A stretch of 64,000 nt of DNA from Octopus sinensis (Eukaryota): positions 134,106,001 to 134,170,000 of the forward strand of contig NC_043000.1 of the NCBI RefSeq assembly GCF_006345805.1, in the 5' to 3' direction. A program made the translations under genes and the position numbers. The notes beneath the pieces were generated by a model, which worked only from the letters and a program-made list of their open reading frames with translations, was not told the origin of the DNA and ran no database searches. The stretch's first letter is position 1, and each line of letters starts with the position of its first letter. Positions 1 through 64,000 of this stretch are shown here, piece after piece.

Positions 1-1050
1 CATAAGGCCTTAAGAGTATAACTAAGAATGTAGAAACTGTGTGCGAGCCAGTCTGATGGTCTGCACCTGTAAATCAAAAGACCAATCTTGTCACATACTG
101 TGCTCTGCTGATTTTGTGCGAGAATTACATTCTGAATACAACTATACTCAGTTACTGACACTATACTCAGTTACTAATTTAATGAGGAGATAAGTCAGGT
201 GGTCAAACAACTGGAATACACATCAAAATCAACAGCAGATCCATTTATTTATTTATTTTATCTTATATAATTGCATGTATCTGTATATTTACACATACAC
301 TCATATATACATTTATTAATAGATACATAGAGATTTAGTGTCTGGTTACTTCAGTACCATAGTTTCAAGCTAGTATCGAGGAATCTAGTAATCTTCCGCA
401 GATTTTTTTGTAGTAGTTGGAAAAGCAGTGTCTCATCACACCGTTACAAATATACATTCATGAACAGAAACCATGTGCACTCCTTCTAGTGGAAATGGCA
501 TACTGTACACATTCTCCCACCAATGCGAGTGGAAAACTAGAAAGAAGCACATAATGCCTTAACCGTAGATATAGCATAAGCATTTGAAATGAAGGCTGAA
601 GTTGTGAGCAGGAAAAAAAATTTTTTTTTCAGCTAATGATAAAGTACAATTGCTACCAAATAATTAAGCAGTTGCAGCTACCCCTTGTTAGCATGGTTAC
701 TGCACTTATGAAAGTAAGATATAGAGACAGAAAAGCATGCTATGCTGTAAGCATTGCTGAAAGATGCAATACTCTCCAAAGGTGCCAATATATTTCTGAT
801 CTGCAGTCAATAGTTTATGATGAGTGTATTAAAATGCAAGCTATATAGGAAATATATATTAAATGTGTGTGTTGTGTTGTGTGTTCCTTGATGTTTTAGA
901 AATTAAAATGATAAAAATAATAAAATATAAACAGCCTGAAACACTGAAGTATTTAAAATATTGACAAATCAAATTTTGTTGACTTAATAAATTTTAAAGA
1001 CATATCCATGGAAAAAAAACAATAATCTTTCTAATATATTTGGTAGAACT

Positions 1051-1265
1051 AAGGCAGCGAGCAGGCAGAACCGATAGCACGCTGGACAAAATGCTTAGCA
1101 GTATTTCATTTGTCATTACATTCTGAGTTTAAATTCCACTAAGGTTGACTTTGTCTTCCTTTCTTTCAGGGTCAATAAAATAAGTACCAGCTAAGCACTG
1201 GGGTCAATATAATCAACTTACTCCCTTCTCCCCAATTGCAGGCCTTGAGCCAAAATTTGAAGCCA
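1051..1265 (+). mobile_element. tRNA-derived SINE family A (others about 22240-22445, 22890-23295 tandem, 23820-23930, 42260-42462, 43345-43552, 52665-53106 tandem, 62260-62390, 63653-63877)
   Basis: GGC.GCGAGC.GGCAGAA head, B-box-like GAGTT(C/T)AAATTCC, shared core GACTTTG(C/T)CTT...AAGTACCAG...CTGGGGTC. Confidence 0.85.
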
Positions 1266-1568
1266 ATCTATAGGTAGAATTATTACTATAGCATGCTTTC
1301 CAAAACCTCAAAAAAGTTTTTTTCCTCAAACCTCTTTAAAAGAACATAAAACAATTCAAATCATTTTTGGATAAAAAATCTGCTGTTTTTGTTAAATATG
1401 AAAATAAACTACAATCTGAGCATCAGCCAGATACATTCTACTGCCGCAATAATGAGTATCCTAAGTATTTTACCTCCTTTTTTAGGTTGGTTACCAGCAA
1501 AAAGAGAAATTTATTGTGGTCGCAATCAAGAATTAGGTTTTACTTTAGCAACATCGTTTTGTTACTTA

Positions 1569-2450
1569 CATCATCATCATCATCGTTTAATGTCCACTTT
1601 CCATGCTAGCATAGGTTGGACGATTTGTTTGAGGACTGGCAAACCAGATGGTTGCACCAAGCTCCAATATGATCTGGCAGAGTTTCTACAGCTGGATGCC
1701 CTTCCTAACGCCAACCACTCTGAGGATATAGTGGGTGCTTTTACATGCCACCAGCACGAGAGACAGTCAGGTGGTACTGGTAACACTCACGCTCAAATGG
1801 TGATTTTTATGTGCCACCTGCACAGGAGCTAGTCCAGCAGCACTGGCAACGACCTCACTCAAATGTCTTTTCACATGCCACCGGCACGGAAGCCAGTCAG
1901 CTGTTCTGGCAATGATCACACTTGGATGGTGCTATTAGCACTCCACTGGCACGGGTGCCAGTCATCAAATTTAATTCAATTTTGATTTCACTTGCCTCAA
2001 CAGGTCGTCGCATGCAGAGTTTAGTGTCAAATGAAGGAAAGCTACATATAAGTGGGCTGGTTACACCCCTGGCATAGGCCACGAGTTATGGTGTCACTTG
2101 GCTTGCCGGGTCTTTTCATGCACAGCTTATTTCCAATGGTCTTGGTCACTAGTCATTGCCTCGGTGAGGCCTAATGTTCGAAGGTCATGCTTCACCACCT
2201 CATCCCAGGTTTTCCTGGGTCTACCTCTTCCACAGGTTCCCTCAACTGCTAGGGTGTGACACTTTTTCACACAGCTATCCTCATCCATTCTCGCCACATG
2301 ATCATACCAGCGCAGTTGTCTCTCTTGCATCATGTTTCACTGCCATGTAGCACGGCTGTTCGTACACATGCGTCATACCGTCTACCTTTTACTCTGAACG
2401 AGAGGCCCTCTGTCACCAGCAGAGGTAAGAGCTCTCTGAACTTTGCCCAA
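1569..2450 (-). mobile_element. RTE-clade LINE 3' fragment (ORF C-terminus, 3'UTR, (GAT)n tail)
   Basis: WAKFRELLPLL...LHGSET and RQLRWYDHVARM...RGRPRKTW peptides, followed by a UTR ending in GATGATGAT. Confidence 0.88.
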
Positions 2451-2919
2451 CAATTTATTTGGAGAGAATGTTGAGATAGAATACACAGCAAGTAAGTGAA
2501 AAAATAGATTTGGAAAATAGAATTAAACATATGATAAAGAGTCCACTAAAGAAATAAAAGAGTGCAGAAACACAAGTTCCATCTCAACAAATTAAACTAT
2601 CAACAGCGTTTATTTAAACTACAGTAAATAACTGACTCTTCACAGAATTACTTTCAAAAATTAAATTTCATACAAGTGGCCATAGTGCTTACAGTTTATG
2701 TCATGTATCAAAAACAAAATATCTAAACTACCATTTAAATATTTGTATGGTAGAGGTCAAAATGATACATGGCACTTACTCTGAGGTTTCTCTAAGAGTC
2801 AAGTGGTAAAGTATTGTATGTAGCCATATAAACCTTAGTTCTATTATCAGTTCAGTATGAGATACATTCACTTTTACATGATACCTTGGTCGCTGAGTGG
2901 AATTTATAAGTCCCCAAAC

Positions 2920-4030
2920 TAAACTCACTTCCAGTTGCAGTTTATCTGCTTAAAAACTCTCGTCTCATGTGTTTCCCCTCCATTCCTTTGCCAAAAGATG
3001 TTGTGATGCTAAGCTAAGATTTCTCTCTTCTTTTCCCGATCCTTCATACTTCATTCGCCATTAACACTTTCAATGTATTATTAACAGCTTGTTTTCATGA
3101 GCTAACCACTGAAAATGTCCCCTCAAAAAAAATATAATTTTAACTCTCATGTAATTCGTTAAGATAATTACTTGTTTCTCGGTTTGCTTAATCTCATTCT
3201 TATTACCATTATTTTCGTCCTTCTTTCCCCCAAACAAACTTTGCTTGTTCACAGTGTTTTCATGAGCTAACCATTGAAAATGTCCCCTCAAAAAATATAA
3301 TTTTATCTCTCATGTAATTTCTTTAAGATAATTACTTGTTGCTTGGTCTGTTTAATCTCATTCCTATTACCATTATTTTTGTCCCCAAATTAAACTCGGT
3401 TCCGGTTGCAGTTTATCTGTTTAAAAACTCATGTTTCCCCTCCATTCCATTCCTTCACCATTATTTTCTTCCTTCTGTCCCCAAACAAAATTTTCCTTGT
3501 TCACAGTGTTTTCATGAACTAACCATTGAAAATGTCCCCTAAAAAAATATTTTATCTCATGTAATTTTGTTAAAATAATTACTCGTTTTTCGGTCTCTTT
3601 AATCTCATACTTATTACCATGTAAGATAATTACACATTTCTTGGTCTGCTGAATCTCATTCTTATTACCATTATTTTCGCCCCTCTGTCCCAAAACAAAA
3701 CTCGCTTCCGGTTGCAGTTTATCTGTTTAAAGACTCTCGTCTCATGTGTTTCCTCTCCATTCCGTTCCTTCGCCAAACAATGTTGCGATGCTAAGATTTC
3801 TCGTTTTTTTTTTTCAATCCTTCATACTTCATTCACCATTAACACTTTCAATGTATTCTTTACTAACAGCTTGTTTTCATGAGTTAACCATTGAAAATGT
3901 CCCCTCAAAAAATATAATTTTATCTCTCATGTAATTTCGTTAAGATAATTACTTGTTTCTCAGTCTGTTTAATCTCATTCTTATTACCATCATTTTCGTC
4001 CTTCTGTCCCCAAACAAAACTTTGCTTGTT
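2920..4030. repeat. Complex tandem repeat with higher-order structure
   Basis: TGTTTTCATGA..TAACCA.TGAAAATGTCCCCT recurs at about 3090, 3256, 3507 and 3872; 2925-3250 is repeated at about 3703-4030. Confidence 0.85.
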
Positions 4031-4913
4031 TGCAGTGCGCTCGCCTTTTCCTGCCCCCACCACCAATACTGGATATCTCTATCTTCCCACCATCTACACC
4101 GGATATCCCTTCTCCCACCACCATTACCTGTGTCTATTCTCCTGACCCCTCCCTCCTCACTGGGCTGTTCTCTATATATTACCTGCACTTCTCTCTTTCC
4201 TAGAACAAATGCAGTCAGCCCAGCTGCTCGTCCACCCACCCACTTAACCGGCTACCTTATGTTTCGTTCTGTCTAGAAATCTGTCACCACCACTACCAGA
4301 TATCTCTTCTCCCAACTCCCCCTCCTCACTAGTGCTGTTCCCTATATTACCTGCATTCTCTTTTTCTCTATCTCTCTCCCTCTCTTTCTCTCTACTGGGA
4401 CAAATGTAACCAGGTTTCTGCCCTCCTACTTAACGGCTGGCTATCTTTCGTCCCATTTTCATTCTGTCTAGAAACATGCCAACAACTACCCAGGAATTTT
4501 CCTTCGCCTTATCAAGTGAAGGAGAAAGCTATTCGGCTACCCATGCGTGGTTGTTCCTGTGTATGGGTGCGCTTGTGTGTATGTAGGAATGAGCTTGTTT
4601 CCTCCCTCTCTGTCTGAACCCTTCCCCGCTGGTGGTTCCTTCCATTATACCTGCAATCCTCCTATTCCTGGACAAACGCAACCAGTTTTAGCTGACTCCC
4701 TCCTAACCTAACATTGGAATATCCATATATTTGCTACACCACTTAAATCTACATCATTCGATGACCATAAATGCTTATGCTTACAACACTTCTAACACCA
4801 GCTCCTACCTCCAGTAGGAGCAACAATCTTAACATGCTTGAATGTTGTCAGGTTGGAAGAAAGAACAGATGAGTAAAGTGAGTTCATGGCTGTTTCCTGC
4901 ACCAGCTTCACAT

Positions 4914-5364
4914 AATCAGCTCCAGCCCATTCAAAAGTACCTTGGATCGTAGGATGACCTGCTGTGTTTACCTTGGATTGTAGTGCAACCTGCTGTGCTT
5001 GAGGAGACCTATTGAGTCAAATACATCAACATCAAAATAAAAATAAAATGGAAATTGAAGTTGTGATACCTGGTGCCGGTGGCACGTAAAAAGCACCATC
5101 CAAACGTGACCGATGCTAGTGGTACGTAAATAGCACCAACCGATCATGGCCGTTGCCACCCTCCTCTGGCCCCTGTGCTGGTGGCACATAAAAAGCACCC
5201 ACTACACTCACGGAGTGGTTGGCATTAGGAAAGGCATCCAGCTGTAGTAACACTGCCAGATCAGACTGGAGCCTGGTGCAGCCTCCTGGCTTCCCAGACC
5301 CCGGTCGAACCGTCCAACCCATGTTAGCATGGAAAACAGATGTTAAACGATGATGATGATGATG
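4914..5364 (+). mobile_element. RTE 3'UTR-derived repeat (other copies near 17555-17818, 18186-18350, 20196-20363, 26232-26557, 36060-36210, 42590-42867, 60020-60180, 61745-61855, 63478-63610)
   Basis: Shared GGAGTGGTTGGC.TTAGGAAGGGCATCCAGCTGTAG...CATGCTAGCATGG...TTAAACGATGATG, the same family as the tail at 1569-1900. Confidence 0.88.
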
Positions 5365-5952
5365 TATATAAACACTCGATAGTCTTAATATTTATTCACA
5401 ATGATTACCAATTCTTGAAATACACATGGTTTAAATGGGCATGTGTGTGTGTGTATGTTTGTGTGTTTATGCATATGCACAAACACACACAAAATATATA
5501 TTATGAGAATTTAAATAGGGAATACTTTTTAACTGTAGAACTCAAAGTAGATAAAGCATGTAGAATTTTAGGTTTAAAAAAAAAACCCTTGGATGAAAAA
5601 CAAAAGGTCGGCTTTTGCTTTATTTCCAGAAGCCTAATATTCTATATGCAATTATTCATTGCTTTATCAACTTTCAAGTTCTATTGTTAGAAATAGTTTC
5701 ATATCTCTAAATTTTGATAAACATCTTACAATTCTTGCTGGTAAGAACAAAGTCTCTAAACTGAATGGAGAAAATTTAGAGTGTTACTTTGGCATAATGG
5801 TAGAACACCCATCATGCTTACAGAAACAGCTATCATGTTTACAGAAAATGTGGGTTCGTGCCCCATGAGCAATCTTCAATTTTTTTTTCCATCCGCAGAG
5901 TTTTTTAGATCAATATCATTTATAATCTACGAGTTTCATTAAAAATAACCCA

Positions 5953-5987
<35 letters not shown>

Positions 5988-7720
5988 GAGAGAGAGAGCA
6001 CTCCTTGTGTGTACACAGTTAGATTTATGACTGCTACTGGTGATTGGAAAGTTTTATCTTTGAATAAAATGGTAAAAGAAAATGGTAAAAATTTCCCCAC
6101 AAATAAATCATATATATTTGATAAAATTAGATAGCTTTTCTTTTTCAAAGCTCAGCAATGAAAAAGCAAGAGCTTTATTATTATAATTATTAAGTTAATA
6201 GCATTGCTTCAATGTTATTATATTAATTGCAATGAGACAAGAAAATTTTTTTAATTTTAGGTAAAGAAGAGAAAAATAACACAAGAGGTAAGTAAAAAAA
6301 AAATTGTAAGTTATTTCCTTGTGATTAGAAATACACATGCATGCAAAGGCAAAAAAAAAATTTACAATAAATAGAAACATGCACATAGATAATATAGTGA
6401 GGCTGTGGGTTGGGAAGGGGCAATTTCTGTATTATTTTTCTTTATTGAGAATGAAATCTCTGAGATAGCAAAGAATGAGCCAATTCATTTTTTTTTAAAT
6501 TTCAAATGAATACTGAATGTTTAACACATATGTGGAGGACTATATATTGCCACCAACACAATTAAGGTATTTTTGTCATTTATAACCAAGATGTAAAAAA
6601 ATTGATATGAGACAAATTTTTTTTAAATCCTGCAAATTTAAGAGTTTTAACAGACTTTATATACTTTTTTTTTTGTAAATGTAGTCTTTAGTTAACTGAG
6701 GCCTTATAATTTTGAAGATACAATTTTATTTTAGCTGGGTTTTGTTATTCAATAAAGCAAAATTTTTGTCATCATTTTAATGATAATGATGATCTTACTT
6801 TATTCAATTTAACTTTTAAAAAATGATAGACAAAATATGTTTTGCCTTTGCCATTCATGAAATGATTTAAATCTTTTCAATTTATTTTATCACTAGTTTA
6901 AAATCCACACTCTGTGCAGACCTTTAGGTTAGCTCCTACTGAGGGCTAATTGGGCTGGCAGCCCAAAACTAAAAAGGGCTAAATAGTATGAATATAATAC
7001 ATCTATAATGACTATATGCCCCGGTGGTGTTTGATCAGAGGTTAAGGACGGATGAGAATTAATTCTGTAATGCAATCATTCTATTGTTCCAGTCCCAACT
7101 TGAATTCCAGCTATTGGCCAGTTTCTCCCAAAGTTCTTATCTCAACGTAAATTTAACAAGGTAAATGTCATTTATCTCCCCCTTGATCTCTGGTGTCATC
7201 TGACAAATGCCAACCAAGATGTTGTAAATCAACCAAGCTTTACTCGCAAGAAATAACAACCGAAATGCTTTTAAGTCAGATTTCAATGCTGGATGTTCAA
7301 GAACCAATTGAAGGGCAAAATTTCAATCCTGAGATCATCCCGATTCCAAAAAGGTATAATATGTCTATATAAAGTAAATGTAGACTGAGATACAGGAGTT
7401 CCAAACAGACAGAATATATATATAAATATAACACAGTTTGTGAGCTGAATTACAATATTACTTTCATCAGCTGTATTGATTCATGCTTCCCAATTCTGTT
7501 TTGGCAGTCTTTTCATTGACCATCAGCTCACACCATTTTTACCTTACATAAACTATATGAATGTATTTTTACTCTCACTAATTTGCCTGTGCTTTTGATA
7601 CCTCACCACTCATATATACACAGTCTCTTTCATGTCATATTCACAATCAACAAGTTATTATCAAACTTAATTTTTACCCACTTTTACAACTGACTGTCTT
7701 ACTGCTGTAAGCATTATGGA

Positions 7721-7767
<47 letters not shown>

Positions 7768-9555
7768 CATACATACATACATAGATATATGATGGACTCT
7801 CCTGTCAAAGATGACGTATTCAGCTTTATGGTGATCAAATGTATGAGCTGTACATAAGCTCACTCCCTCCATCAAATTGACATTACCTGAACAAGTGCAC
7901 GGTGTACCACGTGTCAGGTGTCAAAGTAATTGCAGAGCAACACGAGCTGAAGTGTTTTGCTCAGGAACACAACACATAACCCTTTATATATATTTATTTA
8001 CACACACACACACAATTACAGTGGAAGACACATATCAAGCATTCAGAAACACACAAAAACTGCTGTACCAGTGACCAAGCTGCACCTAGCATGACAAAAA
8101 GTTTTGACACAAAATAATGTTTAAGAAAACTTAACGGTTTTATGTGTTTTGAATGGTTAATATGCAGTTTCAAGTCACTGTTGCTAGGTTCAGTTATTGT
8201 TTTAAGAGCAATTTTTGTAACATTATATATATTTCTAAAGTTTTCATGAAATAAATATTTGTATAACATTTATCATTGACATAACTTAGTAACAAAAACA
8301 GCAGAGAATTCAGTCAACAAATTATTCGGATGAAAAAAAAATTGATGCTTTCACTGGCTTTTGCTTCATTGGCTAAATATCTGAGTAATTGCATTTATTG
8401 ATTGAAAGCAAAGAGTATAAAAATTCAACAATAAATCCATAAAATTCATGTTACTTCTTATCCTCCAAGCTATCAACTGAACACAAAGAAAGCGGTTCTG
8501 CCTGCAATGAAAATGTCACAAACAGATTGCCATAGAATCTACTCTGTATCTAACCTTAACCAACATCAAGTCATAAAGTCTGTAAGATGTTGGTCTCACT
8601 GGTGATGCCAAACACACATGATTATAACATCAAGTGTCTGAAAGGAAGAGAAGGGGGAATAAGTAAGTAAATAAAAAATATATAGACATCTCTTCTATAA
8701 AGCAGTTTTAACATAATACAATATAATTGTTACACTATGCTGATATTGGGCATGTTAGCAACAATATCTCTTTCCTAAACACCTTATAACTATTACAATA
8801 GAATTTGTATTAAATTTGAGTTTCCAGTTTAATGCATTTACTTGGTACTTAGTATTTTGTGCCTATAATAATCCAAACAATAAATAATACCCTTTTGTTG
8901 ACTTTTGTTTGTTCCCAACATTGATATAATTGCTCTACCCACAATTTTTATTTTACATAGATTACAAAACTGCTAGGGAATAAGCAGAAAGTAGTTTTAG
9001 AAATATCTATCATATCAAATCAAATATCACAAAAGCTGCTAAAGATTGTTATTCAGCCTTAATAGGTTTTTTTTATAAATGTTTTTAACACTTAAAGGTA
9101 ATTCAGTTCACTGCAAATCAAATCAACAAAGGATAATTAAAAATAATTTTGTTCAAGAAATTAGTTTTCCGGTAACAAAGATTGCTGAAGGGATGAGAAG
9201 TCGTCACTAACTTACCATAATTTGGTGAAAACAAAAAAAAAATTTGTATATATGTATATATATATATTAAATTTTCTTTTTGTGCATCTAGTTAGTGTTT
9301 GGAAGAAACCGCTTACAAATCCATCAGATAAAAAGGAGAAGCATAAAGCTGTGTATTTTCAAAGCAGAGGTACACACGGGTAAGATTAAAAAGGAAAGCA
9401 TTATTGGAGGCGACTAGTAAGTTTAACCTAATCCTGTTGGATTTTTGCAATCAAGAAAGAAAGAAATATTTAAAACTAATTATAAAATAACTTTTGAATT
9501 AAAAATTAACCTATATTCAAGAATAAGTTAACCTATCATATTTAAAAATAAACTA

Positions 9556-10822
9556 TTGGTTTGGCAACAAAGTTTCCACTGTTTTTTTAAATTTTGGAAT
9601 TTAGTGCGTTTTTTAATTTTTTTGAGAATTCTATTTTTGAATCATTTTGGAATTTATTTTGTTTTTTTTTTTTTGTTTTTGTTTTCTAGTTAATTTTAGT
9701 TAATTTTTGTTTATTTTCAGATCATTAAAATGGAATGTGAAGTTAAGAAAAATGAGCATTTTTGACACCTCCTTCTTTTTGCTTTTAATTAAGGTTCTTA
9801 AGGCCGCAAAAGTTGCTCATGACATTTGTGCTGTGTATGGAGAGGATGCCATAGCTGAAAGAACCGCTCATGATTGGTATGCCAAGTTCAAAAATGGAAA
9901 TTTTGACCTCAAACCGTCCAGGTGAGTTCGATGAAGAGTGATTAAACCAACTTTTGCATGAAAATTCTCATCAAATGACTAGGGAAATGGCAGAGAAAAT
10001 GGAATGCTCCTACACTGCTATAGAGAAGCATCTTCACTCGATGGGAAAGGTTCAGAAGTATGGAGCATGGGTTCCGCATGCTTTAAGTGACAACAACAAA
10101 AATCAACGAGCCACAATCTCTGCTGGTTTACTTGCTTGTCACCGCTCAACTCATGGACACAAGTAACAATTTCTTTACTGAATCATTACTGGTGACAAAA
10201 AATGGTGCCTGTATATCAATATGAAGCAGTGTAAGGAATGGCTTAGCTCGGTAAGCAAGCGACACCGCGCGTGAAACAAGATCTTCATCCATGTAAAACG
10301 ATGTATGGTGGAACTGGGAAGGGATTATCCATTAAGAATTGATTGAACGGAACCAAACGGTCAAAGTGGAACACTATGTTCAGCAGATGGAATGACTCAA
10401 CACAGATATTCAAGAGAAAAGACCTAATCAGCAGCAAGGAGTTCTTTTGCTGCATGACAATGCCTGCCCTCATATCGCCAATATGACCAAGGAAGCCATT
10501 CAAATGCATGGCTGGGAAGTGCTGCCACACCCGCTGTACTCTCCTGATTTGGCACCAACAGATTTCCACCTCTTTTGATCTCTTTCAAATACTATGCATA
10601 GAGTTTCATTCAATACTAATGCAGAATTGAAATCAATTGGAACAATTTTCGAGTCAAAATCGGATGATTTCTACCAACAAGGCATTGAAAATCTTGTTGA
10701 ATGTTGGGAAGGAGTTGTAAACAACAAGGGTGAATACAGTACTGATTAATTAGTTGTTTTTAATTAAACCTTTTAAAAAATTTTAATTTAAAAAACTGGT
10801 GGGGACTTAGTTGCCAACCCAA
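9556..10822 (+). mobile_element. Decayed near-full-length mariner (DD34D) transposon, mellifera-like
   Basis: TA|TTGGTTTGGCAAC...GTTGCCAACCCAA|TA termini. Frameshifted transposase with DICAVYGEDA, WVPHALS, ITGDKKW, LLHDNA, YSPDLAPTDFHLF. Confidence 0.92.
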
Positions 10823-11710
10823 TATATATTTTTACAAAATTTAATTTGCCATATTTTAAACTTGGCAAATAGATTTAATTTTATAAAGCCTGTAATCTGG
10901 TTGAGAAATCTAAATAGAATAAGACAAGATATCTTTATTATTTTACTTGCTCAAGTCATTAGACAGCAGCCATCCTGGAGACCACCTTTAAGAGTTTTAG
11001 TTGATCAACCCCAGAGCTTATTTGAGTCTAATACTTATGTTATTCATTTCCATTGAATTGCCAAGTTATCTTAAGACATAAAGGCATGCAATTTAACCCA
11101 CAGCTTTACACCCGTGTGCACGCATGCATGCATGCACACACAAACAGGCTGTTGCACAGTTTTCATCTACCAAATTTTGCTAGCAAGGAATTGCCCAACC
11201 TGAAGCATTAGTAGAAGACACTTGCTCATGGTGCCACACAATAAGATCAAGCCCAGAACTGCATGGGCTAAAGCTATACCTGCATTTATCTACATAAATA
11301 TGACAAAACAAACATCTATGTGTGATTAGTTCAAATTGCAAGCATACAGTAACTATAGTTTAAATTGTAATCTTATATAAACTTACATATAATTGCAACA
11401 AATAGTGTCTAAACAATATTTCGCTGTTACTTTATATTATAAAGAAAATGTGTTTTACAACAGTTCAATATTCCCATTTTACTACTCTACATTCAGAATT
11501 TTATAATGAAAAATTTTACTTTAACTTAAAAATTTCCATTCACTTGGTCTATCATATTTATAAGGTCTAGAGTATTTGTAAAATGCTATTTTTTTTAAAA
11601 AGCTTTTTCTTATCCAAGTCAATTTTATAGTGTTTTGCTAAGATTTTTTGCTTCTATATATCAACTTAGAACACGATGTTTGGCAAACTTAAGCTTTAAA
11701 AGGAGGAAGT

Positions 11711-14700
11711 TTATATTAGTAAGAGGTAACAGTAGTAATAAGCTGTCAACCAACACAAGTTCTTGGCATCTGAAAGTTTGTGCATTGCTGGAGGCAACAG
11801 AAAGAGAAAGACAGATGTAGTAGACTTAGAGTGGGTTTTGCACCCAATCTTACCCGTTCGACTAGGTTTGCGAGTTAAATTACTCATACTGTTGACAGAA
11901 GAACTCTCGTGAGAAAGGAGCACCGGAACGGACCTGGTTTGCCTTGGTGAGGTAGGTCGTCGTGGAGTTATAGGACTAGTAATAGGAGTGGGGGGATGGT
12001 GTTGTTTAGGGTTGTGTGGGCGGACTTTATTAGATAAAGCCAGGAGTTTTCGCACAGCCTCAGGAGACTCGGAACCTAGGAAGAAGAGAAATGAACATGC
12101 ATTCACAGAGCTAGCATTTTTCTTTTTTTTTTTTTTTTTGCACATCCTGCTGCTAAAGGTTCTATTATTCATACAACCTGTAGCTGAGATGATACATGGT
12201 AAGCACAACATAAAAGGTCAGGTCAGGTCAGCTCATTTCAGTTGGAGCATGCATAGGGACAACAGGGAGGGACAGAAGCAATTACTGACGAAAGGAAAAA
12301 GGAGTAATTAATTAAAAAATAAACAAGCAAAAACTTGTGAAGACAAAGTTTAGAATTCAGTTTGTCAAGTCATCAGGGTTACACAAGATCATAGCAATAA
12401 AACTGGCTCTGGTTATACAGTCTTTCTGAAAGTTTAAAGAATTAGCTGAATCAAGAAATAAATATTTAGAATGGTGATTACAATGATTTCATATATATAT
12501 ATATACATATATATAAATAATATACTTATATATGTGTATATAAATATATATTATATATTTGTGAGTGTGTGTATATATATTGTGTGTGTGTACACGTTAT
12601 ACATCATGCCTTTTATGAATGAGTTTATCACATTTATGTTTTTTCACTTAAAAAAATTTGAGTTTATTTTGCTATCCTAAATAATTTCCTATATTTTAAG
12701 AAAAGAACATCAGGATTCAAATGTTAGTCAATAAATATCATAACCAAAAATTTAAGTAAAAAATATACAGGAAGAGAATGAAATTTAGAAGCAGAATGAA
12801 CACGTTTAATGAGAGAGGAAGAAACATGTTGCACAATGACATTTTAGTTTGTGAGTTCAGATTGAAGAACAGATACTGTCTGATCATAATTCTCATAAAG
12901 CATGACTCTCAAAACATTGACAAGACAATATTTCATCCAGAAAATTTTTCTGTTTTTTTTCTTCTTTTTCTTTTTAAATTGAATTTCAAAGTTCAATCAA
13001 CTTGGATGGTTTAGTGATATAGACAGTGGAAAAAAGAACTATCTTGGTTAGTAAGTTAGGAATTCAAAGAGGATGCAAAGACAATATGATGCTTTGAAGA
13101 ACATCTAGACAACTAACTAACAGGGGATTGTTGAAAATTGCTGATTAAAGAGCAACATTAAATACTCACCTGGATGGGGGGAAAAAAACAAACAAATGAA
13201 AAACACACTTATTGTTAGATGGAGAAACTGCTCTATAAAGATGCAACCATGAATCTGCAGAATTCAAGGGGAGGTAAGAGAGCAAAGCTGACATTAACAC
13301 TTACTGCTATCACTTTTTGAATCCTTTATAAAAGGGTAGATTCCAGGAAGAAATTGCAAAGCACTTAGAGACCCAGGGGAACAGCGATGCATGAGATGAG
13401 CACCTGGATGGAGGAGTTTTAAAACAACAAAATAATCAGAAGGAAAAAAAAAAATGAAAGAAATGGACTACCTGCAGATGTAATATTTAGGAGAGCTGTG
13501 AAAACAGACCTACATCTACATTGAGGTGGTTCTAGAGGATATGAAAATGCTGGAAACAAAACAGAGACCAGTGAAATAGCCTACAGAACAAGATATAGCA
13601 GTGAATAATATGTAGTCTAAAGGTGAGACAAAATGAACCAACAGCCAAGGGTGTGTTACACCAATGATATAAAATAAAACTAGGAGAAAGATTGAAATTT
13701 GAGATGGGAAAAATTGTGAGAAAAGCTTATTCTATTAATAGAGAGGAAGGAAATTTTGTGAAGGATGAATAGCAAAATTCAACACGTGTGTATGGATAAA
13801 AAAATAATAACACTGACTTAAATGTTGGTAAAAGAGAACTCACTATGAAAAAGGGGTTTTTTTCAGTAGGTCAGGAACAGAAACGTAGCAGAATTTCCTA
13901 AACAAAACCTAAAGTTAATAATGAAGAAAAAAATATCTATAATGAAGTTTTGGGAGAGAAAATATATTGAACGAAATGGGAGGGAAAAGAGATCACAATA
14001 GAAAAGTAATCTGCTCATTAAGATTACTGACCCAAGAAATCTGAAAATTTATTTCCAAAAACAATTTAAATATTTCTAAGATCCAAGACACAAAAGTATA
14101 TTACATTTCAAAAAGAAGTGGCATGATAACATGCTTGCCTATATCAATTCTTAATTAAGTTCATTTGGTGACTGCTCTTGTTTCTACGAAAGTAATGGGT
14201 GATAAAATTATAGCATAATTCCTTTCTTCATTGAACTTTCTACAAGAAATATTATATTTAAATTGCTAAAGACATATGCAAATACAACTAAAGAAATATT
14301 AAATCTAAAGTTTATAATTATGTGTGTGCATATACACACACATTCACATACATAATTATAAACGCTAAATACACATATAAGAAAATTCTTATAGCTAATA
14401 TAAAGTTACCATACTGGTACAGTAATACAGTGTCTGAAAGACAATGCATTATTGTTGCTGTTCTTTCTTTCAATAACAATGATGACAAACAATATCTGAA
14501 TATATGAAAGCTAGCAAACAGAAATTTGATATCAAATTATAATAATGCATTTTTGAATATGAGCAAAGGCATGATTGACAACAATAAAATACATTAAAAA
14601 AAAATATATAAATGAAAATGTAAGCAAAAATCATTTTCAGAAAGCAAGCAAGAAAACAAAATTATGTAGAGAAATTTCTAAACTGCACAACATACCAAAC

Positions 14701-17700
14701 TTTGGACCAACAGGATATGAACGTTTTTCATCATTAGCATTTATTGTAACGCCACTGGAGTTAGCAACGTTGAGCGCAGGAGAAGTGTCTCTCCGACGTG
14801 TTGCTGAAATAGATAATAAAAATACTGCTTGTATTCACAGAAATAACTTGGTACGAATTTTATAATTTTCTAGAATTTGGAAGAAAAGGAATACTGTTCT
14901 TATACTTCAAGAGTTTATAGTTAAAACTATAACTAAATGAAAAATTATGCAGTAATATTTTTAAATTATTTCAAAAATTTGAATAATTAATTAAGAAGAA
15001 ATCCAGATGTATACATAAACTAAGTAATGAAGTCAAATTCATTATGTGCTAGTATTTAAGAAGTATTACTAATACGAAATACTTTTGCACAATATGATGG
15101 ATCAAATTATTTTGAATCTTCTTTTCTTATAAAGAAACCTTAAAACTTTTCAATTATATGTAATTATTCAATTTAGAAAATATTCCATAAACAGAAAAGG
15201 GTTTGATGACAGCAAATATTTTTTTTTAATTTATTTGCTACAATCAGACTGTATTGTGATTTTTGGAACATTTTCTAATGCTCAAAGTTAATCATTTTTA
15301 TTAAGTTTCTTGTGTAACCAGATACCTCAAAACTGGAACTTATAAGGATGACCTGTCCATCAATGAATTTACTAATTTTTCAATTTTACAATAGGAAATA
15401 TCTGTCCTAAATGTAAGTGATAACACTACGAAGATTTACACCTAGCTAGAAAGAGGTAATAAACAGAAGAAAAAAATGGAGGGAAAAATGGTGAGTAACT
15501 GCAGTAAAAGCTAATTTGAAAATAAACAAGTACATATGTATGCAGGTGTATAGAGACACAAGCATATATCATGTTATTTATTAAAATTAAATATTTCATT
15601 CATCCTTAGTGAAAGAAAGACATTTCTCTATAACCATGTAAGTGATAGCCTGCTTGTTAATGCTTGAATCAACATAATCTTTCCCAAAATGTTATTTACC
15701 ATCCACATATTTCATTTCATTTTAGTAGAGACTCTAAAAATTTAATAGAGACCCTAACAAAATTAGAAGCACTTCCATACCATTAGTTATAAATTTTTTT
15801 TTTTGATTTACCCTGAACCAACATTTTGTCTATTTAGCATAGTTAAATAGTTGACCATATCTAAATGTAAACATACACAATGAAAGGAAGGAGAGAGAAA
15901 GAGGAAGAAGTGGCTTTCATCATGAATATTTAATATGTCATCATGTCACATCATTCTGAAATAGATTGAAAGCCTAGTTCAGAGGATTAAATTAAGTTCA
16001 CAAAAATGCTTATCTTTCATAACATCTATATTTTGTTTACCCACCTTAGGATGGTTCAAATAGAATGGAAAGTGACAGAGCAAGTATTTTATGGCAGCAC
16101 ACCATTCTTAAACTATTACCATGAAATATAGGCAGAGAAATCCAACAATTTAAAACACTTAGAATTAAAATTATTAGAAATTATAATGAAAAATCTCAAG
16201 ATAATAGTTCTCATTTATTTTTAAGATGATAGTATTTGATCTGAGAAAGAAAACCACTCATGAATAAAGTGAATCGCAAATTGTTTATTCAATCTGTCTC
16301 TATCTCTCTCCCTCTTTCCTTTCCTTGTAGGTAAGTGGTGAATGAGAATTTCAGTAATGATGCACAAACTTATTTTATATTGCAATTTGTGAAAAGCAGC
16401 ATCATTGGATCCAAGTTTCTAAAAGGTCTATCACTGGCTCACTGTAATTCTGATGGTGCAAGTGCCTAGAGAGCTTTATTAACTTAGTGGAGCATATCTG
16501 AAGAACACTGGTCATCACCAATGTTTGCCAACATATAACAAAAGATATTAACAAAAACACACACACATACATACATATGACAGGCTTTCACACAGTTTCT
16601 GTCTAGCGAATTTCATTCTAAAGGTATTGGTCAATCAGAAGCTACAGTAATGGACATTAGTCCAAAGTGCCATGCAATGAGATCAGACTTGGGACCATGT
16701 GATTGCAAAGCTAAATTCTTCACTACACAACCATGCCTATGCCTACAAGGTAATGATTATATGTCTGACAGCTCAATCAAACCCTTCATATCAGTTTAAT
16801 TGATAAAGTAAAAATTATTGGAAACTACATTTCCTTTTGGAATAAGAATTTTTAATGTATAGCCAAATTTACAAAATAAATCCTCTCAGAAGCATATTTG
16901 ACTAATAGAAATTCAAACATCTTGGTTTGAAGTGCTACTGTGCATGCAAAGTTACATAAAGGCTTTGAAGCATGCAATGTGAGAGATGAGGCTTGGTGAA
17001 TCAGAGCTATTGCTTGCACCAATGATCCATGAGAAAGTACCACATTTCTATGGCTACAGCTTATGTGCGACACATCTACAGAATCATTAAAAACTATGTA
17101 CTCACCTGTGTCAGCAACTGCACAAGCTGGCAGTGCCTCTTCCATATAATAGGGGAAACACTAATATGGATCAGTCCGGGGTGACCCTTTGAGGAATAGG
17201 TCAAAATTAATCAAGAGCAGACATATTTATTTTTAATCTTTCCCTGAAGACCAGCAGACTGAAATATGCTGATTGCAGTAGATTAGACAAGTGCTAAAAT
17301 ACCCTGACACGACCCACAGTAATGAGTATGGTACAAAGGGTAAGCAGGAAAAAAGAGTTGGAAACAAGGAGTTTGACAAGAGTCACTTACGAGGAGGTTC
17401 ACACTGAAGGGACAACTCCTGCAATTTGTCTTCATCAGTTATCACTGGCATTTTATTCAAGTACGATTTAACACGTTTGATCATCTGAGCCTGGAAAATA
17501 AGAAAAAGAGAAAATAATAATTTCTTCACTGTCATCAAAAATACATTAAATGTAGGCACCTGTGCCGGTGGCATGTGTAAAAGATTCAAGCGAGGTCATT
17601 GCCAGTACTGCCTGACTGGCCCTCGTGCCGGTGGCACGTAAAAGCACCCACTACACTTTCAGAGTGGTTGGTGTTAGGAAGGGCATCCAGCTGTAGAAAC

Positions 17701-20700
17701 TCTGCCAGATCAAGATTGAAGCCTGATGTAGCCATCTGGTTCGCTAGACCTCAGTCAAATCGTCCAACCCATGCTAGCATGGAAAGTGGACGTTAAACGA
17801 CGATGATGATGATGATGTAGAATACCTATAGTCAAAGAACCGAAAATTTTGACTCATGGCAAGTTTCTAAAATGACTGCAGTTCTAATTAAAAGGGATTT
17901 AGAAAAATTTGCTACAAACAATGGTCAAGAAAGAAAAAAAAAAAAAAGAGATTTAATCCTTCTGACACCAATTTAACTGAAATCACCCCTAGTTCTATGG
18001 AACAAACTTTGTTTTAACCCTTTAGCATTTAAACCTGCCATATCCGGCCAAAAGTATTCTGCCTGTTTTATGTTCAAACTGGCCAGATCTGGTCTCTCAG
18101 ACCAACCCTACAATATCTTTTAAAAAGTTAACAGCTACCTCATTAAAATCTCATAGCTACAAGATAATGCATGATTAATTCAAAACGGAGTGGTTGGCGT
18201 TAGGAAGGGCATCCAGCTGTAGAAACATTGCCAGATAAGACTGGAGCCTGGTGCAGCCTTCTGGCTTCCCAGATCCCCGGTCGAACCGTCCAACCCATGC
18301 TAGCATGGAGAACGGACGTTAAACGATGATGATGATGATGATGATGATGAATGTAGATGAAGAAGTATTAATTTTGGCAGAATAATGCGAACACCAAAGG
18401 GTTAACGTGATCTAAATTACAACTGCTCATCAAAATTTCATGTTATGTTACAAACACTAACTGAAAAACAAATTCTTTGCTTTCAAAATTAAAGACGAGC
18501 TCAACAGAAAGAAAAAGACTTACCTCCTCATACATCTTTTTAGCATTCGGCACTGCTGATCCTCTTCGGTTTTTAGTTCTTTTAAGTGTTGCAACACCTG
18601 AGATAGTTGAACTGCCATAGACAGTGTGTGCATTCAGACACATATTGCTTACATCCTGGATAATAATAATAATACCAAATAATAAAACTAATAACATTAA
18701 AAATTCATTTAACTAGCAGAGACATATCAATATCATTAATATATTTGCAATATCATGTTTTGTCATATAGAATTTAACAGACCTGTAGCATATGGCTTTG
18801 CTGTATGGACTGTAACAGACTTTGTAGGCTGTAATAGACTTTGTAGGCTGTAACAGACTTTGTAGGTTGTAATAGATTTTGTAGGCTGTAACAGACTTTG
18901 TAGGTTGTAATAGATTTTGTAGGCTGTAACAGACTTTGTAGGCTGTAACAGACTTTGTAGGCTGTAACAGACTTTGTAGGCTGTAATAGACTTTGTAGGC
19001 TGTAACAGACTTTGTAGGCTGTAACAAACTTTGTAGGCTGTAACAGACCTTGTAGGCTGTAATAGACTTTGTAGGCTGTAACAGACTTTGTAAGCTATAA
19101 CAGACTTTGTAAGCTGTAACAGACTTTGTAGGCTGTAATAGACTTTGTAGGCTGTAATAGACTTTGTTGACTGTAACACCAGTATTCTGTTTAAAGAACA
19201 TCACATATCACATGGATAAACCTAAGATCAAACAATTGTATTCTACAAAAAGAGAAGATGGTAGGAGAGCACTGGGTATCAGAGAACATTTTGTGTCCAG
19301 ATATTAAAGTTAAGTTTTATTTACAACTGTGTGTGATGGTGGCAGTGTTTGAAATTGAGATTTTATCATGTCAGTCAAATAGTAGGGACCACATTATGTG
19401 CATGGCAGACAAAAAATGTATGCATCATCCACTATGAAATTGATACAACTGAAATGATATATAATAGCTTCAGTAAAGAGGTCAATAGGCTCCTTATGAA
19501 AATAGATATAAGAACATTCCAGCAAATACTTGTACCATGACCCTTAAATGCACTATGATTTCTAACAAAGCATGTATTAAGTTTGAATATAAACATATGT
19601 AACTGTCAAAATGTACAATAAAAATAGGAAGGCATTAATGTGTCCTTCATGTGAGTGGTTTGTGGCATGGGCACATGTTACAGGTGGGGAGTGTGGTGGA
19701 TATAGTCAATTAAATCAACCCTGGTACTTGATCTTGATTAGTGTAATTTTATTAATCCTTCAAGTACAAAAGGTACAGCTGAACCTTGTGAAAATTGTGC
19801 TCAGAATAAAGTAATACTATAAGGTATCAAGCTCAAAGCTCTACCAATTTTATTTAATAATAAAAAAAGAAAGAGAGAATGATAATCATCTGTTATGTGA
19901 TTTAATGTATTCCAAGATTAGAAATCAAAAATGACTAGCTGCTTTGAGAAAAATCTTTTGCAAAGATTTCAGACTTACATATCGTGCAGAACACATGTCA
20001 CATATATGGCGGATTTCTTTAGCAATCATACGCAATTTCTCAAAATTGATTAAGCCATCTACCATAGAATCATTGCCAAAGTGAATAAATGTCAGATCTT
20101 TCTTGATAACGGGGAAGAAAGGCAACTGAAAGAGAAGAATAAAGAATATAAGTAACTACAAACATATATATGTCCTTATTTCTAATACATAAAAGTACCC
20201 ATTACACTCTTAGAGTGGTTGGCGTTAGGAAGAGCATCCAGCTGTAGAAAACCATGCTGAATCAAACTGGAGTTTGGTGCAGCCTGCCAGCTTACCAGCT
20301 CTGGTCAAACCATCCAACCCATGCCAGCATGAACAATGGACGTTAAATGATGATGATGATGATGTGTTGTGTATACACAAACACATACACACAGTCTTAC
20401 AAATAGAAGAAAGAGAACTCAATATATAAACCATACTATACACAATCTTTATAAGCTATAAGGAGTTACTCAAAAGTCACAAATTTCATACAAAAGCACG
20501 TATCAAATTACAGAATTTTTTGGGCACAAAATTCTAGCCTCAACTAATTCCTATAGTTTCTTAGCTTGTAAAAGACCACACACACATATCATTTTTATAT
20601 AGCCTTTCCACGCTAGGTTGGGAATTTTTGAGGCAGTCTTTTATGGTCAAATGTGCTAACAAATGTTAATGCTTTTAGTTGCTGTTTGCAACATGCAAGA

Positions 20701-22161
20701 ACTGCATGATAAAATAAACATTAAGAAAATAGAAAGCATTAAAACAAAATCAATGTTGGGACTTCAATATTTAACAATTTACTCACCATTGGGGGTTGTG
20801 TATTTTCAGGACTAATCAAGGTTCTGTACTTGGCCATATTACGTGAAGGATTCATTAACTCTTGTAGATCCTGCAATGTTTAAACATCAGATTTATTTAA
20901 CTTTATTCACTTATCTATGTTGGCTGGGGCAGTATTTGCAGCCATCTAATTAGACAGGTGAAAGTTGAACATTCCTTTCAGCTTTCTAGAAGAAGTTTCA
21001 TTTAAATAATTTTTTAACATGTTTCTTAAAGGTATTAGTTATTAAATAATGTAAGCCACATATCAGGCGTGGGTTACACATCCTAGAAGAAGAGGTGTAA
21101 TGAGATGATGTAGCCCCTTCATATAACTGCCAATGTATCATAAGCAACTTTTCTATGTTAGTGGTAACAGACTGTGATATTTCACCTTGTTTTCAATAGA
21201 TTATTATTAATAGCAATTATTATGTCTAGCAGACTTATGCTTATCCAGCTCCTTAGTCTATGACACTCAGCCTCTCACCTATAATACAGTCACATTAGAT
21301 ACATAGTAATTTTAAAAGGATTTTTTTATTTTTCTACTTTTTAAAAACATCATGTCTTATACACAGGCAAACTTGGTAATTTAAAATAAACAATGTTTGT
21401 TGATTTAGATACTAAAAAGAAAAAAAAAACTGAAATCTAATATAACCAAATTGATTTTGCAAGAAAATTATCTTGGGTTAAATATTTCATCTTTCTTACC
21501 TGAAACATCTTCTGATATTTATTGGGTAGTTTATCCCATGTGTTCCTAAGTCTTGATACTGCACCATGTCCAAGACCCCCAATGATAGCATACATAGAAT
21601 TGAAGTTTTTACAATCTTTGCAATGTTCTGGAAAAGAGAAAATGTAATTAACAGAGATAAACTAGAAATATAGATTGAATTTCTAAAATAATTAGAAATG
21701 GTAATTACTTGCAAAAAAATAGGACATTTGATTTAGCAAATAATCAATGAGTCTATAACAGCTAGATGACACTAAGATTTTAAAATATTAGAAGCAATCA
21801 TCCACCAGTCTGTATTGTGAATGTAATTACAGATTTGAAAATAGTGTAATTCTGAAAATGTGTACATTGTCAGATCTGTTTACATGGGATTCAATGTACA
21901 TTTATGAAAGTGAAACTGTAGGTTTGAAAATAATTGTAAATGTATATCTGCCTATATGAATGTGTGTATGTGTGTGTGTGTGCATGTTTTACTATTTGAA
22001 TGATGAGTTGTAATACAAATAAATAGAAATTTTAATCTCTTGTTACTGGTTATGATTGTCGTCACCACTACCACCACAAATTGTGATGCTGACATTACAA
22101 TCTTCAGCTGAAATATGATTAAGCATTTGTAAATAAGATAGAGACAGACAAACAGAGGAGT

Positions 22162-22196
<35 letters not shown>

Positions 22197-25100
22197 ATGA
22201 AAAGAAAATGAAAGAGAATGAAGAGAGAGAAAAAATAATTCTAATTTTGGCACAAGGCCAGCAATTTTGAGAGGAGGGATGGGAACAAATCAATTACATC
22301 AACCCCAGTATTTGACTGGTATTTAATTGGCCCTGAAAAGATGAAAGGCCAAGTTGAACTTGGTGCTATTTGGATTCAGTGTGTAAAGAACCAGGAGAAA
22401 TGCTGCAAAGTATTTTGTCTGATGTGCTAACGATTCTACCAGCATCAATAACAAAAGAAAGACAAGGAGAGAGCAATACAAATTTTCTGCATTCATGATA
22501 TAAATTTAGAAAACTTACTCGCTATTTTGATGAAATGCTTTAATATTTTCATTCGTTTAACGGGATTGGTTTCACTGCAGACTTCCGATACTACCCAAAA
22601 CATTTCCCGGTTTGCAAGCTGGAGAAATGCAAAACAAAATATTAGCTAACGAATCAGAACAAATTTGCAGTTTGTAACAAAAGATATATTTTAGAAAGTA
22701 AACTACAGGTCTTGTATGCAAAGTTGAGTACCACAATTCCACATAAGCTAATGTTTCAATCACCACATACAGCTTTTCAGATTTTCAAAAATAGATTTTA
22801 AAAAATAGAAAACTTTGAAATGTATATTTAGTTAAAGACATCAGGTCAGAAAATTTGCTTCAACAAAAGCAAGCATGAAAAAATAGACATTCTTTTCCAC
22901 TCTAGGCACAAAGCCCGAAATTTTGGGGGAGGGGGCCAGCCGATTACATTGACCCCAGTATGCAACTGGTACTTAATTTATCGACCCTGAAAGGATGAAA
23001 GGCAAAGTCGACCTCAGCAGAATTTGAATTAAGAATGTAAAGATAGACGAAATACCACTAAGCATTTCACCCAGCGCACAATGTTTCTTATTTCTTTATT
23101 GCCCACAAGGGGCTAAACACAGAGGGGACAAACAAGGACAGACAAAGTCGGTTACATCAACCCAGTGCATAACTGGTACTTGATTTATCAACCCTGAAAG
23201 GATGAAAGGCAAAGTTGACCTCGGCGGAATTTGAACTCAGAACGTAACAGCAGGCGAAATACCACTAAGCATTTCGCCTGGTGCCTCACCGCTTTATGAA
23301 GAAGCAGACATTAAACAATGATGAAGTTAATGCGTCTTCAATACTTTAAAATGAAATATCGTGTAAGATACTTACTTCTTCAAATCTTCTAATGTTATGA
23401 CAGCCAAATTTAGAATTTATTTTAAAGATATCATCAATGTATTCTGTTGGTTCAATCTCACGGAACACTTCAAAGTCAGACAGGGTCAATTGAGAAGCAA
23501 GTTCCATGGTATTTAGCTGTAACAGGCTAATCTGAGATTCTTTGATTAATTCGCCCATCATTTCTTCAGGTACCAAAGTACCTGTACTTATGTTGTCTTT
23601 CAAGTAATATCTAGAAAACAAAAGAATGACAAAAATGGAAATAATTAGTAAAAGTACCATTGATTAGTTGACATGGTTAGCACCTTGCACACACAGTATT
23701 TTGTTTTGAAGAACTTACATGATTCAACTGTAATTTAGAAAGTAAAGAGATAATAAAAGACGGGTATTTACCACAAATATGAAACAAGCAGATCAAAAGA
23801 TGAAGACTACAGTAACATGATGGTACTTATTTTATTGATCCCGAAACGACCTCAGCGGAATTTGAACTTAGAACATAGCAATGGGTGAAATACCATTAAG
23901 CATTCCATCCAGCATGCTAACAATTCTACCACCACCACCTCCTCCTCATCAATAACAATAATAATTATTATTTCATTATAATAATAATAATAATAGTAAT
24001 GATAATAATAATATAGTAAGGTAAATTATTGTTCTATTCCCTTCAATTAAAGACACACTAAAATGTTAATTAAGAAAATATTACAGATGTTTACAATTAT
24101 TTACCTGCTGTTAAGTCCAAGTTTTTCATGGAGATTTTGTAATTGTTCTGGTAACCTTTTCTGTTTAGTTAACCCTTCAGGAGTTACTGTTACTTCACAC
24201 AAGCAATAATTTCTGTATAAAACAAAGGAGAGCATATTTATATTTGAATTCAAAATCTATGATGTGTCCATAATAAACTGTTCAACAATTCAAACAGTTT
24301 TTAATCGAAGAGGGGGAAATATGTACATAATAAATTCATTATAATTGGTTTTGATTATATTGTATACATATCCATTTATACTATAGAGATTAATGATATA
24401 TTTTATCTGTTGCTACTCAGTATTTGTGGGTACACAAGATCTTCAGACGAGTTATGATTGAGTACCTACAGTTGAAACCTAGAGTAGCAAGAGATTGACT
24501 TGACCAAAATAATAATAATTATATATATAATGCTAAAGGCTTCTTTGAGTTTCCGTCTACCAATCCATTCACAAGATTTTGGTTCGAGACTATAGTAGAA
24601 GACAATTGCCCAAGGTGCCATGCAGCAGGACTGAACCCAGAACCACATGGCTGGGAAGCAAGCTTCTTACCACAACCATGCCTGCACCTATGTATATGTA
24701 TATATATATATATTATATATATATATATATATGAATATGATAAAAAAATTTTAGGTCTATTTTTGTTCAGTCCTAATTTGAAAAGTTATAACATTTTTCC
24801 CCTACAATAGAATCAAAATAAAATCAAATAGAAACTGAACCATCCATTCCATTCAATTCTTATCTACCAATTATAGAAAATATTCCTTCTTTGTCACATT
24901 TTTACTTATCTCCTCCCTATTTTATCCACAAACATTTGGCAAATCCTTCTTTAGAACTACATACCCCTGGAGTTTACTCCCTATCCATAGGTCAGTCCAA
25001 ATATTAATATAATTCAATTTAATTACTACTTACATGAACCTTGCCCAGCTCTTTTACACCATAAACTTCAAAACACACAGACACACACACTAATGTTACT

Positions 25101-28100
25101 ATTGAAGTTACCAAAACCAAACAAACTTGTTCTACTTTCGTTAGTTGGAATAAAGAAAAAGAAAACAAAAACTCACCGACTTGGGTCAGTAATCCCAAAC
25201 TCTTGCAATGCCAGCATCACAACAGTTCTTGAATCAGTTTCCTGTAGATCATTAAATAAATGAATTTAATTAATCATTTTTTTTTTTTAATTGAAATTAA
25301 TAAAAAGATAATTTTTAAATAAAATTATTCTAAACTAGCAGTATCGCCCAGCGTTGCTCGGGTTTGTAAGGGAAATAACTATATAAGCATTTTTAGAGAG
25401 TTATAGCCAAAAATTAGCAAAAAAATGCATTAAAAATGGGGAAAAAATGATGGTAAATTTTTTTTTAAATCGTTGACTCATCGTAGACATTTTTAGAGAG
25501 TTACTTCTCTTATATAATAACGAAAAAAATGCATTAAAATGGAAAAAAATTATGGTAAATTTTTTTTTAAATCGTAGACTCATCATAGACGCGCGCTAAT
25601 ACCCAGAAGGGCTCGATATGAATCACGACTATAAGATACCCGGTTTTGATTAAAATGCACCGCAAAATTTGAGAGTAGTTAGGAATCTAAATCGTAGGAG
25701 ACAGACACACAACTTGACTTTTATATATAAAGATATGAATCAAGACTGAAACTTACCCGGTAAACTGTAAGATATTTGAAGGATTGATCCGAGCGATAGA
25801 TTTTAAGGACATGGTCCGGAAAGTCTGTCTTTGGATCATCTGTTAAACCAGAAACTGATAAATCAGGGTTGCTGATAGACAGATGGCTAGACATTCCAGC
25901 AGTTGATGATGAGGTAGAAGATGACGTGGAAGACTTGCGAGAAGGTTTTGTATATAAGCTTTCATCTGAATGGTTCATACTGTTATCACTGCTGAAAGAA
26001 AAGCAATGAGATTAAAATCAGTCATGGACTGAATGAATATCAATTTCGAAATTGTTCATATGAACTGTGTATTTCATTCACTTGAAAATAACTGAAAGAC
26101 TTTGCAGTCAGGGAAGAGAAATGAGTGAAATATAAAACATTTAACCCTTTAGCATGCATTACATTCTTCAAGATTCCAATGAATTGATTGTTCAATTTAA
26201 AAATGACAAACATGAAACAGAGAGAATATTTTGGCCGTGCCGGTGGTACGTAAAAAGCACTATCCGAATCGTGGCCGAAGCCAGCGTCACCTCGACTGGC
26301 TTCCATGCCGGTGGCACGTAAAATGCACCAATCTGATCGTGGCCGTTGCCAGCCTCGCCTGGCACCTGTGCAGGTGGCACGTAAAAAATACCCACTACAC
26401 TCACGGAGTGGTTGGCGTTAGGAAGGGCATCCAGCTGTAGAAACACTGCCAGATCAGACTGGAGCCTGGTGCAGCCTTCTGGCTTCCCAGATCCCCGGTC
26501 AAACCGTCCAACCCATGCTAGCATGGAGAATGGACGTTAAACGATGATGATGATGATGGCTGGTTTAAATGTTGAAGGGTTAATTTTATAATATTTATTT
26601 AAATGAATGAGTGTCAAACATGTTTTTCAATAAGAGTAAACCATATACAGACAGATATGCTTGTAGTGACATATAATACAAATAAATGTATAAGGGTCAG
26701 GGATTGTTGACAGTGAGGTATACTCAAATGTTATTGAGAAGCTGTTATCAAAATTAGACTGAATACATTGAATTCTTGAACTTTGGAGATGTGATCCAAA
26801 AAGAGACAGATATACTGTGGAGACACTGTATTGTAGATCTATTCAACCCCATGCCAGAAAGAAAGAAGATTTTAAAATTTAACTGCACACAATTTAAAAT
26901 CACAATTTGTTGACATGTTTCAACAATTTTCTTTATACAGAGGTGAAATAATTAAGTTACGCACATACAATTAAATGGTGAATAATTCTTTGAATTTTCA
27001 GCTTTTCTTTAAAATTTCTTGTAAGAAAATAAATTATCTTACTTATTTTCAATTATCTTGTGACAATTTCTAATCAACATCTCAAAAAATCCAAGATAAA
27101 GTGGTGCAGCCTAGGTATACACTATTCTTTATTAATCGAAACAAGTTTGTAGAGCAGTTTCATCCTGTATACGCACATGTTAGACTTCTAATAGAGATGT
27201 CCTAAAACTTATTAATATTACGGGAAACTACCACCTGTGTCATCTCTTGTGAAAGGTAGGAGAGTCCAGTTTGCTGGACATTGTTGTAGAGCTGAAAAAG
27301 AGGTCATTTCTACTCTCCTCCTCTGGAAGCCATCTACTCGCAATGCCAGAGGACGCACATTCTCCTACCCTGATGTAATCTCCTAGGATACAGGCATCCA
27401 GCAACAGGACCTCCGTAATGCCATGATGGACCGTGAAGTCTGGCGTAGCATGGTAAATTCCATTGTCTCGACCACAGTCAAACAATGATGATGATGACAC
27501 CCGAGGAATTTGGAGCTTAGTTAATTCCATCTTCTCTGTATACATTTTTTCATCAAGTAGTTTGTAGTGAATTGGTTTTTCAGTCACATTCCACCTTTCA
27601 TACCAAATGATTCTACTTTAAAGACAAAGATGCATATACATATAAGATGAGGCTTCTTAAAGATAATATTTCTCACAAAGATAAAGTGCTACACAAACCT
27701 GTTTAGCTTTGGGATGAAATTCATTTTCATCAAAGCCTTCCGGATCTTCGGCTTATAAGTCATTGTCATAAAACCTCTTTCTTTCTTGTCATTTTTCTTC
27801 TCTTTCACAGAAGAAATGGCTGGAGCCAAAGATGCTTCTAAGTCAGGTGCTGAAAGCCTCTGTTTGTGATCTGTATACAATTTAATTGGCTCATCTTTCG
27901 AGCCACTGGATCGTTTCTTTTCAGTTAGAAGTTCTCTAAATTCTGAAATGCAAACAACAACAAATATATATAATTTGGATGAACTGAACAGAATTGCATG
28001 TCACATCATCCTCATTCACTCTGACTCTTTGATGGTATGATGCTCTATTTTTAGGATAACATTGTAAGGTAGATGTGAAAGGCTTGATCAGGCCAGTTTC

Positions 28101-31100
28101 AACAATAAAACAGGTAGATTATTTTGGCCAGATATGGCTGGTTTAGGTGCTAAAGGGTTAAACTACACTAAAATAATCCAATGCAATCCCTTATACTTTG
28201 GTCAACCTCTGCTTGACCAAAGTATAATGGATTGCATTGGATTATTCTCATCTCTCTACCACACTCTCACATCCTTAGGAGATGTAGAAGAGATTGCATC
28301 ACACTTTCTATACCCATTACACTAACTTTGCTCTTTCTGTACTGCCAGCGATAACTCATTCTCCTCCAGGCCATTTCTTTTGCCATGCATCACTCATCAC
28401 CTACTCTTATCTTTGTCCACCTCTGCTTTTATCGATCACTCTCATCATCCTTCTTAACTCCTTCCTAAATAATCCTACCTACTCCATTATACTCTTGCTC
28501 TTTTCACCCACCCATTCTGGTCTATCTGCTGCCATCGCTCTCTTTCCTATTCCCCTCCTCAGTCACCTGTGCAAATGTAGTTGCCTAGGATACAAAGTAC
28601 TTTCTAACCCCTACACTCTTGCAATTTCTGTCCATTTTACTGTTATTGCTCTCCCTCTCTCTTTTTCTCCTTCCTGGTTTACAGGTCTTAAATATACTTA
28701 GTCCTCCTATATTTTCTGAATAAAAGGGCTCCAACTTCTGTACAAGTGCCATAAAATAAAACGCAACATCCCCTCTAGAGTGACTGGTGAGCTATTCAAT
28801 TTCTAGTGCTAATGTCCCCCAAAATGCACCCAGTACACAGGGTAAAGTGTTTGGCAAATGAGTAGAGAAAACTTAGGGTTGTGAGGTCATTTTATGCCTG
28901 TTTTGCTGAGAACTTATCGACCATTTTAGTCTTGATTCTATGAGAATGTACACAATGTATACTGTATAGTGGGCTATTACAAAATTATTCAAGCCGTGAT
29001 GACTCTCCAACACATGCTAGCATGAAAAGTGGATGTAAAATGATGATGTAAAGCATTATATAAATGTTCATCCGTATTTAGTTAACTGAAAATAAAACAA
29101 CTTCTCTTATCTTTTCAATTACAAATAAACACAATCATCCAGCAATTAGCCAGGCACTTCAATTTGTTATTCAGTAGCAGGCTGTAAAGGAACAAAGACA
29201 AGGAATCCACATCTTACATCAGCCATCACAACAAAACTAAGTCTCTCCATTAACATTTTTATACTTTGCAAAGCAAACATAAAACAACATTTCTCCCCCA
29301 TCACATTGTTACAGGATATATTGTGATAATAGTCAGGAAAATTAACATTCAAACCAAGATATTTACAATAATAATGATGATAATATATGTAAACAAATTG
29401 TCAATTTTTTGCTATTTTATGATAGAAAACATTTTACGAATTATTGAAGAAAAGAACGTACTGTTAAGGAAAACATGATCTTAAACACAAGACATACCCT
29501 AAGTAAAATGCAAAATATATCTTAACCCTTTAGCATTCAGATTACTCTGTCACATATAATGCGTATTTAATAAGATTATCTTGAATTAATCATGTATTAT
29601 CTCATAGCTTTGAGATTTTGATGGTGTGATGGTCTATTTTTAGGATGACATTGTAAGGTAGATGTGAAAGGCTTGATCAGACAAGTTTCAACAATAAAAC
29701 AGGTAGATTATTTTGGCCAGATATGGTTGGTTTAGATGCTAAAGGGTTAAACTACACTAAAAACAAATGGCACACAAATAAAGAGGAGAGAGGTTGTTTT
29801 TTTTTGTTTAAGATTTAATATAGTAGAAATAATTTTAATATTTAGTGATATTAACTATGCAGCCAAAATAATAACACAAATGGAAACTAAAACAAGGTTG
29901 ATGGCTTACCCAAAAGATTTGATTTTACAGTGATAGATAAATGAGTGGCCCCTTTTAATATTTCAAGTGCTTTACTGTGAGGTACATTAATAAAGTTGAC
30001 ACCATTTACTTCTAAAATCTGAAACGAAAAGTAAACAAACAAAACAGTATTACCAAGTTATAAATCCTCATCATCAGAAATATTTCATTTATAACCAAAA
30101 TATCTCATTCAGAGAATATTTGAAAGATGGAAACTGTGTGGAATCCCAGTGTGTGTGTGTGTGTGTGTGTGCAAGCATGTAAATGTCTTTGTCTGTTCGT
30201 GTCCCCACCACCACCACTTAATAGTCAGTATTGGTTTAATTATGTCACTGTAACTTAGTGCTTTGACAAGAAAGCCCTGTAGAAGTACCAGACTTTAAAA
30301 ATATTACTGGGATCGATTTGGTCAACTAAAAACCTTTCCAGGCAGTGACCCAACTTGACCACAGTAACAAATAAAAGATAAAGGGTATCAAATTTAAAAA
30401 GTAAGGGGTTACATAGACAAATAATACTATCATACCTGGTCCCCTCTTTTCAGACCAGCATCATAGGCTTTTGATCCTTTCTCAACCTGTGTTACAAAGA
30501 TTCCAGCACCTCTTTCTAGTCCACCAATAATGAGAAAATTTAAAATCTCTTCTCTGGTTGCTCGCGTTAGTGTTACTGTTCTTGGGTGTGCTTTGCTGGA
30601 ACATGCTAACTCCAAAAGATGCAGTTGACTATTCATTTTCTGAAAAGTATAAAAGTAAAGATATTACACAATCATCAAAAATTATCAAAAGTGCTTAAGG
30701 CAAATTTAATTTCAATTAAGGTAATCCTTTTGGCTTATATTTTTTATAATATTTCTAGGTACTGAATAGATACCTATTCAAAGTTACCAATTAATTTTTA
30801 TTTTCAATCATAGCTCTATTTCACCAGCAAAGATATGGATCAAACACAAAACAATATCAGGTTATATTGTGAAAAACCAGACTTGATTGAGCAAGTATAT
30901 CTATAATCAAAAGCATTCCTCTTATGACCATTCTGTCTTATTTATCCTTCAAACATCATAACTATGTTATTTTGGGTGTCCTTTCTTTTTGAAGACCAAG
31001 TTGAGGGAGATTTGGTTGCTATTTTTAGAAAATGCATAATGCTTGTTGGCTTGAGCTACAGCTGTGTGGTCAAAATTGTTTCTAGTAGATGTACAAGGCT

Positions 31101-32369
31101 GGAAATTTGGAGGAGAGAGTTGCATTCATGCACTAAACTGATACTCGGATGGATGCAAGGCAAAACTGATCTTGGTGAGATTTGAACTCAAAATATAAAG
31201 AACCAGAAAAGTGTTGCAAGGCATTTTATCCAATCTTCTAACAATTCTGACAATCTTCTCCATCCCCTTCTGTACATTTAAGAATTTCGCAAATATCCAT
31301 TAGAGGTAATACTACACCAATAAGTAGCAGAATAAGATAACACTGACAAAGACAATGATACAGCTTTACAGTATTAATATCTTAATGCAGCTTAGAAGTA
31401 TTAAATGTTAGCAGAAAAAATCATAGCATTAAAAATTTATACAATGAAATTTTCTTTATAATATTCTTTTGTATTCTTCAATAATTTTAGAATAGAGTCA
31501 AACATCTGTGGATGATGAAACCATGTCTACAAGAAAAATATTTTTCATACCACTTGCAGATTCCCAAGTTTAGTAGATCTTATAATTGATATGTATTCTA
31601 CCTTCTGTTGTTAGATATAGCTTTATAAGCATTTTATGGTCGGTGAATATGGAACTGGTTTCACAGATAAACTGTCTATGTAGCTCGTGTTCTAGAAACA
31701 TATATGTGAATTTAACACAAAGTACTAATATTTTGAAAATTATACATTAAACCTTACAACCTCATGTCATCTCAATCACCATCATCATCATTTAACGTCC
31801 ATGTTCAAATGATGATGATGATTGAGATGACATGAGATTGTAAGGTTTAATGAATAATTTTCAAAATATTAGTACTTTATGTTAAGTTCACATATGTTTC
31901 TATAATACGAACTAGATAGTTTATCTGTGAAACAGGTTTCATATTCACCAACCATAAAATGCTTATGAAGCTATATCTAACAGAAGGATCATCTAAAATA
32001 ATAATGAGCATAGTGTTTTTATATATTTATGCGTATATATATATATATATATGATGTACATATATATTTGTCCAAAATCACGCAGTAGGAGGGAGTGAGA
32101 GAAAGAGTAGTATAAGTGAAGGGAGAGGAGAGAAAATCATAATTCAGTGAAGGAAAAGTAGTGAGAGAAATAGCCATGACCGACAGGGAGTGTGAGAAAG
32201 TAATAGCAATAAGAAAGAAGAAGTGGTAAAGAGAGCATCATGTTCACCGTTTCCTATTTGTATTCACCCCACTTTGTCGTATGGTTAACACCATATAGAT
32301 TTCTGGTGCATCCAAGTTAAGTACCATATTCATGTGAATTCAATAGAACTCACTTGAATCTTAATTGCT

Positions 32370-32418
<49 letters not shown>

Positions 32419-35400
32419 AGCAATTAAGATTCAAGTGAGTTCTATTGAATATATATATATATATAAATATATATATATATTGTAATGAAGGAAATATAAC
32501 AAAGTTAACAATCGAATATGTATTCTTTATTCAAACATAAGACCTTGGGAAAGGTTCTTCTTGAAATAAATATTAACATGATTATCATTGAAAAGAAAAA
32601 TTAGTTAGAAACTGTTGATACTATCATGTCCAGCACATCCTACTACATTATATATGCCTGCAGAGGTTTTCCTATAAAACAGGGTTAGAGGACATTCAGA
32701 CGAATCATTTCATAAGTGAAATGCTTTGTTTACATTTTACAAAGATCATTTGCTCTAATATTTCAGCTCCAATGTGTGTGTGTGTGTGTTTACAGTATAT
32801 AGTGTTTGTTATCAGTTCCTGATAATTTTAGTTGACCCAATGAGAGGTATACTCAATGGGACCCAGATCATACCATTTGCAGATTCCAAAGTTTAGGAGA
32901 TCCTGTAATTGCTATGTATTCTACCTTCTATTTCCACCCCCTACATGACAGTAATATTCATAATGATTACCCTGTATAGATTTTCTTATAATAACTCTCT
33001 TAAAAATAAATTGACGTAAACAGGATATCAATCAAGATATGTAAATGAATTGAATTTTACCATTTTTGAAGGATATTTAAATATAGATAAAACTTTTAGT
33101 ACTATTGAGATTAATTGATGAAATATATTTTCTTTTGATTATAAAAGTGAATGAAATTTACCTCTTGGACCAATAAATTTTCAAATTGCTCCAAAAATTC
33201 ACACATAACTGCATCCATTTCAAAATCATTGAAATGATTGTTCACCCACAATAACACCACTCTGGCAACCTGGAAAAGTGAAGAGACAAGATGGGTTATT
33301 AATGAAATACAATGAGCAATGTTTCTTAAATGTATTTTTAACAAAATCATAATTTATTTAGTAAAATTCAGAACAATCTTTGAAGAATCTTTTAGTAACA
33401 AGCATTACACATTATTATGGTTAATGTTGTAAAAGTATGTGATCACATCGTGTGACCAACCAGGCTATCAGATGTTGCTACACATTGCTAAACAATGTAC
33501 TTTTGCATTGTTTTAGCCTGCAAATGATACCACCCCACTGGCTAAGTGAGTGAGCCCACATTCCTCCCTGATCGTAAGGGGAATTGGAGCAATTTATCTC
33601 TTTCATCATTCAACAATGACTTAAAGACAGTGTTATAATAATTTTTACCAAAAATGAAGCTGTTTTACTCCAATAATCAGTACAGAACTGATCACTTAAA
33701 TGATCATAATATGTATGAAAGTGGAACTATGGGGGAATATTTTGGTGTGATACGTTATGAGGCAGTGATCAGATGATCCTATGAGTGTGGGGACCATAAA
33801 CATCTGAATAAGAAAAATGTAAGTTTTCGATTTGACCTGACAATATTTTGTGGAAAACTCAAACAAACTGTTTTAAAAATACTAGTACTGTAAATTCTCA
33901 AGTATAGTATGCCCTTGAGTATAATACGCAGGGGATTTTTAGGGGGTTGTACCTCTGAAAAACCTAAACCATGTGTATAATACGCACCCCTTCTCTAACT
34001 CGAGTCGTGTGTAATTAAGCCAGCAGCACCTAGTTGAACAAACACTTCCACGCATGCGTAATACAATAATGGTGATGTTCTATGAGAATGTAAATATGTT
34101 TGCAAATTGTTTTTGTTATATGTTATTCTGTGTTCTGAATACTTTTATTTTAATAAATGTTGCTTACTACAAGTTATAGATGATTCTCTTATAACTTCAT
34201 TGCTTTCAGGCTTAGCTTAAGGTATTTTCGCACCCAACATCACAATATGCGTCTGAATAAACATTGCCGGACAGCAAATAGAGACTCGGACATTGCTTAG
34301 AAAATATTTTTCATTTTTAACCTTGTTTATAGTACACATTAGGGATTTTGACCTTTACTTTTTGGGGAAAAATGCAGATTATACTAGAGGATTTACGGTA
34401 TACAGTATTTGGTTAGTGTTCATTTTTAACTTATAAGGATTAAAATATAGAGACACAGTAGATTTGAAAAATATAAACAAGAAATAACCTTCATCTTGAG
34501 ATTGGATTTTCCAAGTTCATTATTGTTGAACCAAGACAATAACTTATTGGCCAGAAATGTTGGACTACTGAGGAATGTACGATATGTTAAAAGGAAGTCT
34601 TCAACGTAGGTAGGGTCGACTGAAGAATTTTCCTCCTCAATTAAATGTTGCATCAGACGTTCAGAAGTCCCCTGAAGTAGAAAATACAGAAAAATAAGAT
34701 TAAAACAACAAGATTACAGTTTAAACAGGTTACTTTTTTTAAAATTGAATACAAAGAATAAAGGAAGCTAGTTACAGATGTTAAAAAAAAAGTGTTTTAT
34801 TTTTTTTTTAACATCTGTATATATAATGCAATGGCCAATTGAATGGCACTGAACATAAGGCAAACATAGGTAAAAATGTTAAGGCACATGGCCTTATGGT
34901 TATAGTATTAAGCATGCAATTATAAGGTCGTAGGTTCAATTCTCAGACCAAGCAGCATATGGTACCCTCAAACAAGGCACTTTATTTCATGTTACATCTG
35001 ATCTACTCTCAGGTAAAAATGTAAAGGCACATGACCTAATGGTCAGGTTAGTGTAAAGCTCACAAACATAAGGTTGTAGGTTCAAACATAGGGTTGTAGG
35101 ATCAGAACCCCAGATTCTAAGTACTTGATAACAGTGTGACCACTATTCTTCCTACTTGAGGCTACCAAGCTAAAAATTTACAGCAGCCTGCTAAAAGAGT
35201 TAATTTGTGACAAGCAATCAGGAAAACTGAGTGCATAACGAATCCTTATCTGAATATCTTTCGTATCTTTAATATTTGAACAATCACAATCATAGGCAGG
35301 AGGAGAGAAATTTAAGCCAGATTAAAATGAATTGATAATAAAGAATAAAATGAACTGATAATAAAAAAAAATAGGCTTCAGTTATTGATATCATCATCAT

Positions 35401-38003
35401 CCTTAATGACATTAAATTCTGAATGGAGATAAACTAAAACTACTATTTCAATGTAGAATATTTCGAGCACACACAAACAGTCATTAGTTAATTTCATTTA
35501 ACATCTCTTTTTTCATACTAGCATGGCCTAAAGAGATGTGAAGATTGGGGGGGGGGGGACTGAAGCAGGATTTTTTATAGCCAGATGTTCTTGTCACCAA
35601 CCCTTATCTGCCTTTTCAAATAAGGGAATTTTTTTTCTTTTTTTTTTTATTCTAGAGGAATTCTAAAGTACAGAGGTAGCAGACAATGTGTTGGCAAGAA
35701 ATATCAACAAATGTCACAGGCTGAAACTCAGCCACCAGCCAGGACTCCACCATTTGTAACTGTAGCTCAATGTAGTTTATAAATGTCCACACAAACATAT
35801 GTATGCACGCACACTCCCATCATATTGTAACTTCTCGCACAACCACCCTTTTATAACAATAAATCTGTCCTGCATACTTTAACATCTCACCACACCTTGA
35901 ACATTCTTTTGCTCTGTGAATTATGAAGCAAGCTCACTAGTGCTGGTGGTACCTAACACACCCAGTGAAATAGTCGGTTAATCAAGCATATACAATGCAG
36001 GGATTAAGAGGACTCTCTAAAATTGCTGAGGACATGACAACACTAGTGCTAGCGCTACAAAAAATTGCACCCTGTATGCTTTATAAAGTGGTTGGTAGCA
36101 GGAAGGGCATCCAGCCATAGAAACCAAGCCACAACTGAGATACTGGAGGAGGATATGGTTCTCTGATCTGTGAGAGCCTGTTGAACTGCACAATCCATGC
36201 CAGCATGGGAAATGAATGTAATAATAATAATAATGAAATTATTGTATACAGTGCTCAGGTGCACCACAACTTGTCAAAAGTGCGTATAAAGTATATGCAG
36301 TAATATACAAATGTCTGGGAAGTGAACAGTGTATGAGTCAGATACATGCTTGCATGTGTATGGAGGGGAGAAAATCAGGTGTAGTGTTGGCGAATCTCAG
36401 GAAGCATGGAAGTTTTGAAGGATAAAGATGACGATGATGATATGGAGTGTTTCTTTCACTTTCCATAAAACAAATACCCCCAAGGAAAAATTTCCAGGTA
36501 CACAAGTAGAGAATAAAGTACCAGCAGTTGAACAAACAAACACAATAACTAAAAAGATAGGTTAAGTTTAACAAATACATCACCTAGTATAGTCAAATAA
36601 TCATTAGAGAACTCTTTCTTTAACACTTTTATGCTAGATTATAGGCTAAAATAGATTATTATTCAATTATTAAATATTACACACACACAACCAATTCTAT
36701 GTTCTAAAATTATATTAGAACAGTCAGCAAGGCTAAATCTTTACCAACAAGCTATAATTATCACTAAATCAATTCTCTATTCACCCTTTTATATTTTGCT
36801 TGGATTCGACTGATTGGAGGTCATGACGACCTCTCTTATATTCATTATTTTGTCTTGATTTTAGTAATTTTTTTCTTCTTTTTATATTTGTATTTATAAA
36901 TCTTAACTTTTTGGATCTGTACTTCTAATATTGCAAGATTAGAAAACATAGTAATAAAAAAAAAAGTTTAAATAAAAATATTTATAGATCGATAATAAAA
37001 ATACAATACTTAAAATTTAGTTTCTGAATTTTTGGAACTTACAAAAGATGGTGGAGGTTAAACAAGAAACCAAATTCACATTCTAATTCAATGTATCCTT
37101 ATCATTTTTTTCTTTAAAGTAGTTTGAAGAAGATTAAGAGATTAACATTAGGAACATGCTTTTTATCTTAAAATTTATTTCAATTTTATGGCATTTCCAA
37201 ATAATATTCTTCCATCCCAGGTATCTTTTTCCAACACAAATACAGTTCTTGTTATGTAACAGTAATCCATGTTCGGAAGCCAGTAATAAAAACAAAAAGC
37301 TAAAGTAGTATGCCCTTACATAATATAACAGTCAAAGGAATAATATGAGCAGAATGAGGAAATTAGATCCAACAACCTCATATACAAATTTATCTGACAA
37401 GCCTATATAGACACATAGACTAGTCAGATAAATTAGTGTGTCTGTTTATATAAGTGTGTGTGTGTGTGTGAGTGAGTGAGTGAGTGAGTGCACGCATGCA
37501 CAAACAAACATCACCAGATTGACTCGGTAAATGCAATTAGCTTTGAAATTGCACTTATCAAAACATTGTATTTAACTTTCTCATGTGGAAAATGATAGAT
37601 GGCAGAGCTATCACTGAATTCCTTATCACAGAAGCAGCACAAAATTACAGTAACTGCAAAGTTTGTTTTATCATTTTATCATTTAACATGCCCTACTAAT
37701 AGAACAATATAAACCAACCATTGTCCATAACAGACAGAAAGTCGGGGGGAAAAAATGCAAATAAAAATAGCATCATATCTACAAGAGGTGGTGTATTCTG
37801 TAAATGCACAAATATGTAAAAATGTATCTAACAAAATTTATTTCTGAGTGAAGAACAACACAAACTATGAGAATGAGATGAATAAATAATCTAATTTGAT
37901 CTTTTCAGTTATAAGAGAAGTGATTCTCTCTGTTTCAAAATCTCCATTAAGTGACATTTTAAAAAGTTCAATCTCACTTAAAATTGCAATGTTTTCATCT
38001 TGT

Positions 38004-38063
<60 letters not shown>

Positions 38064-41000
38064 TATATGCACACACACAGTAAATCCTCGAGTATAGTCC
38101 GCCCTTGAGTATAATATGCAGAAGATTTTTATTGGGGGCTGTACCTCTGAAAAACCTAAACCTTGTGTATAATACGCACCCCTTCTCTAACTTGAGTCAA
38201 GGAGGTCTACATAACGTCCTTGGTTTGTAAAAATGTATACGGTAACGTCCTTTATTATTATTGTATATATAACATAATGCAAACGTGTAGCTTTTTTGTG
38301 CATTTTGTTTGCAGAAAATAAAGAAATAACAGTAATAACATTTAATAAATGTTGCTTATTGCAAGTTATGGATGATTTTTTTATGACTTCATTGCTTTCA
38401 GGCTTAGCTTAAGGTATTTTCGCGGCCAACATCACAAAATGCGTCTGAATAAACATTGCCAGACAGCAAATTGAGACTTGGACATTGCTTAGAAAATAAT
38501 TTTCATTTTTAACATCATCTACAGTACGCACTAGGGATTTTGATCGTTAAATTTTAGGGAAAAAATGCAGATTATACTCAAGGATATATATATATATGTA
38601 CACTCACACACACACACCATATATTCATTAAGAAAATTTTTCTCTATGCAAATCTGCTAATGCCACATCTCACAGTGACAACTCTGGTGTAAAATAAGTT
38701 AATGGAAATGTAAAGTTAGTTGTACAATTTTGAATTCGCACAGACATAAATATAGTGTAATAATAACTTGAGTTGGAAATCACAGTTAATTCAGATGACA
38801 ACAATAAAATGAAGTATTAATGGAAGATTAAATGATTACAGAAATAACTGAATGAAATAAGTTATTCTTACGCGGATAACAATATGTCCCTTTCTGTTTA
38901 AACCATCTAATACACGGTGTTCAGTAACCATGACAACCTGGCCTTGTTCCTCATGTTTTCTTGTGTTTTCTTCACCCTGGTATAAAAATGAAAGTCTACC
39001 TTAGTAATGATGATGACAATGATGATGATGATGATAATACAGTGAAAAAAAACTTTTTTTTTAATATAATAAATCAGAGACAAATGCTGATATATAAACA
39101 ACAAAAGAAAGAACAGATTTTTGTCAACCTGACAGAACATACCTCATGTAAGATATTATAATATTTATCTTGTGCAATGCAGACAAATTGGCAGTCATCA
39201 ACTTTGGTTACCATGACACCATTATTCAATTGTACATCCAGAGAAGGAGAAACACCAAAACTAGAAAAAGAGAGAGAGAGAGAGAGAAAATTGATTTATA
39301 TAAATAAAACAAAATTCTGACAACAATAAGTGAAACTTAAACAGAAATCGATTTTTTTTTTCTCATATCCATTTACCATAACTAGCATGAGTGGAATAGT
39401 TGGAACAACTGTTTTACACAGTTGGATGCAATTCCTGTTAAACCAATTCAACCATGAAATACGTGTGAAACTCGTTTTGTCATTCAAACACAGAGAAGCA
39501 GAGTTACGTTCCTTGACTAGATTAAGGTTTAGGTAAAACATAGGTACATGGCCGTATGTACATAGGTACATAAGGCAAACATAGGTAAAAACGTTAAGGC
39601 ACATGGCCTTATGGTTATAGTATTAAGCACGCAATTATAAGGTCGTAGGTTCAATTCTCAGACCAAGCAGCATATGGTACCCTCAAACAAGGCACTTTAT
39701 TTCATGTTACATCCGATCTACTCTCAGGCAAAAATGTAAAGGCACATGACCTAATGGTCAGGTTAGTGTAAAGCTCACAAACATAAGGTTGTAGGTTCAA
39801 TTCCCTGACCAAAAAGCACATTGTACCCTTAAACAAGATATTTTATTTCAACATGCAACAATATACTCAATTGAAAATAAGAAGCAATAGCAGCTGGGAG
39901 TTCAACTTGTAGCAGACTGGCACATCATCCGAGTTCTGTATTCTCAGTTGCTTTACAGGAGCACTCCATCGGTTGCGACGACGAGGGTCCCAGCTGATAC
40001 AATCAACGGAATAGCCTGCTCTTGAAATTAACGTGTAAGTGGCTGAGCCCTCCACAAGCACGTGTACCCCCAAAGTAGTTCTCGGGAAGATTCAGCATGA
40101 CACAGAGTGTGACAAGGCCGGCCCTTTGAAATACAGGTACTACTCATTTTTGCCAGCTGAGTTGCTTATATGCTTCTAACACTGGGAGAAGTTAAATGTT
40201 GATGATGAAGATGATGTTCATTTGTCCTAACATTTATTTTTCCATACTAGCATAGGCTGGACACAGACTTATTTGAAGCAGGATTTTACAGCCAGTTCTT
40301 GTCACCAACCCCAACTGAAAGTGCAGAGTAATCGGTTAAAATGTCAACAAGAAATGTCAATACTATCACTGTTTTGTTCAACTAGTAACAGGCTATGGAA
40401 TATCTAAGCATACACTTACACTTGAATACATATTATCAATGCCTCATTTTTATGCCCATTTTTCCATATTAGCATGGATTAGACAAATATATCCTCGAAG
40501 CAATTTTTTACAGCTTGATGCTCTTTTCATTAATCCTTACTGGTTTTTCAAGTGAGGTAACTTTTATTTCGCAGTTTTCCAAAGGCACTAAACTAGCAGA
40601 TAATTTGTTGACATGATATGCAACAACATCACCCTTTGCAGCTGAACAATTTGCAGAGAAGTATGAAAGTAAACATGTGCACGTGCAATAAGCTTCTTTC
40701 AGTCTTTGTCAATGTAATATGTGCATTTCATAGATTTGAACCTAACATTACAGCCAAGCATACTAACTTCAATGAACGAGTAAATGATATATAAATTTTT
40801 TTTAATTTGGATTTTGTATAACATTTTTATACATTGAATTTGTTTCAAAGGTAAGACAAGACAGCAATCTTAGCAGTATTATGATTGATAGTCTGTTTTT
40901 GTTTAAAGACATGTCAGATGTCAACAGTTTGTTATGGAGCTAAAAGGGATGTCTGATTAAATAGAATGAAAAATGCCAGGAAAATGTTTAGAAAAAGACA

Positions 41001-41904
41001 GGTAAGTTTTAGGTAAAAAAAAATACTTAGATATGATTTTTCACATACCTGTTTCCCATTGCTAAAATCTTTTTGTTCCCCTCTAAGTATGTAATTTCTA
41101 CTTCTCCATTGAGAATCACAGACCAAGAGTCGAGCATTTCTCCATCTTTCATTACTTGAGTGCCAGCCTCCTTTACTTGTGCATAAACCATGACTGCACA
41201 CAGAGCCCGCCGTGTGGCCAGTGTCATGTTTGCAAAAGCCTGTAAAACAAAAAGGAATGGTAATATAGATAGATATATGTAGCCACAACAATAACCAAAT
41301 ATATATGATAACATCAAGAAAAACAATGAGCAATTAATTAAAATTCAACCTCCTGAAGTTTTTAACTCTTATAACATGGCTACATCACTATTGCTAGTAG
41401 AATAGAAAAACATTAATTTACATAACGATGGGTGTAAGTAATTTCCTTTGGTTTGACACTAGATATTCTAATCAGAGCAAAATAAACAACTGACTGTAGA
41501 TGGGGTATGTTACTGAAGAGACTGAAGGTGTACTGTATGTGGCAAAAGTAAAGAAGTGTGTGTGTGTGTGCATATATATATATAGAAAAACAAAAAAGAA
41601 AAAAGGCCTTGATAGGTATATAAGCAACAAACAAGTGTATTAGTTTGAAAATGAAAAAGTCTATTGTTTTCAGCCTATGCTCTTCAACAGAAAGGAATGA
41701 GAAATAAGCTAAGAGAAAATGAAAAAACGTGTAGAGTTCAGCAACCCATATATATGGGCAGGAGTGGCTGTGTGGTAAGTAGCTTGCTAACCAACCACAC
41801 TGTTCCAGGTTCAGTCCCACTGCGTGGCACCTCGAGGCTACTAAAGCCTCAAGCTGACCGAAGCCTTGTGAGTGGATTTGTTAGACGGAAACTGAAAGCC
41901 CATC

Positions 41905-41976
<72 letters not shown>

Positions 41977-44900
41977 TTGTGTGTGCCCCCAACATTGCTT
42001 GACAACCAACGCTGGTGCCTTTTATATCCCAGTAACTTAGTGATTTGGCGAAAGAGACTGATAGAATAAGTACTAGGTTTACAAATTATAAGCACTGGGG
42101 TCACTTTGCTCAACTACAGGCAGTGCTCCAGCATGGCTGCTGTCAAATGGCTAAAATAAGTAAAAGAATATATATATATATATATATACACGAGAGAGAG
42201 AGAGATGAAGGGATTTCTTTCATATGAGTATCCTGAAAAAAACTATAACGTAAAATTCTTATTTGGCACAAGGCCAGTAATTTTGAGAGATGGGGAATTT
42301 GATTACATTGACCCCATTGCCCAACTAATACTTATTTTATTAACCCCAAGAGGATGAAAGCCAAAATCAATCTCAGTGAAATATAAACTCAAAACATAAA
42401 GGTAGACGAAATACCACTTATCATTTTGTCCAGTGTGCTAATGATCCTACCAGCTCACCACCTTACTATAGAGTAATATTAGTAACACTGATGGGATTCT
42501 TAACTGTTTGATGCTTTCCTTGGCTTTTAATATTTGTTAAATAATGTTGCTAGTATCAACAAAACCTAGAAAAATTGAATACACAGGACTGGACTGGCTC
42601 CTGTGCAGGTGGCACGTAAAAAACACTATTTGAGCGTGGCCGTTGCCAGTACCGCCTGACTGGCCCTCGTGCCGGTGGCACGTAAAAGCACCCACTACTC
42701 TCTTGGAGTGGTTGGTGTTAGGAAGGGCATCCAGCTGTAGAAACTCTGCCAGATCAGATTGGAGCCTGGTGCAGCCATTTGGCTCGCCAGTTCTGAGTCA
42801 AACTGTCCAACCCATGCCAGCATGGAAAGCGGACGTTAAATGATGATGATGCTGATGATGATGATGAGTGTAGAAAAAAGAAAAGAAAGATTAAAATTCC
42901 CATCTCTAACAATGGACACAGAATTTTAAATGCCAGAATCTCTAGTGCCAAAATCTAAGTTAAATATCAGTTAACTCTTTTTCAACTTTTCATAGTGTAT
43001 CTGACTTAAAAGATTATTATTCATGGTATGAGATAAAATAAATAAATAATAAAAGTAAAATTAAACATCCTTATTAAATATGCACAGAAATGACACATCA
43101 ACAAGTGGTAGCACATTTTAATGACCACATGAGATAATAAATTTGACAGAACAAAGGGATAATTTGCCATTATCTTTAAACACCCACAAAACCAATAATT
43201 TAGCATCACTTTTCCATGCTAGCATGAGTCAGAGTGTATGGAGGCAGATTTTTTACACCCAATGGTCCTTCCTGTAGCCAACACTCGTTTATTTCTAAGC
43301 AAGGTAATATTTCACCATGCCCAAACATGATCTCACAGAATATTGGTTTCAAATTTTGGCACAAAGCCAGCAATTTCAGGGGGTGAGTAAATCAGTTGCA
43401 TTGGCCCTAATGTTCAATTGGTACTAATTTTATTGATCCCAAAAGGATGAAAGGTGAAGTCAACCTTGGTAGGATTTGAGCTCAGAACATAAGGATGGAT
43501 AAAAATAAAGGCACTAAGCATTTTGCCAGGCCTGCTAACAATTCTGCCACCTCAAAGAATATTGGAAATGAATAACACTACTTACATGACAGTCACATGG
43601 TGTCAAGAAAAGGAGAGTCAAACACAGAGTTTACATCTACCAAATCCATTCACAAGGCTTTGGTCAGCCCTAGGCCATTACAGAAGACACTTGCCCAAGG
43701 TGACATGCAGTGGGACTGAACCCAGGACCATGTGGTAGGCAAGCAAACATCTTACCACACAGCCATGCTTTACAAAATCTTAACTCAAAAATATAAATTT
43801 TCAAAACTACCAAATTAAATATTTTCCTACTCTACTCAACATAATTTCCACCGCTTTTACTCTTTTACTTGATTTGGTCATTGGACTGTAGCCATGCTGG
43901 AGCATCACCTTATAGGGGTTAGTTGATCAAATGGCACTCAGTACTTATTTTAAGCCTGCTACTATTTCTACTACTCTCTTTTGCCAAACTGCCCAGTTAA
44001 GGATCGTAGATAAATTGGCACTAGTTGTCAAATGGTGAGGGGGCAAAAATATACACACATATACCCACATGTAAACACACAGAGACATATTATATAGATG
44101 CGCACGCGCGCACACACACACACACAAGCTTCTATACAGTTTCCATTTACCGAATTCCCTCAAGGCATTGATAAACTTGGAGATATAGTACAAGATGTTT
44201 GTCCAATATGCTGCACAGCGGGACTGAACTCTAAACCACAAGGTTGTGAAGTGAGCTTCTTAACCACGCAGCCATGCCTATGTAGAATGTTGGATTAGAG
44301 TCTCAAATAAGACAAGTTATATTAATGGAATCTTCTCAATTTCTTTCTAATTATTTTCTAATATGTTGTAAGTGAACCAAAAGTATTTACTTTTTTTTGA
44401 AGAAAATTGGCACCATTTCATAAAATATGCTAATTACTAACAAGAATTTTTCGTCTTGATTGTTAAAAAGCCCCAGAGAGTAGTGGTTACAAAGCAAAGA
44501 ACCTGTAATAATTTGTTTAAATGGATTTGAATTTTTGAGAAATAGTTAATCAGGAACAGGCGTTTATAGAAAACGTGTAATCTATGAGTTGGGTGGATGC
44601 CAATCTCGGGTCAAAGTGATCAAGTCAAATCATTGATTTTCAAACAGATTTACTACAACTACCAATTATCAGAGGAAAATACACAAAGAAAAAAAAAAAT
44701 TTTTCAATGTGTTTTATGTAATTTTGGCAACTGTTTCACACAATCTTACAAAGAGTTCTTGAAAATGAAAGTGCAGTTTTTTTTCTACAACGCTGCTGTA
44801 AATGTTAAAATAGAAAGAGAATGTGTGTTCAATATAACACGGAAGATTAATACCATCTGAATATATTTTTTATATAAATCAACCCCACTGCCTTTATCCT

Positions 44901-45018
44901 TGGCAATAATCAGCAATTTAAAAGTATATCTTACCCCTATACTGAATACTGCAGTAAATCAAGCAAGCGCTAATTATACATAATTCAGTTATTCATAAAA
45001 CTACGAGAGAGAGAGAGT

Positions 45019-45067
<49 letters not shown>

Positions 45068-48000
45068 CGCACATGCATATGCATGCACACACACACACAT
45101 TACACTTTTTATCTTTTCCTTGTTTCAGTCATTGGACTGTGGCAATACAGAGGCACAGCCTTGAAAAGTTTAGACAAACAAATCAACCCCAGAACTTCTT
45201 TTAAAACAAAAATTTGTTGCCCATTTTCTCAGTCACTCTTGCTGAACAGCTAAGTTATAGGGGTGTAAAAATGGAAAAAAAAAACACCAACTGTTAAGCA
45301 ATGGTGGAGGGATACATACACACAAACACACAACAGGCTTCCACACAGTTTCCATATGCTTACAAGGCATTGGTTGTGCCCAGGGCTATAATAAAAAACA
45401 CTTAAATGCCATGCAGTGAGACTGAACATGGAATCACATGGTGGCAAAACAAGCTTCTTAACCATACAGACATGCCGGTGCCTATATAGCCTAGTTATTT
45501 TACACCCATTTTTCCAAGTGTAAGTGGGTTAGACCGACATTCCTAGCAAAGAGCCCACCACCTGTAGTCCTTTATCATATCCTTGATGACGTTAATTATC
45601 CCACAATCAGCTTTTGCCACTTTGTCACATGCCTGCAGGCCACATTGTTTGGAATACTTGACACCTTTTTCACCCAATCAACATACTAGCACATTAGAGT
45701 TGATTCCCCTTACATCTGGTTTTCCTCTCAGTTAACCTGTGATCCCTCATTCACGCATGCTAACATTACACACCTAGCACAACAGCTCACCTTAGCAAAT
45801 CCTCTGTACTCTCAATATTTATGTTTTGCTATCATGCAATACCATAGTTCATACAAAAGTATCTTTCACATAAAGGGTAAAGTTCTATATCGCCATTAAA
45901 ATTAGTAACTCCCTGAACAGTTTTCACCCTGTATTTACTCTGGCTACTACACTTTCACAACATTTACTTCTGATTAGGTTGCCTATGCAACAGAAGTTTT
46001 CAAATGCTTTTAACCCTTTCGTTACCAACCCGGCTGAAACTGGCTGTGGCTCTGTAGTACAAATGTCTTGTTTTCATAAGTTCTGAATTAAAATCTTCCA
46101 CCAAACCTTAGTCCCAATTTATGTTCTTAACACTAGCTGAATGATGACTAAGTTATTTTACTAAATTCTATGTTATATTTAAAATAATTGAAAGAAACAC
46201 AGAGCATCTCAAAATAAATATGGTAACGAAAGGATTAATGAGCTTTATGAGCAGTTTCAAAAATTTCATGAGTATACCCTCATACATCTACTACATATGA
46301 AGTATTACTTCTCTGTCAGTTTCCTATAACCCTACCATTACTTTTATGCACTCACAGTTTACATAGGATTCATAGTATAGAGTGCCTTCATATACCTTTT
46401 CTGCATATCAAGAATCACTTACCATTTAGCAATAGAGTTCTGTATTCTTTCTTGCTAACTTTAACTCTTCATTAGAAGTTCCTACCAACAATCAGTTTAA
46501 TTCTTCTTTTATAGCTCTGAGAGCCATAATAAATAGGAACGGGCTGAGAACTGAACCTTAATGAACGCCAATCTGTATGTTAAATTGCTCACTGATCTCA
46601 TTGCTAACTCATCTTGCTGACAGTAACTGCATACTTGCATAGTTCCTGCAAGACATTCATCTACATACAATTTTTGCAGCAGCTACCAGACTACAAAGCA
46701 TGCTACTCTGTCAAGGGTCTTCAGGACTACAAATGCTAGTTATAGAAGTCTTCTTTTAGCTAAGGGCTTGTCCTGCAGTTGTCTTGCTAAAAAGAAGGCA
46801 TTAGTGGCTCCCTAACTTGGTACAAATCGAAGTTGTATGTCATCTAATTCACTCTTAATTAGCTGAGCTATGATGTTCTGCCATGTTTAAAGTTAGTCAA
46901 TCAATTTGATGCTTCTGATCTATATATTTTGTGCTTCCTTAGTTGCTTCCTTCTACAGAATCTTTTTGGCTCTTGTAACAGTTGACAATGCAGCTGCTCT
47001 GCCAATCATTAGGCAAAGTACTTTTCTACATTACCCGACTGACTATACAGTTAACTCATATCTTACTTAGCCAAATATTTTTACTATCTCTGACTATCCT
47101 TGAAAGATCTGCTGCTTTTACACACACAAATACACACAGAGTCAAGAAATGCAGAATGGCTGTGCTGCTGAAATAATCTAAGAGTTCAATAGACTTGTAG
47201 ATCTGGAAATTTGCATATAAATTATTGGAATAAATATTTGAATTATCTTCTCAATGGTGAAATGAAATAGTCAGGTTAACAAAAACATGCAGTGAAACTA
47301 TTCTTGCCTGAGGGCAACAACATCTTGACAACATAATAACAAGGATATTAATCATATTGCAATCATTAATTCAACATTTTAGCTTCACAGCTGCTAAAAG
47401 CACAATGAAAATTCTTTTCTTGTTTTACTTTATGCTTTTATAATTTACAAAGCATAAATAATTTAAATCATTTGCTTCAAATTTCTATCTTGTCTTATTC
47501 ATTAAAGATCTTTATTTTGGTATATTATTAAAAGAACAAAAAAAAGGAAGAAATATTTACAGAAAAGTGTCTCATAAAATCCAAAAGTGTTTCAATATCA
47601 TCTTCAGTCCTCTTGTCTGGATCTTTCTTCAGACTCTCGTATACAATATCTCGTGCTGTATAGAGCTGGAAGAGAAAACAAGAAAGTATATAAAAGACCA
47701 TTTAACAATTGTAAAATAACAAAATCAAGAAATTAACAATAGATGGTCTGAAAAAATCTCAAAGACACCAAATCCTACAAGGAAATTAGTTGAAAATTAG
47801 AAAAAACAAATGAGGAGGGAAAAATTAATATGAAAATTATAAAATGACTCAAGTTTACATTCTGGTCTGTGTTCTCTCTACATAGAGAAATCTATAGAAA
47901 TTAAATATTATCAAGATAATGACCCTCAGTTTATCATTAACCTTTTAGCATTCAGATTACTTGGTCAAATGTAGTAGTTATTAACATTGTTTTGAATTAA

Positions 48001-51000
48001 TCATGTATTACCTTGTAGCTGTGAGATTTCAACAATGTAATTATATATTTTAAGAATGACATTGTAGGATAGGTGTAAGAGGCCAAATCTGGCTAGCTTG
48101 AACATAAAACATGTAGACTATTTGGGTTGGATAAGGCCAGTTTGAATGCTAAAGGACTAACATGACCAACTGTTATCACTGCTGGGCTAATAAGCTGTTC
48201 CTACCTTAGTACCTAATTTAAACATAGGGACTTTTTCTGTTTTGGAAGAAGAGCAGAGCCCATGACATTTCACAGGATTCAATAATATGAAGGGTAAAGG
48301 GAGGAACTATGACTGGCTATCCTAAGTCTAGAGAACTGATTCAAATACTTGCAACAGATTCAACTCCGCTAAAGGTACTCAAGAGCAATATGTTGGTGTT
48401 AAAGCAGACACCAATAAAGTCTACTACCCAAATAACATGGTGAACCTGATAGACCTGCATGGTGTCTATCAACCCAGCTACACTTAAAATGAATGATTGG
48501 ATCAACCTGAGGCTACAGTAGAAGGTCCTTGCCCAAGGCACTACATAGTGAAATTGAAACCATGGGATTGTAATGCCAATTTCTTAAATGCATGGTCATT
48601 CTTTTCATGCAGGTAAAGTTTTAAAGTTTTGCCCAAAGAGCTCAAAAATTCATATTATTGAATTGCGTGTATACTGCAAGTTCTTTGACTAAACCCTAAT
48701 CAGCTACTGGACCTTTTTTTTTCCTCCTATCAGGAATGCAGATAAAACACAATCAATAATGTAATACTTACAAGTTTCAAATTAGTACATAACAGTAATT
48801 AAATATTGATTATTATAGTTATCATAATTAGGAAATGCATCAGGTAGTAAACACCTAGTTATTTGACTATCAGTTCATATACAGCCATGAGGATATCTGA
48901 ACTCCTAATGTAAGAGTAGGGCAAAATATATCAATAAGTTATTATAATTAGGTCAGTAAATAATTCTAGTAATCTAAAAAGAACCAACTGATCATGCAAT
49001 CATGTACAACATGGAATTTCCTAAATTATTAATGAAAAACTAGTCAAATAAAAGCATAGTATTTTATTAGAAATATTTTTTTGAATCATATGGAATTCAT
49101 GAAAAGAATCTAGGGAAAAGGAATTTCTAACATATTAACAACTGTATACATACTAGCTAGTCAGTCTAAGAATTCTTATTGAAAACAAAAAAATTTTCAG
49201 TAAAACTAATCACATCACAAAATTACATGAAGGTGTGTGTATTAGTAGACTGAAAATTACTGGAAAATAGGAACTTTTTGAATACATAATATAAAATTCT
49301 GATATAACTCTAAGGCATGTAATGAAAGGTATAGAAATCTTTTATTTGAACCTGATCAAAGTGAATGGGAGCGTGTGTATGCGTGTGTTAATGCACATGT
49401 GATGTATGCTATTGGAGCTGTTAATGTAGTTGACTGCTTTCCACTTTAACTCTTTCCAATCCAAAACACCTGAGACTGTATAAATCTTGTTTGAAATCTG
49501 TATTCCTACTTGAAAGAATAATATCAGGTTTCAATAAGTAAATTACTCTATTTCAAATACCAGCTTAATATACCTATAAATAACTTTATTATTTTTCTAA
49601 ATCACTTGTAAGAAATAAATTAGTTTAGTGAACAAAGATTTCACTTTAAACGTTACTAAGAAAGAACCCTGACTTCTATTTCTATTTAGTTAAGTTTCTC
49701 TATCAAACGCTAAAGCCTTTTTATTTTTACATATAAAATATAAATGCAGAAGCATTGAGAGATATATAATTATATCATTTATCAGTGTATTGCAAAGCAA
49801 ATGTAACTATACATAAGAGCTCGTAAAATACTAAGTTAAAACTCTCTTACATAGAAAAAATGCTACCAGCAGGATTTGAACCATACATTTTCAGTGACCA
49901 TGTTGGACATGCTAACCAACTGCACCAATGTAACCTTTGGGCTCTCTTCCAATAAATTGGAAGCTTAAATCTAGAGTTTTGTTTATTTCTGTGTTCTAGC
50001 TTTCATGAAATTTGTTAGTTTCTTCTACGGATATACACTTTAAAAGAATTATTTACATATGTATACCTGCATCCAGGTGCTATTTTTGATAAATTCACTT
50101 CTGACTTGTTTCCCCTTGGAGCAAATCAAATGGCCTTTTAATTAATATGACAGTGTTTTAAGTATTTGAGCCAGCAAACTTCAACTTATTTCAGTCCATT
50201 AGTGTAACATTCTATCAAGGCTACAAGGCAAACAAAGCCTCATTATATACAATTAAAGTTATGCTATACAAATGACACAGAATATCAAATAGCAAACTGT
50301 AGTGCAGAACATATAACAAGCTGTATCTGACATTTGCTTATTAAAATAAGCCGAGATCTTAAAACTTGATTTTGTCATGTTTCCTTCCACCTCGTTTAAA
50401 GAGAGAATTGTAACCCTCATCTCAAAATCTTAGTTCTTTGCAGCTGGCATGACACTATTTTGATTGCAACTAATTGTCAAGTGTCAAATGAATGACGTGC
50501 ATAACAAAGAACAAACTGTTAGATTCAGTTGTATAGAACAGATAGTTTGTTTAATGCAGCTTTTGCAGTGGTTTTGCTGCAAAGATAGCAAGCCATATGG
50601 TAACAAGCTTCATCACATAACTAGGTTTAGATCTTCTTGTAATTATTTTTCAACATTCCAGATTTAATAAAGTACCAGTAACCTACAAATGCTTATTTAT
50701 TACCTTCAAAATTGGCTACACCACTAAGTGGAATGGAAAGAAGTAACCTATTTCATGTAAATAATTCTTTTAAAGGTTACTTTGGTGCAGTTGGTTAGCA
50801 TGTCTGACATGGTCACTGAAAATGTATGGTTCAAATCCTGCTGGTAGCCTTTTTTCTATGCAAGAGAGTTTTAACTTAGTATTTTACAAGCTCTTATGTA
50901 TAGTTGCATTTGCTTTGCAATACACTGATAAATGATATAATTATATATCTCTCAATGCTTCTGCATTTATATATATGTTAATATTTTCCATTAAGCTTTG

Positions 51001-53997
51001 TTCAAATACAATATATTTCTTTATTATACCACTAAAGGATATACAGAAATGGGGTTATGATTAGAGAATGTTAACATGTTCTGGGTTGTATAATAATGGT
51101 CCAATATTGAAATTTGTAGGGAAAATTGCTATATAAATGTCTGATCAAAAAATATGAATAATCACTTGTCTAACAATGGTGAAAATAAAATAATTGATAT
51201 GTTTTGGCTGAGAATGTGTGCTTCTTAAAGAAGCAAACTATTCAACAGTAACATACCTGAAGAATAGTTGACAAGGAAATACTGAAAAAGCCATTTTGCA
51301 AATTGAAGAGCAGAAAGTGAGAGAAAGAGAGAGACAAACAGTCAGACAGATGAAAGGAATGTATCATGTTCATAGATATTTTAACTTGAGAAGTTAAATA
51401 ATTATACTACTTTTGAAAACTAGTTGTCTTTCAGCAAGGCATGAAGGTCCATATCCCTAATTTTTCATTACCTTTTAGGGAAAAGGGGTGAGAGAGAGAA
51501 AGAGAGATATAAAATTGATACTGAATCACAATTCAAACTTGTTAACTTGATTACGCAACCTGATGGTTTACAGAACTGGATTTGAATCATTTCACATGAA
51601 CTCTATATTTTAAATTCACCAACAATATGAAGGTTTCATATCACAATATCTATTAACCCTTTAGCATCTAGATTATTCTGTCAAAATGTAATGCTTATTT
51701 ATCCACATTGTTTTGAATTAATCATGCATTACTTTGTGGCTTCAAGATCTCAGTGATGTGATTGTTTATTTTTACAATGACATTGTAGGGTAGGTGTGAG
51801 ATGTTGGATCTGACCAGTTTGAACCATAAAAGTAGAATATTTTGGCCAGATATGGCCAGTTTAAATGCTAAAGGGTTAAAAGGAGAAATGACTGTTACAG
51901 GTATTCACCAGGAAATAATATCAACCTAAAACATTTTTAAAATTCTAAACACAAAATAAGTTTGTATGGTGTCATAACTTTTGTATGTTTGAAATATCAT
52001 GAAGTATTTATGAGCTTCCTTCGTTAGCTACTCCTATTAATCAATTAGGAAATCAACCTCAGAAGAATAAAAATTACTATATTAACTAAGGTTGGGCTTG
52101 AAATAGAATTACAGGCTCCGAGCATATAGTGAACATCATACCAATTCTGACATCTGAAATCTTAGCCAACAACAGGATATATTCATGATTTTAAGTAGAA
52201 CATGACACTTATGACAAAAACTTTAGTGAACACCCTAAAATATGTGTTGGTGGTGCATGTTTTACAAGTTAGTCATGATATATAAAAATACATAAAAAGA
52301 TCTATATTAGTAAAGTAAAATCTTTGTCATGAATATAACTAATAGAAAGTGGTAACTATGAGTGACAAAATGAAATTTAATCTGAAAAGGAAAGAGAGAA
52401 ATATCCATAAAAGTCAAATTAGAATTGAAGACACTGACCATTTTCATGCCAGCAGAACTCATTAAAGAATAAGTAAATGCTTAATTTCTTAATTAATTAA
52501 TTAAATATCAAGATTGTTTAAGATTATAAAATTAACTGACAGAAAAAGTACTTCCCCAATTTAAAACATTTTCAAATAAAACAGTTATTTTATTATTATT
52601 CTATTGAGTTACTGACATATTTTATTTTAGTAGTGTTATATGTGTGTACATTTGATAGTATATCTTTCCTACTCTAGGCACAAGGCCTGAAACTTTTGAG
52701 GCGGGGGAGCAGTCGATTAGATCGACCACAGTATGACCCCGAAAGGTTGAATGGCAAAGTTGACCTTGGCGGAATTTGAACTCAGAACGTAACGGCAGAC
52801 GAAATACCTATTTCTTTACTACTCACAAAGGGCTAAACACAGAGAGGACAAACCAGGACAGACAAACGGATTAAGTCGATTATATCGACCCCAGTGCGTA
52901 ACTGGTACTTATTTAATCGACATCCAAAAAGATGAACGGCAAAGTTGACCTCGGCGGAATTTGAACTCAGAACGCAGTGGCAGACGAAATGCTGCTAAGC
53001 ATTTCGTCCAGCGTGCTAACAATTCTGTCAGCTTGCCGCCTTTACAGATGAAATACCACTAAGCATTTCACCCGGCATGCTAACATTTCTGCTAGCTCGC
53101 TGCCTTTGATAGTATATCTGTGCCTCTTTGTCTCTCCACTGAATTCAGATGTTTAAATATTAAACATAAGTGCACATGAAATGTAATTTGAAATACCTGC
53201 ATAAAATTATGTAAATGTTTAGAACAGAAATGAGTGTTTTCTTTTTTTTTTTTATCTTTTATGTTGGCTACAATATGATTATGAAATCATTGTGATTGGT
53301 GTAGTGATATAGACCTGGTGGCAGTAAAACTATTGTAACAGTTAGGAATCACAATATCCAACCAGCTTCACATTACAAAGGACGAGAAAGTATTCAAGAT
53401 GCCAGCAATAGAACAAACTTTCAGGATGCAATAAGTCAGTTTAGGCTTACGTGTTGTAGGACATGCTAGGGAGAAAGTGCAAGAAAGGGTTGAACGAGGG
53501 GAAAAGGAGTGAGAGAAAACTGGATAAAAAAATGAGGGAAAGACAGGAAAAAAAAACAATGGAATAACAAAATCAGATTTGAGAAAATAAAAAAAAAAAA
53601 ACAAGAAGAAATCAAGACAATGTGCCAAAGAAAGGAAAGTGAAAGGAGAGAGAAAGAAAGATAAAAGGAAAATAATATGAGACAAAGGTAGGGTATAGAG
53701 AGAAGGAAACCAAAAAGAGAGAATATATAGAAAGGCAATCTAAAATACCCAATGCTGATATAATACAACTAGAACAGAGTGTTTTGCCAAGGGACATGAG
53801 AACTAACTACAACCAGAGAACACCATTATGATCAGGAGAACCAGAGGAATAATACACAGTGTACTATAACAAAACACAAACTAATATATAGATAAAGAGG
53901 AACAAATTAATATTTATTTTCAGTTGTTTACTTCTTTTTGTTGCTTATATGTAAGGCTTTTATTAACAGGTACAATCTTCATTAAGACTTAGTAAAG

Positions 53998-54028
<31 letters not shown>

Positions 54029-54308
54029 GTATTCTAGATCCACTTCGGCTGATTTGATTTTACAAATTGGTTTTACACACAAATTAGGGGATAACCTAAA
54101 ATGGCACTCATCAGAAGGGCTGGTATGGAAAGTATCTTCCATCTTGGCACTATCTCAATTGCAAAACTGTTCGGTAAAAATCACCTGAAATGGATCTACA
54201 ATACTGTATAGTATAAATATCAATATACCCACTCCATTGAGGAATATATTAGAGCCTGTTTTTTATGACCTGGGTTCTTACATATACATACATACATACA
54301 TATATATA

Positions 54309-54343
<35 letters not shown>

Positions 54344-55387
54344 ATCACAAACAAGAAACACAATAGCATAAATGTAATCAGTGCTACTGAGATTGAAAAC
54401 TGGTGGGGGGAGGGGCATTTTTGTTTTGTTACAGTGCAGAACAAGCAGAAAGGTATATTGCATTTTTATTGTGTAAAAGACAAAACACAAAAAACTAAAC
54501 CTCACCTCCTGGAAAAGATCAAATCGCTGAAGGGGAAAAAAAAGAATATAGAATGCATAACAGGTTCTTTGATGAAGACAGAGAGAATGAGAGACAAACA
54601 AAGAATAAGAGAAAATAACCATTTAAAACAGACATAGGCACCCTTTTTTTTTTTTTTGGAGACGTAGTCTACATGAGACATGGCTCATCATTAGACAGGC
54701 CACACTACTAAATATATTTTAAGTAATTTTTCTTTAAGTGTGCCATTCAGAAAGTCCTATGAGCTACAGGATACCCATGGCTGATTTAAAAGAACAAATA
54801 CGTAGTTTGGAAGCAACAAATAAAAATGTCACAAAGAAAAGTTGTCATTTATAATAAATTCCAGATTCCAGCAATACAAATCATTATCAACATCATTATC
54901 ACTTCCATCATCCTTCTCCTCCTCCTCCTTCAACATCTGCTTTCCATGCTGGCAAGGGCTGAACTGATATCAGATTTTTTTAATTTACAATTAGCAACCC
55001 ATAAAAAAAAAAAAACCAAGTTGAAACACAATTACTTCTATAATACTGGAATTTAAAAAAAAAAAAAAATTCTGATATTATATTTGTCATTATTTTTAAG
55101 AAGCTCCAAAATAACTGAGAGTTAATAAAATTATCAAGAATCATAATTAGATTTCTTTTCTTGTTCAAATTCCCAGAAACAAAGAGATATTACTTGATTC
55201 TCAACTATCTTGAATGCATTAATTGCCAAATAGTTCATTAGATATATTTCCATCATAAATCATCTTAAGAGTAACTGGCAATAGAAAGTAATTATTTTCT
55301 AGTGTGTTATCTGAGAAACTAATTAACTCTCAAGTTCACTTTCACATCTGTAACTCTTCATAGCCAAATAAAATTTATAGTTAAACT

Positions 55388-55430
<43 letters not shown>

Positions 55431-58400
55431 CAGGGGATATATGAGGACACTTAATTATTTGTATATTACTCTCTTCAAACCAATTTAAAGGTTTTTATTT
55501 ATTTCAAATCCCCCCATGGGAGATAAAATGCTAACACAAGAAATGAAAACACACGCAGTCATTGATGCCATATATGCAGAACACAGTGATTTAGAAATTG
55601 CCAACTTTCTAGATGTTGCAAGATCTTTATACACAAAATTTGGATGGAATTAGAAGCCTCTGGTAGGAATGCTTTGACTGTATCAAAGAGAAAAAAAACA
55701 TTCTAAACATTCAAACACTATAAGAACATCACAATTCATCCAACAGATCTAAAACATTATTGATGATGATCCTGGAAAATCAATGAGGGTCATCACCAAA
55801 GAACTTCAGGTGTCAGAGTGGACTACCATAGCTGTGATGCATGAGGACATTCAATGAAAAACATAAGTACTGAGAAGTCAGTTCATGTCTGCAAGGGCAC
55901 AGGAAAACCATTTCATCCTTGCCAAGTGGTTACTTAGCAAAGTTAAGAACTCTCATGAACATGATTCTTCTCTGATGGGAAAAACTTTGGCCCAGTCTAT
56001 CAGGAGAAATGGCATATGGTAATATGCAGATCCTTCTGATGTCCTAGAGTTATGTATACTGTTTTGAACAATTGTGATGGTGTTAGGAGTGGCAAGAAAT
56101 GAAGGTCATGTCATACCATCTCACATCTTTCTATGAGGTCTTAGAATTAATGCTACTGAATACAGTCGTTAAATTCTGGATGGATAAAGTACACAGTAGA
56201 AGGCTCAGCATCTTTTCACAAAGCCCACATAACTCAAGAATGGCCATCAGGCAATTTTTATGCTCATTTAGACCAAACTTGTGCCCTCCTCCAAACTCAC
56301 CAAATTTAAATTCAATGGGCTGCTATGTTTGGAGAATAATAGAAAGGAAGACTAATCAACATCCCCACAATACCATTACTTCACTGAAGGCTACTACTAT
56401 CCAGGTGATGCCCAAAATGAATAAGGACCATTTAGTGCAGGGATGTCAATGATTCCAGTCCGGCATTAAAATAGTAAGAGAAACTGGAGGCAGATTCATA
56501 GAATAATCTTATAACAAGGCTTTTCTACATATGCACAAATTTTTTTTGAAATCTGAAATACAACTGATTTTTGCTAGATTAAAGTCATTTTCTTAAATTA
56601 CCAAATATGTCCTCAAATATCTCTCACACACTCTCTCTCTGTCTCGGGGGAGGGGGGGGGGGTGCAGCACCAAACTAGTAATACTTGCACACCAACAACA
56701 TTCGACAATATACAAAACTAACACTTTCACACCAAAAACATTGTGCAATGAAATACCAAACTAACAACATTCACACTAACAACATCCTGTCGTATTTCAC
56801 AAGGTAACACAATACATACATGGCTTTTATTACTTTTAGTGTTACCACAGCTAATCTAACAGTTACGCCATAACCCTAGCCTATAATTTGTTGCTCTGAA
56901 TGAAGACAATTAAATGCAAAAGACTACGCTGTGAAGAAAACAAAGATGTAACAATGCTGAAGAGCTACAAAGAAAAAAAGTAAATTAAATGTTACCTTAC
57001 ACCTATTAATTCTAATTAAGTTGACAGTGAAAAACAACAACGTAGCCAGTTAATTACATTGAACATTTTGAGTGTTATTTAAAGTAAATAAAGACTCTGA
57101 TAATGATGATGACAAACACAGCCAATGCGATAGTGACAACAATATGTGTATGTAATCAACAAAATATTTAAGAAAGAAACTAAATATTACGTTTTCCTTG
57201 CAATAAAGTAAATACCATTTTGGTGAAGTGAATTACAATAAAACTCTGAAGATACAGAAAAAAATAATTTAGTTTCTAATTATTTAAGTCAACAAAAATG
57301 CAAAATTACTAGCATATGATTTTTTTTACCCCCTTAATTTATTTCTCCCATACACTTAGCTCCTATGTTATTTATATTATGACTGATGTAGGTTGGTATG
57401 AAGAAAGAAAAATTAATTATAAGCATATGGTATAGGTAAGAATATAACTGCTTTAAAAATGAAGTCTATTATTTTAAGTAGTTTGGTTACAAATTCAGCA
57501 ACTTCAGAACAGACAACAATTAAGCAAACATAATTTTGTGAGTTAGTGAATAAATGTGTATGTGTACTTGAATGTATGTGTGTGCATGAATGGTAAGTGC
57601 ATATGTGATTGTGGTGAAGAAGTTCGTCTTCCAATTACATGGTCTTGGGTTCAGTCACACCACATGACACTTTGGGTAAGTATCTTCTACTAACTATAGC
57701 CCAAGCCAATCAAAAGCCTTATGACTAGATTTCTGTGTACATGCGGATGCACTTGCCTCCATGTCTTGACATTACATAAGTTGTAAACAAGTGTCACTGT
57801 CATACAGGCAGTGTTATTTGTTTGCTATTTTCCATGAAAATGTCCAGTCATGAGAAATATTACCTTGCTTGGAAACAGGAAGGGTATATGTGCATTCTTT
57901 TATTTGTTTCAGTCATTTGACTGCGGCCATGCTGGAGCACCGCCTTTAGTCAAGCAAATCGACCTCAGGACTTATTCTATCGGTCTCTCTTGTTGAGTCG
58001 CAAAGTGAAGGGGACATAAACACACCAGCATCAGTTGTCAAGCGATGTTGTGGGGAGCAATCACAGATACACAAACACACACAGATATATATATATATAT
58101 ATATATATGTACGACAGGCTTATTTCAGTTTCCTTCTACAAAATCCACTCACAAGGCTTTGGTCGGCCTGAGGCTATAGAAGACACTTGCCCAAGGTGCC
58201 ACGCAGTGGGACTGAACCTGGAACCATCTGGTTGGTAAGCAAGCTACTTACCACACAGCCAGAAAATTTACCTGAATAACTTCCATGTGGCCCATGCATG
58301 GAAATGTAGAGGATAAACAATAATGATGTGGGCACAAACGAACAAAATTTATGTGTATATTTACAGTGTATTGTCAAATTAATTTATTTGTGCAAGCAGT

Positions 58401-58857
58401 ACGTGTTTGCATGTATATGAAGTATTTGTAAGTGTCTGAACAGTGTGTCTGTGTTCAAAAGCAACAAAGAGAGGACTATACAGTGGATAACTAGATGACT
58501 ATATAATAACAACCTAAGACCCCCCAAATTAGTATTAGTACCAGATTTGTGTAACATTCTACAACAATGTACTTAATTCTACTTTGTATAATAGACATAA
58601 CAGAGAACAAATTCCAAGAACAGTGTGACATAATACAATAGCTACAAACATATGCTTGGAAGCTGACCAGTGATATCCTATGCTTAACAAAATCAAGTAG
58701 TAGTGAATTTCGCATTCCACTAACTTGAATACACAAACACACACATGCTGAAAACAAAAATTAACAGAAAACTCTTCGTCAAAGAGACTTCCAACTGACC
58801 AGAAATCAGACCACGCATTTGAATTTATATATATATTTATATATAGAGATATATATG

Positions 58858-58899
<42 letters not shown>

Positions 58900-59457
58900 T
58901 GTATAAATCTAGCTTATGAAATGCATTTATGCCTAATTTTATACATGGTGCTTGGACAACAACCAGTCTGAATTAACTTATTTTCAACAATCATACACAT
59001 AATACACTAAATCTAATAGCTCAGAGGAACAGTCAAAAATCAACTAATTAATTAATTAATCTTTCTATATAATTTTTAATTACATTTCAGAGGATGTTTT
59101 ATTCCATTAGATCTTAGTTGTCTTTTCTTCTTCAGTAAAATCTTTCCAGTTTTTGAAACAAAAAATAACAACAAACAACTACAATACAATAAATGAATAT
59201 AATTTCAATAGGGAAAAAAAATGTCTTACCTCTGAAGATTCTCCATAACCTTCTTCTTCATCAGAATCTACCATGCTTTCTGTCAGGCCGCTGTACTCGA
59301 GGTCAACATTTTCCTGCCCGTCTATAGAGGATTGCATTACATCTGACCCAGAGTATGCACTTGACGTGTCACTTGCCCGAGAATTCCGCTTCAACCAATT
59401 TTCTCTCAAACAGTGGTCAGGCAGCCGAGTGATATGGTTGGAATATTCTGGAGCCAT
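11711..59457 (-). CDS. RAPGEF2: Rap guanine nucleotide exchange factor 2/6 (PDZ-GEF) ortholog, multi-exon gene span (22 core exons; termini uncertain)
   Basis: Manually spliced exons with GT-AG ends and matching phases total 3259 nt up to the 11854 donor. Motifs typical of RAPGEF2/Dizzy: [107 protein letters not shown]. Confidence 0.96.
11854..12075 (-). CDS. RAPGEF2: RAPGEF2 exon, C-terminal region ([14 protein letters not shown]...[18 protein letters not shown]); reads through to a stop at 11711 if the donor is unused
   Basis: cttcttcCTAG acceptor; [12 protein letters not shown] resembles human SPQALKKILSLS; G|GTAAG donor at 11853. Confidence 0.88.
13305..13403 (-). CDS. RAPGEF2: Candidate 99-nt cassette exon ([32 protein letters not shown])
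   Basis: CTCCTCCATCCAG acceptor, A|GTAAGT donor; phase 1-1; open frame. Confidence 0.5.
13472..13549 (-). CDS. RAPGEF2: Candidate 78-nt cassette exon ([25 protein letters not shown])
   Basis: TCTCTGTTTTGTTTCCAG acceptor, CAG|GTAGTC donor; phase 1-1; open frame. Confidence 0.4.
14696..14803 (-). CDS. RAPGEF2: RAPGEF2 exon, C-terminal region ([10 protein letters not shown]...GPKF)
   Basis: tttCAG acceptor, G|GTATG donor; 108 nt, phase 1-1, open frame; joins the next exon to give [18 protein letters not shown]. Confidence 0.85.
17391..17490 (-). CDS. RAPGEF2: RAPGEF2 exon, end of CDC25-HD ([11 protein letters not shown]...SLQCEPP)
   Basis: CAG acceptor, GTAAG donor; 100 nt, phase 0-1. Confidence 0.94.
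18524..18655 (-). CDS. RAPGEF2: RAPGEF2 exon (DVSNMC...NAKKMYEE)
   Basis: CAG acceptor, GTAAG donor; 132 nt; NAKKMYEE motif. Confidence 0.92.
18808..19177. repeat. 19-bp minisatellite, about 19 copies (GCTGTAACAGACTTTGTAG)
   Basis: Direct head-to-tail tandem units with few substitutions and no spacers. Confidence 0.95.
19979..20125 (-). CDS. RAPGEF2: RAPGEF2 exon, CDC25-HD ([15 protein letters not shown]...[14 protein letters not shown])
   Basis: CAG acceptor, GTAAG donor; 147 nt, phase 0-0. Confidence 0.95.
20787..20870 (-). CDS. RAPGEF2: RAPGEF2 exon, CDC25-HD ([16 protein letters not shown]...QPPM)
   Basis: CAG acceptor, GTGAG donor; 84 nt, phase 0-0. Confidence 0.95.
21500..21627 (-). 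CDS. RAPGEF2: RAPGEF2 exon, CDC25-HD ([14 protein letters not shown]...[14 protein letters not shown])
   Basis: CAG acceptor, GTAAG donor; 128 nt, phase 1-0. Confidence 0.95.
22519..22618 (-). CDS. RAPGEF2: RAPGEF2 exon, CDC25-HD ([14 protein letters not shown]...KHFIKIA)
   Basis: CAG acceptor, GTAAG donor; 100 nt, phase 0-1. Confidence 0.95.
23376..23610 (-). CDS. RAPGEF2: RAPGEF2 exon, end of RA and start of CDC25-HD (YYLKDN...IEPTEYIDD...FEE)
   Basis: TAG acceptor, GTAAG donor; 235 nt, phase 2-0. Confidence 0.95.
24105..24212 (-). CDS. RAPGEF2: RAPGEF2 exon, RA domain ([27 protein letters not shown])
   Basis: CAG acceptor, GTAAA donor; 108 nt, phase 2-2. Confidence 0.94.
25177..25241 (-). 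CDS. RAPGEF2: RAPGEF2 exon, RA domain ([21 protein letters not shown])
   Basis: CAG acceptor, GTGAG donor; 65 nt, phase 0-2. Confidence 0.92.
25335..25733 (-). mobile_element. Non-autonomous Helitron
   Basis: Minus strand reads A|TCTTTATATA...CCCGAGCAACGCTGGG hairpin...CTAG|T: 5' TC, 3' CTAG, AT target site, internal tandem duplication. Confidence 0.8.
25757..25991 (-). CDS. RAPGEF2: RAPGEF2 exon, linker and start of RA domain (SNPDL...[17 protein letters not shown])
   Basis: CAG acceptor, GTAAG donor; 235 nt, phase 2-0. Confidence 0.93.
27240..27498 (+). mobile_element. Non-LTR retrotransposon 3' fragment with (GAT)n tail
   Basis: [25 protein letters not shown]...[12 protein letters not shown], then TGATGATGATGA. 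Confidence 0.75.
27699..27942 (-). CDS. RAPGEF2: RAPGEF2 exon, PDZ-RA linker (FRELLTEKK...[16 protein letters not shown])
   Basis: CAG acceptor, AG|GTTTG donor; 244 nt, phase 1-2. Confidence 0.9.
29910..30018 (-). CDS. RAPGEF2: RAPGEF2 exon, C-part of PDZ domain (ILEVNG...[11 protein letters not shown])
   Basis: CAG acceptor, GTAAG donor; 109 nt, phase 0-1. Confidence 0.95.
30436..30639 (-). CDS. RAPGEF2: RAPGEF2 exon, N-part of PDZ domain (KMNSQL...GLKRGDQ)
   Basis: CAG acceptor, GTATG donor; 204 nt, phase 0-0. Confidence 0.95.
31601..31987. repeat. Long imperfect palindrome (about 190-bp arms, short loop)
   Basis: TTAGATATAGCTTTATAAGCATTTTATGGT...ACCATAAAATGCTTATGAAGCTATATCTAA, with complementarity continuing to the centre near 31798. 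Confidence 0.92.
33162..33269 (-). CDS. RAPGEF2: RAPGEF2 exon, REM domain ([17 protein letters not shown]...VQE)
   Basis: CAG acceptor, GTAAA donor; 108 nt, phase 0-0. Confidence 0.95.
33886..34400. mobile_element. TA-flanked MITE (second copy about 38077-38586)
   Basis: TACTGTAAATTCTCAAGTATA...TATACTAGAGGATTTACGGTA inverted termini; the two copies share internal sequence. Confidence 0.8.
34489..34671 (-). CDS. RAPGEF2: RAPGEF2 exon, REM (RasGEF-N) domain ([10 protein letters not shown]...LKMK)
   Basis: CAG acceptor, AAG|GTTAT donor; 183 nt; [16 protein letters not shown]. Confidence 0.95.
34852..35086 (+). repeat. Direct duplication of a dimeric tRNA-like SINE relic (second copy about 39569-39800)
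   Basis: Near-identical 230-bp blocks including the flank CATAAGGCAAACATAGGTAAAA. Confidence 0.8.
38872..38976 (-). CDS. RAPGEF2: RAPGEF2 exon ([21 protein letters not shown]...RKGHIVIR)
   Basis: CAG acceptor, GTAAG donor; 105 nt, phase 0-0. Confidence 0.95.
39143..39260 (-). CDS. RAPGEF2: RAPGEF2 exon, cNMP-binding-like domain (FGVSPSLD...[21 protein letters not shown])
   Basis: TAG acceptor, GTATG donor; 118 nt, phase 2-0. Confidence 0.95.
39885..40162 (+). mobile_element. Cephalopod SINE central-domain fragment
   Basis: GC-richer block GTGGCTGAGC.CTCCACA...GTAGTTCTCGGG.AGATTCAGC.TGACACAGAGTGTGACAAGGC, recalled from cephalopod SINEs and not verified by search. Confidence 0.55.
41049..41239 (-). 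CDS. RAPGEF2: RAPGEF2 exon, cNMP-binding-like domain ([14 protein letters not shown]...MGN)
   Basis: CAG acceptor, AG|GTATG donor; 191 nt, phase 0-2; [10 protein letters not shown] motif. Confidence 0.95.
41757..42165 (+). mobile_element. tRNA-derived SINE family B with internal (TA)n/(TG)n (others about 11150-11280, 16575-16745, 24535-24690, 43630-43768, 43855-44280, 45110-45485, 57600-58260, 60515-60650)
   Basis: GGCAGGAGTGGCTGTGTGGTAAG A-box, GGTTCAGTCCC B-box, shared GCCTTGTGAGTGGATTTG.TAGACGGAAACTG body. Confidence 0.85.
45540..47110 (-). mobile_element. Heavily decayed RTE-like LINE reverse transcriptase region
   Basis: Minus-strand remnants [12 protein letters not shown] (GVHQGSVLSP), QLRFVPS*GATNAF and EDP*QS (DLEKAFDR-like); interrupted by a MITE at 46010-46238. 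Confidence 0.7.
46010..46238. mobile_element. Second TTAA MITE family, nested in a LINE relic
   Basis: TTAACCCTTTCGTTACC...GGTAACGAAAGGATTAA. Confidence 0.8.
47561..47665 (-). CDS. RAPGEF2: RAPGEF2 exon ([35 protein letters not shown])
   Basis: CAG acceptor, GTAAA donor; 105 nt, phase 0-0; resembles RDIVRDCLEKDP..RTDDDIE of RAPGEF2. Confidence 0.92.
49738..50972. repeat. About 200-bp inverted repeat pair (49738-49938 and 50772-50972) with tRNA-like inner ends
   Basis: The arms are near reverse complements; the right arm starts GGTTACTTTGGTGCAGTTGGTTAGCA...GGTTCAAATCCTGCTGGTAGCC. Confidence 0.9.
51654..51879. mobile_element. piggyBac-type TTAA MITE (other copies 18014-18405, 26141-26583, about 28020-28161 partial, 29522-29749, 47937-48160)
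   Basis: TTAA|CCCTTTAGCAT...ATGCTAAAGGG|TTAA termini. Confidence 0.85.
53451..53465 (-). CDS. RAPGEF2: Candidate 15-nt microexon (HVLQH)
   Basis: CCCTTTCTTGCACTTTCTCCCTAG|CATGTCCTACAACAC|GTAAGC; phase 0-0; very long pyrimidine tract; UGC at -16. Confidence 0.62.
54506..54526 (-). CDS. RAPGEF2: Candidate 21-nt microexon (RFDLFQE), with an internal acceptor that would give a 3-nt exon (E)
   Basis: TTCTTTTTTTTCCCCTTCAG|CGATTTGATCTTTTCCAGGAG|GTGAGG; phase 0-0 like the host intron; no stop. Confidence 0.6.
55427..56632 (+). mobile_element. Decayed Tc1/mariner-superfamily transposon, maT (DD37D)-like
   Basis: Imperfect TIRs (GGGGATATATGAGGACA / TGTCCTCAAATATCTCTC). Remnants: [53 protein letters not shown] (SPDLNPLDY-like). 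Confidence 0.75.
59230..59457 (-). CDS. RAPGEF2: RAPGEF2 exon, first seen in window (MAPEYS...GESSE)
   Basis: tttCAG|ATG acceptor and GAG|GTAAG donor; 228 nt, phase 0; contains [13 protein letters not shown] and [14 protein letters not shown]. The acceptor implies further upstream exons. Confidence 0.9.
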
Positions 59458-60192
59458 CTGAAATTAAGATATTTAGTTATATTAGAAAAATAAAAAAATA
59501 AAAAACAATAACACTTATCAGTAAATAACACTACCCCATACACATACATACACTTTGACCAATCTAGGTGAAGCTCTGAGTAGCATATTAATATGGAAAT
59601 TTAAATATGTAAGAGGAAGAGAGGGGAAAAATGATTCAGAGATGAAAGATAACAAGGAAATATTTAAACTATCGAATGACTTAACTGGTAAGAAAATATT
59701 CCTGTCCAAAGCTTCCCCAATACTAAAACAAATTCATCTGAAATCTCTGGTTAGTCTTCAAGTAAATCAGGTTTTTGTCAACAATAAAAAAAAATTCCTG
59801 ACTACAGCTCAAGATATTTAAAAATAAAACTTTATTAAATCTGTCAACAAACAATAACACCAATTACCATTTAAAATTTATCAAAATGATGAATCTACAA
59901 AGGTGAGAGAAAGCTAAAAATAACAGATGAATACCTGGCGATAGTATTGATTTTTCCATCAGATACAATTTGAAGACCCATCTACCACAGCAGAATTAAT
60001 ACCAGTGCTGATGCAATGTTAAAAACATCCAGTACACTCAGTGGAGTGGTTGGCATTAAGAAGGGCATCCAGCTGTAGAAAGCATGCCACAACAGAGAGT
60101 GGAGTCTAGTGTGGCCCCCTGGCCTTGCCAGATCCAACCAAACTGTTCAACCCATGCCAGGATGGAAAATGGACATTAAATTAATATCTCTT

Positions 60193-60245
<53 letters not shown>

Positions 60246-63200
60246 CATCATCATCATCATTTTAATGCCCATTTTTACATGCTTTCAAAGGTTAAGACAG
60301 AATTTTGATGTGGTAGATTTTCTACAGAATCCCTTCTTGTTACCAACCATTTGTTTCCAAATGAGGTAATATTTGCCCCCGCCCTCCTGACCAGACATGT
60401 TTTCATGGAAGACTGGAAACAAAAATAACACCACTTGCACAGTGGTGACACTCACTTATAACTATTGTATGATATCAAGCAAGAAGATAGTAACACACAC
60501 ATATATGATGGATTTTTTCAGTTTTCGTCTACCAAATTCATTCATAAAGTTTTCGTTGGCCCAGGGCAATATAGTAGAAAATACTTGCCCAAGGCACCAT
60601 ACAATGGGACTGGGTCTGAAACCATATGGTTGGGAAGCAAATTCCTTACTGTACAGTGGGAAGTGCAAAGGGTTAGCAAACAAAGGACTTGACACACTCT
60701 CTAATGCTGGTGCCACAATAAATCACATCCACCACAGTCTGTAAAATGGTTAGTATTAGGAAGGTCTCCAGGCATAGAAACCATGCCAAATATAGATAGG
60801 ACAAGTAAGATAGGGTTCGCCAACCCGTCTAAGAGAGTAGTAGCTCTAAATATAAACTAGTGTGAACTGTGGAGACATTTCTCCAACCCACATCTGTATA
60901 GCAAAAAAATGAAAAAGATGGTGATGATGGTACCGGACATGGATCAGAAAATAAATTCAACAATAATTAACAATACATGTGCAAATTATGTTATTGAACT
61001 AAATAGGAAAATAATAATTTGTCAGTAGCCTTCATTTAAAAAAAAATCACTCGTAAAATGTTGGTTTGTTACATTGCTCATAGTAAAATGCCTCAAGTTA
61101 ATCACTGGTTTAACCAGGTTTCAATTTAGCACAAGACTTTTGTGTTTAGCCTTGGTTATTTTAGATTGCAGCAGAAAATAGCAATAACTACAGACAGATT
61201 TAACCAATTTTATAATAATACAGGAGGTCAGTGTCCTTTTCTCATTAGACGTTTACTGATTAAGACAGATTTAACATCACACTTTAGTCATAAGAATCTA
61301 AATATTATTTAAAATAATCTAACTTGAATACAAGGATTAAACTTAGAAAACAAGCTGCCTGGAACTTATTTGAAGCAGTCACTGGATTAATGCTACTTTA
61401 AACATCTTTTCTTTAGACTAAATTGGAAAACCAAGACATGAGGACATCAAAAAATATTTACAAAAAATAATTTGACATGCAATTAAATTTTTTTTTAACA
61501 CCATCATGAGCCAATTGACCTGCTAGAAATAGCAGGCCCAATTTCCCTAAAAACCATACCTTACAAAGCACATAAGATATTATAATTTTACATAACCCTA
61601 AAAAGACAATATGATATAGCTAGACAGACTTAGGCAATAGGTTTGCAAGATAAGGGCTTCAATGCTACAAAATATTTGATATCTAATGGTGCATAAATGC
61701 AGGGTAATATGCATATGGCTGTAGACAGTTGCATACAGAAATGCTGATCATGCCAGAACAAACAATGGAGCCAGGTGCGGCCCTTGGCCTTACCAGCTCT
61801 GGTCAAACCACCCAACCCATGCCAGCATGAAAAACAGATTTATGATGATGATGACGATATTGTGTGAATATAGTAAGATGGTACAAAAATGTAAAACAAT
61901 GATACATTGGGGGTTAATGGGAAAGTTTAATTCAAAACTGTGCCATTGCCAGACAGATGTTATTACTGAAAAGTGATTGTTTTAAGATCTTTGGGGATTT
62001 CTAAGTAATGGACAAAGTAATGGAAACCAGTTATTAATCATAATATTGCCAAAAGTGTGCAAGATTAAAAGTTTACTATATACTTAGTCATAATCATCAT
62101 TATGTACTGTATTCTGCCAGAACTTGGCAATGAGATTCTTCCACTGTAATACAGAGGAAGTGTTGTGCTTTTATGATGAAAAGGACACTATGAGTGGCAC
62201 CCTGGCTCCTCCTAACAACAAATTCTAAGAATGAGAGAGAGGTGGTAGAAGAATCAATCAGGGTACTTAGACTGGTACTTTGTTTTATCAACCCTAGGAA
62301 AATGAAAGGCAAAGTTGGCTTTGATGGGATTTGAATACAGAATATAAAGAGTTGGAACAAATACCAGCAGACATTTATTCAACGCCAAAGACCTTCTTCA
62401 CTATACTATGTGGTAGAGTCAAAAGAAAAGAAACAAAAAAAAAATTTTGTAATTAAATGAACTTGACCAAGGATCTATGAAAACTCTGGAAAATGCAAGC
62501 ACAAGTTATCCATATTGTCATAAAAACAGCAAGGTAAACACCAAAATAGTTGATCAAGACACCCAGGGACTTAGGAAAATTAAGACAGAAATAACTGTTT
62601 TGAAAAAAAATCATTATCTCTATTCTGCAAGAATTCTTCACTTGGTCATTGAGACTATTGGTATGATTTATAGGTCATGATGGTAGTGTTGATGATGATG
62701 GTAATTGTTATGAGGATACATACATTCAATGCTACAACACAAGAAAGGATAGTAAAGTGAATATTTTTGAACCATCCTATAAAGTTCAATAGATTTCCTA
62801 AGTTGTTTTTCTCTCCAAGAAAAATAGATTAATGCAAGACATTTCATGCGAAAAATAAGTAGGAGCAGCAGGTAAACTGACAAATACAGCTTGATGTTCT
62901 AACTGAATCTGAGATAGATTAAACTAGTTCTGTAGAGAATAGGTGATTGTAATCAATTTCATTCAAAGAGCCTAGACTCCAATAACTGTTTCAACACCTA
63001 CATTATTAAGATTGATTTCTTAAGCACTTTAATTTCACCTAATTATCTATTCTTGTCAACAAGTTTGACCTCTTTTTGATGGAACAAAGCATCGTAAACC
63101 CAAACTAGCATTAGTTTGATATTAGTGTTTGCAGAACTCGTTGCCTAACAAAATACAAAGGCATTAGCTTCGTTCAGTTTAATATATATAATATGAAGCA

Positions 63201-64000
63201 AAAATGTTTTTAGAATACATTCTTGTTAAAAAAAAACAACAACATAATTATCAAAATGTAGCATCATAATCCTCAATTCTAAAAGAAAGCAGATGAAAAT
63301 GCTGATGAGGAGAGATAGAGTATCTACTCAGAAATTAGGTGAAGTGAGTTCAAAATGTCATCATTAATTCAATGCTTAATGATTTAGCCACTTGAAAGAG
63401 AGTAGTGAGAAAAGTATTTTACTCATCTAATGTCTGTAAAGAGACACTAGATTGTACATCAAATCTGAAGAATATGCATCATCATTATTAATGTCCATCT
63501 GCCATGCTGATATGGGTTGGATAACATAATTAGATTCAAACAAACTGAAGAACTTTGTCTACTTTGGTATAGTTTCTATAGCTGAATGCTCTTCCTAATG
63601 CCAACCGCTTTACGAAGGATGTTTGTATGTGTTAGAATAGCTTGTTATTTGAAAGGTGGCAAGCTGGCAGAAACGTTAGTACACTGGGTGAAATGCTTAG
63701 CGGTGTTTCGTCTGCCGCTACATTCTCAGTTCAAATTCCACCGAGGTTGACTTTGCCTTTCAGAGTCGATTAAGTAAGTACCAGTTACGCACTGGGGTCG
63801 ATATAATCGACTTAATCCGTTTGTCTGTCTTTATTTGTCCCCTTTGTGTGTAGCCCCTTGCAGGCAGTAAAGAAAAAGAATAGCTTGTTATTTGAAACTT
63901 CTTTACAGAGGGGTCGAAGTGTTAGAAGATAAGTTCTTAAAATTTTGCTAAAATCAATCTAAATAACAAAACAGTAAATATTGTCTAAAGAGAAAAAAAT

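What the first reader, a model, noticed from the sequence alone, without database searches (positions are those of the whole stretch)
13122..13897. Dense cluster of phase-1 symmetric cassette-exon candidates in the C-terminal intron
Seen: within 780 bp of the phase-1 intron 12076-14695, five segments follow an acceptor-like pyrimidine tract plus AG and all have lengths divisible by 3. They are 13844-13897 (54 nt, GTGAGT donor, one internal TGA), 13472-13549 (78 nt), 13305-13403 (99 nt), 13213-13254 (42 nt, donor reads ATAAGT) and 13122-13169 (48 nt, GTTAGT donor, [15 protein letters not shown]). The spacers between the last four are only 68, 50 and 43 nt, which would sterically favour mutually exclusive use. 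The 99- and 48-nt units share CCATCCAG|GTG and start GAHLM versus GEYLM, hinting at exon duplication. Inference: an undescribed array of alternative exons diversifying the post-GEF tail. Caveat: candidates were picked by eye, so some fits may be chance.
Basis: partly seen in the sequence, partly recalled or inferred. Interest (0 to 1): 0.75.

Follow-up and report, generated by a model that had tools for sequence, protein, structure and literature searches.

The report
One known exon, one ratchet candidate
An intron near the end of an octopus signalling gene (RAPGEF2) holds one optional 99-base exon that databases already list, plus a back-to-back splice signal that likely lets the intron be cut out in two steps; the proposed array of five interchangeable exons is not supported.

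Summary
The gene is octopus RAPGEF2 (PDZ-GEF), minus strand.

99 nt (13305-13403): a real cassette exon. It is in 5 of 22 retrieved isoforms (peptide 32/32 identical, Octopus to Argonauta), and both junctions appear in contigs of run X2. It combines freely with the 222-nt exon, which is itself optional.

54 nt: has a stop and a poor acceptor. The better acceptor at 13908 explains an annotated isoform ending GFV*.

42 nt: no GT donor; its end holds a branch-point-like CTAAC.

78 nt: unresolved.

48 nt: starts at CCAG|GTGAGT, the best acceptor and best donor of the intron, with a weaker donor 48 nt on. This is the layout of a Drosophila ratchet point with its RS-exon. Such motifs are about 4-fold enriched in this genome (89 vs 21), and 39 of 106 have a strong donor 20-120 nt downstream (11-13 of 106 further on). 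Use in RNA is unshown, and this scan already noted the octopus ratchet signature on other DNA.

Mutual exclusivity is unsupported; duplication hints are weak. Mostly ordinary, with one testable candidate.

The parts
14696..14803 (-). Upstream 108-nt phase-1 exon of RAPGEF2 (TRRRDTSP...GPKF)
   Evidence: spliced alignment to P0016; its end is the loose end behind 13404 in X2
13844..13908 (-). Alternative acceptor at 13908 (score 7.7) giving G-F-V-stop; likely start of a terminal or poison exon.
   Evidence: P0024 ends PKFGFV; only place downstream of 14695 in the window where an AG gives GFV*; scores
13472..13549 (-). 78-nt open candidate, unresolved: good acceptor (8.0), weak donor (2.0)
   Evidence: in 0 of 22 isoforms; bridged unbroken by an X2 contig; one C-to-R change in organism B
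13305..13403 (-). Real 99-nt phase-1 cassette exon, [32 protein letters not shown]; already annotated
   Evidence: 5 of 22 isoforms, 32/32 identical Octopus-Argonauta; X2 contig 13303-13404 with both junction ends; 0 substitutions in organism B
13213..13254 (-). 42-nt segment: acceptor 6.0 but no GT donor, so not an exon as drawn. It could start an 85-nt frameshifting exon ending at 13170
13214..13218 (-). Branch-point-like CTAAC, 49 nt upstream of the 13169 acceptor
   Evidence: motif position; the role is inferred from the recalled consensus
13164..13207 (-). Pyrimidine-rich tract + CAG|GTGAGT: tandem acceptor/donor (ratchet-point-like site, junction 13170/13169)
   Evidence: best acceptor (13.6) and best donor (11.6) of the intron; expected jointly 0.008 times in 54.7 kb of intron; motif unchanged in organism B
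13122..13169 (-). 48-nt RS-exon-like unit with weaker downstream donor CCT|GTTAGT (5.8); open in frame
   Evidence: holds all 3 organism-B substitutions of 13002-13403; no junction seen in 4 runs
11854..12075 (-). 222-nt phase-1 exon (SESPEAV...), itself an optional cassette
   Evidence: absent from 12 of 22 isoforms (one of these is the GFV* form and one skips further); skipped by the X2 junction from 13305 to the next exon just outside the window

Best explanation
The stretch holds one real, already annotated 99-nt cassette exon of octopus RAPGEF2, and the 48-nt unit is likely a recursive-splicing site (ratchet point) whose short exon would usually be skipped.

Shown: the 99-nt and the 222-nt exon each go in or out, and all four combinations exist among database isoforms. 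This changes the low-complexity tail between the RasGEF domain and the C-terminus.

Inferred: an upstream donor would splice to the strong 13169 acceptor and so rebuild a donor. After exon 14696 the rebuilt donor (TTG|GTGAGT, 7.9) would beat the donor 48 nt on (5.8), so the unit would vanish and the 99-nt exon would be bypassed. After the 99-nt exon the rebuilt donor is weaker (GCA|GTGAGT, 5.5), so the in-frame 48 nt could sometimes be kept.

The 54- and 42-nt units are not cassette exons as drawn; the 78-nt unit is probably a pseudo-exon. Odds by step: 99-nt exon real 0.98; no mutually exclusive array 0.9; 13169 used as a recursive site 0.4.
For: 99-nt exon: in P0014, P0015, P0016, P0025, P0027 (5 of 22 isoforms). 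In X2, one contig joins 13375-13404 to 27 letters of exon 14696 and another joins 13303-13332 to 28 letters of the SIGSS exon (matching sequence printed).

Combinations among the 22: both 3, 222 only 7, 99 only 2, neither 9, GFV* 1.

Tandem site: top acceptor and top donor of the intron; 0.1% of 2353 intronic AG and 0.1% of 2474 GT score as high.

Genome-wide counts after Y12-N-CAG: GTAAGT 89 vs GTAATG 21; GTGAGT 33 vs GTGATG 13 and GAGTGT 9. After R12: 31 vs 46; odds ratio 6.3, P 1.5e-8. Of 106 motif sites, 39 have a donor >=7 at +20..+120, vs 13, 11 and 13 in the next three windows and 4 of 32 control sites (P 5e-5 and 0.009). Median spacing 56 nt, frames 24/24/18.

This matches the fly description: tandem acceptor-donor, ~50-nt cryptic exon, weaker downstream donor, conserved motif with poorly conserved body (PMC8605326). 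Here all 3 organism-B substitutions in 13002-13403 fall in the 48-nt body and none in the motif.
Against: No junction into 13169 or out of 13122/13170 in any of the 4 laid runs; X1, X2, X13 and X18 contigs all bridge the site unbroken. Contigs drop rare forms, and only X2 showed any splice junction, so this is weak.

The local intron is short (2.6 kb; about 15 kb only when the 222-nt exon is skipped), whereas fly recursive introns are mostly long (PMC6110457 passages, which also mention some of 1.7-2.5 kb). The focal site does not match the strict Y12 pattern, so the genome statistics support the class, not this site.

The matrices rest on only 20-21 sites from this one gene. One antisense site scores nearly as well (6.8/9.6). 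Organism B is close (22 differing letters in about 1300), so conservation has little power. Only 1 of at least 18 O. sinensis isoforms was visible; unseen ones could carry the 48- or 78-nt unit.
Confidence: 0.55

Rival explanations
1. 13170 works only as a donor, closing an 85-nt frameshifting exon (13254-13170) or a 234-nt extension of the 99-nt exon that contains a stop. These would be poison isoforms removed by nonsense-mediated decay.
For: Acceptor 13254 scores 6.0 and donor 13170 scores 11.6. 0 organism-B substitutions in 13170-13403, 234 nt (P 0.03 vs the rest). The T-tract length varies between runs, which fits non-coding use. One X13 contig runs from 13404 through the 99-nt exon into the downstream intron unbroken.
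Against: Does not explain why the 40 nt before the donor form the intron's best acceptor with a branch-like CTAAC. No junction at 13254 or 13170 in 4 runs (weak).
Confidence: 0.15
2. The 48-nt (and perhaps the 78-nt) unit is an ordinary, rarely used or tissue-restricted cassette exon, so the intron holds two or three independent cassettes.
For: Both are open in phase 1 with good acceptors; 3 strict candidates vs 0.38 in shuffles and 0 of 49 tiles.
Against: In 0 of 22 isoforms. The organism-B changes include amino-acid changes (I-to-N, C-to-R) while the 99-nt exon has none. The internal GTGAGT would compete with the downstream donor.
Confidence: 0.15
3. Apart from the 99-nt exon and the 13908 acceptor, the signals are chance or regulatory sequence (decoy sites, splicing-factor binding) flanking a regulated exon.
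For: Under lax criteria the density is not significant against shuffles (P 0.08). No RNA support for the other units (weak). Conserved flanks are common around alternative exons (recalled).
Against: A joint acceptor+donor of this strength is expected 0.008 times in the gene's 54.7 kb of intron (post hoc).
Confidence: 0.12
4. One reading: a duplicated array of mutually exclusive symmetric exons.
For: Short spacers (68, 50, 43 nt). 99/48 starts match 17 of 23. 42/48 bodies match 21 of 30 with one gap; 14 of 5281 tiles score as high.
Against: The 54-nt unit has a stop and a poor acceptor; the 42-nt unit has no donor. Only the 99-nt unit appears in isoforms or contigs. 9 of 10 body pairs show no similarity. 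The 42/48 match has a 1-nt gap, so frame is not kept.
Confidence: 0.03

Closest known systems
Annotated octopod RAPGEF2 isoforms (XP_029635860.1, XP_052822943.1, XP_014786851.1, GAB1600821.1, XP_014786860.1)
   Same: They already contain the 99-nt exon, its skipping, skipping of the 222-nt exon and the GFV* ending.
   Different: None of the 22 isoforms seen contains the 54-, 78-, 42- or 48-nt peptides. They are database gene models; I found no paper on them (4 papers hold both words, none on this by title or abstract start).
Drosophila ratchet points with cryptic RS-exons, and the expressed 51-nt Ubx m1/m2 RS-exons (PMC8605326; PMC6110457)
   Same: Tandem acceptor|donor, a short exon of about 50 nt, a weaker downstream donor, and a motif better kept than the exon body.
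   Different: Sits among alternative coding cassettes in a short intron, not deep in a very long one; no intermediate, sawtooth or lariat shown; mollusc.
Mammalian RAPGEF6 exon 21A (24 nt, NOVA2-regulated; PMC10178952 passages)
   Same: A cassette exon in the disordered region downstream of the RasGEF domain of a PDZ-GEF.
   Different: Different length; positional orthology and sequence likeness were not tested. Its reported effect on Rap1 binding cannot be carried over.
Mutually exclusive exon arrays (Dscam1- or Mhc-type; recalled)
   Same: Closely spaced same-phase segments.
   Different: No set of homologous, similar-length exons; only one unit is shown to be used.

Membership tests
RAPGEF2/6 (PDZ-GEF) gene | RasGEF_N, PDZ, RA and RasGEF domains in one protein | tested here: met
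   Pfam on P0016; its exons map along the window's minus strand
Symmetric cassette exon (99 nt) | Spliced in at both ends in RNA | tested here: met
   two junction contigs in 1 of 4 runs (X2)
Symmetric cassette exon (99 nt) | Also skipped; frame kept; conserved | tested here: met
   present in 5, absent in 17 of 22 isoforms (6 of the 17 are unnamed proteins of a more distant relative whose genome may lack it); 32/32 identical in Argonauta
Mutually exclusive exon array | Two or more units each used in mRNA | tested here: inconclusive
   only the 99-nt unit seen; the data show presence, not absence
Mutually exclusive exon array | Every unit has working splice sites and an open frame | tested here: not met
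   54 nt: stop, acceptor -0.3; 42 nt: no GT donor
Mutually exclusive exon array | Units homologous and of similar length | tested here: not met
   lengths 42-99; 9 of 10 body pairs not similar; 42/48 weakly similar with a 1-nt gap
Recursive splice site / RS-exon | Strong acceptor directly followed by a donor (AG|GT) | tested here: met
   13.6 and 11.6, both best in the intron
Recursive splice site / RS-exon | Weaker donor about 50 nt downstream | tested here: met
   5.8 at +48 vs rebuilt 7.9 after exon 14696; about equal (5.5) after the 99-nt exon
Recursive splice site / RS-exon | Deep conservation of the tandem motif | tested here: inconclusive
   unchanged in organism B, which is too close to give power
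Recursive splice site / RS-exon | Mostly in long introns | tested here: inconclusive
   2.6 kb locally; about 15 kb when the 222-nt exon is skipped
Recursive splice site / RS-exon | Splicing intermediate (upstream exon joined to the site, running on into intron), sawtooth or lariat | tested here: inconclusive
   not seen in contigs of 4 runs; contigs drop rare forms and no raw reads were offered
Recursive splice site / RS-exon | Weakening the rebuilt donor causes inclusion of the short exon | not testable with these tools
   needs a minigene

The most novel reading that the evidence does not exclude
The 13169 site is a working recursive splice site embedded among alternative coding exons. The exon spliced onto it sets the strength of the rebuilt donor, so the 48-nt exon is erased after exon 14696 but kept after the 99-nt exon. 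That would be an Ubx-like, context-dependent RS-exon in a mollusc, one of about a hundred octopus ratchet points.
Probability: 0.2. Interest if true: 0.6.

Novelty: new member of a known kind. Interest (0 to 1): 0.3.

Why it matters
The confirmed part is routine: a disordered signalling-protein tail varied by cassette exons, already in databases. The open part matters modestly. I found no paper on recursive splicing in cephalopods (two searches listed no relevant hit), although this scan has noted the signature elsewhere in octopus. This site is short enough for a compact minigene and gives a specific prediction: the 48-nt exon should appear only together with the 99-nt exon.

Tried and rejected
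No RNA holder is on record among the runs listed; run kinds are guesses, and X2 is taken as RNA because it holds exon-exon junctions. Only one laying gave results (13000-14300; X1, X2, X13, X18). Neither flanking exon was inside it, so junctions appear only as loose ends. X1 and X18 show no junction at all and say nothing on splicing. Contig depths were not used to rank parts.

No relatives' genomes are held, so cross-coleoid conservation and dN/dS could not be done. A search of shorter proteins for the 99-nt peptide found 0 of 26 candidates. The representative search gave 8 hits; the 2 I read were unrelated repeat proteins. The read-through ORF is not in the collection. A repeat cluster look-up listed the same 15 of 17 members; 2 were never seen.

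Rfam: 9 weak microsatellite-like miRNA hits, all below gathering score and none in 13122-13897. The repeat finder showed only short two- or three-copy matches. Rejected: a sequencing error at the 42-nt donor (same letter in 4 of 4 runs). The first junction of the spliced alignment failed (47 of 61) and was dropped from training. Unplaced-scaffold motif hits (12 GTAAGT, 2 GTGAGT, 2 GTGATG) were not fetched, and 2 of 108 fetched test sites were dropped as repeats. A search for a fly dizzy splice-variant paper found nothing relevant by title. No supplements were opened.

Full report
Gene and context. The minus strand encodes RAPGEF2 (PDZ-GEF). The 222-nt exon finds octopus RAPGEF2 at 99% identity. 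P0016 carries RasGEF_N, PDZ, RA and RasGEF domains and maps exon by exon from 59.4 kb to 11.85 kb. The next exon (SIGSS...) lies just outside the window start. The 13050-13950 stretch has one match in the genome.

Observation. All five segments are at the stated places with the stated lengths and flanks. I built matrices from 21 donors and 20 acceptors of this gene, leaving out the 99-nt sites. Acceptor/donor scores: 54 nt -0.3/3.5; 78 nt 8.0/2.0; 99 nt 5.6/7.5; 42 nt 6.0/no GT; 48 nt 13.6/5.8. True sites left out one at a time score 2.9-18.1 (acceptors) and 0.9-12.9 (donors). Under lax rules the region gives 6 candidates vs 3.6 in shuffles (P 0.08) and vs a mean of 2.5 in 49 other tiles (0 reach 6). 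Under stricter, post hoc rules it gives 3 vs 0.38 (0 of 300 shuffles, 0 of 49 tiles). The stretch is signal-rich, but not five exons' worth.

The 99-nt exon is real and known. Of 22 retrieved proteins that contain the upstream exon, 5 carry its peptide: named isoforms of O. bimaculoides, O. sinensis and Argonauta hians. The peptide is 32 of 32 identical between Argonauta and O. sinensis, against 33 of 35 and 71 of 73 for the flanking exons. In run X2 a 102-nt contig covers 13303-13404. One neighbouring contig continues with 27 letters of exon 14696, another with 28 letters of the SIGSS exon (sequences matched by eye). X2 therefore includes the 99-nt exon and skips the 222-nt one. Among the 22 proteins, 3 have both, 7 only the 222, 2 only the 99, 9 neither and 1 ends GFV*. 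The two cassettes are independent. Six of the 'neither' rows are unnamed proteins of a more distant relative.

The 54- and 42-nt units fail as drawn. The 54-nt unit has an in-frame TGA and its AG is poor. An AG 11 nt upstream (13908, 7.7) gives G-F-V-stop, the ending of XP_014786860.1, and is the only such place downstream of 14695 in the window. The 42-nt unit's ATAAGT is the same in all four runs. Its last bases hold CTAAC, 49 nt before the 13169 acceptor, which reads as that acceptor's branch point (consensus recalled). The 78-nt unit has a good acceptor, a weak donor and no support in isoforms or contigs; it remains open.

The 48-nt unit. Its first bases, CCAG|GTGAGT, are both the best acceptor and the best donor in the intron. 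Under independence such a pair is expected 0.008 times in 54.7 kb of this gene's introns; at looser cut-offs (7/6) 2 sense and 0 antisense sites pass, 0.15 expected. PMC8605326 (part 1 of 6 and passages read) describes this layout: tandem acceptor-donor, a cryptic exon of about 50 nt, a weaker downstream donor, a conserved motif with a poorly conserved body, and the expressed 51-nt Ubx exons. In organism B the only 3 substitutions in 13002-13403 fall inside the 48 nt (one silent, an adjacent pair giving I-to-N) and none in the motif. Counted as two events this is about 0.014 by hand arithmetic, post hoc. The rebuilt donor scores 7.9 after exon 14696 and 5.5 after the 99-nt exon, against 5.8 downstream; hence the context-dependent prediction, which is inference from small matrices.

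Does this genome have such sites? After Y12-N-CAG: GTAAGT 89 vs GTAATG 21; GTGAGT 33 vs GTGATG 13 and GAGTGT 9. After a purine tract the ratio reverses, 31 vs 46 (odds ratio 6.3), so ordinary donors do not explain the excess. I fetched 108 of the 122 test sites and 32 of the 34 GT-keeping controls and dropped 2 test sites as repeats. A donor >=7 lies at +20..+120 in 39 of 106, against 13, 11 and 13 in the next three 100-nt windows, 5-13 in three upstream windows, and 4 of 32 controls. Spacing has a median of 56 nt and no frame bias. The sites were not mapped to genes. The focal site is not in this set. I reached this before looking at earlier notes; one search then showed that the scan had reported the same octopus signature on other DNA, also without RNA.

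Against the ratchet reading: contigs of all four runs bridge 13169 unbroken (weak, since contigs drop rare forms and only X2 shows junctions). The intron is short compared with typical fly recursive introns (PMC6110457, passages only). A donor-only use (85-nt or 234-nt poison forms) fits the 234 unchanged bases at 13170-13403.

Duplication. The 99/48 starts match 17 of 23 (above 210 of 210 and 42 of 42 comparators), but their first 40 nt align at null level. The 42/48 bodies match 21 of 30 with a 1-nt gap; 14 of 5281 tiles do as well, about 0.03 after ten comparisons. An old local duplication is possible, but it does not yield a coding array.

Literature. No paper in the library holds both 'recursive splic' and 'octopus'. 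One holds it with 'cephalopod', only in its reference list. Four hold RAPGEF2 and octopus, none on this topic by listing. Mammalian RAPGEF6 has a NOVA2-regulated 24-nt exon in the disordered region after RasGEF (PMC10178952, passages), so cassette exons in this tail have precedent. The library lacks most subscription papers; supplements were not opened.

Verdict. What remains is one untested ratchet-point candidate with a clear test. Interest 0.3.

Noticed in passing
window 51256 (minus strand): Second tandem acceptor|donor (TTCTTCAG|GTATGT; 7.9/7.9) in the 11.5-kb intron between the 59.2- and 47.7-kb exons. The spliced alignment across this intron failed, so a small unlocated exon may also lie here.
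   Followed up: no
window 13294-13404: One X13 contig runs from 13404 through the 99-nt exon into the downstream intron unbroken; read-through would end the protein ...DSSKC*, removing the EQVSAV terminus. Could be pre-mRNA, intron retention or an alternative last exon.
   Followed up: partly
G000 genome-wide (L006-L113): About 4-fold excess of pyrimidine tract-CAG|GTRAGT motifs with a second donor at a median of 56 nt downstream.
   Followed up: partly
window 25988-25993: CAG|CAG tandem acceptor; database isoforms differ by one serine there (KLNSDNS in P0001 vs KLNSSDNS in P0037).
   Followed up: no
window 17106-17240: Strong donor CAG|GTGAGT after 17106 with a GC-richer stretch upstream, in the intron before exon 14803; possible further optional exon (seen).
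   Followed up: no
P0012 (Lamellibrachia): An annelid homologue has its own roughly 20-residue insert between GPKFG and AESPDAV, the same junction, suggesting this position is repeatedly used for optional exons.
   Followed up: no
window 18810-19170: Tandem array of a roughly 20-nt unit inside the 19979-18655 intron (seen).
   Followed up: no
window 9560-10820: Broken ORF pieces on the plus strand that look like a mariner/Tc1 transposase remnant (the likeness is recalled, not tested).
   Followed up: no

What the first reader, a model, noticed from the sequence alone, without database searches (positions are those of the whole stretch)
53451..53465. 15-nt frame-preserving microexon candidate with a neural-microexon-type splice signature
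Seen: inside the 11.6-kb phase-0 intron upstream of the cNMP-like domain, the minus strand has a pyrimidine-rich tract of about 250 nt (53470-53720). About 50 nt free of AG precede TTGCACTTTCTCCCTAG|CATGTCCTACAACAC|GTAAGC, encoding HVLQH. Known: a UGC close to the 3' splice site, a long pyrimidine tract and an AG-exclusion zone mark SRRM3/4 (Srrm234 eMIC) neural microexons, a programme ancestral to bilaterians. Inference: this may be a neuron-specific microexon in octopus PDZ-GEF that gene predictors would miss.
Basis: partly seen in the sequence, partly recalled or inferred. Interest (0 to 1): 0.72.

Follow-up and report, generated by a model that had tools for sequence, protein, structure and literature searches.

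The report
Tandem microexons in octopus PDZ-GEF
An octopus Rap-signalling gene (PDZ-GEF/RAPGEF2) has an already annotated, optional 21-base mini-exon, and 1 kb further on a second 15-base exon-like site behind an unusually long pyrimidine tract, which is likely but not shown to be a rarely used neuron-specific exon of a known class.

Summary
Observation confirmed: a 15-nt TAG|…|GTAAGC unit (HVLQH, in frame) at 53465-53451 (−) in octopus RAPGEF2/6. An unnamed cephalopod-like cluster has a different 8-aa insert at the same junction; other animals sampled have none. For the 15-nt site: its 250-nt tract is the most pyrimidine-rich in 528 kb scanned and an outlier among 20 genome-wide motif matches; both halves of the eMIC regulator domain are in the genome. 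Against: the local motif alone is at chance level (20 versus 17 decoy hits); HVLQH is in 0 of 369 proteins; the laid contig skips it in 4 of 4 runs (tissues unknown); a stronger upstream CAG would give a 69-nt stop-containing exon. Best reading (0.5): a low-inclusion neural eMIC-type microexon, second of a tandem pair, lengthening a disordered linker before the cNMP-like domain. Rivals: silent look-alike (0.3), poison exon (0.17). Conservation and neural inclusion untested. The scan noted similar octopus microexons in other genes. New member of a known kind.

The parts
53451..53465 (-). ME-B: candidate 15-nt in-frame microexon (HVLQH); inclusion not observed
   Evidence: absent from proteins and from the laid contigs
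53445..53450 (-). 5' splice site GTAAGC shared by the 15-nt and 69-nt forms (PWM 8.4; the gene's 19 training donors 4.9-13.4)
53479..53481 (-). TGC at -16 from the acceptor AG (UGC motif)
53468..53723 (-). ~250-nt pyrimidine tract (84% Y, one AG, 11 UCUC); top 250-nt window in 528 kb
53451..53519 (-). Alternative 69-nt form from the upstream CAG (53522-53520); has an in-frame TAG, so it would be a poison exon
   Evidence: acceptor PWM 10.8 versus 6.0; AGEZ 218
54506..54526 (-). ME-A: 21-nt cassette microexon (RFDLFQE), TGC at -31, AGEZ 38, most UCUC/CUCU of 21 exons compared; internal CAG allows a 3-nt option
   Evidence: in 14 of 16 octopod proteins, skipped in P0073 and P0084
59230..59457 (-). 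Upstream exon encoding the acidic, disordered linker (ends ...[10 protein letters not shown], phase 0)
47561..47665 (-). Downstream exon encoding the first helices of the cNMP-like (CNB-B-type) domain
11854..59457 (-). RAPGEF2/6 (PDZ-GEF) gene body in the window; 5' exons lie beyond the window

Best explanation
The 15-nt site is likely a weakly included, probably neuron-restricted microexon of the eMIC (Srrm234) type, second of a tandem pair whose first member is the annotated 21-nt cassette exon 1,040 nt upstream in octopus PDZ-GEF. Shown: both units are flanked by AG/GT and keep the frame; the 21-nt exon is optional in gene models; the inserts fall at the end of a disordered acidic linker, directly before the first helix of the cNMP-like domain. 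Inferred: by default the weak TAG acceptor is skipped. Where the eMIC isoform of Srrm234 is made, it would act through the long UC-rich tract and the UGC at -16 to help early spliceosome assembly, adding HVLQH with or without RFDLFQE. That would lengthen the linker by 5, 7 or 12 residues and could tune packing of the regulatory region on the GEF domain, or access to the neighbouring acidic Ser-rich motif (speculative).
For: Tract is the top 250-nt pyrimidine window in 528 kb and ends at an in-frame AG...GTAAG unit; chance per tract about 0.6%, about 0.04 expected over the 6 long tracts found. Sole outlier for tract strength among 20 genome-wide core-motif matches (Y250 0.84 versus 0.46-0.61; 1 AG versus 5-22). 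Weak acceptor, UGC and UCUC-rich tract match the eMIC code in PMC8797185 (passage). The same intron already hosts a cassette microexon and an unnamed cephalopod-like cluster has another insert there (5 with, 1 without), so the site tolerates inserts; pLDDT <50 up to residue 116 of P0082. Both eMIC halves are encoded, with compatible phase. A zebrafish rapgef2 microexon exists (PMC12626420 passages), and neural exons recur in the same gene families (10.64898/2026.09.05.749416 section 10).
Against: HVLQH in 0 of 369 proteins, including 0 of 16 octopod proteins, while the 21-nt exon is in 14 of 16; these 16 come from few annotations, and only one isoform named O. sinensis (X18) was seen. In 4 of 4 laid runs the one contig on the downstream exon extends 2 matching bases, which fits the upstream exon or ME-A but not ME-B; tissues unknown, and contigs drop rare forms. 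Core motif alone is at chance level, 20 versus 17. AGEZ and TGC are not rare among the gene's ordinary exons. No CUAAY branch point within 150 nt. A stronger competing acceptor lies 54 nt upstream. Pyrimidine tracts are strand-biased here (13 versus 1), which raises the chance rate on this strand.
Confidence: 0.5

Rival explanations
1. Silent look-alike: a low-complexity CT-rich intronic tract that by chance ends near an AG and a GTAAG. The only real microexon of this intron is the 21-nt one.
For: No inclusion in proteins or in 4 of 4 laid contigs; core motif at decoy level; the tract has 70-77% look-alikes at 5 other places, none covering the exon; 5 other long tracts in 264 kb have no exon-like end.
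Against: The coincidence of the strongest tract with an in-frame unit is unlikely (about 0.04 expected, about 0.01 with TGC); outlier among 20 matches; lies in an intron with proven microexon use.
Confidence: 0.3
2. Poison exon: the tract mainly serves the upstream CAG (53522-53520); with the same donor this gives a 69-nt exon with an in-frame TAG that would send the mRNA to nonsense-mediated decay. The 15-nt form is minor, or the regulated alternative.
For: Upstream acceptor scores higher (10.8 versus 6.0), has a 218-nt AG-free zone and Y50 0.86; translation contains a stop; decay would explain absence from proteins and assemblies.
Against: No TGC within 60 nt of that AG; no long contig piece over 53451-53720 among those listed (list truncated); the downstream AG with TGC and an exact in-frame length would be unexplained.
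Confidence: 0.17
3. The GTAAGC donor closes an alternative first exon with a CT-rich leader, producing an N-terminally shorter protein.
For: Long CT-rich stretch ending at a good donor.
Against: The ATG inside the unit is out of frame with the next exon (read); no listed contig piece covers the tract; no protein starts there.
Confidence: 0.03

Closest known systems
eMIC/SRRM3-4/Srrm234-dependent neural microexons (PMC8797185; 10.1101/2024.09.17.613571)
   Same: 3-27 nt, frame-preserving, weak 3' site, UGC near the AG, long UCUC-rich tract, AG exclusion zone; eMIC domain present in the genome
   Different: No CUAAY branch point; tract far longer than the gene's other acceptors; competing upstream acceptor; inclusion, neural bias and eMIC dependence not shown
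Annotated 21-nt cassette exon of octopus RAPGEF2 (P0074 = XP_029635860.1, P0002, P0084)
   Same: Same intron, phase 0, TGC and UC-rich tract, same insertion point in the protein
   Different: It is in gene models and has a strong acceptor and weak donor; ME-B has a weak acceptor and stronger donor. No sequence similarity between the two (814 of 1,000 shuffles score as high), so not a duplication
Vertebrate rapgef2 neural microexon (PMC12626420)
   Same: Microexon in the same gene family
   Different: Not at this junction as far as seen: the 22 proteins with spacing 20 (vertebrate sequences) show no insert variant here; its position was not read from the paper; convergent rather than orthologous (inference)
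Splicing-factor-controlled poison exons (e.g. REST exon N; recalled, from no call)
   Same: An in-frame stop in an optional exon, if the upstream CAG is used
   Different: Here one donor would be shared by a poison 69-nt and a productive 15-nt form; unobserved

Membership tests
eMIC-dependent neural microexon | Length 3-27 nt between canonical splice sites, frame preserved | tested here: met
   15 nt, TAG/GTAAGC, phase 0, no stop
eMIC-dependent neural microexon | UGC between branch point and AG | tested here: met
   TGC at -16; also in 5 of 20 ordinary exons within 35 nt, so weak; present in only 74-79% of known targets
eMIC-dependent neural microexon | Long UCUC-rich polypyrimidine tract and AG exclusion zone | tested here: met
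   Y250 0.84, 1 AG in 250 nt, AGEZ 52, 11 UCUC
eMIC-dependent neural microexon | Weak 3' splice site | tested here: met
   PWM 6.0, below all 19 training acceptors (7.9-19.4; self-trained, so inflated)
eMIC-dependent neural microexon | Strong branch point (CUAAY in flies) | tested here: inconclusive
   No CUAAY in 150 nt; YUNAY at -48 and -63; octopus consensus unknown
eMIC-dependent neural microexon | eMIC domain encoded in the genome | tested here: met
   PF15230 over cut-off at C11337; second half at C2298; on separate scaffolds, so linkage is inferred from phase
eMIC-dependent neural microexon | Spliced into mRNA | tested here: inconclusive
   Skipped in the laid contig of 4 of 4 runs and in 369 of 369 proteins; methods miss rare forms and tissues are unknown
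eMIC-dependent neural microexon | Neural-enriched inclusion and dependence on eMIC | not testable with these tools
   No tissue-labelled raw reads, no perturbation data
eMIC-dependent neural microexon | Conservation of exon and flanks in related species | not testable with these tools
   No other cephalopod genome held; peptide not found in proteins
RAPGEF2/6 (PDZ-GEF) | cNMP-like, RasGEF_N, PDZ, RA and RasGEF domains in order | tested here: met
   Pfam on P0074 and P0073, RAPGEF6 cNMP structure 2d93 E 4e-40, exon map
Cassette microexon (ME-A, 21 nt) | Both inclusion and skipping forms exist | tested here: met
   14 with, 2 without among 16 octopod proteins; these are predicted gene models, not reads

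The most novel reading that the evidence does not exclude
The linker before the cNMP-like domain of PDZ-GEF is a cephalopod-specific microexon hotspot (7-aa and 5-aa exons in octopus, an unrelated 8-aa exon in another lineage, none in other animals sampled). At the second site one donor is shared by two acceptors, so that eMIC would switch the gene between a decay-targeted 69-nt poison exon and a productive 15-nt microexon in neurons.
Probability: 0.12. Interest if true: 0.58.

Novelty: new member of a known kind. Interest (0 to 1): 0.33.

Why it matters
If included, it is one more neural microexon missing from the octopus gene models seen, in a Rap1 activator whose zebrafish microexon deletion has a behavioural phenotype (PMC12626420). 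With the 21-nt exon and the unrelated 8-aa insert it would be a clean case of repeated microexon gain at one protein site within cephalopods, testable with one RT-PCR. The class, regulator and recurrence pattern are already described, so the surprise is modest.

Tried and rejected
No RNA holder on record was listed (runs are 'RNA?' guesses); this is no evidence either way. The laid stretch lacked the upstream exon, was swamped by SINE-like repeats, and laid nothing in the bin of the 21-nt exon either, so lack of cover at ME-B is uninformative; only the 2-base extension argument was used. Contig lengths upstream of the junction could not tell whether ME-A is included. Search for shorter proteins across the junction gave 3 hits, none spliced through it. 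No octopus counterpart of the 8-aa insert in the intron (best AG/GT-flanked BLOSUM score 6). ME-A/ME-B duplication rejected. No RNA structure around ME-B (z +1.1). The long-read annotation of PMC9699675 (data S1) could not be read and may already contain or exclude the exon; bioRxiv supplements of 10.64898/2026.09.05.749416, which cover O. bimaculoides exons, were not seen. Torres-Mendez 2019 is not held. One search gave only chance hits. AlphaFold draws ME-A as a helix extension (H104-125) but at pLDDT <50, so this was not used. One search stopped with an error after its feature table and was rerun as with 19 of 23 exons (3 unrefined boundaries and 1 doubtful donor dropped).

Full report
Observation. 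The unit is as described: minus strand 53465-53451, TAG acceptor, GTAAGC donor, HVLQH in phase 0. TGC sits at -16, the AG-free zone is 52 nt, and the 250 nt upstream are 84% pyrimidine with one AG.

The gene. The upstream exon found 71 proteins named RAPGEF2/6 or unnamed. P0074, named Octopus sinensis RAPGEF2 X18 by its source, maps exon by exon onto the minus strand from 59457 to about 11854, with 5' exons beyond the window. Domains: RasGEF_N, PDZ, RA, RasGEF by Pfam and a cNMP-like domain matching RAPGEF6 2d93 and Epac2. PMC8534922 (passages) states that this domain in RAPGEF2/6 lacks the nucleotide-binding residues.

Octopus proteins carry seven extra residues, RFDLFQE, at the very junction. 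They come from a separate 21-nt exon at 54526-54506 (ME-A), 4,703 nt after the upstream exon and 1,040 nt before the candidate (ME-B). ME-A is in 14 of 16 octopod proteins and skipped in P0084 (O. bimaculoides X3) and P0073 (Argonauta). It has TGC at -31, AGEZ 38 and the highest UCUC/CUCU count of 21 exons compared (10; ME-B is second with 5). An unnamed Logan cluster, 85% identical to octopus, has a different insert, LSSEMTGM, in 5 proteins and lacks it in P0090. That insert neither starts with Val nor ends in an NAG codon, so it is inferred to be a cassette exon too. Of 369 proteins fetched, 327 could be measured: linker spacing is 14-20 in 308, 24 in the 14 ME-A proteins and 25 in the 5 unnamed ones; 42 lacked an anchor. 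Inserts here thus look cephalopod-specific within this sample. HVLQH is in 0 of 369.

Is ME-B more than chance? Two tests point in different directions. The local core (TTGCA, ten pyrimidines, AG, 3-27 nt, GTRAG) has 20 matches in the genome, against 17 with a decoy donor; 5 of the 20 are one repeat family and 12 are multiples of three. AGEZ >=52 occurs in 8 of 20 and a near TGC in 5 of 20 ordinary exons of the gene. So UGC plus AG-free zone prove little. The extended tract is exceptional: top 250-nt window in 528 kb; only 1 of 1,185 YAG...GTRAG pairs passes a strict, post-hoc filter; and among the 20 genome-wide matches ME-B has Y250 0.84 against 0.46-0.61. A random first AG is in frame with a GTRAG within 27 nt in 0.64% of 20,000 trials; over 6 long tracts that is about 0.04 expected, about 0.01 with TGC (72 of 347 pyrimidine-rich 32-mers). 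This does not correct for selection across a 2.7-Gb genome.

Transcript evidence. Four of 24 listed runs were laid on 47450-54800. In each, one long contig (571-4,833 nt) covers 47560-47667 with no mismatch, and its depth accounts for the whole first bin. The two extra bases fit an upstream neighbour ending in AG, which is true of the upstream exon and ME-A but not ME-B (matching tails 2, 2, 0). So the prevailing form skips ME-B in 4 of 4 runs. Tissues are unknown, RNA status is a guess, and contigs drop rare variants. Earlier unchecked notes of this scan say that 6- and 9-nt octopus microexons are in public models (e1-10337601, e1-9998845), which, if right, makes absence from the models count somewhat; e1-9531156 describes a skipped look-alike. 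Only one isoform named O. sinensis (X18) was seen, so others may differ.

A competing acceptor. The single AG in the tract (CAG, 53522-53520) has a 218-nt AG-free zone and scores higher than the ME-B acceptor (10.8 versus 6.0; 19 training acceptors 7.9-19.4). With the same donor it gives 69 nt with an in-frame TAG, a poison form that protein databases and assemblies would under-report.

The regulator. PF15230 (SRRM_C) passes its cut-off at G000:C11337, in an Arg/Ser-rich exon ending ...GSPSHLDKRRIT plus AG before a GT. A motif search (motif recalled, not from a call) found one match, at C2298, an exon starting T then ARKRPVPYHRP, Ser/Arg-rich and ending in a stop. The phases fit; the pieces lie on different scaffolds, so linkage is inferred. 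PMC8797185 (passages) lists weak 3' sites, long AG exclusion zones, UGC, UCUC-rich tracts and CUAAY branch points as the eMIC code and places its origin in bilaterian ancestors. 10.1101/2024.09.17.613571 (passages) finds UGC in 74-79% of targets and stresses 5' site strength. ME-B meets all but the CUAAY.

Likely effect on the protein. The AlphaFold model of P0082 (ME-A included; 60-sequence alignment, mean pLDDT 69.8) has pLDDT <50 for residues 1-116 and confident structure after that. The inserts therefore end a disordered acidic linker just before the first helix of the cNMP-like domain, about seven residues before the start of the Epac2 alignment. In EPAC1 the regulatory region is latched to the catalytic region through Q168-D750 (PMC12268604 passages); that this residue lies near the equivalent position is recalled, not tested. 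A 5-, 7- or 12-residue extension could tune such packing or a nearby acidic phospho-motif; this is speculation.

Comparison and novelty. It works like an eMIC microexon by architecture; membership is unproven because inclusion, neural bias and dependence were not testable. Zebrafish rapgef2 has a microexon with a movement phenotype (PMC12626420 passages), and recurrent neural-exon gain in the same gene families is described for 20 bilaterians including O. bimaculoides (10.64898/2026.09.05.749416 abstract, passages, section 10; no mention of RAPGEF in the main text). Searches (listings only) showed no paper on octopus RAPGEF2 microexons. Unread supplements (PMC9699675 data S1; the bioRxiv tables) may already list them.

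Verdict. Observation confirmed; interpretation partly supported. Odds: real low-inclusion neural microexon 0.5, silent look-alike 0.3, poison exon 0.17, first exon 0.03. The solid result is the neighbouring annotated 21-nt cassette exon and a cephalopod-restricted insertion site. New member of a known kind; interest 0.33.

Noticed in passing
window 54508-54506 (-): An internal CAG in the 21-nt exon allows a 3-nt exon (GAG, Glu) with the same donor; not seen in any protein.
   Followed up: partly
window 13403-13305 (-): 99-nt cassette exon ([10 protein letters not shown]...) present in P0074, P0072 and P0073 and absent from most other isoforms.
   Followed up: partly
window 15445-15440 (-): 6-nt exon look-alike with Y50 0.86 and AGEZ 51, no TGC; no matching indel in 22 aligned proteins.
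   Followed up: partly
G000:C11337:11167-11301 (-) and G000:C2298:1405-1580 (+): The two halves of the eMIC domain of Srrm234 lie on separate scaffolds; cwf21 hits are on three other scaffolds.
   Followed up: partly
L004, about 3 kb beyond the window end (extended coordinates 67234-66962, -): Exon with a poly-Gln/His tract that varies in length among cephalopod proteins.
   Followed up: no
extended coordinate 144221 (-), about 80 kb beyond the window: 27-nt exon-like unit with TGC and GTAAGT on the gene's strand, possibly in a large 5' intron.
   Followed up: no
window 9700-10630 (+) and 56087-56449 (+): Mariner/Tc1-like transposase relics, judged by eye from translations.
   Followed up: no
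window 2130-2522 (-) and 27216-27383 (+): LINE-like reverse-transcriptase C-terminal fragments, judged by eye.
   Followed up: no
window 51632-51877 and 52616-53107: High-copy SINE-like repeats; thousands of contigs from each run lie on them.
   Followed up: no
window 18716-19207: Intronic tandem array of about 60-nt units with long open frames on the minus strand.
   Followed up: no
L036, L038, L040, L041, L043: One repeat family carries a ready-made TGCA-pyrimidine-AG-18/21/22 nt-GTAAG unit, a possible source of exonisation.
   Followed up: no
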